Positions 1 to 39,478 of a stretch of 39,478 nucleotides of DNA are shown in pieces. Numbering within the stretch: position 1 is the stretch's first letter; the number at the start of each line of letters is the position of its first letter. The notes under the pieces are model-generated. The model made no database searches. It saw nothing but the letters and a program-made list of their open reading frames with translations, and was not told where the DNA came from. The stretch comes from an uncultured Candidatus Saccharimonadales bacterium (lineage in GTDB: Bacteria; Patescibacteriota; Saccharimonadia; UBA4664; DATIHN01). The position numbers and the translations under genes were made by a program. The stretch spans positions 13,854 through 53,331 of the forward strand of contig CAYYRL010000001.1 in the NCBI GenBank assembly GCA_964474165.1, read 5' to 3'.

Positions 1-15
1 ATCAAGACGTTAGGG

Positions 16-44
16 TTGGCAATCAAATCTGATCCTGGTATACT
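16..44 (+). promoter_or_regulatory. Candidate sigma70-type promoter of the rpsB-tsf-frr operon
   Basis: TTGGCA (16-21), a 17-nt spacer, then extended -10 TGgTATACT (36-44). The ~80-nt leader contains the hairpin ctcgca-taa-tgcgag (89-103) and a purine-rich SD before ATG 129. Confidence 0.5.
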
Positions 45-128
45 GCTTAGGTTGAAATCATTAGTAATCAGCCAGCCTTAAGAATTCTCTCGCATAATGC
101 GAGCCAAGGTTGGCGAAGGAAAGGATTC

Positions 129-866
129 ATGTCAGAACCAACATTAAAAGAACTACTCGAGGCCGGAGCCCACTTTGGCCACCAAACCCGGCGCTGGAAC
201 CCCAAAATGGGGCCATTTCTGTATGGCGCTAGGGGCGGCGTCCATATTATTGATCTTACAAAAACACTGCCAGCCTTACAGGAGGCCATTAAGTTTGTCG
301 AAAAACTGACGGCTGAAGGTGGCGCCATTATGTTCGTTGGCACCAAGCGCCAAGCCGGAGCCATTGTGGCCCAGGCGGCTGAAGACGCCGGCATGCCTTA
401 CGTTACCGAGCGCTGGCTGGGCGGTATGCTCACCAACTATCGCACCATACAAGCCCAGGTGAAGCGGCTGATCAAACTGGAGGAGCAGGTTTCGAGCGGC
501 GAAGTCGCCGCCAAATTCAATAAGAAAGAGGGTCTCGACATCCAAAACGAGATTAACAAGCTGGAGCGCATTTTTAAGGGCGTCAAGAAGATGGACAAGT
601 TGCCGGAAGCCTTGTTTGTGGTCGATGTGCCCCGGGAAATCATCGCCGTCAAAGAAGCTCAGAAGTTAGGTATTCCGATAGTCGGCATTGCGGATTCCAA
701 TACTGACCCGGACTTGCTCGATTACGCTATCCCGGCCAACGACGATGCCATCAAGAGTATCACCGTCATCACCGGCGCCATCTCTAAGGCAGCTAAGAAC
801 GGCGCCGCTAAGTATGAGGTCAACAAAACCCGAGCTGAGGCCTTGGAGGCTAGTGATGCCAGTTAG
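129..866 (+). CDS. rpsB: 30S ribosomal protein S2 (uS2)
   Basis: 245-aa ORF. The N-terminus LLEAGAHFGHQTRRWNPKM is the conserved uS2 signature, and the classical rpsB-tsf linkage is present. Confidence 0.95.
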   Translation: MSEPTLKELLEAGAHFGHQTRRWNPKMGPFLYGARGGVHIIDLTKTLPALQEAIKFVEKLTAEGGAIMFVGTKRQAGAIVAQAAEDAGMPYVTERWLGGMLTNYRTIQAQVKRLIKLEEQVSSGEVAAKFNKKEGLDIQNEINKLERIFKGVKKMDKLPEALFVVDVPREIIAVKEAQKLGIPIVGIADSNTDPDLLDYAIPANDDAIKSITVITGAISKAAKNGAAKYEVNKTRAEALEASDAS

Positions 867-1443
867 CGCCCAAGAGATCAAGAAACTGCGCGACATGACT
901 GGTGCCGGCATGATGGATGCCAAGGCTGCCCTGGAAGCCGCTGACGGCGACATTGATAAGGCGATTGAGAATCTGCGCAAGGCCGGCCAGGCTAGTGCGG
1001 CCAAGCGGACTGAGCGAGCAACTGGTAGCGGTGTGGTGGAAGCTTACAGCCACGGCGGTCGGATTGGGGTGCTAGTGGAGGTGGCCTGCGAAACAGACTT
1101 TGTGGCTAGAACTGAGGACTTCAAAACCTTTGCCCACGATGTGGCCATGCAAGTGGCAGCCAGCGAGCCAGAGTATTTGAAGCCTGAAGATGTGCCGGCC
1201 GAGATCGTTAATAAAGAAAAGCAGATTTATCAGGCCGAGGCCGGCCAGGGTAAGCCCGCCGAAGTCACCAGTAAAATTGTCAGCGGTAAGCTGGACAAGT
1301 ACTTTGCCCAGGTCTGCCTACTTAAACAACCTTTTATCAAGGATCCAGATGTGTCGGTAGAGAGTTTGCAGACCGATTTGATTGCCAAGCTAGGTGAGAA
1401 CGTGGTAATTAAGCGCTTCGAGCGCTATGAACTGGGGGCCTAA
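856..1443 (+). CDS. tsf: Translation elongation factor Ts (short form, 195 aa)
   Basis: The frame opens at 688, but the EF-Ts N-terminal motif SAQEIKKLRDMTGAGMMDAKAAL begins at ATG 856. This start overlaps the rpsB stop by 11 nt. Confidence 0.9.
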   Translation: MPVSAQEIKKLRDMTGAGMMDAKAALEAADGDIDKAIENLRKAGQASAAKRTERATGSGVVEAYSHGGRIGVLVEVACETDFVARTEDFKTFAHDVAMQVAASEPEYLKPEDVPAEIVNKEKQIYQAEAGQGKPAEVTSKIVSGKLDKYFAQVCLLKQPFIKDPDVSVESLQTDLIAKLGENVVIKRFERYELGA

Positions 1444-2007
1444 ATGGCAGTTGCCGACATCCTAGCACCTGCTAAGGAACGCATGGACAAGGCGGTGGTT
1501 CATCTCGAGGATCAACTGCGCAGTATTCGCACAGGCCGAGCTAACGTGGCCCTACTTGATGGCATAACCGTTGACCAGTACGGCCAGACCATGCCGCTCA
1601 AAGCTGTAGCTACTCTCGGTGCTCCCGATGCCCACACCATCAGTATCTCACCATGGGACAAAGGCCTGATTCCAGTGATTGAAAAAGCCATTCGCGAAGC
1701 CCAATCGTTGGGTCTCAATCCCAGTAACGATGGTTCCAATATTCGACTGACTTTGCCGCCGATGACAACCGAACGCCGACAACTGCTGACCAAACAAGTT
1801 GGTGAACAAATCGAGAACTGCCACGTGGCCTTACGCAGCGTGCGTCACGATCTTTTGGACGAAGCCCGCAAAGCCGAGAAAGCTAAGACCATTAGTCAAG
1901 ACGACCTTAAGCATGCCGAGGGCGAGCTGAATAAGAAGATTGAAGACTATCGTGGTAAGCTAGAGGCAATTAAGACGGCCAAAGTGGCCGAGATTATGGA
2001 AGTCTAG
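1444..2007 (+). CDS. frr: Ribosome recycling factor
   Basis: 187-aa ORF with typical RRF length and sequence (RTGRANVALLDGITVDQYG). The ATG directly abuts the tsf stop. Confidence 0.95.
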   Translation: MAVADILAPAKERMDKAVVHLEDQLRSIRTGRANVALLDGITVDQYGQTMPLKAVATLGAPDAHTISISPWDKGLIPVIEKAIREAQSLGLNPSNDGSNIRLTLPPMTTERRQLLTKQVGEQIENCHVALRSVRHDLLDEARKAEKAKTISQDDLKHAEGELNKKIEDYRGKLEAIKTAKVAEIMEV

Positions 2008-2013
2008 CAACCG

Positions 2014-2754
2014 ATGGCGGTGGACACCAAAGCTCAAATTATAGATCAAACAGCAGTTAAGGAGGGGGAGGGTTCAGTGCCGACGCACCTCGGCTTAATC
2101 TTAGACGGCAATCGCCGCTGGGCCAGAGCCGAAGGGCTGCCAACGCTTGAAGGACATCGGCGCGGATACGAAAATCTCAAGACCATCGCCGAGGAGGCCT
2201 TCAATCACGGCGTCAAGTTTGTGTCAGCTTTTGTATTTTCAACCGAGAACTGGAACCGGGCCAAAGAAGAAGTGACTTATCTTATGAATTTGCTGACCTG
2301 GGTGGTGAATCATGAAGTGGTGGAAATGAATAAGAAGAACATCAAAGTGGTCTTTTTGGGCAAGGAACAGCCGCTCAGTCAGAAAAATCTTAAACTGATA
2401 CGCCAGGCTGAGGAGCTAACCAAGAATAATACCGGTGGCACCTTGGCGCTCTGCCTTAACTACGGCGGGCAAACCGAAATCACTGAAGCCGTTCAAGCCA
2501 TAATTGAATCTGGCGTAAGAAGTGAAGATGTTACCCCCGAGCTAATCAGTCAGTACCTTTATCACCCAGAAATTCCTAACGTTGATTTGATAATTCGGAC
2601 TTCGGGGGAGCAGCGCATTAGTAATTTCATGCTCTGGCGGGCAGCCTATGCTGAAATGTGCTTTGTCGAAAAACACTGGCCAGCCTTTTCGGCTCAGGAT
2701 TTGGTTGAAGCGCTGGCCAACTTTGGCCAGCGGGTGAGACGTTTCGGTCAATGA
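2014..2754 (+). CDS. uppS: Undecaprenyl-diphosphate synthase (cis-prenyltransferase)
   Basis: HLGLILDGNRRWA and RTSGEQRISNFMLWR motifs of the UPP synthase family. The frr-uppS order is conserved. Confidence 0.9.
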   Translation: MAVDTKAQIIDQTAVKEGEGSVPTHLGLILDGNRRWARAEGLPTLEGHRRGYENLKTIAEEAFNHGVKFVSAFVFSTENWNRAKEEVTYLMNLLTWVVNHEVVEMNKKNIKVVFLGKEQPLSQKNLKLIRQAEELTKNNTGGTLALCLNYGGQTEITEAVQAIIESGVRSEDVTPELISQYLYHPEIPNVDLIIRTSGEQRISNFMLWRAAYAEMCFVEKHWPAFSAQDLVEALANFGQRVRRFGQ

Positions 2755-3842
2755 TCATAACCATAATTCTCATCATCGTCATCTTCACTAGCGTGGTCCT
2801 GGTCCACGAATGGGGCCACTTTGCCACGGCCAGACGCAACGGCATCGAAGTTGAAGAATTCGGCATCGGTTTTCCGCCAAGGGCGCTGGCAGTCAAGAAA
2901 AAGGGCACCGTCTATTCCCTAAATTGGATTCCCCTGGGCGGGTTTGTGCGCATGAAGGGCGAGGATGGCAACGACACCAGCCCTGGCACTTACGGCGCCG
3001 CCAGTATTGGCACTAAGGCCAAGGTGCTAATGGCTGGGGTCGGTATGAATTTTCTGATGGCCTATGTCATTTTGACCGGGCTGGCTTTTGTCGGCTTACC
3101 GCAACTAATCACCGGCCAGTTCAGTCTGGGCTCGCCGCACTACGCGCAGGAGCCGGCAGTGATGGTGGCTACCGTATCTCCGGGCTCACCGGCTGAGGAA
3201 GCTAAGTTTAAGACCGGGACCATCATCATTAGCGCGGACGGGCAAAAGCTAACCAGTGAAGAAGATTTAACTAAGTTTACCAAGGCTCACGCGGGAGAGG
3301 ACGTTGTCTTTATCATCAAGAAAAGCGGCGGTTTACAGCAGCTGACGATTAAGCTTAATAAAGAAGCCGGCAACAAGGGCTATCTGGGTGTAGTGCCAAT
3401 GAAGACTTCAACCCAGCGCTACGGCCTGGCGTCACCGATTGTGGCGGCCGGTATCATGCTGCAGTTGGTGTGGCGAACCTTAGTGGGTCTGGTGCAACTG
3501 TTTGTTGGCCTGCCGGCAGTGCTGTTGGGCGCCGTTCACCGCCAACCGGTAGAATCAGCTGTGGCTGGTCCGATTGGGATTTTCCAGATTCTGTCGAGTA
3601 TTTGGCACTTGGGTTGGACCTACATTTGGGTATTTATATTTACGATTTCGTTGTCGCTAGGAGTAATCAACTCATTGCCGATCCCACCCTTAGATGGTGG
3701 CCAACTGTCGATTGCCTGGTTGAAACATAAACAGAAGCTCAGCCAACGAGCGGAGTACGCCTACCGCCGGGCCGGGCTGGCCTTTGTGGTGGCTTTGATT
3801 CTTATAGTGACTTTCATCGATCTCTCCAGGAACTTCCTGTGA
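2751..3842 (+). CDS. rseP: Site-2 (M50) intramembrane zinc metalloprotease, RseP-like, with PDZ domain
   Basis: HEWGHF (HExxH) in the first TM helix, a central PDZ-like segment and a C-terminal LPIPPLDGG motif. There is a 4-nt ATGA overlap with uppS. Confidence 0.85.
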   Translation: MIITIILIIVIFTSVVLVHEWGHFATARRNGIEVEEFGIGFPPRALAVKKKGTVYSLNWIPLGGFVRMKGEDGNDTSPGTYGAASIGTKAKVLMAGVGMNFLMAYVILTGLAFVGLPQLITGQFSLGSPHYAQEPAVMVATVSPGSPAEEAKFKTGTIIISADGQKLTSEEDLTKFTKAHAGEDVVFIIKKSGGLQQLTIKLNKEAGNKGYLGVVPMKTSTQRYGLASPIVAAGIMLQLVWRTLVGLVQLFVGLPAVLLGAVHRQPVESAVAGPIGIFQILSSIWHLGWTYIWVFIFTISLSLGVINSLPIPPLDGGQLSIAWLKHKQKLSQRAEYAYRRAGLAFVVALILIVTFIDLSRNFL

Positions 3843-4561
3843 AACGGGTCATGGAGGTGCCGTGGACGGTGCGTCAGGCCGTCGGCATCTTTCTGATAGC
3901 CTGGATCGGTATCCCGCTTTTGATTTGGGGATTACTTAATCTATTAGCACCTGTGGCTCCACTGACTGATCACTGGCTCAAGCTGCTTGAGTCGGGCGAT
4001 ATTGCAGTCAGTTTTGTAATTGTCGTCATCAATTCGCTAGTTGGTATGCTGTTAATTAATCGGGTTTTAAAGCGCTACGGGGCTAGCTGGCAAGACTTGG
4101 GGCTACGCAAAGTTAGTATTGGCAAGGCCATAGTATTAGTGCTGGGAGTTATCCTGGCCTTTTTGCTGCTAGTGGCCGCCGCCTTTGCCTTGCTAAGCCT
4201 ACTCTTCCCGCATTTTAACGCCAACCAATCTCAGGTTAATGAATTTACTAGTCCCCACACCACTACGGCGCTGCGTCTAAGTTTCTTAGCCTTGGTTGTG
4301 ATTCCGCCACCGATCGAAGAAATTTTCTTCCGGGGTTTCATTTTTCCGGCTTTAACTAAGCGTTGGGGAATCATTGGTGGGGCGATTATAACCAGTATTT
4401 TGTTTGCCCTAGCACACTGGCAATTGAACGTTAGTATCTACACGTTGGTGCTGAGCCTGTTATTATGTTTCTTGTACTACAAGCTGCGCAGCCTATGGCC
4501 GGGCATCTTCGTACATATGCTCAATAACTATGTGGCCTTTACGGCTCTTATCCACAAATGA
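3839..4561 (+). CDS. CPBP (CAAX) family intramembrane glutamic protease
   Basis: Polytopic membrane ORF with the EEIFFRGF, FALAH and HMLNN motifs typical of the Abi/CPBP family. It has a GTG start in a GTGA overlap; ATG 3851 is an alternative start. Confidence 0.75.
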   Translation: MKRVMEVPWTVRQAVGIFLIAWIGIPLLIWGLLNLLAPVAPLTDHWLKLLESGDIAVSFVIVVINSLVGMLLINRVLKRYGASWQDLGLRKVSIGKAIVLVLGVILAFLLLVAAAFALLSLLFPHFNANQSQVNEFTSPHTTTALRLSFLALVVIPPPIEEIFFRGFIFPALTKRWGIIGGAIITSILFALAHWQLNVSIYTLVLSLLLCFLYYKLRSLWPGIFVHMLNNYVAFTALIHK

Positions 4562-5787
4562 AACTGTCTGAAGTCTTTGCCAAACCAACCAAAACTGACT
4601 CCAAGGATGTCGATACCGTCAACTCGCGGCTGTTAACGCGGGCCGGCATGGTGTCGCAGCTGATGGCCGGCGTTTATAGCTATTTGCCGCTGGGCCTAAG
4701 CGTACTGCGCAAGATCGAGAACCTAGTTCGCACCCAGATGAATTCCATCGGAGGCCAGGAAATTTTGATGCCGATTCTGCACCCCAAGGCCAACTGGGTA
4801 GCCACCGGCGGCTGGGATGGCGTTGACGTACTGTTTAAACTCAAAAGCCGGACCGGCCATGAGTACGCTCTTGGGCAAAGCGAAGAAGAAGTGGTTACCC
4901 CGCTAGTTATGAGCCGAGTTCAATCCTATAAGCAGCTGCCAACGGCTGTTTACCAAATCCACTGGAAGTATCGGGACGAGCTGCGGGCCAAATCTGGCAT
5001 CATGCGCGGCCGTGAGTTCTATATGAAAGACATGTACAGCTTCCACACTGATCAAGCCGACTTCGATCGCTACTACGAAGTGGTCAAGAAGGCTTATCTG
5101 AATATCTTCGAGCAAATGGATCTGGTTGCCAAGGTCACCGAAGCTTCCGGCGGAGGCTTTAGCGAGAAGATTTCTTACGAATTCATGGTCCTAACCGATG
5201 CCGGCGAAGACGACATTCTGTACTGCGATAACTGCGACTTTTGTGTGAACGTCGAGATCGCCAAAGTAAAGGCCAGTGACAGTTGCCCCAAGTGTGACAA
5301 GGATAAACTCAAAGCCGCTAAGGCCAGTGAAGTGGGCAACGTCTTTGATCTCGGTCAAAAGTACGGTAAGGACTTTGATCTAGGGTTTGTCGACGACAAA
5401 GGTACTAAACATTACCCGGTCATGGGATGCTATGGCATCGGCATTTCGCGCCTAATGGGCGTGATCGTAGAGAAGCACAATGATGAAACTGGCATCATTT
5501 GGCCCAAATCTGTGGCCCCGGCTGAGATTCACTTGATAAGCCTAGGCGAGGAAGCGAAAGCCGCAGCTGACAAGCTTTATGATGACCTGACCAAGGCTGG
5601 TCGCGAGGTGGTTTATGATGACCGGGATGAGTCAGCCGGTACCAAGTTCGCCGACGCCGACCTGATTGGCACACCGGAGCGTTGGACCGTGAGCACCAAG
5701 ACTTTGGCCGAGGACTCGGTTGAGATCAAAAACCGGACCGAGAAAGAATCTAAGCTGGTTAAACTCGACAAAGCCCTGCAATCTTGA
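4558..5787 (+). CDS. proS: Prolyl-tRNA synthetase, unusually short (409 aa) with a Cys4 insertion
   Basis: Class II aaRS with a ProRS-like N-terminus (RLLTRAGMVSQLMAGVYSYLPLG) and a C-terminal anticodon-binding region. No long INS editing domain is present. The CDNC...CPKC cluster lies at nt 5224-5295. Confidence 0.85.
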   Translation: MKLSEVFAKPTKTDSKDVDTVNSRLLTRAGMVSQLMAGVYSYLPLGLSVLRKIENLVRTQMNSIGGQEILMPILHPKANWVATGGWDGVDVLFKLKSRTGHEYALGQSEEEVVTPLVMSRVQSYKQLPTAVYQIHWKYRDELRAKSGIMRGREFYMKDMYSFHTDQADFDRYYEVVKKAYLNIFEQMDLVAKVTEASGGGFSEKISYEFMVLTDAGEDDILYCDNCDFCVNVEIAKVKASDSCPKCDKDKLKAAKASEVGNVFDLGQKYGKDFDLGFVDDKGTKHYPVMGCYGIGISRLMGVIVEKHNDETGIIWPKSVAPAEIHLISLGEEAKAAADKLYDDLTKAGREVVYDDRDESAGTKFADADLIGTPERWTVSTKTLAEDSVEIKNRTEKESKLVKLDKALQS

Positions 5788-5820
5788 TAGGCTGAAGCCG
5801 TTCCCGACGAAAGAGGAAAA

Positions 5821-5988
5821 GTGCCCTTTGTCATAACAGGTGCTGCAATGATAATTGCCGGGGTGATTATGACCGGCTACTACGGCACCGTCGTTAGAGG
5901 TGGCGTAGGTCTGATCGCGCTCGGCCCAGTTGTGGCCATTATTGGCAGCCATTTATGGGAGCTGAGGGGGGACAATCATGAGCACTGA
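5821..5988 (+). CDS. Possible small (55 aa) two-helix membrane protein, absent from the ORF track
   Basis: GTG start preceded by AGAGGA. It translates to VPFVITGAAMIIAGVIMTGYYGTVVRGGVGLIALGPVVAIIGSHLWELRGDNHEH and overlaps the next ATG by 11 nt. Confidence 0.35.
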   Translation: MPFVITGAAMIIAGVIMTGYYGTVVRGGVGLIALGPVVAIIGSHLWELRGDNHEH

Positions 5989-6655
5989 ACTAATCAGGGT
6001 AGCTTTTGTTGAAGGTATCGGTGACCAACATCGCTGGCTCCATGTGGCCTGTAGCAAGTGGCCAAACGGCCCCTACGACATTTTGTTTACTCGGCATCGG
6101 GGCAAGTGGGATAACCTAGCTCGATACAAACTGACTCCTTCAACAGCACGGGCTATCGTTCGGTTGCTGCAGGCCCACCCTGATGTAGTTCAGGTGTTGG
6201 TTCGACCTTACCGCTTGGGAGTTAGAGTGAGACGGGGGGCTGATTGGGGTGCATTGGCGGCAACCCTCAAGGGTGAGCATCGCTGGGCTAGAGAAAGCGG
6301 GTTTTTGCCAGACTGGAGCTACTTCGATCTCCGGTTCGCCAATCAGCCCGATGATGACTCCACCCGAGCGTCTGGTAGTCAGGATTACCATACCCCAGGA
6401 TTGCCGTCAGCCCGTCATGTTGAGTTTGACCGCAGCCTCGACATTTGGGGTCAGGTCCCGGTAAGCTGGGCAGCGCGATCGGAGCCGGAAGTCATTCGGC
6501 TAGTAGAGCGCTTATTTAGCTGCCGTACCCTGATGCGTTTTTCGGTGTCTACCGGGCGTGTATGGGTGGTAAGAAATCGGGCCTATGCCCCAGAAGAAGT
6601 TGACGCTGAGGTTGAGACAGCAATCGCTCAGATAGAGCAGCCTGTCATGGCCTAA
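5978..6655 (+). CDS. Hypothetical protein (225 aa, Trp/Arg-rich, no recognisable motif)
   Basis: Long ORF with SD GAGGGGGG 5-6 nt upstream of the ATG, followed by a strong intrinsic terminator. Confidence 0.6.
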   Translation: MSTELIRVAFVEGIGDQHRWLHVACSKWPNGPYDILFTRHRGKWDNLARYKLTPSTARAIVRLLQAHPDVVQVLVRPYRLGVRVRRGADWGALAATLKGEHRWARESGFLPDWSYFDLRFANQPDDDSTRASGSQDYHTPGLPSARHVEFDRSLDIWGQVPVSWAARSEPEVIRLVERLFSCRTLMRFSVSTGRVWVVRNRAYAPEEVDAEVETAIAQIEQPVMA

Positions 6656-6671
6656 ATCTTTTTTCGCAACC

Positions 6672-6702
6672 GCCCCGTCCACGTGACGGGGCCTTACTTT
6701 TT
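6672..6702 (+). terminator. Rho-independent terminator
   Basis: Stem gccccgtc (6672-6679) / gacggggc (6685-6692), loop cacgt, then cttacttttt. Confidence 0.7.
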
Positions 6703-6806
6703 GGACGAATATTGAACACAAAAACTAAGTGTTAGCGCTATCACTCCTGTAAAATTGGCCACATCTTGTCGACTTTTTGTATGCAGGGCGAACACCTTTA
6801 TTATGC

Positions 6807-6835
6807 TTGTGGCGCTTAAATTGCCCTGATAAACT
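6807..6835 (+). promoter_or_regulatory. Candidate mreB operon promoter
   Basis: TTGTGG (6807-6812), a 17-nt spacer, then TGaTAAACT (6827-6835). A short leader with SD GAGGG precedes ATG 6861. Confidence 0.45.
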
Positions 6836-6860
6836 AGTACGAGTGACTGGGAATTGAGGG

Positions 6861-7913
6861 ATGATTAATCGTTTCTTGGGCATGCTGTCCCATGACATTG
6901 GTATTGATTTGGGAACCGCCAACACCCTGGTGTATGTCCGGGGGCGGGGAATTGTGATTAATGAACCGAGTGTGGTGGCGGTTAATACCAAGACCAACCA
7001 AGTCCTCGCCATCGGTGATGAAGCTAAGAAAATGGTGGGCAAGACGCCAGCTAGTATCGTGGCTACCAGGCCGCTGGTGGACGGGGTAGTTTCGGACTTC
7101 GAAGTCACCGAGCAGATGCTAAAGTACTTCATCGAGAAAGTTCACCGCGAAAGTTATGCAATATTTCCCAGGCCCAGGGTGGTGATTGGTATCCCATCAG
7201 GAGTAACCGAGGTCGAGAAGCGAGCCGTTGAAGATGCTGCGACCAATGCTGGCGCCAGGCAAACCTTTCTGATCGAAGAACCCATGGCCGCCGCCATTGG
7301 TTCCAGGCTGCCAATTCAGGATGCTGCTGGCTCAATGATTGTGGATATTGGCGGCGGCACCACTGAGGTAGCCATAATTTCTCTGGGCGGGATCGTAGCT
7401 TCCAGATCACTCAGAATTGCTGGCGATGAGCTCAGCGATGACATTGTGCAGTTTGCCCGCGAAGAATTTAACCTGCAAATTGGGGATCGCACGGCTGAGA
7501 ATATCAAAATTGCTGTCGGCTCAGCCTATCCGGTGGGCAAGCGCCAAGAAGTGCCGATGCGAGGACGTGATCTGGTAACAGGCTTACCCAAGGAGATTAT
7601 GGTCAGTGATGAGTTGATCCGCCGGGCTCTAACCAAGAGTGTGCGTTCTATCGTTGAGGCCATCAAAATCACCATTGAGGAAACGCCGCCAGAACTAGTG
7701 GCTGACATTATGGATCGAGGCGTGATTTTAGCCGGCGGTGGGGCCTTGCTCAAGGGCTTAGACGCCATGGTGCACAAGGAAACCCAGATGCCTGTCCATA
7801 TCGCTGATGACCCACTGACTAGCGTGGCTCGGGGTACTGGCTTAGTCCTAGAAGACCTGGACAGTCTGAAGGATGTACTGGTGCCGACTCAGTTTGGTAA
7901 GATCCCGCGCTAA
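6861..7913 (+). CDS. mreB: Rod-shape-determining actin homologue MreB
   Basis: DIGIDLGTANTLVY, VDIGGGTTEVA and ILAGGGALLKGLD actin-fold phosphate/adenosine motifs. Confidence 0.95.
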   Translation: MINRFLGMLSHDIGIDLGTANTLVYVRGRGIVINEPSVVAVNTKTNQVLAIGDEAKKMVGKTPASIVATRPLVDGVVSDFEVTEQMLKYFIEKVHRESYAIFPRPRVVIGIPSGVTEVEKRAVEDAATNAGARQTFLIEEPMAAAIGSRLPIQDAAGSMIVDIGGGTTEVAIISLGGIVASRSLRIAGDELSDDIVQFAREEFNLQIGDRTAENIKIAVGSAYPVGKRQEVPMRGRDLVTGLPKEIMVSDELIRRALTKSVRSIVEAIKITIEETPPELVADIMDRGVILAGGGALLKGLDAMVHKETQMPVHIADDPLTSVARGTGLVLEDLDSLKDVLVPTQFGKIPR

Positions 7914-8707
7914 TGCGTCGAGGGTATAATCGCACCATCTTGATCACTGTCTTGGTGGCGGCCGGCTTAGTACTGCTCGGCCGGGTCGGCGGCCTAAGAC
8001 CGGTAACGTCAGTGATCGACTACACTACGGCACCGGTTAGGGGGCTAGTCCGCTCCATCGGCCATGGCCTGTCTGGGGTCTTTACTTCCATCGGCAATAT
8101 CAGTCATCTCCAAGCCGAAAATGCCAAGCTAAAGGGTGAGGTGACTTCACTGAAGCAACAATTAGCGGCCGACACTGAGGTGGCCCAGCAAAACAAGCTA
8201 CTGCGCCAACAATTGCAGGTGGGCGAAGCTCCATCACAGAAGCTGGTTGCTGCTGATGTGATTGGTTATCAGCCCGACAACTTTCGCCAGTTTATTACGC
8301 TTAGCAAGGGTTCAAATGATGGCTTAAAGCCGGGCATGGCTGTGATTTCAAACGGGGTGCTGGTTGGTACCTTGTCCCAGGTTGGGAGGACCACTGCGCA
8401 AGTCTTTGTGGTGACAGATCCTAGCTTCAAAACCAATGGCATTGATCAAACTAGTCGGGCCAACGGTACGGTTCAGGGTCAGCTAGGGGCCGGACTGATA
8501 ATGAATAATATTGCTCAAGGGGATAGCGTCAAACCGGGCGATACCATTGTGACGAGCGGCCTAGGTGGATCCATGCCCAAGGGGATTGTTATTGGTCAGG
8601 TGGAGTCGGTCAATCAAAGTGACAACGAAGTCTTCCAAAGCGCCCAGTTGGGCTACAAAATTAAGATAAACAAGCTTGAACTGGTGTTTGTGGTGACTGG
8701 TTCATGA
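7913..8707 (+). CDS. mreC: Rod-shape-determining protein MreC
   Basis: N-terminal TM helix, a coiled-coil segment (ENAKLKGEVTSLKQQL), then a beta-rich domain. It lies after mreB with a TAATG overlap. Confidence 0.85.
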   Translation: MRRGYNRTILITVLVAAGLVLLGRVGGLRPVTSVIDYTTAPVRGLVRSIGHGLSGVFTSIGNISHLQAENAKLKGEVTSLKQQLAADTEVAQQNKLLRQQLQVGEAPSQKLVAADVIGYQPDNFRQFITLSKGSNDGLKPGMAVISNGVLVGTLSQVGRTTAQVFVVTDPSFKTNGIDQTSRANGTVQGQLGAGLIMNNIAQGDSVKPGDTIVTSGLGGSMPKGIVIGQVESVNQSDNEVFQSAQLGYKIKINKLELVFVVTGS

Positions 8708-9222
8708 ATCCGATTCGATCAATCCTGATCGTAATTGCCGTGGTCTGGTTGCAGTTGGCCTTCTTGCCGGTAGTAGGCCCCTGGGGCGTGGTGCCCAACT
8801 TGGCATTAGTGGCTGTGATTCTGATGGCCACCCGCCTGCCTTTATCATCAACCTTGATGATGGCCGTTGCCATCGGACTGCTATTAGACATTGGTAGCGG
8901 CAGTGATTTTGGCTTGCGGACTGCCTTCTACCCGTTACTGGCACTAATTACAGCCTCGCTAAGACAGTACGGCAGCGATTTAGATAACTTAAGTTTATTA
9001 TCAAGTGTGGTGGTGGCAGCCACGGTGTTATTTAACCTGGTAATTTTAACCAACTTAGCTCTGGCACGAGCTAGCTTGCCACTGCGCTACATTGGCATCC
9101 ACGTTTTAGTTGAGGCCGGACTTAACTTACTGCTACTTTTGCCGCTGCGCAGTATGTCGAAACGCTGGCTCAGTGGCCGCGGCGGCGAGCCGCTAGTAGC
9201 ACTCAAGGGGCGCCGTGGCTAA
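8704..9222 (+). CDS. mreD: Rod-shape-determining protein MreD (polytopic membrane)
   Basis: 172-aa all-hydrophobic ORF in the canonical position between mreC and PBP2. The call rests mainly on context. Confidence 0.65.
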   Translation: MNPIRSILIVIAVVWLQLAFLPVVGPWGVVPNLALVAVILMATRLPLSSTLMMAVAIGLLLDIGSGSDFGLRTAFYPLLALITASLRQYGSDLDNLSLLSSVVVAATVLFNLVILTNLALARASLPLRYIGIHVLVEAGLNLLLLLPLRSMSKRWLSGRGGEPLVALKGRRG

Positions 9223-11173
9223 ATCCGGATCCAAGTTTAGCTACAATCCAAAGCTGGGGGGATCGCGGCGAGTTCGAAGCGCCGATACCTCCCAGCATGA
9301 ATCGTGGATCGAGGGCATTTTGCCTGGTGACACCGAGGCCAGCCAGCCCGAAGGGGCGACCAGTCGCCGGCCGCTACTAGTGTTGGGCGGGACCATGGTG
9401 GCCGCCATCACGATTCTGGGATTGCAGCTCGCCCGGCTGCAATTAGTTGAAGGCAGTCGCAATCTGGGGTTGGCTGACGGTAACCGTATTTCACAGACTA
9501 TCACTCGCGCGCCTCGGGGCGTAATTTATGATCGCAATAAACAGCCCCTGGCCGAAAATGTGGCTAGTTTTGACATCACTGTGACGCCAGAACTGGTGCC
9601 GAAGTCAAAGGATAAGCGGCAACATATTTTTAACCGCATCGGTGAAATCTCGGGTGCCAAGACGGCTGATATTGAAAAACTAATGAACACTAAAGGCGTA
9701 AATCCACTGGAGCCGCGGCTGGTGGCCAGTAATGTGCCTCGTGATCAGGCACTTCTGTTTGATCAAGAAAGTAACAATCTAACTGGGTTCAGTCTGGACG
9801 TTAATCCCGTGCGCCAGTATCTTGACTCGGGACTATTGGGGGCAGTGCTGGGTTACACCGGCCGGGCCAGCAACCAGGATTTGAAGCGGCATCCCAGCTA
9901 CTTGCCAACTGATTATGTTGGTAAGGCCGGCATTGAGCAGCAATACGACAGCGTCCTCAAAGGCATTAACGGCTCCCAACAAACCGAAGTCGATGCTGAC
10001 CGGCGGCCAGTCAAAGTGCTTGATGCTACAGCCGCCAGGCCGGGATCGAACCTAGTGTTGAGCATCGACCAGGGCTTGCAGACCAGGTTTACCCAGGCTT
10101 TGGAGGCGCAGATGGATAAGGTTAATGCCACCCAAGCTGCTGGGGTGGCCATGAATCCTAAGACTGGGGAGATCCTGGCACTGGTTAGTCTGCCCGGCTT
10201 CAACTCCAACCAATTTGCCCACGGCATCTCTCAGGACGATTATTTGAAGCTCATCAACAATGCGGCTCAGCCGCTGTTTAATAAAGCCGTCAGTGGCACC
10301 TATCCCACCGGATCGATCATTAAGCCAATCGTAGGCTCAGCGGCCTTACGTGAAGGTACAATTACGCCCGGAACCACCGTTAATGACACTGGCGCCCTGG
10401 AGGTTCCGAATCCCTATAATCCTGACATTAAATACACTTATCACGGTTGGGAGCGGGGCGGACTGGGTATTATGAACTTGTCCAGAGCCATTGCTATGAG
10501 TTCGGATATTTACTTCTACACTGTGGGCGGCGGTTTTGGCAACGTCAAAGGTTTGGGTGTAGGCAAACTGTCCAGCTGGTACCAAAAGTTTGGCCTCGGC
10601 CGGCTGACCGGCATCGATTTGCCCAACGAATCAACCGGACGCGTCCCGACACCAGACTGGAAACAATCAGTTCTGCATCAGCCCTGGTATCTGGGTGATA
10701 CTTTTAACATTTCGGTTGGGCAGGGTGACATATTGGCTTCGCCGCTGCAAATGGCAACGGCCCTTTCAACCATAGTAAACAACGGCACAATCATTAAGCC
10801 GCATCTGTTAAAGCAGGTGATTGACACCAATGGCCAAGTCACCAAGCAGATTGATCCCCAAGTAGTGGGAAAGCTAGATATTGCCCCCAGCCATTTTCAA
10901 GTCGTGCGTGATGCCATGCGTGAGGTTGTTACCAGTGGCACCGGTTGTTGCTATATTCAGCAATTTGTACCGGTGCCAGTGGCGGGGAAGACCGGTACGG
11001 CTGAAACTGACCCGGAAGGTCACCGCCGGCCCAACGCTTGGTTTGAGGCCTTTGCGCCGTATCCCGATCCAAGTATTGTGATTGTGGCCTTGGTCCAAAA
11101 CGCCGGCGAGGGTTCTAATGTGGCGGCTCCAGCAGTTCGTGACACCCTGGCTTGGTACTTCAGTCCGCATTAG
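9215..11173 (+). CDS. mrdA: Penicillin-binding protein 2 (class B transpeptidase)
   Basis: N-terminal TM anchor and transpeptidase motifs TGSIIKP (SxxK) and GKTGTAE (KTG). It follows mreBCD. GTG start. Confidence 0.9.
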   Translation: MAKSGSKFSYNPKLGGSRRVRSADTSQHESWIEGILPGDTEASQPEGATSRRPLLVLGGTMVAAITILGLQLARLQLVEGSRNLGLADGNRISQTITRAPRGVIYDRNKQPLAENVASFDITVTPELVPKSKDKRQHIFNRIGEISGAKTADIEKLMNTKGVNPLEPRLVASNVPRDQALLFDQESNNLTGFSLDVNPVRQYLDSGLLGAVLGYTGRASNQDLKRHPSYLPTDYVGKAGIEQQYDSVLKGINGSQQTEVDADRRPVKVLDATAARPGSNLVLSIDQGLQTRFTQALEAQMDKVNATQAAGVAMNPKTGEILALVSLPGFNSNQFAHGISQDDYLKLINNAAQPLFNKAVSGTYPTGSIIKPIVGSAALREGTITPGTTVNDTGALEVPNPYNPDIKYTYHGWERGGLGIMNLSRAIAMSSDIYFYTVGGGFGNVKGLGVGKLSSWYQKFGLGRLTGIDLPNESTGRVPTPDWKQSVLHQPWYLGDTFNISVGQGDILASPLQMATALSTIVNNGTIIKPHLLKQVIDTNGQVTKQIDPQVVGKLDIAPSHFQVVRDAMREVVTSGTGCCYIQQFVPVPVAGKTGTAETDPEGHRRPNAWFEAFAPYPDPSIVIVALVQNAGEGSNVAAPAVRDTLAWYFSPH

Positions 11174-11206
11174 GTCCAACGGGAGTAGTTTTATAATAAA
11201 AAGTGA

Positions 11207-11221
11207 CAATAGTAACTATTG
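11207..11221. repeat. 7-1-7 palindrome in the greA upstream region (possible operator)
   Basis: caatagt-a-actattg, flanked by TATAAT (11192-11197) and tandem overlapping TTGACA boxes (11219-11224 and 11226-11231). Confidence 0.3.
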
Positions 11222-11348
11222 ACAGTTGACACCTGATGCGCAAAAATCGATAGGCAAACTGTTGCACCACTAAACATTAAGCATAAACCAAAGACAGCTC
11301 GGGTTTCCCCGGCGATTTTTTTTAACGCTCTGGGGCAAAGGAGGAAAA

Positions 11349-11819
11349 ATGAATGTAGCCAAAAAAGATTTCTACCTGACGGCCGATGGTATTACTAAGC
11401 TGCGCGATGAGCTTGATGATTTAATTAATAATCAGCGACCGAAGATTGCCCAGCGTTTAAAGGAAGCCAAAGAGTATGGCGACCTATCAGAGAACGCTCA
11501 GTGGGATGACGCCAAAGATCAGCAAGCCTTTGCTGAGGGCCGGATCTCGGAAATTGAGACCATTTTGAAGCACGCTCAAGTTATTGAATCACCCAAGAGT
11601 AGTGACACCGTCGGGCTGGGTTCAGTTGTCCACGTTGAAGTTGAAGATGGAACCCAGAAATATCACATTGTCGGTTCGCCTGAAGCCAACCCCGAAGAAG
11701 GCAAAATTTCGAACGAATCGCCAATCGGCAAGGCCCTGATGGGTCGCAAGAAGGGCGATGAAGTGGCCGTCGAAGTGCCTTCTGGCACCATGACCTATAA
11801 GATTAAGCGGATTGAATAG
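11349..11819 (+). CDS. greA: Transcription elongation factor GreA
   Basis: 156 aa with N-terminal coiled coil and the conserved GDLSENAQWDDAKDQQ motif. SD AAGGAGG lies upstream. Confidence 0.95.
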   Translation: MNVAKKDFYLTADGITKLRDELDDLINNQRPKIAQRLKEAKEYGDLSENAQWDDAKDQQAFAEGRISEIETILKHAQVIESPKSSDTVGLGSVVHVEVEDGTQKYHIVGSPEANPEEGKISNESPIGKALMGRKKGDEVAVEVPSGTMTYKIKRIE

Positions 11820-11844
11820 CTGGTAGGAAGCCGGATTCGCGCAA

Positions 11845-11869
11845 AAACCCGCTTCCGAGCGGGCTTTTG
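11845..11869 (+). terminator. Rho-independent terminator after greA
   Basis: aaaaa-cccgct-tccg-agcggg-cttttg; the A-tract and T-tract flank a 6-bp GC stem. Confidence 0.7.
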
Positions 11870-11874
11870 CTATC

Positions 11875-11883
11875 TGATACAAT
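11875..11883 (+). promoter_or_regulatory. Extended -10 box placed for a leaderless lysS mRNA
   Basis: TGaTACAAT. ATG 11891 lies 7 nt downstream, the in-frame ATG 11888 is only 4 nt away, and there is no SD. Confidence 0.45.
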
Positions 11884-11890
11884 AACCATG

Positions 11891-13450
11891 ATGACAGCTG
11901 ACAAAAGCAAATATTGGCTCGACCAAGCCGTGGCAGAAATTCAGCAAGCCCAGCCTGAGGGCGAAATTATTGTCTCAAGTGGTCATTCGCCATCCGGCAA
12001 TTACCACTTCGGGCTGCTGCGCGAATTTCTGATTGCATCAGCCATTGCCAGCCAGCTGCGAGCCCAGGGCTGTGCGGCCAAACACATCGACTTCGTTGAT
12101 GACTTCGACGTGCTGCGGAAGGTGCCTGTCAATGTTTCGGCTGAATGGGAGCAGCATCTAGGCAAGCCCTTGTATCTAGTGCCAGATCCTTTCGGTGACT
12201 GCCACGAGAGCTATGGTGACCATTTCCTAGCTGGTCTCTATGGGCCGCTCGAAGCCCTGGGTGTGGAGTTTGAATCCCTGCGCGCGCATCAATACTACCT
12301 GCAAGGCAAAATGGCCGAGTCAATTGAGAAAAGTTTGACCGGGCTGGATGAAGCTAGGACGGTCATTACTGAGGTTAGTCAGCGCCAGCTGCCAGATGAC
12401 TGGTCACCGGTTCAAATTTTGAGTGACAACAACGACCTGCGCGAGTGGCAATTCACTGGTTGGGATCAGATTAAGCAGGTTGTTAAGTACAAAGCCGCTA
12501 ACGGCGTAACTGGTGAAGTATCTTATGTTGATGGCCGGGTAAAGTTGGACTGGCGCTTGGATTGGCCGGCCCGCTGGGCCCTATTTAAAGTTGGTGTTGA
12601 ACCCTTCGGCCGCGATCATGCCTCCAAGGGAGGTTCTTATGATACTGGTAAGGTCCTGGTTGATAAGATTTTTGGTGGCCAGGCGCCGTATCCAGTACCG
12701 TATGATTTTGTGAATCTGGCTGGTCAAACCAAGAAGATGAGTAAATCGGCCGGCAACATTTTGACGCCGGCCGACATTTTGGAAATTATGCCGCCGGAGA
12801 TCGTGCGCTATTATTTCATCAAAGCCCGGCCGGCCAAGCTGTTAGTCTTTGATCCTGGCATCGGTCTGTTTAATCTAATCGATGAATTTTCAGGTGTTCA
12901 AGAAGCAATCCGAAAGAGCGAACCGACTGAATACCAAGAAGCTTTTGAATTCGCGACGGCAAACGTCGATCAAAAAGTCATCTCACCGGTCCGCTTCAAT
13001 CATCTGGTAACTGTGTTTCAAACCGCTCACCGCGACGCCGGCCAAGCTATTGAAATCCTCAAATCTCAACCGGAGTACGATTTTATTGATTGGAAGACTG
13101 AAACTGAGATTATCAGGCGTGAACTAGACTTGGTGGCTAGTTGGCTGGATAAGTACGCTCCAGATGAGCTGAAGTTTGAGGTTCAGGACCAGCTACCTAC
13201 AATTGACCTCAGCGACCAACAATCGCAATTTCTGGCCACTCTGGCCGATAAGCTTGAGGCGACCAAAGCTCCCGATGCCCAGACCATGCACAATCTGATT
13301 TATGAAGCTAAGGGCGAGCTTAGTCCAGCCGCCGCCTTTCAGGCTCTGTACCGAGTGATTATAGGTGGCGACAAAGGGCCGCGGGCGGGCTGGTTCCTAG
13401 CTAGCTTGGATCAGGATTGGCTGATCAAACGATTACGGCAACAGTCTTGA
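11891..13450 (+). CDS. lysS: Lysyl-tRNA synthetase, class I type
   Basis: Class I motifs HSPSGNYHFG (HIGH-like) and KMSKS (KKMSKSAGN). The overall length and layout fit class I LysRS. The start is ambiguous (11888 or 11891; the track opens at 11867, inside the greA terminator). Confidence 0.85.
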   Translation: MTADKSKYWLDQAVAEIQQAQPEGEIIVSSGHSPSGNYHFGLLREFLIASAIASQLRAQGCAAKHIDFVDDFDVLRKVPVNVSAEWEQHLGKPLYLVPDPFGDCHESYGDHFLAGLYGPLEALGVEFESLRAHQYYLQGKMAESIEKSLTGLDEARTVITEVSQRQLPDDWSPVQILSDNNDLREWQFTGWDQIKQVVKYKAANGVTGEVSYVDGRVKLDWRLDWPARWALFKVGVEPFGRDHASKGGSYDTGKVLVDKIFGGQAPYPVPYDFVNLAGQTKKMSKSAGNILTPADILEIMPPEIVRYYFIKARPAKLLVFDPGIGLFNLIDEFSGVQEAIRKSEPTEYQEAFEFATANVDQKVISPVRFNHLVTVFQTAHRDAGQAIEILKSQPEYDFIDWKTETEIIRRELDLVASWLDKYAPDELKFEVQDQLPTIDLSDQQSQFLATLADKLEATKAPDAQTMHNLIYEAKGELSPAAAFQALYRVIIGGDKGPRAGWFLASLDQDWLIKRLRQQS

Positions 13451-13477
13451 ACCGTTTATTACGAGGCGGTTTTCACC

Positions 13478-13483
13478 TATAAT
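13478..13483 (+). promoter_or_regulatory. -10 box placed for a leaderless serS mRNA
   Basis: TATAAT followed by 7 nt (taaacaa) and ATG 13491; no SD. Confidence 0.45.
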
Positions 13484-13490
13484 TAAACAA

Positions 13491-14768
13491 ATGATCGATA
13501 TTAAACACCTCCGCGAACACCCAGACGATTACCAAACATCGGCCGACCGGCGCGGACTCAAAATCGACATCAACCAAATTGCCGACCTCGACAATCAGCG
13601 GACCAAGTTGCTATCGGAAGTTGAAGGTCAGCGGGCTAAGCTCAACGTCAAAGATAAACCGACACCGGAGCAGTTGAAAGAATTGCAAGCGGCAAAGGCT
13701 GAACTTGAGAAGTCTGAGAAACAGCTAAAAACAATTGAGAATGATCTAAACGACAAGCTAAAGACAGTGCCGAATCTGCTATTAGATGACGTGCCAGTTG
13801 GCAAAGACGACACTGAAAATAAGGTACTGCGCAAGGAAGGGGAGCAGCCAAAGTTTGATTTCCAGCCCAAAGAGCACTGGCAGCTGGGGGCTGAGCTCGG
13901 AGTTTTGGAGCTGGAGAGGGCAGCCGCAGTGGCTGGCTCGCGGTTTGCCTACCTCAAAGGTGGTCTGGCTAAGCTCCAGTTTGCACTAATTAGCTTTGTT
14001 ATTAATGAGCTAACTTCAGAAGATACGATTGCCAAGATTGTTCAAGAGTCTGGTCTCAGGGTCAGCGCCAAGCCGTTTACACTTGTTGTGCCGCCGGCCA
14101 TGATTCGCAGTGAGGTTTTGGACAAGATGGCCCGGCTGGAGCCAAAAGAGGATCGATATCAAATAGCCGATGAAGATTTGTACCTATCGGGAAGCGCCGA
14201 ACACACCCTTGGACCTCTGCATATGAATGAAACCCTGAGCGAATCAGATCTGCCGATTCGTTATCTGGGATATGCAACGGCTTTTCGCCGTGAGGCGGGC
14301 AGTTATGGCAAGGATGTGCGCGGCATATTACGCCAGCACCAGTTCGATAAGCTGGAGATGGAGTCGTTTACATCGGCTGACGATAGTCTCGATGAACAAA
14401 ACTTTTTGGTGGCAGTTCAAGAGCACTTGCTGCGCCAGCTGAAGTTGCCATATCAAGTAGTCGCCATTTGCAGCGGCGACATGGGTGATCCTGATGCCAG
14501 GCAGATTGATATTGAGACCTGGATGCCCGGCCAAAATAAGTACCGTGAGACTCATACAGCTGATCTTATGACAGATTACCAATCTCGGCGTCTGGGCACT
14601 CGGGTGCGGCGTCATAATGGCGAGGTTGACCTGGCACATATGAATGATGGTACGGCCGCCGCCATTGGGCGTTTACTGATAGCGATTATGGAAAACTACC
14701 AGACCAGTGAGGGCAGGGTAGAAATTCCCGAGGTTTTGCAAACATTTTATGGAGCTACCCAATTATGA
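13491..14768 (+). CDS. serS: Seryl-tRNA synthetase
   Basis: N-terminal coiled-coil arm and class II core (FRREAGSYGKDVRGILRQHQFDKLE; TAAAIGRLLIAIMENYQ). Confidence 0.95.
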   Translation: MIDIKHLREHPDDYQTSADRRGLKIDINQIADLDNQRTKLLSEVEGQRAKLNVKDKPTPEQLKELQAAKAELEKSEKQLKTIENDLNDKLKTVPNLLLDDVPVGKDDTENKVLRKEGEQPKFDFQPKEHWQLGAELGVLELERAAAVAGSRFAYLKGGLAKLQFALISFVINELTSEDTIAKIVQESGLRVSAKPFTLVVPPAMIRSEVLDKMARLEPKEDRYQIADEDLYLSGSAEHTLGPLHMNETLSESDLPIRYLGYATAFRREAGSYGKDVRGILRQHQFDKLEMESFTSADDSLDEQNFLVAVQEHLLRQLKLPYQVVAICSGDMGDPDARQIDIETWMPGQNKYRETHTADLMTDYQSRRLGTRVRRHNGEVDLAHMNDGTAAAIGRLLIAIMENYQTSEGRVEIPEVLQTFYGATQL

Positions 14769-15142
14769 TCACTCTGCATGTTACCAGCAAGAACTACCAA
14801 CTCAGCGAGAAAATCTTAGATTACATTGATCGCAAACTTGGGCGCCTAGATCGTTATTTGCCTAGAAACGAAGGCGAGATCCAGGGGCGGGTCATTTTGG
14901 AAGTTGACCCCAGTGGCCGCGAGGACAATAAATTCGTCTGTGAAGCCAAAATCGAATTACCCGGCCCCAATGCCGAGGCCAGAGAAGCCACGCTTAACAT
15001 GTACGCGGCCATTGATATTGTGGAAGCCAAACTCAAAGTCCAAATCCGCAAGTACAAGGATCGCCATGCACCCAGCCGGGTTCGCCGCAGCAAGGACCGC
15101 ATCAGACGGCTGCTCGGCCGCGATCCGGGCCCAACCCAGTAG
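14765..15142 (+). CDS. hpf: Ribosome hibernation/ribosome-associated inhibitor (HPF/RaiA family, short form)
   Basis: 125 aa. The N-terminus ITLHVTSKNYQLSEKILDYIDRKLGRLDRYL matches the sigma-54 modulation/S30EA fold pattern. ATGA overlap with serS. Confidence 0.8.
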   Translation: MITLHVTSKNYQLSEKILDYIDRKLGRLDRYLPRNEGEIQGRVILEVDPSGREDNKFVCEAKIELPGPNAEAREATLNMYAAIDIVEAKLKVQIRKYKDRHAPSRVRRSKDRIRRLLGRDPGPTQ

Positions 15143-15185
15143 TCTAATCTTATAATTAGTGCTAGAATAAGGCGCTGGAGAACAT

Positions 15186-17861
15186 ATGGCCACTAATAAA
15201 TTGATTAATACACTATTGGGTGATCCCAACGGCCGCGAGTTGAAACGGTTGCGGGGACGGGTTGAGAACATTAATGCGGCCGAAGCCGCAGCCAAAAAGT
15301 TATCCGACAAGGGCCTGCGTGATCGCACGGCTGAACTGAAGAAGTTGGTGCAGGAGGGCAAGAGTCTGGAAGAGATTTTGCCTGAAGCCTTCGCCATCGT
15401 GCGCGAGGCTGCCAGCCGCACGCTGGGTCAGCGTCACTTCGATGTCCAACTGATGGGTGGGGTGGCTCTGCACGAAGGTAAGATCGCCGAAATGCGCACC
15501 GGTGAAGGCAAGACTTTGGTGGCAACCGCACCGCTGTTTCTAAATGCCCTGGCTGGCAAAGGTGTGCACCTAGTAACGGTTAACGATTACTTGGCTAGAC
15601 TGCATGCTGGCTGGATGGGCCAGGTTTATCACAGTTTGGGCTTATCAACCGGTGTCATTGTCAGCGACCAAGGGAATCCGATCGGACTAGTTTATGACCC
15701 TGAGTTTGATTCCAAAGAACACGTCGATGATCGCTTAAATCACCTGCGTCCAGTATCGCGCCAGGAAGCCTATCTGGCCGACATCACCTATGGCACCAAT
15801 AATGAATTTGGCTTCGATTATCTGCGCGACAATATGGTGGATGATGCCGGCAAGATGGTGCAGCGGCCACTGAACTACGCCATTGTCGACGAAGTTGACT
15901 CCATCCTGATTGATGAGGCCCGGACGCCGCTGATCATTTCGGCGCCGGCCGAGGAGAGCACTGACAAATATTACCAGTTTGCCAAAATTGCTCGGAGCTT
16001 AAAGTCCGAAGAACATTACAGCGTCGATGAGAAAATGCGGGCTGTGAGCATGAATGATGATGGCATCGCGGCTGTCGAAAAGATCCTGGGGGTTGATAAT
16101 GTTTATGAGGCCGGCCGGATTGACGATGTTCACCACATCGAGCAGGCATTGAAGGCCGAAGCCATCTTTAAGCGTGACCGCGACTACGTGGTGCGCGAAG
16201 GGGAAGTCATCATTGTTGACGAGTTCACCGGCCGCCTAATGCACGGCCGCCGGTATAGTGAAGGTTTGCACCAAGCTATTGAGGCCAAGGAAGGTGTTCA
16301 GATCCAACAGGAGTCATTGACGCTGGCCACTATTACTTTCCAGAACTATTTCCGGCTGTACGACAAGCTGGCCGGTATGACCGGTACGGCTGCTACCGAG
16401 GCTGAGGAGTTTGGCAAGATCTATCAGCTGGAAGTCACAACCATCCCCACGCATCGTGACATGATCCGCGATGATATGAGCGATAAGATTTATAAGACTG
16501 AGATTGGCAAGTTTAGAGCCGTTGTCGCCAGCGTCAGGGAGTGTCACGACAAGGGGCAGCCAGTCCTATTGGGTACAGTTTCCATCGAGAAAAACGAGAT
16601 TCTTAGTCAGCTGCTAGATGAGGCCAAAGTGCCGCACCGAATCTTGAACGCTAAAAATAACGAAGAGGAAGCTCAGATTATTGCCGATGCCGGCCACAAA
16701 GGCGCCGTCACCCTAGCAACCAACATTGCTGGGCGCGGCACCGACATTATGCTGGAGCCGGGTGTAAGTGAATTAGGCGGCCTGCATGTCATTGGTACCG
16801 AGCGCCATGAATCCAGGCGGATTGATAACCAGCTGCGCGGCCGCAGTGGTCGTCAGGGTGACCCCGGCTCCAGTCAGTTCTATGTGTCACTTGAAGATGA
16901 CCTGATGCGCATCTTTGGTGGCGAGCGGATTGCTGGGATGATGACCAGCCTGGGCGTCGATGAAGACACGCCGATTGAAAACCGCATTGTGTCTCGCTCA
17001 ATAGAAAGCGCCCAGAAAAAAGTCGAAGGTCATAACTTTGATATTCGTAAGCAACTAGTCGAGTACGATGACGTCATGAACCGCCACCGAGAGGTAATTT
17101 ATGCTAAGCGCCGGGCAGCCCTGACCAATGCCAACCTCCGGCCCGAAATTGAGCGCATGCTTAGTGAAGAGTTTGAAGCCGTGCTGACGGCCCATACCGA
17201 TGTTCGCACCGATGTTGTCGATGAAGACAAAGTCCTTGAAACCATCGGCGCGATGCTGCCGCTGGGTCAGGAGACAGTTAGTAAATTACACAAAGCTCAT
17301 CGCGGCGAGTGGCTGGACATTCTCAATAATGTCAGTCACAAACATTACGACGAGCGGGAACAAACCTTTAGACCAGAAGGCATGCGCATTATTGAGAAGA
17401 TCACTTTTCTGCGCATAGTCGATGGACTATGGATAGAGCACCTCGAGGCTATGGATGGCCTGCGCGAAGGCATTGGCCTCAGAGCCATTGGTCAGCGCGA
17501 GCCCCTAGTGGAATACAAGCGCGAAGGCTTCAAACTGTTTAGCCAGTTACTTAGCTTGCTCGAACACGAAATCGCTGCCACCATTTTCAAGGTCACCATC
17601 CATGCCCACCAGCCCCATGAGCACGACGAACATGGTTTGCCGATGGCGCCTGTGGAAACCGCGCTGACCAAGGCTGCCGAAGCAGCTTCAACCAATGCCA
17701 GTACCGATGAGCCAGTCAAAAGCAAACCCAAGCGCAAAGCTGATAGCCAAAAAGTTGGCCGCAATGATCCTTGCCCCTGCGGCAGCGGCCTTAAGTATAA
17801 GAAGTGCGGCATGATTGACTCGCCCGAACATCAGCAGCGCATGGCTGCTAGCGCCAAATAA
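15186..17861 (+). CDS. secA: Preprotein translocase ATPase SecA
   Basis: 891 aa with Walker A MRTGEGKTLV, the DEVDSILIDEARTPLIIS motif and a C-terminal zinc motif CPCGSGLKYKKCG. SD GGAG lies 5 nt upstream. Confidence 0.97.
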   Translation: MATNKLINTLLGDPNGRELKRLRGRVENINAAEAAAKKLSDKGLRDRTAELKKLVQEGKSLEEILPEAFAIVREAASRTLGQRHFDVQLMGGVALHEGKIAEMRTGEGKTLVATAPLFLNALAGKGVHLVTVNDYLARLHAGWMGQVYHSLGLSTGVIVSDQGNPIGLVYDPEFDSKEHVDDRLNHLRPVSRQEAYLADITYGTNNEFGFDYLRDNMVDDAGKMVQRPLNYAIVDEVDSILIDEARTPLIISAPAEESTDKYYQFAKIARSLKSEEHYSVDEKMRAVSMNDDGIAAVEKILGVDNVYEAGRIDDVHHIEQALKAEAIFKRDRDYVVREGEVIIVDEFTGRLMHGRRYSEGLHQAIEAKEGVQIQQESLTLATITFQNYFRLYDKLAGMTGTAATEAEEFGKIYQLEVTTIPTHRDMIRDDMSDKIYKTEIGKFRAVVASVRECHDKGQPVLLGTVSIEKNEILSQLLDEAKVPHRILNAKNNEEEAQIIADAGHKGAVTLATNIAGRGTDIMLEPGVSELGGLHVIGTERHESRRIDNQLRGRSGRQGDPGSSQFYVSLEDDLMRIFGGERIAGMMTSLGVDEDTPIENRIVSRSIESAQKKVEGHNFDIRKQLVEYDDVMNRHREVIYAKRRAALTNANLRPEIERMLSEEFEAVLTAHTDVRTDVVDEDKVLETIGAMLPLGQETVSKLHKAHRGEWLDILNNVSHKHYDEREQTFRPEGMRIIEKITFLRIVDGLWIEHLEAMDGLREGIGLRAIGQREPLVEYKREGFKLFSQLLSLLEHEIAATIFKVTIHAHQPHEHDEHGLPMAPVETALTKAAEAASTNASTDEPVKSKPKRKADSQKVGRNDPCPCGSGLKYKKCGMIDSPEHQQRMAASAK

Positions 17862-17862
17862 C

Positions 17863-17871
17863 TGTTATCAT
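17863..17871 (+). promoter_or_regulatory. Extended -10 box placed for a leaderless murD mRNA
   Basis: TGtTATCAT lies immediately after the secA stop, followed by 7 nt and ATG 17879; no SD. Confidence 0.4.
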
Positions 17872-17878
17872 ATTTTTA

Positions 17879-19201
17879 ATGAAAGTTGCGATTCTCGGTT
17901 ATGGTGTTGAGGGGCGAGAGGCTTATATCTGGTGGGGAAAGAAGAATGGTCACGACTGTACCATTTTTGATGAAAATCCAGACCTTGAAGTTCCAGAAGG
18001 GGTAAAACTGGTATCAGGTTCAGACTGGAAACTTGATGGATATGACCTGTTGGTTAGGTCTCCAGGAATTCGCCCAGATCGCTTACCTGAGGGGGCCAAT
18101 GTTACTTCAGTCATGAAAGAATTTATGGCCAAATGCCCAGCTCCTATAATTGGAGTCACGGGCACCAAGGGGAAGGGTACAACTTGTTCGCTTATATTCT
18201 ATATGCTAAGGGAAGCTGGCAAATGTCCCCATATCGGTGGCAATATTGGTTATCCGCCGCTATTGTTCCTGGAAGAAGTCTGGCCCACTGACTATGTGGT
18301 ACTGGAGTTATCAAGTTTCCAACTGATGGATTTAACCCAGAGTCCCCAGGTGGCAGTTTGTCTGATGATTGTGCCAGAACACTTGAATTGGCACCCAGGA
18401 ATGGGGGAATATACCGAAGCTAAGGCCAATATCTTCAAATTCCAGTCAAAAACTGATAAGGCGGTTTTTAATGCCAAAAATCAATACTCTAAGCAAATCG
18501 CCCAGCTCTCGAAGGGAGCCAAGATTCCTTATCTGGACAAGGGAGGGGCATGGGTAGACGGTGAGGTTATAAGGTACGGCAAGCAGGAGGTTTGTAAAGT
18601 TTCTGATGTCGCCCTCCTGGGTCCCCACAACCTCGAGAATATTTGTGCAGCCATAACCGCTGTTTGGGATATAATTGGTGATCCAGAGCCCATCAGAAAG
18701 GCCATAAGCGGTTTCACAGGACTGGAGCATCGTTTGGAGTTGGTGGTGGAAACTGACGGCGTGAGGTATTACAATGACTCATTTTCGACTACACCGGAAA
18801 CGGCCATTGCCGCCATCCAGGCTTTTAATGAGCCAAAGGTGTTAATTCTGGGCGGATCAGATAAGGGATCTGATTATACCGCTCTAGCGGCTGAGGTGGC
18901 CGATGCCAATATCAAACAGGTGATTCTGATCGGCGATAGCGGCAACTCTAAGCACAGCTCGGCCTCGCCTAAGCTGGCCGAGTCCTTAAAGGTCCAGGGC
19001 GTTAAGAACGTGAAGTCCCTGGTTCGCAGTGGCGGTGCCACCATGGACGAGGTAGTCGAGCAGGCAGCTAAGCTAGCCAAAGCTGGCGACGTGGTCCTAC
19101 TAAGTCCAGCCTGTGCCAGCTTTGATATGTTTACAGGTTACAAGCAGCGCGGCGAACAGTTTAGGCAAGCTGTTGCAAAACTCGCTGCAATTGAGCAATA
19201 A
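17879..19201 (+). CDS. murD: UDP-N-acetylmuramoyl-L-alanine--D-glutamate ligase
   Basis: Mur ligase P-loop GVTGTKGKGTT, and MurD-like N-terminal Rossmann domain and C-terminal domain. Confidence 0.9.
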   Translation: MKVAILGYGVEGREAYIWWGKKNGHDCTIFDENPDLEVPEGVKLVSGSDWKLDGYDLLVRSPGIRPDRLPEGANVTSVMKEFMAKCPAPIIGVTGTKGKGTTCSLIFYMLREAGKCPHIGGNIGYPPLLFLEEVWPTDYVVLELSSFQLMDLTQSPQVAVCLMIVPEHLNWHPGMGEYTEAKANIFKFQSKTDKAVFNAKNQYSKQIAQLSKGAKIPYLDKGGAWVDGEVIRYGKQEVCKVSDVALLGPHNLENICAAITAVWDIIGDPEPIRKAISGFTGLEHRLELVVETDGVRYYNDSFSTTPETAIAAIQAFNEPKVLILGGSDKGSDYTALAAEVADANIKQVILIGDSGNSKHSSASPKLAESLKVQGVKNVKSLVRSGGATMDEVVEQAAKLAKAGDVVLLSPACASFDMFTGYKQRGEQFRQAVAKLAAIEQ

Positions 19202-19817
19202 CCGGCTCCTCCGGTTGAAGAACCAGCGCCCGATCACCAGCAATAGCCCTGATAAGCTCTTCAATCCAGTGATAGTGGGTGCAACCCAGAACTATGACAT
19301 CGGCTTTTTGATCTAGAGCGGCTTCAAGCCGCTGTTTGATGTGACCTTGGTCAATTTGGTTATTTTCTATCATCATCGCCCAATCACTACAGTCAGGCTC
19401 TAATACTAAGACACCCCCAGCATAAGCCTGTTTCAGTTGTTGGTAGCGCTGGCTCCTTAAGGTATTCGGAGTCGCACAGACGGCAATTACCCCGGTTTTG
19501 GTTAGGTCAGCTGCCGGCTTAACCATTGGTTCCATACCTACCAGCGGCACCGACAACTGGGGTCGCAATTGGTCAATCAAGTTGGTTGTGACAGTGTTGC
19601 AGGCGATTACAATTATCTGGCAGCCCTGGGCTTCAAGTTCTAAAAGTTTTGGTAAAACCCAGTTTACAATATGATCTAACGGTTTATTACCATAGGGTAA
19701 ATGCTTTTTGTCAGCAATATAAACCACCCGGGTTCCAGGTAGAGCTGCCTTAATAGCACTGACAACGGCTTCACCGCCAACACCGGAGTCAAAAACGCCA
19801 ATAGTAGGACTAGTCAT
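19161..19817 (-). CDS. murI: Glutamate racemase
   Basis: GVFDSGVGG, IACNT and LGCTHY motifs with the two catalytic Cys. ATG 19817 is preferred because TACAAT lies 6 nt upstream; the track start is 19835. The 3' end overlaps murD by 41 nt. Confidence 0.9.
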   Translation of the reverse strand: MTSPTIGVFDSGVGGEAVVSAIKAALPGTRVVYIADKKHLPYGNKPLDHIVNWVLPKLLELEAQGCQIIVIACNTVTTNLIDQLRPQLSVPLVGMEPMVKPAADLTKTGVIAVCATPNTLRSQRYQQLKQAYAGGVLVLEPDCSDWAMMIENNQIDQGHIKQRLEAALDQKADVIVLGCTHYHWIEELIRAIAGDRALVLQPEEPVIAQLQRVLQQLA

Positions 19818-19823
19818 GCTGAT

Positions 19824-19829
19824 ATTGTA
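19824..19829 (-). promoter_or_regulatory. -10 box placed for a leaderless murI mRNA
   Basis: The minus strand reads TACAAT, then 6 nt (atcagc), then ATG (19817). Confidence 0.4.
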
Positions 19830-19906
19830 GCCCATAACAAAAAATAGACAGCGTTGTGATAACTAACAATTAAGCTAGTTATGTTTATAAATTACCACAA
19901 AAAACA

Positions 19907-19935
19907 TTGACAAATTTGTCATATAGTGATATGTT
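19907..19935 (+). promoter_or_regulatory. Near-consensus rightward promoter overlapped by a perfect 14-bp palindrome
   Basis: TTGACA (19907-19912), a 17-nt spacer, then TATGTT (19930-19935). The palindrome tgacaaatttgtca (19908-19921) covers the -35 box and may be an operator. The promoter points into the inverted-repeat-bounded island. Confidence 0.5.
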
Positions 19936-20019
19936 GGGTTATCACCCTAATCAGGGCGTTATCTGTGAGGCGGCTTTATAGCACGTTTACGGGTTCGCCG
20001 TGGCTAGGCGGCCCTTGAT

Positions 20020-20045
20020 AGCTGAATAGTCAAAGGTCTATTAAG
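20020..20045. repeat. Left arm of the inverted repeat bounding the GC-rich island
   Basis: agctgaatagtcaaag-gtct-attaag. The 16-nt and 6-nt blocks are exact reverse complements of 23213-23228 and 23204-23209. The arm overlaps the local hairpin aggtct-atta-agacct (20034-20049). Confidence 0.85.
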
Positions 20046-20301
20046 ACCTAAACCAAAAACTTAAATGCTCTTTGTGGGCAAGGTTCTGCATGCTGCTGTC
20101 TGCCGCCCAGGCAGCGCATGTAGGCCCTTGCTCATTAGAGCAATACAGTTTGTGCATCTCCGCGTGGGGCTGTACAACCGAGATCTCGCTCGCCCAATGG
20201 GCGAATGGCATGCAAATGCTAAACGCCCGGCGAGAGGGCGACATCACCGGAAACAGTCCAGACCCATCTTCGGACGGGTCTACAACACACTGGAGAGCTG
20301 T

Positions 20302-21135
20302 ATGGGCAAACGCAAGATAACTGCCCATCTGGCTGAAGAACTCGGTACCATTCCTGAAACCCTGTATGAAATGACGGGGAAGAAGGACGGCCAGTTCATT
20401 GACGAAGAGAAGCTGAAAGAGCTCTTCGCTCACTACAGCCACGATGAGGCAGAAGTCAGGCGCGACCCAATCCAGGACTTTCAGACCTGGTGGGTCGATC
20501 ACGTCAAGTTCGTCGGCAAGTTCAGGCGTCTGCGTCGGTACCGCAAGCGAGTTTTGAGCCGGGGCCAGATGGTTCCGATCATGCTCGTGAAGTACCGCAC
20601 ACCGACCGGCCATGAGCGGCTGATGCAGGAGAAGACGGTGGCGACCCGCATGAAAGTGGGGTTGTTGCCATACTACCTCTTGGGCAAGGACTTGGAGGAA
20701 GCGGGAATCAACTTGATTTCCGAATTCCCCAAGGCCCCAACCCTCGAGACCACCTGTTTCGTCTGTGACGAGCCGCTGTTTCGGCGGCAAGGCGACTTGT
20801 ATTCGCACTTGCGCGATGTACTGGAAGCGGTCTTGACCGGCAAGGTCGAGCCCGCCAGAGTCAACTTCAAACGCCAGCACCAAGAGTGTTGGCAGGCAAC
20901 CAAAATCCGGGAACGGATTGAGGGGGCAGAAGCAGAAGTCATCGCTGAGCTGCGAATGAGTGGTGGTAAGAGAAATCCGGTGGCCGAGGCGCAAGCCCTG
21001 GCCGCTGAAAAGATTCGCTTGCAAAAGCGAGTCGATGGTTTCTTGGCCCACCTGCGTCGCATCAAGGTGGTTCCCGCCAGCCGCATTCAACTGTTCGAGC
21101 AGCAATTTGCTGCCGCTCTCGAAGGGATCAAGTAA
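20302..21135 (+). CDS. Island ORF-A: basic hypothetical protein (277 aa) with an N-terminal helix-turn-helix-like segment
   Basis: GGAG lies 6 nt upstream of ATG 20302. ITAHLAEELGTIPETLYEM resembles an HTH. The C-terminal part is a charged, coiled-coil-like region. The frame is open from 20065, but that extension has no SD and is low-complexity. Confidence 0.6.
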   Translation: MGKRKITAHLAEELGTIPETLYEMTGKKDGQFIDEEKLKELFAHYSHDEAEVRRDPIQDFQTWWVDHVKFVGKFRRLRRYRKRVLSRGQMVPIMLVKYRTPTGHERLMQEKTVATRMKVGLLPYYLLGKDLEEAGINLISEFPKAPTLETTCFVCDEPLFRRQGDLYSHLRDVLEAVLTGKVEPARVNFKRQHQECWQATKIRERIEGAEAEVIAELRMSGGKRNPVAEAQALAAEKIRLQKRVDGFLAHLRRIKVVPASRIQLFEQQFAAALEGIK

Positions 21136-21136
21136 C

Positions 21137-21679
21137 ATGGCCGGACCGATTTTCGACCCGACGGGCGGGGCCGGTGGGGGAGACCTCATCGACGAAGCCG
21201 TCATCGTGGACGAAGACGAAGCGGGCCTCGAGCCCGTAGACGACTACACCGACGACGACCCGATCCTGGCCCGAGGCCGGGACCTGCTCCGGCAGGACGA
21301 GCGCAAGACCAAGGACCTGCCGGCTCGTTTGCGCGGACTGCAGGCCTACATGGAGGACAACAAGCTTTCCAGTGCGGACCTCGCTGAGGTTCTGGCTGGT
21401 GAGACGGTGGAAGAGAAGGTCGTGCTTCCCGGCATCCCCAAGGACGCCGAGATCATCGACTACACGGAAACCTACGCGGTGGCGATGGACGCGAATCGTC
21501 CACGTCTCTACCACAAGGGTGCCACCACCTACATCGGAACCGAGACGCGGTGGTCAAGTCGAGCCGCTTTCGAGCGTGACTACGACAAGGCCGACCACAT
21601 TCTCGACGAGCTGGCCGAGCGCAAGCGCGGCAAGAGCAAGGGTGGCGGCTCGGGACTGCTCAGCCGGCTCCGGCGCTAG
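21137..21679 (+). CDS. Island ORF-B: hypothetical protein (180 aa) with an acidic N-terminus and a basic tail
   Basis: The ATG lies 1 nt after the ORF-A stop (taacatg). The N-terminus is DLIDEAVIVDEDEAGLEPVDDYTDDD and the C-terminus is KRGKSKGGGSGLLSRLRR. GC3-rich codons. Confidence 0.6.
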   Translation: MAGPIFDPTGGAGGGDLIDEAVIVDEDEAGLEPVDDYTDDDPILARGRDLLRQDERKTKDLPARLRGLQAYMEDNKLSSADLAEVLAGETVEEKVVLPGIPKDAEIIDYTETYAVAMDANRPRLYHKGATTYIGTETRWSSRAAFERDYDKADHILDELAERKRGKSKGGGSGLLSRLRR

Positions 21680-21687
21680 CCGGAGCC
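21666..21687 (+). other. Perfect 9-bp GC-rich stem-loop spanning the ORF-B stop codon
   Basis: ggctccggc-gcta-gccggagcc. There is no T-tract. It lies 25 nt upstream of the ORF-C ATG. Confidence 0.6.
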
Positions 21688-21712
21688 CAGACCCCTCGAA
21701 GGGAGGGAAGCA

Positions 21713-23110
21713 ATGAACTGGTTCCTTACCCTGATGTTAGTCGGTCTGGTGGCGGGAGTTTTCCTTGCCCTCTGGTTGACTGGCTTCCGGGTCATTGCAC
21801 CGCTGGCAGCCATCTTCGTGGCTGTGCTCTACCTGCACTGGTTCGGACACAGCATGAGCTGGTTCGGACGCGAACCGTGGGCGCCTTGGTGGCTGGTGGT
21901 GGTTTCGTTGGTCCTACTGATCATCGTCACCATCATCACGCTGCTGGCACCCGCGACTTGGACCGGACTCGGATTACTGACGGTGATCGCCATGGTCATC
22001 ATCGGCGTCTTGCTTCTGGCTTCGACGACCAACGATGACAAGGATCACCCGCAGAAGACTGCCACGGATGGCACCACCACGACGACCACAACCACCCAGC
22101 CCAAGAACACCACCAAGGTGCCAACGCTCAAGGGCTACGAGCTGCACTACTACTCCTCGGACCCCGGTGTGCCGGGCGGGTACTTCGGTCCCGCCTGTGT
22201 ACCCCACGGAAACGCGGACAAGTGCAAGCGAGACATCCTGGAGCGCGTCAAGCACGACCCGATGCTCTGCTCGGTCATGCTGCGCAATTTCAACGTGTTG
22301 AAGGGAGTTCCCGACAAGCCGGTGCGCATGCCCGGTGAGTCGGCGGCCGACTATGCCGGCCGGTTGAACGACTGGAACACTCAGGTGGAGAACGCCCGAA
22401 AAGCCACGGCCAGCAAGCTCGCGAAGAGCGCAGCACGCCGTAAGCAGTGTGCGGCCAAGGTCGCATTCGGGTTCGATACCATGCAGGGTTTCCACATTGA
22501 GGCCCTGCACGGACGGTTCTACACCGAGTTCACCGACGACAACCACAACGTCACCCAGACGTCGAAGGAAATGGATCCGTCCAAGAACTTCGCCATCGTG
22601 GCTACGACGCCCGATGGTGTGGTGCACTACATCAAGGTGGACTGCGGCCATCAGACGGTTTCGAAGGCGCCGATCCCTGGGGTTCCACCCCAGACGCCGC
22701 CTCCACCGCCGCCACCACCCAAGAAGCCACCGCCGCCTCCGCCGCCGCCGGTGCACCACAAGTGTCAGGACCACCCGTGGCCTGAGATCTGTGGGACGCC
22801 GAACAGCGGTCCGGAGCAGCAAGGTGTGCAGGAGCACAAGCAGAAGCCGACTCCGGGGTACAAGAGAGGCGACTACGAGCAGACGGTTCAGGCTCAAAAG
22901 CCACCGGCTGACAAGTACAAGCCAAATCCCCAGTACGGCAGTAACCCACCGGAGGGTCAGCACTCTCCACCGGGTGGCTCCGGCAATCCCTCGGATCCCA
23001 CGGGAACCAACGGCGGGGTCGAAAACCCCAAGCCCAATCCCAATCCGGGTCCACCGGTGTCAACACCACCGCCCAACGGCTGTTGGGACGATCCCACTTT
23101 GTGTGGGTAA
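21713..23110 (+). CDS. Island ORF-C: polytopic membrane protein (465 aa) with Thr8 linker, Cys-containing domain, P8-KK-P8 tract and P/G/N-rich tail
   Basis: GGAGG lies 6 nt upstream of the ATG. Four hydrophobic segments occupy the first ~105 aa. TTTTTTTT follows, and PPPPPPPPKKPPPPPPPP is encoded at nt 22697-22750. All nine Cys lie after the TM region. The protein ends ...NGCWDDPTLCG. Confidence 0.7.
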   Translation: MNWFLTLMLVGLVAGVFLALWLTGFRVIAPLAAIFVAVLYLHWFGHSMSWFGREPWAPWWLVVVSLVLLIIVTIITLLAPATWTGLGLLTVIAMVIIGVLLLASTTNDDKDHPQKTATDGTTTTTTTTQPKNTTKVPTLKGYELHYYSSDPGVPGGYFGPACVPHGNADKCKRDILERVKHDPMLCSVMLRNFNVLKGVPDKPVRMPGESAADYAGRLNDWNTQVENARKATASKLAKSAARRKQCAAKVAFGFDTMQGFHIEALHGRFYTEFTDDNHNVTQTSKEMDPSKNFAIVATTPDGVVHYIKVDCGHQTVSKAPIPGVPPQTPPPPPPPPKKPPPPPPPPVHHKCQDHPWPEICGTPNSGPEQQGVQEHKQKPTPGYKRGDYEQTVQAQKPPADKYKPNPQYGSNPPEGQHSPPGGSGNPSDPTGTNGGVENPKPNPNPGPPVSTPPPNGCWDDPTLCG

Positions 23111-23154
23111 CTGACACCAAGCTTTCACTCGATTTCGAGTGGGGGCGCGACGGG

Positions 23155-23192
23155 GGGACCGACCTTGAGCTCACAGAGCTCGGGTCGGCCCC
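23155..23192 (+). terminator. Long GC-rich stem-loop just inside the right inverted-repeat arm (candidate island terminator)
   Basis: gggaccgacc..gagct-cacag-agctc..ggtcggcccc, about 14 pairs with one mismatch. No T-tract follows, which is a high-GC-organism style. A smaller hairpin cactc-gatttc-gagtg lies at 23126-23141. Confidence 0.45.
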
Positions 23193-23203
23193 TCGCCGCC
23201 ACA

Positions 23204-23228
23204 CTTAATGATCTTTGACTATTCAGCT
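23204..23228. repeat. Right arm of the inverted repeat bounding the GC-rich island
   Basis: cttaat-gat-ctttgactattcagct is the reverse complement of the left arm, except for the 3-4 nt core. Confidence 0.85.
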
Positions 23229-23248
23229 GCCGGGCGCGGAAGCGTTCC

Positions 23249-23277
23249 TTGACAGTATTCACCCGTTTGCCATTAAA
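23249..23277 (+). promoter_or_regulatory. Candidate promoter of the LPXTG surface-protein gene
   Basis: TTGACA (23249-23254), a 16-17 nt spacer, then a weak -10 CATTAA/ATTAAA (23271-23277). Confidence 0.35.
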
Positions 23278-23325
23278 CAATTAAGTTCTTTTCACGGCTC
23301 TTTATGGGCCAAGAAGGAGATATAT

Positions 23326-24459
23326 ATGTTCAGGAAACTGATCATGGCACTGGCTGTTGTGGGTATTACTGCCATGCCTTTCGCTGTTACAGCCGCTAAC
23401 GCTGTAACTATTGAGAGTACCACTCAGGTCGCTAATCAGACCGCTGGTGATACCTCTTACAAAGATAGCGTCAACGCCAAAGTCGACGACGTGGTTAAGG
23501 TCCAAGTTTGGTTCCACAACCGCGAAAACGCCGATAGTGGTAAAACCGCTAACAATCTAAACGTAAAAGTAAACATTCCAACTACTCCAGGTACGAAGCA
23601 GACTATTACCGGTACTGTTGGGGCTGCAAACTCCAACACCGTTACCGATACTGCTACTGTTAACCTATCACTGGCTAACGCTCACCTAGAGTACATCCCT
23701 GGCACCGCTTACTGGCGCCACAACGCTGGATCTAACTCCAACGTTAACTATGTCACCACCAAAATCAGCGACGCTGTCACTGGTGCTAATGGTGTCCTAG
23801 TGGGTCCTAACTTGCAGCCCTGTTTCAACTTTGAGTCGACGGTTACCGTCATGGCTCGAGTTAAAGCCAATGGTGTAAGCATCACCAAGCAAGTCCGAAA
23901 AGTTGGCGATTCAGCCTGGGTTACCCAGATGAACGCTAACCCCGGTGACACCATTCAATACATGATTACCTTCAAAAACGAAGGTAACACCGTTTTGAAC
24001 AACGTCATCGTCGGCGACAACCTGCCTCCCCACGAAACTTACGTGGCTGGCACTACCATGCTTAAGAACGGTAACAACCCCAGTGGCGTAAAGATCGCCA
24101 ACGATAACATCGCCAATGGCGGTATCAACGTTGGTAGCTACAATCCTGGTGCCGTCGGCTATGTCATGTTTAACGTCAAAATTGATGCTAACATCGACAA
24201 TGGCTGTCACAACCTGCAAAACGTGGGTATTGTTCGTCCGGAAGGGATGAACGAGTTCTTCAACACAGCCACAGTTAAAGTGTGTGTTGAAACTCCTAAG
24301 ACCCCTCCGACTGAAACTCCGACCCAACCTCTACCTCAAACGGGTGGTGAGACTGCTCTAGCTGGTGTGGCTGGCACAGGTGTACTTGGTTACGCCGTCA
24401 ACGCCTACCGCAAGAGTAAGCGCTCTGTCGTTGATGCACTTAAGAACATTAAGCGCTAA
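23326..24459 (+). CDS. Sortase-anchored (LPXTG-type) surface protein with DUF11-like repeat domain
   Basis: Strong SD AAGGAG lies 7 nt upstream of ATG 23326. Signal peptide MFRKLIMALAVVGITAMPFAVTAANA. The DUF11-like pattern is GDTIQYMITFKNEGNTVLNNVIVGDNLP. LPQTG (nt 24331-24345) is followed by a hydrophobic helix and the tail RKSKR. Confidence 0.85.
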   Translation: MFRKLIMALAVVGITAMPFAVTAANAVTIESTTQVANQTAGDTSYKDSVNAKVDDVVKVQVWFHNRENADSGKTANNLNVKVNIPTTPGTKQTITGTVGAANSNTVTDTATVNLSLANAHLEYIPGTAYWRHNAGSNSNVNYVTTKISDAVTGANGVLVGPNLQPCFNFESTVTVMARVKANGVSITKQVRKVGDSAWVTQMNANPGDTIQYMITFKNEGNTVLNNVIVGDNLPPHETYVAGTTMLKNGNNPSGVKIANDNIANGGINVGSYNPGAVGYVMFNVKIDANIDNGCHNLQNVGIVRPEGMNEFFNTATVKVCVETPKTPPTETPTQPLPQTGGETALAGVAGTGVLGYAVNAYRKSKRSVVDALKNIKR

Positions 24460-24490
24460 ACACACAAACTGAACGCTTCAGTGTGTAACA

Positions 24491-24517
24491 AAAAAGACCC
24501 TCCCGGGTCTTTTTTGT
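24491..24517. terminator. Bidirectional-looking rho-independent terminator
   Basis: aaaaagaccc-tccc-gggtctttttt. It is preceded by a second hairpin, acac-(aa)-actgaa-cgc-ttcagt-gtgt (24462-24486). Confidence 0.75.
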
Positions 24518-24534
24518 TTCCAGCTGTCTCCAGG

Positions 24535-24540
24535 TATAAT
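24535..24540 (+). promoter_or_regulatory. -10 box placed for a leaderless prfB mRNA
   Basis: TATAAT, then 6 nt (acggtt), then ATG 24547; no SD. Confidence 0.45.
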
Positions 24541-24546
24541 ACGGTT

Positions 24547-25641
24547 ATGTCAGAATCATCAGACATCTTCAAACGGGCCGAAGTGCTCCAAGGCAAAATC
24601 ACCGATGCCATGGAGCGGCTTGGCGTGTCCGCAGATGAAACCAAGCTGGCTGAGCTAGAACAAACGGCAGCTGAGCCAGACTTTTGGAGTAATTCGGCTC
24701 AGGCGACGGTTACCACTCAGGAGCTGGCTGCCCTGAAGCGTCACGTCGAAAGTTGGCAAGGACTATTAAACGAAGTTAACGATTTGGTGGAGCTGCTGCA
24801 GCTAGACGATGAATCAGGGACTGGGGAGTTAGCCGACCATTTAGGGAGACTGGAGGCTGACTACGGCGCCCGGGAGCTAGAACTGAAGCTGTCAGGTCAT
24901 TACGATAAACACTCGGCCATACTGTCGATTTTTGCTGGTACCGGCGGCACTGATGCCCAGGATTGGGCGGCCATGTTAGAGCGCATGTATCTAAGGTACT
25001 GTGAGCGAGCCGGCTTTAATACCGAAATCCTCGATCGCTCAGCCGGCGAAGAAGCCGGTATCAAAAGCGTAACTATTGAAGTTAATGGTCCGTTTGCCTT
25101 CGGCTATTTACAGAGCGAGAAGGGTGTTCACCGGCTGGTGCGCCTCAGCCCGTTTAACGCCGATAACCTGCGCCAAACTTCCTTTGCCCTAGTAGATGTG
25201 ATTCCGCAAATTGATTTGCCGGCAGCGGTGGAAATTGACCCCAAAGACCTGCGAATCGATGTTTTTCGTAGCGGTGGCCACGGTGGCCAAAGCGTTAATA
25301 CTACGGATTCAGCAGTGCGTCTGACTCACATCCCAACAGGCACGGTAGTTAGCATCCAAAATGAGCGCTCGCAGCTGCAGAACAAAGACAAGGCTATGGC
25401 GGTGCTGCGCTCACGACTAGCGCTATTAATGGCCGAGCAGCACCAAGAGCAGCTATCTGAGATTAGGGGACAGGTTAGCAGTCCCGACTGGGGCCAGCAG
25501 ATCCGGTCCTACGTCTTGCACCCTTATACTAAGGTCAAGGATCACCGCACCAAGGCTGAAACTAGCGACACCCAGGCCGTCTTGGACGGTAAGCTGGATC
25601 AATTTATTGAGGCCTATTTAACCAGCCAGGTTGGCAAATAA
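24547..25641 (+). CDS. prfB: Peptide chain release factor 2 (single uninterrupted frame)
   Basis: SPF tripeptide (RLSPFNA) and GGQ (SGGHGGQSVNTTDSAVR). The track ORF from 24481 would run through the upstream terminator, so ATG 24547 is preferred. Confidence 0.92.
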   Translation: MSESSDIFKRAEVLQGKITDAMERLGVSADETKLAELEQTAAEPDFWSNSAQATVTTQELAALKRHVESWQGLLNEVNDLVELLQLDDESGTGELADHLGRLEADYGARELELKLSGHYDKHSAILSIFAGTGGTDAQDWAAMLERMYLRYCERAGFNTEILDRSAGEEAGIKSVTIEVNGPFAFGYLQSEKGVHRLVRLSPFNADNLRQTSFALVDVIPQIDLPAAVEIDPKDLRIDVFRSGGHGGQSVNTTDSAVRLTHIPTGTVVSIQNERSQLQNKDKAMAVLRSRLALLMAEQHQEQLSEIRGQVSSPDWGQQIRSYVLHPYTKVKDHRTKAETSDTQAVLDGKLDQFIEAYLTSQVGK

Positions 25642-25657
25642 TCTTATCCTAGAGCTA

Positions 25658-25666
25658 TGGTAAAAT
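25658..25666 (+). promoter_or_regulatory. Extended -10 box 7 nt upstream of the ftsE GTG start
   Basis: TGgTAAAAT embedded in the palindrome gctat-ggtaaa-atagc. GTG 25674 lies 7 nt downstream; no SD. Confidence 0.4.
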
Positions 25667-25673
25667 AGCTGGC

Positions 25674-26354
25674 GTGATACTGCTTGATCGCGTGACCAAA
25701 ATTTACCCTAATAAATCGGTGGCTCTATCGGGGTTAAACTTACACATTCAGCCCAAGGAATTTGTGACTATCGTCGGCTCCAGCGGGGCTGGCAAGTCGA
25801 CCCTGATTAAGTTATTAATTCGCGAAGAGGAGCAAAGCTCCGGCAAGATCATTGTGGGTGGAGTTGATTATGACACCATCCCGGACCGCAACATCCCACA
25901 TTTGCGCCGGCGGATCGGAGTGGTCTTCCAGGATTTCAAACTGCTGCCAGCCCGCAACGTTAATGAGAACGTCGCCTTTGCCCTAGAAGTTGGCGGTGTT
26001 CGTAGCCGCGAGATTAAGCGGGCCGTGCCTAAGGTGCTGCAGCTAGTGGGCCTGACCACCAAACGCAACAACTTTCCCGATGAATTGTCAGGCGGGGAGC
26101 GCCAGCGGGTGGCCATTGCCCGGGCCTTGGTGCGTCAGCCCAAGATCCTGATTGCTGATGAGCCAACTGGAAACCTCGACCCCAAAACTGCCTGGGAAAT
26201 TATTGAGTTATTAATAAAGATCAATAAATTTGGTACCACGGTGCTGCTGACTACTCACAACAAGGAGATTGTTAATGCCCTCAAACGCCGGGTTATCACC
26301 ATCAATCGGGGCCGCATCGTGAAGGACGAAGAGCAAGGTCGTTACGCCGTATGA
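25674..26354 (+). CDS. ftsE: Cell-division ABC transporter ATPase FtsE
   Basis: Walker A GSSGAGKST, ABC signature LSGGERQRVAIARAL and Walker B ILIADEPTGNLD. The N-terminus MILLDRVTKIY aligns with FtsE starts. Confidence 0.92.
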   Translation: MILLDRVTKIYPNKSVALSGLNLHIQPKEFVTIVGSSGAGKSTLIKLLIREEEQSSGKIIVGGVDYDTIPDRNIPHLRRRIGVVFQDFKLLPARNVNENVAFALEVGGVRSREIKRAVPKVLQLVGLTTKRNNFPDELSGGERQRVAIARALVRQPKILIADEPTGNLDPKTAWEIIELLIKINKFGTTVLLTTHNKEIVNALKRRVITINRGRIVKDEEQGRYAV

Positions 26355-27265
26355 TTACGTTTTGGCGGATTTTTCTGGCCGGTCTCCGCAATTTCCTACG
26401 TAATACTTGGCTCAGCGCGGCAGCTACGGCGGTGATGATGGTGACGCTAGTACTAATGACTTGTTCCTATATTTCGAACTCAGCCCTATCATCGACCATC
26501 AAGACGGTGACCGATAAAATCGATGTCTCGGTGTATCTGTCATCGACAATTACCCAAAAGCAAATTGACGATTTCAAGCAAGAGCTACTAGCCAGCCCCA
26601 ACGTGATAGCCGTCAAATATGTCAGCAAGAAAGATGCAGTGGCGGCCTACCGGGAACAAAATAAGACTAATCCGCAACTACTTGAGGCTTTGGATGTGGC
26701 GGGCGATGCTTTGCCGGCTAGTTTGCAGATTAAGGCCAAAGACCCTAGACATTTGGATCAAATTGCGGCCATCGTGGATAAACCGCATAACCACGATCTG
26801 CAGGACCCCCAAGCGCCGCCGAGCTATTCTGGTAATCGCAGAGTCACGATTGATCGCATCGTACACTTCAGTAATTTTTTTCAGCGTACCAGCTTAGTTG
26901 CCAGCGTCATTTTTATCGTTATCTCGATTTTGATCATCTTTAATACTATTCGCATGGCTATCTTCACTCGCCGTGAAGAAATTGAAATTATGAAGCTGGT
27001 GGGTGCTACCAACTGGTTTATTCGCGGACCGTTTCTAGTCGAAGCCAGTTTGTACGGCGTTATCGCGGCCGTTTTTGCGTTGGTATTTTGTTACGGGTTA
27101 TTACTGAGCGGAGCAGATAAGCTTGGCAATTACATTGATATTTCATCGACTGTCCAAATTTTCCGGCATTATCCTATAGTAGTCGTAATGGCCGAAGTGG
27201 CGGCTGGGATCTTGATTGGTTGTACCTCAAGTCTACTAGCCACCATGCGCTATCTAAAGCTGTAG
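26351..27265 (+). CDS. ftsX: Cell-division ABC transporter permease-like protein FtsX
   Basis: TM1, a large extracytoplasmic loop, then three C-terminal TM helices. ATGA overlap with ftsE. Confidence 0.88.
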   Translation: MITFWRIFLAGLRNFLRNTWLSAAATAVMMVTLVLMTCSYISNSALSSTIKTVTDKIDVSVYLSSTITQKQIDDFKQELLASPNVIAVKYVSKKDAVAAYREQNKTNPQLLEALDVAGDALPASLQIKAKDPRHLDQIAAIVDKPHNHDLQDPQAPPSYSGNRRVTIDRIVHFSNFFQRTSLVASVIFIVISILIIFNTIRMAIFTRREEIEIMKLVGATNWFIRGPFLVEASLYGVIAAVFALVFCYGLLLSGADKLGNYIDISSTVQIFRHYPIVVVMAEVAAGILIGCTSSLLATMRYLKL

Positions 27266-27270
27266 CGGTT

Positions 27271-27299
27271 TGACGAAAAAGGGGGAAGCAGTTACAATT
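27271..27299 (+). promoter_or_regulatory. Candidate promoter of the coiled-coil/CHAP hydrolase gene
   Basis: TTGACG (27271-27276), a 17-nt spacer, then TACAAT (27294-27299). SD GGAGGG (27310-27315) lies 6 nt before TTG 27322. Confidence 0.5.
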
Positions 27300-27321
27300 G
27301 TTATGCTATGGAGGGTAGTTC

Positions 27322-28452
27322 TTGATCCGCCTCGCCAGTACTAATCTTATCCGCCGCGCCATTCTAGTAGGTGCGGCCATCTGCTTTTTAGGAAGTGCTA
27401 GCTCCGTTGGAGCCGTTAGTTTGGCGGCCCAAATAGCGGCTCTTAAGGCACAGTCGGCGCAGCAACAAGCCCAGGCCGCCCAGCTCCAGGGCGTTGCCAA
27501 CAATTATCAGGCCAAGGTCAATCAGCTCCAAGCTCAGATGGCAGCATTAGCTACCCAAATCTCTCTCAACCAGCTACAGTACGACCAGCTAAGTGGTCAA
27601 ATTGAGACCAACAAGGAAAAGTTAGCTGACGCTAAATCAGCTCTGGGTGCTAATTTAACTACCATGTATATAGCCAGCAATGAAACACCGCTGGAAATGC
27701 TGGCATCTAGTAAATCACTGGGTGAATATTTTGATCAGCAGCAGTACCGAGATAGCATCAAGGATAAGATTCAGTCCACGATGTCGACCATATTGGAGCT
27801 GCAGGAGAAGCTAGCCGGGCAGCAGAAACAAGTAGGCGCCTTGCTGGCCAGCGAACATGATCAGCAGTCGCAGTTAGCCAGTAGCCGGGCGCAGGTTAAT
27901 GCTTTGCTCGCCGCCGCCAGTCAAAGTGCTGGAGCGGCTAACTCGCTATTGAAATCAACCAACAGTCTACTAGCGCAGAAACAGGCTCAGCAGGCCGCGT
28001 TATTGCAAGCTTCGTCCCGGACTTACACTGGCTCCATCCCGGGAGCTTCAGGTGGTAGTGGCGGTGCCTGTGCCAATCCCGGCGATGGTCGGAATGGTGG
28101 TTATCCGTCATTATGGTGCAATGCTGCTCAAGACAGTATTCAAACACCCTCTGGGTACAACCGCGAATGTGTGTCCTGGGCCGGCTGGCGCTGGCATCAA
28201 ATGGGCGGCCCCTTCGTCAACTGGGGCAACGCTAATACCTGGGATAACTATGCCCGGGCCGCCGGGTATAGTGTTAGCTTTAGCCCGTCCGTGGGAGCTG
28301 TCGCCCAAACTGATAGAGGCCCGTTTGGCCACGTGGCCATGGTGGAGCAAGTTAGCGGCAGTAATGTAGTGGTTAGTGAAATGAACTATGATAACGCCGG
28401 TCACTTCCGCTACGGTGTCTATCCAAGCTCATACTTTGTCTATATTCATTAG
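27322..28452 (+). CDS. Secreted coiled-coil protein with C-terminal CHAP peptidoglycan hydrolase domain (PcsB-like architecture)
   Basis: Signal/anchor segment, then ~220 aa of Q/A/L-rich heptad-like sequence. The C-terminal CHAP pattern is NRECVSWAGWRW...GHVAMVEQV...EMNY. TTG start. Confidence 0.8.
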   Translation: MIRLASTNLIRRAILVGAAICFLGSASSVGAVSLAAQIAALKAQSAQQQAQAAQLQGVANNYQAKVNQLQAQMAALATQISLNQLQYDQLSGQIETNKEKLADAKSALGANLTTMYIASNETPLEMLASSKSLGEYFDQQQYRDSIKDKIQSTMSTILELQEKLAGQQKQVGALLASEHDQQSQLASSRAQVNALLAAASQSAGAANSLLKSTNSLLAQKQAQQAALLQASSRTYTGSIPGASGGSGGACANPGDGRNGGYPSLWCNAAQDSIQTPSGYNRECVSWAGWRWHQMGGPFVNWGNANTWDNYARAAGYSVSFSPSVGAVAQTDRGPFGHVAMVEQVSGSNVVVSEMNYDNAGHFRYGVYPSSYFVYIH

Positions 28453-28477
28453 CCTAAGCCAGGCTTAAGCCTAGGCG

Positions 28478-28486
28478 TGATATGAT
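28478..28486 (+). promoter_or_regulatory. Extended -10 box upstream of ctpA
   Basis: TGaTATGAT. TTG 28508 lies 21 nt downstream, and the in-frame stop at 28499 excludes earlier starts. Confidence 0.35.
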
Positions 28487-28507
28487 GACTGCAGCGAGTA
28501 ATTAAAT

Positions 28508-29674
28508 TTGAACAAACGTTTTCAGCTCAACATCGCCCAACTGGCCGCCATCGTGGTGGTCTGTTTGTTAGCCGGCTTTAGTGTTAACCAGCGTTTTCCG
28601 GGCTTGGTCGATTTTGGTCGGCCGGCAACCCGGCAACCTGATTTTAGTAGCCTAAATTCGCTTTATGACAAACTGGGCGCAAAATTTGACGGCCACCTGG
28701 ATGCCACCAAAGCCTTAGAGGGCGCCAAGGCTGGTATGGTCGCCGCCAGCGGGGATCCTTACACTGTTTATCTGTCGGCTAAAGAGGCCAAAGAACTAGA
28801 CGACAGTCTCAATGGAACTTTGTCAGGTATTGGGATTGAAGTTGGTATCAAGAATAATCGCCTGACGGTAATTGCGCCGGTAGCTGACACGCCAGCGGCC
28901 AAGGCCGGCCTCAAAGCCGGTGACGTGATTGCAAAGATTGACGACACCGATTCTTCGACACTGAGTTTGGATCAAGCTGTCGCCAAGATTCGCGGGCCCA
29001 AAGGCACTCAGGTGAAGCTGATATTAGTTCGCGGCTCCAGTCAGCCTCAGCTGCTGACAATTACCCGTGATCAAATCACCGTGCCAAGCGTTAAATTAGA
29101 AATGAAGTCAGGTAATGTGGGCTACGTTAATATCAGCGAGTTTGGTACGGACACCGCTACTGGCTTCGATAAAGTGGCCAAACAGATGCAAGCAGCGGGG
29201 ATCAAAAAGGTGATTTTGGACCTGCGTGATAATCCTGGTGGCTACCTCGATGCCGCCGTCAATGTGGCCAGTCATTTCTTGCCCAAGGATGCTACCGTGG
29301 TCCAGCAGCGACGGGGCAGCACCATTATCGATACCGAGAAATCAACCGGCGGCGAGCTCCAAGATGCCAAGGTTGTGGTCTTAATTAACGGCGGCAGTGC
29401 TTCAGCCAGCGAGATTCTAGCCGGTGCCTTGGCCGACAATCACCGAGCCACCCTAATTGGCACCACCAGCTTTGGCAAGGGTAGTGTCCAGAGTATCGTG
29501 CCTCTAAACGGGGGTAGTCAGCTAAAGGTGACAGTGGCGCATTGGTACACGCCCAGCGGTCGCAATATTACCAAAGAAGGCATTAAACCGACCAAAGCGG
29601 TGAAGCTGAGCAATGAAGATTCTGATGCTGGCCGCGATCCACAGCTCGATGCCGCCATCAAAGAACTGCAGTAA
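28508..29674 (+). CDS. ctpA: Carboxy-terminal processing (S41) serine protease with PDZ domain
   Basis: N-terminal TM anchor, PDZ domain (GIGIEVG...AGLKAGDVI), and the S41 motifs ILDLRDNPGG and GGSASASEILAGAL. Confidence 0.88.
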   Translation: MNKRFQLNIAQLAAIVVVCLLAGFSVNQRFPGLVDFGRPATRQPDFSSLNSLYDKLGAKFDGHLDATKALEGAKAGMVAASGDPYTVYLSAKEAKELDDSLNGTLSGIGIEVGIKNNRLTVIAPVADTPAAKAGLKAGDVIAKIDDTDSSTLSLDQAVAKIRGPKGTQVKLILVRGSSQPQLLTITRDQITVPSVKLEMKSGNVGYVNISEFGTDTATGFDKVAKQMQAAGIKKVILDLRDNPGGYLDAAVNVASHFLPKDATVVQQRRGSTIIDTEKSTGGELQDAKVVVLINGGSASASEILAGALADNHRATLIGTTSFGKGSVQSIVPLNGGSQLKVTVAHWYTPSGRNITKEGIKPTKAVKLSNEDSDAGRDPQLDAAIKELQ

Positions 29675-29688
29675 ACCCTAAAAACTTA

Positions 29689-29697
29689 TGCTATGCT
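29689..29697 (+). promoter_or_regulatory. Extended -10 box placed for a leaderless REC-protein mRNA
   Basis: TGcTATGCT, then 7 nt, then ATG 29705. ATG 29693 lies inside the box itself. Confidence 0.4.
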
Positions 29698-29704
29698 TAG
29701 TCCC

Positions 29705-30130
29705 ATGAGCGACCCCATTAAACCGAGAATTTTATTAGTTGAGGATGACGAAGCTTTAGCCAAGGTTTATCTAACGCGCCTGGAAACTGAAGGTTTTGAA
29801 GTCTCGCATTGTTCGAATGGTGAAACTGCGCTTAGCCAGGCTCTATCTTTCAAACCGGATCTAATCTTGCTCGACGTTATGATGCCAAAGATTAGCGGCT
29901 TTGACGTTCTAGATATTTTGCGTAACACTCCCGGTACCGCCAAAACTAAGATTGTTATTTTGACAGCTCTGTCTCAGCCCTCGGATTTGGATAAGGCCAA
30001 AAGTTTGGGGGCAGACGAGTACTTGGTAAAATCCCAGGTTGTGATTGCAGATGTTATCGCCACTATCCGCTCGTCCTTGGGCTTGCCCCAGGCGGGACCA
30101 GCCGCTCCGCCCCGGCCGCCCATAGCCTAA
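29705..30130 (+). CDS. Stand-alone response-regulator receiver (CheY-like) with Pro-rich tail
   Basis: The motifs ILLVEDD, LILLDVMMP and KIVILTA...EYLVK are present. There is no output domain. The C-terminus is PQAGPAAPPRPPIA. Confidence 0.85.
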   Translation: MSDPIKPRILLVEDDEALAKVYLTRLETEGFEVSHCSNGETALSQALSFKPDLILLDVMMPKISGFDVLDILRNTPGTAKTKIVILTALSQPSDLDKAKSLGADEYLVKSQVVIADVIATIRSSLGLPQAGPAAPPRPPIA

Positions 30131-30403
30131 TTATTCGACGCCGACGATGGTCTTTATCTGACCGCTGCCAGTGAAGCGGCGATCCCGGCGATGACTAAAC
30201 TTGACTGCTCCATCGCGGGTTGCATAAATTGTATGATCACGGCCAACCTTGGCGCCGCTGCCGGCTGTCATCGCCGTACCGCGCTGACGCACTAAAATCG
30301 AGCCAGCTAAAACTTGCTGGCCGCCACTGCGCTTAACGCCGAGGCGTTGCCCGGCGCTATCGCGTCCTAATTTAGTTGATCCACCGGCTTTTGTGTGGGC
30401 CAT
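30131..30403 (-). CDS. rpmA: 50S ribosomal protein L27 (bL27)
   Basis: [24 protein letters not shown] is the conserved bL27 N-terminus. Its stop codon directly abuts the convergent REC gene stop (taa|tta). Confidence 0.95.
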
Positions 30404-31512
30404 GATCTCTTCATTACTAATATTAAGCGTCCAACGGTCTGGCCTGGCCGCTGATAAATCAACGGATAGGGGGCGTGAACAAACTGCCTTGTAGTATAGC
30501 CTAATCTGGAGATTTGGTCAACAACTCCAGGCAGACGCTGGCCAGCTTGCCAGGCGGGCAAACATAGCACCACCGGCAGCTCCGCTGGTGTGCTAGTGGC
30601 CAGGTGTTTTAAAAAACGGGTAGTTAGCTGCGAGATTTCAGCGTCGGCATCATCTAGCTGCTTTGTGCTCGGGGAGCCGGAGAAAGCTGGTCCGAGGTAG
30701 CCTTCGCTGACAATTGTGGTCACGTCTGGCGGCATGGCCACATTAGTAGCATTGGCTTGGACCACCTGCCATTCGGGTAATTGTTTAGATTGTCCAGATA
30801 ACCACTGCATATTGTCCTGGGCGGCTCTGACCATCTTGGCATCAATATCACTACCTAGTATTGGTCGACCCATAAGTCTAGCTTCCTGCAGAACCACACC
30901 AGTTCCGCAAAAGGGGTCATAAACTAGACCCTGGCTGGTGCCACTGAGATTAATCAAAATCTGGGCCAGTTTGGGCGGCAGCATGCCAACCCGAGCATCG
31001 CGGCTGGGCCGGCCGTAATCACGCTGCGAGTAGGCATCGACATCCTGGTAGCTGGTAGTGACGGCTGCGATAGTGCGATCCTTGGTGGCCAAGATGATCA
31101 GTTCCGGATTGCTGGTATCTAGATGGTTAAACTTCAGCTGGGCAGCCGTCAGGGCTAGGCTCGGGCGTTTGGGTAAAACCAAACGGACCGATCGACTAGT
31201 CCGGAGGCGTTTTTTTAGCTCCATGCCCAGGCGTATGGGATCAGCTGGTGTAAATTTACCGTAGAGACTAAGGCCCAGGTTCAGTTTTTCTGATCCACCT
31301 GGCAGCTGAAGAGCGATGGCTTCTAGATCAAGATTTGGATCATCATAAACCACCTGGGCCAGCTTGATCACCCCGCCCAATTTGGCTAAATCTGGTTTAA
31401 CTGCCAACAGGGCGTGGGAGTCGATGGGAGTGATGGCATCAGCACCGGTAACTGCCTCCAGCTCAGCTAGACTGAGAATTGACTGCCGGCCGAGAATTGC
31501 CAGATATGACAT
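30367..31512 (-). CDS. SAM-dependent RNA methyltransferase-like protein (UPF0020/THUMP-associated type)
   Basis: Motif I is [19 protein letters not shown]...GSDID. ATG 31512 is preferred because TGcTACAAT lies 6 nt upstream. The 3' end overlaps the rpmA start by 37 nt. Confidence 0.6.
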
Positions 31513-31518
31513 GAGCTC

Positions 31519-31527
31519 ATTGTAGCA
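31519..31527 (-). promoter_or_regulatory. Extended -10 box placed for a leaderless methyltransferase mRNA (minus strand)
   Basis: The minus strand reads TGcTACAAT, then 6 nt (gagctc), then ATG (31512). Confidence 0.45.
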
Positions 31528-31544
31528 TCCACACAAGATGCTTC

Positions 31545-31553
31545 TGGTATAAT
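31545..31553 (+). promoter_or_regulatory. Extended -10 box placed for a leaderless UPF0104 mRNA (plus strand)
   Basis: TGgTATAAT, then 7 nt, then ATG 31561. It is back-to-back with the minus-strand box in a 48-bp divergent spacer. Confidence 0.45.
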
Positions 31554-31560
31554 CATGATC

Positions 31561-39478: not shown

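Follow-up and report, generated by a model that had tools for sequence, protein, structure and literature searches.

The three-gene cassette and its inverted repeat

The window, by which we mean the whole stretch of 39,478 nucleotides analysed here, carries a cassette of three co-oriented ORFs enclosed by the arms of an inverted repeat (Table 1). The first-pass annotation had placed this cassette between murI and an LPXTG gene, and both assignments are correct, the latter product bearing an LPQTGG motif and DUF11/CLIPPER domains. The left 16-mer, AGCTGAATAGTCAAAG (20020-20035), has its exact reverse complement at 23213-23228, as had been annotated. With up to three mismatches allowed, the 16-mer matches the two arm sites alone, and within these 39 kb it is therefore no dispersed REP-like repeat. 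Taken by itself, the inverted repeat exceeds chance only weakly: 0.25 matches are expected, at least two were found in 3 of 100 shuffles, and the window holds a second, unrelated inverted pair (20 nt, 95%; I8). We judge the repeat to be real because a homologous repeat brackets a homologous cassette in three related loci, L002, L004 and L012, in each of which the bracket is the top-ranked inverted repeat.

The arms had been described as continuing past a divergent core, quoted as gtct against atc. The continuation stands, and pairing reaches outward as well, to approximately 30 pairs between 20013-20045 and 23204-23234. The divergence does not: read as RNA, gtct lies opposite gat and forms G·U, U-A and C-G pairs with one bulged U, leaving the arm pairing unbroken. 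The arm duplex has an energy of -53 kcal/mol, compared with -32±4 when the partner strand is shuffled, and the arms enclose 3.2 kb in the window and 3.2-4.1 kb across the relatives. A direct-repeat search found no target-site duplication around the arms, and no recombinase or transposase domain was detected in the three proteins or in the other ORFs of at least 120 aa judged to be real genes across the 39 kb; the annotation had reported neither.

Table 1. Features of the cassette locus, in window coordinates.
Feature	Position	Strand	Basis or remark
Sigma-70-type promoter: TTGACA, 17 nt, TG-extended TATGTT	19907..19935	+	10/12 positions matched
5' leader domain, closed multi-helix, transcript start to left arm	19942..20012	+	RNAalifold, four lineages
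Left strand of long-range helix (holds 16-mer 20020-20035)	20013..20045	+	30-pair covarying alignment, duplex energy
Local hairpin GGTC-TATTAA-GACC	20035..20048	+	Competes with inner portion of long-range helix
Long leader hairpin, conserved CCGCC loop (20103-20107), then GTAGGC	20070..20148	+	RNAalifold covariation
Rest of the ~360-nt 5' untranslated leader, to the ORF1 Shine-Dalgarno	20149..20301	+	Folding z-scores -2.4 to -3.5
ORF1, 277 aa	20302..21135	+	GC3 0.705
ORF2, 180 aa, acidic N-terminus, basic C-terminus	21137..21679	+	GC3 0.807
ORF3, 465 aa	21713..23110	+	GC3 0.773
GC-rich hairpin, very stable, core ~23153-23192	23144..23199	+	Two-strand fold; folding z-score -5.4
Right strand of long-range helix (holds 16-mer 23213-23228)	23204..23234	+	Homologous arm also in L007
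LPXTG (LPQTGG) surface protein, DUF11/CLIPPER-type domains	23326..24459	+	Pfam

The cassette proteins returned no Pfam, PHROG or PADLOC match, and phage, plasmid and viral collections contained no relatives of the cassette. ORF1 is an orphan among 5.8 billion protein clusters; it shows homology, consistent though weak, to the first gene of L004 (E 6e-5) and to that of L012 (E 8e-5), centred on a CxxC-EP-F motif. By eye, the ORF1 N-terminus reads like a helix-turn-helix, with no model match, and its relatives display a Cys/His cluster, backed by no family model, of which the window's ORF1 has lost three cysteines. The N-terminal regions are unconserved across lineages, unlike the arm core, and a single-sequence structure model (pLDDT 44) was unusable. 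ORF2, which belongs to no known family, keeps its position in L002, L004 and L012 with no significant sequence similarity left. In ORF3, membrane helices at the N-terminus are followed by a conserved extracytoplasmic domain of ~195 aa and a tail rich in proline; a search of 1.84 billion representative proteins yielded only some 10 members of its family, and the nine others whose contigs were read all lie in a window-like gene context (9/9). The AlphaFold model of the ORF3 domain (pLDDT 89) matched no PDB or viral fold. Overall, the cassette proteins have been replaced or have diverged far faster than the flanks, to the point that the first gene of L002 does not align with that of L004, although the two share 85% RF2 identity.

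The suggested connection with the adjacent surface protein is borne out by the relatives, as an ORF3 homologue adjoins a DUF11/CLIPPER surface-protein gene in all eight loci with a visible downstream side. The window's surface protein is 58% identical to that of L012 and 49% to that of L004.

Composition and codon usage

The sharply bounded compositional island noted earlier, with the repeat at its edges, holds when GC and GC3 are computed. GC lies at 0.58-0.64 over 20500-23000 and at approximately 0.51 elsewhere in the window, stepping up near 20100 and dropping at 23200 at a resolution of 100 nt. The 33 host genes have a GC3 of 0.563±0.042 and none exceeds 0.643; the cassette genes (0.705-0.807) lie 3.4-5.8 standard deviations above them. 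Codon choice in the cassette (AAG 0.90, TTC 0.89, raised NCG codons) resembles a high-GC mutational bias and is unlike that of host translation genes (r 0.53 against 0.89). The GC-rich third positions are nearly constant across hosts of differing composition.

Conservation of the locus

L002, L004/L005 and L012 repeat this layout at a locus syntenic with that of the window, and their RF2 (prfB) is 62-63% identical to the window's. The shared order is promoter, structured leader, left arm, three genes, GC hairpin, right arm, LPXTG/CLIPPER gene and prfB, within the context serS-hpf-secA ... cassette-surface gene-prfB-ftsEX-CHAP-S41. Genes in relatives free of the repeat and with native codons had been named as evidence against an island; the genes are indeed present in the relatives, but together with the repeat and with non-native codon usage, so that the composition anomaly stands. 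An 872-kb contig in L012 and the LPXTG and peptidoglycan genes agree with the Saccharibacteria-like host that the annotation had considered.

An assembly chimera had also been raised as a concern. An independent Logan assembly from run SRR9179563 matches 16478-22047 with a single mismatch and thus spans the left junction; the right junction, beyond the Logan contig, is supported by L002, L004 and L012, which share the arrangement. Judged from this synteny, the cassette unit is chromosomal and inherited vertically within a small-genome clade, and we reject a recent insertion.

Promoter, leader and right end

The only promoter-like site in 19700-23500 is that listed in Table 1, with a predicted transcript start near 19942. 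L012 (3395-3423) and L004 (4642-4670) have homologous sites in the corresponding place, each again matching 10/12 positions, and a sequence block at the promoter, AAAAA-CATTGACA, is common to the window and L002. Outside the left arm, conservation covers the promoter and roughly 80 nt of leader. The leader domain folds independently in the two-strand fold, and its closing helix displays compensatory and G·U changes across four lineages (RNAalifold). Over the whole leader, RNAalifold returned 44 pairs, of which 17 are compensatory. Between L002 and L004, prfB is 77% identical, the M16 peptidase gene 66% and the cassette genes 58-66%, whereas leader domain, left arm and long hairpin, taken together, reach 86%. 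The long leader hairpin is discernible in the two-gene loci L006 and L009 as well; searching with its covariance model recovers a single copy in each locus and no other in the window, and no Rfam family matches the leader. The remainder of the leader (20149-20301) is unconserved in sequence between lineages.

At the right end, the GC-rich hairpin that had been annotated is present just inside the right arm, and hairpins of unrelated sequence stand at the counterpart position in L002, L004, L007 and L012. It has no U-tract and received no score as an intrinsic terminator (23144-23199). Even so, it could stop transcription, in which case the helix would be impossible in cis. In three lineages, the interval that separates the right arm from the surface-protein gene contains neither a promoter-like site nor a terminator-like site on the + strand; the surface-protein gene is probably co-transcribed with the cassette.

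Covariation of the arms

Arm sequences vary by lineage while complementarity is kept. Four independent lineages have alignable arms, and L007, whose contig is cut upstream, contributes its right arm. Across the 30 pairs of the helix, 94.2% of cells are paired and 10 of the 30 positions carry compensatory changes; none of 500 shuffles matched this covariation, and sliding the register left merely 26-44% of cells paired. Non-Watson-Crick cells comprise nine G·U and one A·C, or approximately five versus one independent events. These cells fit a sense-strand RNA, and the G·U excess (p roughly 0.1) is suggestive and not significant alone. The small hairpin that competes for the left arm keeps its shape with a different stem in every lineage (GGGT/ACCC in L002, GGGTC/GACCC in L004, AGATCGTT/AACGATCT in L012). 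In the two-gene loci L009 and L006, the brackets are indistinguishable from chance by duplex energy.

One property of the arms exceeds what a plain helix needs: the core GGATAGTCA/TGACTATCC keeps its primary sequence in both arms of all lineages with alignable arms, which hints at sequence-specific recognition by a protein. Two copies of a DNA site bound by a protein would show much the same covariation, and this counts against reading the arms as an RNA helix.

Predicted RNA structure of the operon

Against codon-permuted controls, with which dinucleotide shuffles agree, the cassette coding RNA is predicted to fold more stably than its flanks in each lineage: z-scores are -2.06 for the cassette and -0.61 for the flanks in the window, -1.76 and -0.57 in L012, -1.36 and -0.36 in L002, and -1.80 and -0.40 in L004 (Mann-Whitney p 2e-4 to 1e-3). 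The sense strand shows a larger excess than the antisense strand (paired Wilcoxon p 2e-4, n=84). It continues over the surface-protein gene (z -1.9) and ends at prfB, and it is absent from L010, an AT-rich relative without a bracket (z 0.06).

A probable long-range RNA helix closing the operon

The conserved layout, the covariation in arms and leader, the strand bias and the excess predicted structure lead us to the reading that the arms form a conserved long-range RNA helix closing a fast-evolving, GC-rich and structured three-gene mRNA, to which we assign a probability of roughly 0.6. One long transcript would start from the promoter at 19907-19935 and run through the leader, the three genes, the GC hairpin and the right arm, and would probably continue into the LPXTG surface-protein gene. 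Arm pairing would loop the three-gene segment out of the longer transcript and bring the 5' leader beside the surface-protein message. The left arm may instead fold partly into its small local hairpin, and because this alternative exists, the structure can shift after transcription has passed the right arm, 3 kb further on. Most likely, the duplex would serve as a processing or clamping site. It may be cleaved by the double-strand-specific RNase III, splitting the three-gene message from the surface-protein message, or it may protect the message ends; RNase III processing and any regulatory consequence are inferences. An RNA helix does not explain the GC3 shift of the cassette; the surface-protein gene has excess structure and a host-like GC3 of 0.53.

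The GC3 shift also features in an explanation that we regard as unlikely, namely an ancient or domesticated DNA element. Either a non-autonomous, transposon-like cassette would have the arms as its terminal inverted repeats, or the cassette would have entered the loop of a hairpin already present upstream of the surface-protein gene; this would predate the split of the lineages, with the repeats persisting as DNA sites. Such an origin would suit a 25-30-bp terminal repeat lying exactly at the edges of the island, a core conserved in both arms, a composition that the cassette maintains in different hosts, the rapid turnover of its proteins, including the unalignable first genes of L002 and L004, and a surface-protein tree that conflicts with the RF2 tree. 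It fits poorly with a single copy at an identical locus in four lineages, with the missing target-site duplication, transposase and recombinase, and with the lack of phage, plasmid or viral relatives. A mobile element, one of the options named in the first-pass annotation, is further disfavoured by the promoter and leader conserved beyond the left arm, and the G·U-biased mismatches, the bulged pairing past the repeat and the covarying competing hairpin speak for RNA.

Quite improbable, in our estimate, are paired DNA operators, whereby the arms bind a sequence-specific protein such as ORF1, looping or insulating the operon, and covary to fit that one shared protein. The core GGATAGTCA kept in both arms agrees with this, as do the helix-turn-helix-like N-terminus of ORF1 and the Cys/His cluster of its relatives, both seen by eye with no family model. 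Against it, the N-terminal regions of ORF1 vary between lineages while the arm core stays, the window's ORF1 is without three of the cluster cysteines, and one of the two sites, the right one, is placed after the operon; G·U bias, extended imperfect pairing and a competing hairpin would have no role.

We give very little credence to an invertible segment, which the annotation had suggested; a site-specific invertase encoded elsewhere would flip the 3.2-kb segment as a phase-variation switch. Known invertible segments of ~1-4 kb are flanked by inverted repeats of similar size, the promoter lies outside the segment and a surface-protein gene adjoins it; however, a single orientation is found in all five assemblies (window, Logan contig, L002, L004/L005 and L012), no invertase is encoded in the 39 kb, the inverted state would leave the promoter with no conserved gene behind it, and leader and arms behave as RNA. 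Equally little credence goes to the recent import that had been put forward, with a high-GC organism, possibly an actinobacterial host, as the donor. GC3 and codon choice speak for it, but it is largely refuted by synteny, with cassette, repeat and anomaly all at the same locus in relatives at ~62% RF2 identity. Also against it are surface-protein and ORF3 identities that roughly track host divergence, the lack of a homologue outside its own gene context among the 1.84 billion representative proteins, and the absence of mobility genes.

Comparison with known systems

Invertible segments such as the Mu G segment, Salmonella hin and the shufflons share with the window repeats of 20-35 bp, a length of up to 3-4 kb and proximity to surface-structure genes; the window differs in its single orientation, its complete genes in place of alternative gene ends, the lack of an invertase and an outside promoter with no alternative target. 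Mobile insertion cassettes, such as MIC231 of Bacillus cereus, and other non-autonomous elements with terminal inverted repeats likewise carry transposase-free passenger genes of non-host composition between inverted repeats of ~25 bp. Unlike these, the window's cassette is single-copy, is without a target-site duplication and occupies the same locus across deeply diverged genomes, its promoter and leader are conserved outside the repeat, and its mismatches lean towards RNA wobble.

Among RNAs, some positive-strand RNA viruses and RNA phages resemble the operon in pervasive excess folding energy along 3-4 kb of coding RNA, in long-distance interactions and in a structured 5' leader; the RNA of the window is chromosome-encoded at a fixed locus, with no recognisable RNA-dependent RNA polymerase or capsid protein. 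The fold-back (fbi/tac) of hok-family toxin mRNAs of plasmid R1 pairs the 5' region of the mRNA with its 3' end, as the arms would, and gives way to an alternative local structure when the 3' partner is absent, as the left arm may. The hok mRNA is approximately 400 nt, monocistronic, and regulated through an antisense RNA and the trimming of its 3' end, whereas the window's span is approximately ten times longer and holds three genes with no evident toxin or antisense partner.

RNase III stalks flank the 16S and 23S rRNA in bacterial rRNA operons. Unlike those stalks, the helix of the window would close a loop that encodes three proteins, its core is conserved in primary sequence, a local hairpin competes for its left strand, and its cleavage is proposed by us. 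As in the stalks, a helix of ~25-30 bp, with a few bulges and wobble pairs and with covariation between species, would close a multi-kilobase part of one primary transcript, and the dimensions of the 23S stalk are close to the 3.2-4.1 kb enclosed here.

Genomic context of the cassette

The three GC-rich, co-oriented genes (ORF1, ORF2 and ORF3) sit among housekeeping genes throughout, downstream of rpsB, frr, mreBCD, serS, hpf, secA, murD and murI, and upstream of the LPXTG surface-protein gene, prfB, ftsEX and the genes for a CHAP protein and an S41 protease. ORF3 belongs to a family with ten members among 1.84 billion representative proteins, which share a conserved domain of ~195 residues, and we read the genomic context of the nine other members. 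The layout of the window, in which three unannotated genes with the ORF3 homologue in third position are followed by a gene for a DUF11/CLIPPER surface protein and then by prfB, is present in three lineages: L002 (NCBI DAIDKY010000030.1), L004/L005 (JGI contig of 289 kb) and L012 (JGI contig of 872 kb). The wider synteny of L004 is also that of the window (serS-hpf-secA-X-cassette-surface gene-prfB-ftsEX-CHAP-S41), where X is an M16 peptidase gene in L004 and murD-murI in the window. A CLIPPER-type surface-protein gene directly follows the ORF3 homologue at all eight loci with a visible downstream side. Identity of RF2, the prfB product, is 62–63% between the window, the L002/L004 pair and L012, so the arrangement predates a deep split.

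A profile search with the 10-member ORF3 alignment, swamped by low-complexity words, returned three proteins only, and a genome-collection scan recovered L002 again and nothing further. Two metagenome scans gave no match in a collection that probably lacks the JGI samples containing L004, L006 and L012. A viral-contig scan and tblastn detected no cassette relatives in viral contigs, phages or plasmids.

Within this arrangement, the cassette proteins diverge at an extraordinary rate. L002 and L004 have RF2 proteins that are 85% identical; no BLAST alignment was possible between their first cassette genes, and identity is 54% for ORF3 and 36% for the surface proteins. The RF2 tree is contradicted by the surface proteins, that of L002 being most similar to the L007 protein (50%) and that of L004 to the proteins of L012 and the window (49–50%), which suggests allelic replacement at the locus. 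Frequent allelic replacement by within-clade recombination, perhaps accompanied by biased gene conversion, is a candidate explanation for the fast divergence.

Two further observations concern the surroundings. In L010, and likewise in L011, an ORF3 homologue directly abuts a CLIPPER/PKD gene in an AT-rich setting that has no bracketing repeat, leader hairpin, GC shift or structure excess, and a gene for an IS200/IS605-type Y1 transposase lies immediately downstream. The window also encodes a class I lysyl-tRNA synthetase (PF01921), an uncommon type in bacteria that may be of use for taxonomic placement.

Coordinates of features in the window and at related loci
Locus	Feature	Coordinates	Remark
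Window	Arms of the predicted helix	20013-20045 / 23204-23234	
Window	Exact inverted 16-mer	20020-20035 / 23213-23228	AGCTGAATAGTCAAAG at left
Window	ORF1	20302-21135	GC3 0.705
Window	ORF2	21137-21679	GC3 0.807
Window	ORF3	21713-23110	GC3 0.773
Window	ORF3 domain	22112-22702	
Window	Antisense ORFs in cassette	20041-21204 (-), 21974-22963 (-), 22632-23204 (-)	
Window	Match to SRR9179563 assembly	16478-22047	One mismatch
Window	Surface-protein gene	23326-24459	
Window	Surface gene/prfB spacer	~24460-24546	
Window	prfB	24481-25641	Probable start: ATG near 24547
Window	Lysyl-tRNA synthetase gene	11867-13450	
Window	Inverted pair I8	10739-10758 / 14460-14479	20 nt, 95% complementary
L002	Surface-protein gene	6991-8262	
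L002	Surface gene/prfB spacer	8263-8370	
L004	ORF1 homologue	4909-6123	
L004	Surface-protein gene	8543-9682	
L004	Surface gene/prfB spacer	9683-9788	
L007	Surface-protein gene	2372-3667	
L009	Cassette flanks with nested inverted pairs	51-82 / 2232-2317	
L010	Region of the ORF3 homologue, CLIPPER/PKD gene and Y1 transposase gene	6001-9285 and 9554-10186	Same in L011
L012	ORF1 homologue	3663-5339	
L012	Surface-protein gene	7795-8946	

The bracketing arms covary as a predicted helix

The cassette carries a terminal inverted repeat at both ends, exact over 16 nt and matching at 25 of 26 positions around a short irregular core. The first-pass annotation had claimed that the 16-mer at the left edge is the exact reverse complement of that at the right, and this is correct. 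It had also called the core divergent; read as RNA, the core is paired (G·U, U-A, C-G and one bulged U). An independent Logan assembly (run SRR9179563) spans the left junction, which is thus not an assembly chimera. Further copies of the 16-mer, allowing up to three mismatches, are absent from the 39-kb window beyond the two arms, with 0.25 matches expected by chance.

An unrelated inverted pair, I8, lies within the PBP2 and serS genes and is probably due to chance. Because a pair of similar size occurs in the same window, the repeat alone is not far beyond chance and is weak evidence; its reality rests on comparison with relatives. The pair flanking the cassette also ranks first among the inverted repeats of L002, L004 and L012 (26, 27 and 25 nt, enclosing 3.2, 3.7 and 4.1 kb, respectively), and in L007, where the contig is cut upstream, the right arm is present. 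Across lineages the repeat is kept in position, not in sequence.

We joined the two arm regions from four lineages, aligned them and folded the alignment with RNAalifold. A single helix of 30 pairs was returned, with both-sided changes at 10 pairs and 94.2% of cells paired. Three controls bear on this result: i) none of 500 column shuffles attained the observed pairing or covariation, ii) sliding the partner strand by 1–3 columns lowered pairing to 26–44%, and iii) the predicted duplex energy in the four lineages was -41 to -53 kcal/mol, as compared to -21 to -32 kcal/mol with a shuffled partner. The non-Watson-Crick cells comprise nine G·U, one A·C at the helix end and six others, mostly at one conserved irregular position. 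In a DNA repeat, equal numbers of G·T and A·C would be expected from transitions; the excess of G·U is suggestive of pairing in sense-strand RNA, on the count of about five independent events against one.

The two-gene loci were set aside: at L009 and L006, the duplex energy of the candidate brackets is no better than that of shuffles. The L009 cassette encodes a 141-residue protein and an ORF3 homologue (GC3 0.95 and 0.77, with 0.46 in the next gene); its flanks hold two nested inverted pairs of unrelated sequence, the right strand being split by a 60-nt insertion.

A conserved leader and a putative structured transcript

A strong promoter-like site (TTGACA, 17-nt spacing, TG-extended -10; 10 of 12 positions) is located ~85 nt upstream of the left arm, with homologous promoter-like sites in L012 and L004. 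The conserved unit therefore exceeds the repeat, which would be unexpected for a repeat-bounded mobile element. The leader consensus from four lineages contains 44 pairs, 17 of them compensatory. It comprises a closed domain at the 5′ end, the left arm, a small hairpin that forms locally and a longer one, whose loop, CCGCC, is invariant and precedes GTAGGC. The shape of the small hairpin is constant and its stem differs in sequence from lineage to lineage; since some of its nucleotides also belong to the inner part of the long-range helix, the two structures compete. Leader identity between L002 and L004 is 86%, relative to 77% for prfB, 66% for the M16 peptidase gene and 58–66% for the cassette genes.

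A covariance model of the long hairpin detected one copy per locus, the two-gene loci L006 and L009 included, and no copy elsewhere in the window or in the bracket-less L010. A search of the window and seven related loci against Rfam 15 gave no match at gathering score, and relaxing the threshold to E up to 10 over 19800-23400 gave chance-level matches only; the conserved leader RNA is new and absent from Rfam. Separately, L002 and L004 share 88% identity in the spacer that separates the surface-protein gene from prfB, a higher value than for either flanking gene, and this spacer may hold another conserved regulatory element. The prfB gene itself, a single uninterrupted ORF like its homologues in L002, L004 and L012, apparently lacks the programmed +1 frameshift that is common in the prfB genes of bacteria. 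Alignment of the window prfB with that of L002 begins at residue 28, which places the true start probably at an internal ATG.

We scored folding in in-frame windows of 150 nt, without overlap, each compared with permutations of its own codons, a control that preserves codon usage and third-position periodicity. Mean z values for cassette and flank were -2.06 and -0.61 in the window, -1.76 and -0.57 in L012, -1.36 and -0.36 in L002, and -1.80 and -0.40 in L004 (Mann-Whitney p 2e-4 to 1e-3), and dinucleotide shuffles agreed. The excess is also found in L004, where cassette GC3 equals host GC3, and is more marked for the sense strand than for its antisense (paired Wilcoxon p 2e-4, n=84). It extends through the surface-protein gene, where GC3 is host-like (z -1.1 to -2.0 in the window, L002, L004, L012, L008 and L009), and ends at prfB (z -0.8 to +0.6). 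The L010 ORF3 homologue, with neither bracket nor GC shift, has no excess (z 0.06). No promoter-like site and no + strand terminator-like site was detected between the right arm and the surface-protein gene. Taken as a whole, this pattern suggests one long structured transcript running from the leader through the surface-protein gene, and we infer from the promoter and terminator scans that a single transcript carries both arms.

Composition of the cassette

The GC content climbs from ~0.45 to 0.58–0.72 near position 20100 and drops back at 23200. The GC3 of the three cassette genes (0.71–0.81) exceeds that of the 33 other window genes (0.563±0.042, maximum 0.643). First and second codon positions are host-like, which places the shift in codon choice and not in amino-acid content. 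Third positions in the cassette are nearly constant across lineages (A 0.05–0.12, C 0.35–0.46, G 0.35–0.38, T 0.12–0.17), and those of the flanking genes vary widely (A 0.22, C 0.22, G 0.29, T 0.27 in L012; A 0.08, C 0.42, G 0.29, T 0.21 in L004); host GC3 runs from ~0.45 to 0.7 across lineages with cassette third-position composition unchanged. The cassette codon pattern is not that of the host translation genes (r 0.53 against 0.89); it looks like the outcome of mutational pressure towards GC, AAG and NCG codons being more frequent.

The codon bias of highly expressed genes was rejected as a cause, as rpsB, tsf, frr, greA and hpf keep the host pattern. The shift as a by-product of selection on RNA structure is likewise weakened: the surface-protein gene is structured without a GC3 shift, so selection for RNA structure is insufficient to explain the composition. 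Nor, given the synteny with relatives, does recent transfer account for it. A composition anomaly bounded by the arms of the predicted helix is a concrete and testable puzzle as to what sets local base composition. Three long antisense ORFs within the cassette have no homologue or other support and are best read as by-products of high GC3.

The encoded proteins

Searches against Pfam, PHROGs and PADLOC returned nothing significant for the three cassette proteins or their L002, L004 and L012 counterparts. A word-indexed homology search with ORF1 recovered the query itself only, marking it as an orphan. What ORF1 homologues have in common is a core alone, consisting of a Cys/His cluster and a CxxC-EP-F motif; in L004 and L012 the cluster reads CGH ... 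CxxC ... CxxC-EP-F. The window ORF1 has lost three of the cluster cysteines and kept the last CxxC alone, and judged from these losses a metal-binding site may have decayed. ORF2, conserved in position, is acidic and then basic along its length and is probably disordered.

The conserved ORF3 domain was modelled by AlphaFold with a pLDDT of 89 and a pTM of 0.85 as a helical bundle packed on a six-stranded sheet. Foldseek comparison of this model with the PDB and BFVD gave nothing better than E 0.09 or TM 0.2; the model may represent a new fold restricted to the clade. ORF3 also has N-terminal membrane helices and a proline-rich tail, features from which it is probably an envelope protein working with the LPXTG protein. 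Orphan, extremely fast-evolving genes that are constantly tied to an isopeptide-type, LPXTG-anchored surface protein are what would be expected of an epibiont's host-contact or antigenic module. Surface anchoring of the Gram-positive type, like the near-megabase contig of one relative, agrees with the Saccharibacteria-like identity suggested in the first-pass annotation.

A model for the locus and its alternatives

The locus appears to be a clade-specific, vertically inherited operon whose transcript is apparently closed by a long-range helix and structured throughout; the operon carries orphan hypervariable envelope genes with a conserved composition of their own. We put at roughly 0.85 the probability that such a vertically inherited chromosomal operon includes the repeat as a conserved, functional component. 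That it acts as an RNA helix we regard as probable, with less assurance, on computational evidence from four lineages. The main weakness of the helix model is the highly stable GC hairpin that immediately precedes the right arm; should this hairpin terminate transcription, no helix would form in cis.

The alternative that survives best, though we consider it unlikely, is an ancient origin of the locus, either as a transposon-like cassette or by insertion into a hairpin. Terminal inverted repeats are indeed present at both ends, as a transposable element would have them. The first-pass annotation saw neither a recombinase nor a target-site duplication, and both absences hold for the 39-kb window: no duplication lies outside the arms (left flank CCCTTGAT, right flank GCCGGGCG), and a window-wide search for direct repeats, either target-site duplications or template/variable repeat pairs, found none. 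No transposase domain was detected in the cassette, and no transposase or recombinase domain in the other window genes; the arm occurs at two sites only in 39 kb, and the locus is fixed and syntenic in L002, L004 and L012. An ancient cassette or insertion would not, by itself, account for the leader, the wobble bias or the competing hairpin. Distinctly less probable is that the arms are paired operators for a DNA-binding protein, a role for a DNA repeat in which the bias towards G·U would not be expected.

Two readings we hold to be very improbable. For an invertible switch, the segment was found in one orientation only in five assemblies, and no serine or tyrosine recombinase is encoded in the 39-kb window. 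Recent import was the proposal of the first-pass annotation, which described a GC-rich island from a high-GC donor. The island is real, its composition is atypical, and the GC and GC3 shift persists when properly computed (0.71–0.81 against 0.563±0.042). The import itself does not stand: all three relatives that share the surface gene-prfB synteny (L002, L004 and L012) carry the cassette at the same locus, with RF2 proteins only 62–63% identical, and no empty site was found. Nor does the window contain mobility genes or a tRNA or tmRNA gene. The island is more interesting than a generic one for another reason, as a vertically inherited operon that appears to be closed by a helix. A Xer-dependent module (pdif, IMEX) would have flanking 28-bp dif-like sites of 11-6-11 architecture acted on by XerC/XerD, unlike the 16 + 3–4 + 6 arms found here, which by eye do not resemble what we take to be the dif consensus sequences, and the RNA-type evidence argues against it.

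Returning to the RNA helix, pairing of the arms would loop the three-gene segment out of the primary transcript. The helix could then separate a three-gene mRNA, its ends clamped, from that of the surface protein or, alternatively, set the relative stability of the two messages. Through the competing local hairpin, the leader would be able to refold after transcription has reached the right arm, 3 kb downstream. RNase III as the effector at the helix is a tentative suggestion by analogy with rRNA processing.

A far more speculative idea, and in our estimate a long shot, is that the bracketed segment forms an RNA entity in its own right, structured along its whole length and either excised or clamped by the helix. 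That its codons stay GC-rich in hosts of differing composition would then reflect the place or manner of its use, for instance translation in, or delivery to, a high-GC actinobacterium on which an epibiont lives. Another possibility is that some process linked to RNA feeds back on the DNA of precisely this segment, which would also explain the extreme divergence. Such an entity would unite the helix with the excess of structure, the sharp limits of the composition shift and the orphan proteins beside a surface adhesin.

No relevant publication came up in literature searches for long-range RNase III stalks in mRNA, inverted repeats in Saccharibacteria or hypervariable LPXTG loci, and we know of no protein-coding operon that is enclosed by a long-range stalk of the rRNA kind. 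Should the arms indeed pair in RNA, they would represent a new way for small-genome bacteria to organize and process a polycistronic message. The closest parallel to the predicted helix is provided by the stalks flanking 16S and 23S rRNA, which serve as the entry site for RNase III. The geometry is the same, with a duplex of ~30 bp formed by sequences 3–4 kb apart, and, as in stalks of the rRNA type, where the duplex has at least about 20 bp, the 30-pair duplex predicted here shows compensatory change between species. The competing local hairpin, in turn, recalls the fold-back and activator elements of hok mRNA.

What the first reader, a model, noticed from the sequence alone, without database searches (positions are those of the whole stretch)
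21713..23110. Island ORF-C: 4-TM anchor + Thr8 linker + Cys-containing ectodomain + P8-KK-P8 + P/G/N-rich tail
Seen in sequence:
- The first ~105 residues contain four long hydrophobic segments (WFLTLMLVGLVAGVFLALWL, VIAPLAAIFVAVLYLHWF, WWLVVVSLVLLIIVTIITLLAP, LGLLTVIAMVIIGVLLLAS).
- A run of eight Thr follows, then a ~230-aa domain.
- That domain is followed by PPPPPPPPKKPPPPPPPP (nt 22697-22750) and a low-complexity tail (NPKPNPNPGPP) ending CWDDPTLCG.
- All nine Cys lie after the membrane anchor, which is consistent with an extracytoplasmic, possibly disulfide-bonded domain.

Rigid polyproline stalks and Thr-rich (often glycosylated) linkers are typical of high-GC Gram-positive surface proteins. 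They are not seen in any other gene in this window. I cannot assign the protein to a family. It could be a spacer-mounted surface ligand, a spread or exclusion protein of an actinomycete plasmid or phage, or something new.
Basis: partly seen in the sequence, partly recalled or inferred. Interest (0 to 1): 0.6.

Follow-up and report, generated by a model that had tools for sequence, protein, structure and literature searches.

The report
Swappable surface protein in RNA-bracketed cassette
ORF-C is a real membrane-anchored surface protein of a Saccharibacteria (TM7) episymbiont; it belongs to a large uncharacterised protein family with no recognisable fold and sits in an old, fast-evolving, GC-rich surface-gene locus framed by a conserved long-range stem, so it is not foreign DNA from an actinomycete plasmid or phage.

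Summary
ORF-C (21713-23110, +, 465 aa) has four N-terminal TM helices, a Thr8 linker, nine post-anchor Cys, P8-KK-P8 at 22697-22750 and a P/G/N-rich tail.

The "island" reading does not hold. The host is a 660-kb Saccharimonadia genome. ORF-C homologues lie directly upstream of a DUF11/LPxTG surface-protein gene in every locus examined, and that gene is followed by prfB (with ftsEX where the sequence reaches that far) in most of them. They are GC-rich wherever the host genome is about 50% GC.

ORF-C belongs to an unnamed Patescibacteria family of at least 197 clusters (50% identity level). Members have an N-terminal anchor, an alpha/beta ectodomain (pLDDT 86-94; no PDB, viral-library, Pfam or NCBIfam match) ending in one invariant Cys (consensus RADCGNP; here KVDCGHQ), and a Pro-rich tail of about 150 aa with a free C-terminus. 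The globular domain is therefore membrane-proximal and the proline tail points outward.

The ectodomain is exchanged between lineages, while the anchor, tail motif, flanking genes and bracket are inherited vertically. In 14 of 14 loci the cassette is bracketed by an inverted repeat that co-varies. Its mismatches are all G.U on the sense strand (15 against 0 A.C), which points to a long-range mRNA stem, not a transposon end or a DNA flip switch.

I infer, without direct evidence, a variable cell-surface or host-contact role exercised together with the DUF11 neighbour.

The parts
19907..19935 (+). Promoter-like site TTGACA-17-TATGTT (with TG), upstream of the left arm; candidate start of the cassette transcript
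   Evidence: 10 of 12 consensus matches; a consensus match only, not shown to be functional
20020..20038 (+). Left (5') arm of the bracketing stem, AGCTGAATAGTCAAAGGTC
   Evidence: pairs with 23210-23228 (18 WC + 1 G.U, -28.8 kcal/mol); only two copies in the genome; conserved and co-varying in relatives
20065..21135 (+). ORF-A (true start possibly ATG 20302); weakly conserved partner with a CxxC element, no family match
   Evidence: homologues in G002 and G031 at 20-24% identity
21134..21679 (+). ORF-B (acidic head, basic tail); weakly conserved partner, no family match
21702..21707 (+). Shine-Dalgarno GGAGGG of ORF-C
21713..23110 (+). ORF-C, 465 aa (P0001): the finding itself
21713..22033 (+). 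N-terminal four-helix membrane anchor (aa 1-107); resembles the anchor of G002's version (same family)
22034..22162 (+). Disordered Thr-rich linker including Thr8 (aa about 108-150)
   Evidence: pLDDT below 50
22163..22672 (+). Globular alpha/beta ectodomain (aa about 151-320): helices 168-179, 183-192, 211-238, 240-256, then strands 258-317; 50% identical to G031's, barely alignable with G002's
   Evidence: (pLDDT 86-94)
22643..22645 (+). Codon of Cys311, the only residue invariant in 99 family members (motif KVDCGHQ here, RADCGNP in the consensus)
22697..22750 (+). P8-KK-P8 polyproline spacer (aa 329-346)
   Evidence: Pro-rich region after the Cys is family-wide
22763..22861 (+). Conserved tail motif C..(8)..CG..SGPEQQ.VQEH.Q.PTPGY (aa 351-383), shared with G002, P0004, G053, G077, G093 and G129
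23081..23107 (+). C-terminal Cys-loop CWDDPTLCG (C457-C464); similar C-terminal C..DP..C loops in G002 and in G008's ectodomain-less proteins
23210..23228 (+). Right (3') arm of the bracketing stem, GATCTTTGACTATTCAGCT, between ORF-C and the DUF11 gene
23326..24459 (+). DUF11 (PF01345) surface protein with LPQTG sorting signal: the constant downstream partner of the ORF-C family
   Evidence: the same neighbour in all loci examined

Best explanation
ORF-C is a resident, vertically framed surface protein of a Saccharimonadia episymbiont. It is one member of a large unnamed Patescibacteria family.

**Shown**
- It is anchored in the membrane by N-terminal helices, with the rest of the protein outside.
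- A Thr-rich linker leads to a compact alpha/beta ectodomain that matches nothing in the libraries searched. The ectodomain ends in a single invariant cysteine.
- A rigid polyproline and low-complexity tail of about 150 aa follows, with a free C-terminus carrying a conserved Cys-bracketed motif and a terminal Cys-loop.
- The gene always sits directly upstream of a DUF11/LPxTG wall-anchored protein.
- Its ectodomain module is exchanged between lineages, while the anchor, tail motif, neighbours and bracket follow the genome's own relatedness.
- The cassette is closed by a co-varying inverted repeat. Every transition mismatch in that repeat is G.U on the sense strand.

**Inferred**
- The arms pair in the sense transcript and form a long-range 5'/3' helix. 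The helix would control processing, stability or translation of the cassette mRNA; a 19-28-bp duplex is a natural RNase III substrate.
- The Pro-rich tail threads outward through the cell wall. The membrane-proximal ectodomain, through its free thiol, engages a partner, most plausibly the co-encoded DUF11 protein or another envelope component.
- Together they form a variable surface unit under diversifying selection from host recognition, phage or other surface antagonists.
For: **Real coding gene:**

**Host and context**
- 660-kb genome of the class Saccharimonadia.
- Same position upstream of DUF11/LPxTG in G031, G002, G053, G077, G093, G129, L042, L043, G007, G008, G333, G440 and G413. prfB (with ftsEX where the sequence reaches) follows in most; G333 has pyk and pgk there instead.

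**Family**
- 197 representative clusters at E<=1e-3 and 137 at <=1e-10.
- Found in 29 of 401 class genomes and in 6 genomes of other classes.

**Architecture**
- 90 of 99 members have an N-terminal TM anchor. Cys311 is invariant. A Pro-rich tail follows, and there is no LPxTG.
- Four members have only that one Cys.
- Positive-inside rule: 42 against 16. PKD domains in 4 members.

**Fold:** pLDDT 86-94 for residues 160-340. No match in PDB or BFVD and no PDB sequence match.

**Mosaic**
- prfB 74% and DUF11 75% identical to G002, against 62% and 26% to G031.
- The ectodomain is 50% identical to G031's and barely alignable with G002's.

**Bracket**
- 14 of 14 loci, 7 of them tested prospectively.
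- 91.7% of cells paired, 6 pairs with double-sided changes, 0 of 500 shuffles reach the covariation score, and one G.U pair is invariant.
- 260 WC, 15 G.U, 0 A.C, 5 other on the sense strand. The sense duplex is always at least as stable as the antisense one.
- 0 of 300 shuffles give the window's pair.
- The arm motif occurs only twice in the genome.
- RNase III is encoded in the genome.
Against: - Whether both arms lie on one transcript is not shown.
- The G.U bias could be inflated by strand-asymmetric mutation, and it rests on about 9 independent events.
- The arms in G093 and G129 are only 12-13 nt and were found at relaxed settings that also return chance pairs.
- The function of the ectodomain and of the invariant Cys is inferred from architecture only. 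No conserved His or other catalytic partner is seen.
- The elevated GC3, which persists in lineages whose proteins have diverged to 20-30% identity, is not explained by this model.
- The family is detectable in only about 7% of class genomes. It is therefore either often lost or replaced (as in G008) or too divergent to detect.
Confidence: 0.6

Rival explanations
1. Envelope or cell-division housekeeping factor. The family would be a structural, wall-spanning membrane protein working with the neighbouring cell-wall and division genes (murD, murI/murL, ftsEX, PcsB-like CHAP hydrolase), or with sortase-dependent anchoring of the DUF11 protein. It would not be a host-contact or antagonism determinant.
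For: - Constant neighbourhood of murD, secA, M16 peptidase, prfB, ftsE, ftsX, CHAP and S41 protease.
- The N-terminal anchor plus Pro-rich spacer resembles wall-spanning segments.
- The genome has sortases and an LPxTG neighbour.
Against: - Housekeeping envelope factors are normally well conserved. This family diverges to 20-30% identity between genera.
- Its ectodomain is swapped between lineages.
- The ectodomain can be missing altogether within a genus (G008 against G007).
- The family is undetectable in most class genomes.
Confidence: 0.2
2. Invertible DNA segment (phase variation). The inverted repeats would be recombination sites for an invertase encoded elsewhere, and flipping the 3.2-kb segment would switch the cassette on or off relative to the outside promoter.
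For: - 16-28-nt inverted repeats bracket the segment exactly.
- A promoter-like site lies outside the left arm.
- The Mu G and P1 C segments are precedents for kb-sized invertible segments (my own knowledge).
Against: - All 14 loci, and all six independent assemblies of the G002-type locus, have ORF-C co-oriented with the DUF11 gene (and the locus calls).
- The mismatch spectrum is strand-specific (15 G.U against 0 A.C on the sense strand). This is not expected for a dsDNA recombination site.
- One asymmetric G.U position is conserved in all six genomes with homologous arms.
- In G413, and possibly G093, the 5' arm overlaps the ribosome-binding region, which suggests an RNA-level role.
Confidence: 0.07
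3. Horizontally acquired island. On this view it is a three-gene cassette imported from a high-GC Gram-positive organism, plasmid or phage, for instance from the actinobacterial host, with the inverted repeats as terminal repeats of a non-autonomous mobile element.
For: - Sharp GC and GC3 jump that coincides with the arms.
- Actinobacteria-like Pro/Thr-rich linkers.
- Terminal inverted repeats are present and there is no recombinase inside.
- Phyletic patchiness.
Against: - Same insertion point, same downstream partner and homologous arms in genomes from different families and classes.
- Proteins have diverged to 20-30% identity with undiminished GC3, so this is not a recent import.
- All family members that carry a name are from Saccharimonadales or Saccharimonas.
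- No PHROG hit and no transposase.
- Only two copies of the arm in the genome, and no target-site duplication visible.
- In a 62%-GC Patescibacteria genome the locus shows no GC contrast.
Confidence: 0.06

Closest known systems
5'UTR-3'UTR base pairing in bacterial mRNAs: S. aureus icaR (PMC3868564) and B. subtilis hbs (PMC5737220)
   Same: Complementary segments upstream and downstream of a coding region on one mRNA. In icaR the pairing masks the SD and creates an RNase III substrate. In hbs a 14-bp 5'/3' interaction modulates RNase Y cleavage. In G413 the 5' arm contains GAGGAGG and the 3' arm contains CCTCCTC.
   Different: Here the helix is longer (16-28 bp in most loci) and closes 1.2-3.9 kb carrying one to three genes. 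It is conserved with covariation across a class and beyond, and it always frames a GC-rich, fast-evolving surface-protein gene. No transcript or cleavage data exist for it.
RNase III processing stems (leader-trailer helices) that bracket 16S and 23S rRNA in bacterial rrn operons (my own knowledge)
   Same: A kilobase-scale loop closed by a long, conserved, co-varying helix formed from sequences flanking the functional RNA. RNase III is encoded in this genome.
   Different: The enclosed RNA is a protein-coding message. No boxA-type elements were tested, and no Rfam family matches.
Gram-positive wall-associated surface proteins with Pro-rich wall-spanning regions, and TonB-type proteins (N-terminal anchor plus Pro-rich spacer plus C-terminal domain) (my own knowledge)
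   Same: Membrane or wall attachment at one end and a rigid proline-rich segment long enough to cross the wall. K/E-P repeats occur in several members, for example (EEPPK)n in G077.
   Different: The order is anchor, then globular domain, then Pro-rich tail, with a free C-terminus. There is no LPxTG signal (1 of 99 members) and no TonB_C or any other Pfam domain.
Strain-variable surface-structure loci ('flexible islands') kept at a fixed chromosomal site and exchanged by homologous recombination between conserved flanks, such as capsule and O-antigen loci (my own knowledge)
   Same: A fixed site with conserved flanks, contents that are highly divergent or replaced between relatives (G007 against G008; G000 against G002), and phylogenetic incongruence of the variable module.
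   Different: The contents are one to three small protein genes, not glycan-synthesis clusters. The conserved 'flanks' are short complementary arms that appear to act in RNA. GC3 is raised rather than lowered relative to the genome.

Membership tests
Sortase (PF04203) | Match to the sortase profile / beta-barrel transpeptidase fold | tested here: not met
   No Pfam hit for ORF-C or for any of 99 family members. No Foldseek match. Two canonical sortases are encoded elsewhere in the genome.
Sortase (PF04203) | Conserved His-Cys-Arg catalytic residues (TLxTC motif) | tested here: not met
   The Cys is invariant but lies in RADCGNP. No conserved His occurs anywhere in the alignment.
LPxTG cell-wall-anchored surface proteins | N-terminal signal peptide and C-terminal LPxTG + hydrophobic segment + basic tail | tested here: not met
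   ORF-C ends in CWDDPTLCG. Only 1 of 99 members has an LPxTG-like string in the last 60 aa, and only 2 have any TM segment after the Cys.
Pam pilus system of CPR bacteria (PamA/B pilins, PamC/D chaperones, PamR) | Ig-like pilins with signal peptides, chaperones with a C-terminal TM helix, operon next to ATP-synthase genes | tested here: not met
   NCBIfam gives no Pam match for ORF-C. The paper places the operon beside ATP synthase and describes a different architecture (PMC13278184). This locus lies beside prfB and ftsEX.
Insertion sequence / non-autonomous TIR element | Terminal inverted repeats | tested here: met
   19-nt arms at 20020-20038 and 23210-23228.
Insertion sequence / non-autonomous TIR element | Transposase, several copies per genome, target-site duplication, variable insertion sites | tested here: not met
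   No transposase domain. The arm motif occurs only twice in the genome. No direct repeat flanks the arms. The chromosomal position is the same in 14 genomes.
Site-specific invertible segment (Hin/Gin/Cin type or tyrosine-invertase inverton) | Inverted-repeat recombination sites bracketing the segment | tested here: met
Site-specific invertible segment (Hin/Gin/Cin type or tyrosine-invertase inverton) | Both orientations present in populations or assemblies | tested here: inconclusive
   Only one orientation is seen in 14 loci and in 6 independent assemblies of one locus.
5'UTR-3'UTR paired mRNAs (icaR / hbs type) | Complementary segments upstream and downstream of the coding region, maintained by compensatory change | tested here: met
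   6 pairs with double-sided changes and 0 of 500 shuffles reaching the covariation score. 15 G.U against 0 A.C on the sense strand.
5'UTR-3'UTR paired mRNAs (icaR / hbs type) | Both segments on one transcript; pairing changes RNase cleavage or translation | not testable with these tools
   No transcript data. Only a promoter-like site upstream of the left arm and an RNase III gene in the genome are known.

The most novel reading that the evidence does not exclude
The ORF-C family could be the exchangeable specificity determinant of the Saccharibacteria cell surface. On this reading a cassette-borne ectodomain, with its invariant reactive cysteine, decides which host cell (or which phage or antagonist) the episymbiont engages. 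It would be expressed from a previously undescribed kind of 'stem-closed' mRNA that is processed like a stable RNA. The persistently host-like (high-GC) codon usage would be a functional part of this system and not a relic of transfer.
Probability: 0.2. Interest if true: 0.85.

Novelty: new variant of a known kind. Interest (0 to 1): 0.62.

Why it matters
All cultured Saccharibacteria are obligate episymbionts of Actinobacteria, and the molecules that set host recognition are largely unknown beyond type IV pili (PMC9894109 and PMC11623550, as listed).

This locus offers a concrete candidate that can be tested genetically. It encodes a membrane-anchored protein family with a confidently predicted ectodomain that matches nothing in the libraries searched. 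The family has a single invariant cysteine, is always paired with a wall-anchored DUF11 protein, and has its ectodomain swapped between lineages.

The expression frame is also unusual. It is a conserved, co-varying, kilobase-spanning helix around a protein-coding cassette whose synonymous sites stay GC-rich over deep evolutionary time. If confirmed, it would extend 5'/3'-UTR pairing from single anecdotal mRNAs to a lineage-wide design, and it would pose a clear open problem: why the GC3 is maintained.

For annotation, the result warns against calling such GC-rich blocks in CPR genomes 'horizontal transfer from the host'.

Tried and rejected
- **Curated family scans.** Pfam, PHROGs and NCBIfam on ORF-A, B and C and on relatives gave no meaningful hit.
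- **Word-indexed homology search.** It found only one or two relatives per query. It badly underestimates the family, which the exhaustive profile search then revealed.
- **Genome-contig scan.** The search for related loci on genome contigs with ORF-C found nothing.
- **First AF2 model.** With a 9-row alignment the model was poor (pLDDT 55.6) and its Foldseek run was uninformative. It was repeated with 99 rows. There was still no match; the best viral hit, a pleolipovirus VP4, has E 0.04 and TM 0.09, which is not significant.
- **PDB sequence profile search.** 0 hits.
- **ORF-C as a substitute sortase.** Rejected: there is no conserved His and canonical sortases are present.
- **Link to the Pam pilus.** Rejected.
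- **Contig ends.** The recurrent contig ends just upstream of ORF-C' in five assemblies looked like structural variation, but they coincide with a GC-rich hairpin and error-laden ends, so they are an assembly artefact.
- **Homology between the ORF-C ectodomain and the 'CGNP'-ending module of neighbouring LPxTG proteins.** Only a local 38-column match (hhalign probability 9%, E 0.0036), so not demonstrated.
- **Empty-site test in sister genome G008.** The site is filled with a different cassette, so no empty site was found.
- **Rfam scan of the cassette.** Nothing near threshold.
- **Long antisense ORFs inside the cassette.** ORFs such as 21974..22963 (-) are the expected by-product of high GC and were not pursued.
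Full report
**1. The observation**

ORF-C is present exactly as described.
- It is an ATG-initiated ORF at 21713..23110 (+) of 465 aa. A GGAGGG Shine-Dalgarno sequence lies 5 nt upstream.
- The four hydrophobic segments, the Thr8 run, the nine Cys (all after the anchor), P8-KK-P8 at nt 22697-22750 and the P/G/N-rich tail ending in CWDDPTLCG are all there.
- Codon-position composition (GC3 0.77, GC1 0.59, GC2 0.48) shows strong periodicity, and the protein has conserved homologues. The frame is therefore very probably translated.
- The surrounding block of about 3.2 kb is compositionally distinct: 56-63% GC against about 50%. The difference lies at synonymous sites, with GC3 0.71-0.83 against 0.45-0.62 in murD, murI, the DUF11 gene, prfB and ftsE. 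Pro/Gly/Ala-rich composition alone does not explain it.

**2. Whose genome, and is it an island?**

The window belongs to a 660-kb, 89%-complete genome of the class Saccharimonadia; a same-family relative is named 'Candidatus Saccharimonadales bacterium'. So the host is a TM7 episymbiont and not a high-GC Gram-positive organism.

The cassette is not a local insertion. An ORF-C homologue sits directly upstream of a DUF11/LPxTG-type surface-protein gene, which prfB (and usually ftsE, ftsX and a CHAP hydrolase) follows. The upstream neighbour varies (murI, murL, M16 peptidase or secA). This holds in the following genomes.
- G031, a different family of the same order.
- G002, the same family.
- G053 and G077.
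- G093 and G129.
- The P0004 locus, L042.
- L043.
- G007 and G008.
- G440, a different class.
- G333 has the same ORF-C and DUF11 pair but pyk and pgk downstream.

Where the host genome is about 50% GC, the cassette is 60-67% GC. In the 62%-GC genome G440 there is no contrast.

There are no PHROG, Pfam or NCBIfam hits for ORF-A, B or C, and no second copy in the genome. Every named family member is from Saccharimonadales or Saccharimonas. The 'actinomycete plasmid or phage island' reading is therefore not supported.

**3. The protein family**

The word-indexed search found a single relative. An exhaustive HMMER search with a nine-member profile found 197 representative clusters (50% identity level) at E<=1e-3, of which 137 are at <=1e-10.

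With a 99-member profile the family is detected in 29 of 401 sampled Saccharimonadia genomes (24 of 186 genera) and in six genomes of other Patescibacteria classes. It is patchy.

Architecture across 99 members:
- 90 have N-terminal TM helices (1-7 of them).
- A Ser/Thr-rich or coiled-coil linker follows.
- The ectodomain ends in the signature RADCGNP, which is KVDCGHQ in ORF-C. This Cys (C311) is the only invariant residue.
- A Pro-rich, low-complexity tail follows, with a median length of about 150 aa.
- Only 1 of 99 has an LPxTG-like string, and 2 of 99 have a later TM segment.
- Four members contain no cysteine other than the invariant one. It therefore cannot be merely a structural intramolecular disulfide, and it is probably a free or intermolecularly engaged thiol.

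Topology points to an external ectodomain.
- K+R is richer in the 15 residues before the last TM helix than after it in 42 members against 16.
- Single-TM members such as G093's have Arg-rich N-termini.
- G031's two-TM version has the loop HRLRRRHVRRP between its helices.
- PKD domains occur in four members.

The anchor is N-terminal, so the globular domain is membrane-proximal and the polyproline tail is the distal part.

**4. Fold**

With the 99-row alignment, AlphaFold2 gives pLDDT 86-94 for residues about 160-340. The fold is four helices (168-179, 183-192, 211-238, 240-256) packed against a five-to-six-stranded sheet (258-317) that ends at Cys311. The linker (107-156) and the tail are disordered.
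- Foldseek against the PDB and the BFVD viral library returns nothing significant: best E 0.04-0.1 and TM at most 0.11.
- A profile search of PDB sequences returns zero hits.
- No AlphaFold-DB library was available, so 'no detectable relative' applies only to the libraries searched.

**5. Mosaic evolution of ORF-C**

| Feature | G000 vs G002 (same family) | G000 vs G031 (different family) |
|---|---|---|
| prfB identity | 74% | 62% |
| DUF11 neighbour identity | 75% | 26% |
| Bracket arms | identical core | several co-varied pairs |
| ORF-C ectodomain | barely alignable (26% overall, gap-rich) | 50% over residues 132-349 |
| ORF-C four-helix anchor and CG..SGPEQQ.VQEH.Q..PGY tail motif | resemble each other | G031 lacks the motif |

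So the ectodomain module has been exchanged between lineages inside a vertically inherited frame.

An extreme case is the same-genus pair G007 and G008. G008 has the same site, the same arms and a GC-rich trio, but its membrane proteins lack the globular ectodomain. A 'CGNP'-ending module sits instead at the N-terminus of its DUF11/LPxTG protein. That this module is homologous to the ORF-C ectodomain is not demonstrated; there is only a local 38-column hhalign match at 9% probability.

**6. The bracket**

An earlier first-reader note (e1-3323179) pointed to an inverted repeat around the cassette. I confirmed it at 20020-20038 and 23210-23228. It is 19 nt long with 18 Watson-Crick pairs and one G.U. 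It is absent from 300 shuffles, and those two arms are the only copies in the genome.

The same arrangement occurs in all 14 loci where both boundaries could be read.

| Locus | Arm length | Notes |
|---|---|---|
| G002, L042, G007, G008 | 16-25 nt | window-type arms |
| G031, L043 | 26-27 nt | same arm family, several co-varied positions |
| G053, G077 | 17 nt | bracket ORF-C alone |
| G333 | 28 nt | brackets ORF-B + ORF-C |
| G093, G129 | 12-13 nt | perfect and mutually homologous, found at relaxed settings, so weaker |
| G440 | 23 nt | out-of-class genome |
| G413 | 15 nt | perfect; the 5' arm contains GAGGAGG |

Seven of these (L043, G007, G008, G440, G413, and G093 and G129 at relaxed settings) were examined only after the idea had been formed.

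On the six homologous arm pairs:
- 91.7% of cells pair, against 26-46% when the partner is slid by 1-3 columns.
- Six pairs show changes on both sides.
- No shuffle out of 500 reaches the covariation score.
- One G.U pair is invariant in all six.

Across all 14 loci the sense strand shows 260 Watson-Crick cells, 15 G.U, 0 A.C and 5 other. That is about nine independent G.U events against none of the opposite kind. Wherever mismatches exist, the sense duplex is more stable than the antisense one.

A double-stranded recombination or transposase site should show no such strand preference. All assemblies also share one orientation. I therefore favour pairing of the two arms in the sense transcript.
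- A helix of that length is a natural RNase III substrate, and the genome encodes RNase III.
- A promoter-like site lies just upstream of the left arm.
- Known analogues are the icaR and hbs 5'/3'-UTR interactions (PMC3868564, PMC5737220) and the leader-trailer helices of rRNA operons.
- No Rfam family matches.
- Co-transcription and cleavage are not shown.

**7. How ORF-C most likely works**

Shown:
- an N-terminally anchored, outward-facing protein;
- a compact ectodomain with one invariant cysteine;
- a long proline-rich tail with a free end carrying a conserved Cys-bracketed motif (aa 351-383) and a terminal Cys-loop;
- obligatory genetic linkage to a DUF11/LPxTG protein;
- module swapping;
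- a framed, GC-rich expression cassette.

Inferred:
- the tail spans the wall and presents its terminal motifs at the surface;
- the membrane-proximal ectodomain uses its thiol to hold or modify a partner, with the DUF11 neighbour as the obvious candidate;
- the pair forms a variable surface unit under diversifying selection from host recognition, phage or other surface antagonism.

A housekeeping envelope role is the main rival, at about 0.2. It is disfavoured by the extreme divergence, the module exchange and the dispensability of the ectodomain in G008. The raised GC3 remains unexplained. GC-biased gene conversion at a recombination hot spot, selection on mRNA structure, and codon adaptation are candidates that I could not separate.

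**8. Comparison and novelty**

- ORF-C is not a sortase: there is no profile match and no conserved His, and two canonical sortases lie elsewhere.
- It is not an LPxTG protein.
- It is not part of the Pam pilus system.
- It is not carried on an IS-like element.
- It works like a wall-spanning surface protein and is expressed from something that works like a 5'/3'-paired mRNA, but it belongs to none of the described families.

I rate it a new variant of known kinds: an uncharacterised protein family and fold in a conserved, unusual expression frame.

Earlier follow-up notes on other genomes reached similar readings of the bracket. They are unchecked AI notes, and I count them as agreement, not as evidence.

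Noticed in passing
window 21666-21687; L036 about 5940-6000: A strong GC-rich hairpin straddles the ORF-B stop, just upstream of ORF-C. In the G002-type locus, five independent assemblies (four Logan runs and one MAG) end within about 140 nt of the equivalent hairpin, one of them with error-laden sequence. This is probably a sequencing or assembly weak point, but it could also be a functional intercistronic structure.
   Followed up: partly
L052 (G008:C1) 7320-11253: Sister genome G008 has the same site, window-type arms and a GC-rich trio. Its two membrane proteins (199 and 310 aa) have only a TM helix plus a low-complexity tail ending in a C..D....DG.C loop. The '...WAIIKSCGNPV' module is at the N-terminus of the DUF11/LPxTG protein instead. 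This suggests domain shuffling between the membrane-anchored and the wall-anchored partner.
   Followed up: partly
L031 9424-10224; L030 3183-4514: Additional small LPxTG-type surface proteins next to the locus in G077 and G333 share a module of about 140 aa with no Pfam match. It ends in FAV(I/M)..CGNP(V/M) and is 31-33% identical between genomes.
   Followed up: partly
L054 (G413:C4) 5945-5959 and 7158-7172: In this out-of-class genome the perfect 15-nt arms are ATCTGAGGAGGTCGA and TCGACCTCCTCAGAT. The 5' arm contains the SD-like GAGGAGG and the 3' arm an anti-SD, as in icaR-type translational masking.
   Followed up: no
window 24481-25641: The prfB (RF2) ORF as listed starts at GTG 24481 with a 22-aa extension that is absent from relatives. 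Alignment with G002 starts at Met23 (ATG about 24547). The gene is a single open frame here, with no programmed frameshift site needed.
   Followed up: no
L042 3358-4653 versus window 19161-19835: The related locus L042 carries a MurL-type epimerase (PF26299/PF26298) after murD where the window has murI (glutamate racemase) on the opposite strand. So close relatives use alternative routes to D-Glu.
   Followed up: no
P0005 (G053 homologue, MEX0748466.1): One family member is labelled 'DNA-binding protein' in its NCBI record. Nothing in the sequence (TM anchor, coiled coil, ectodomain, acidic tail) supports that name.
   Followed up: no
window 21974-22963 (-), 20041-21204 (-): Long antisense ORFs (329 and 387 aa) overlap ORF-C and ORF-A. 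They are the expected by-product of stop-codon-poor GC-rich sequence and have no homologues of their own in the searches made.
   Followed up: no
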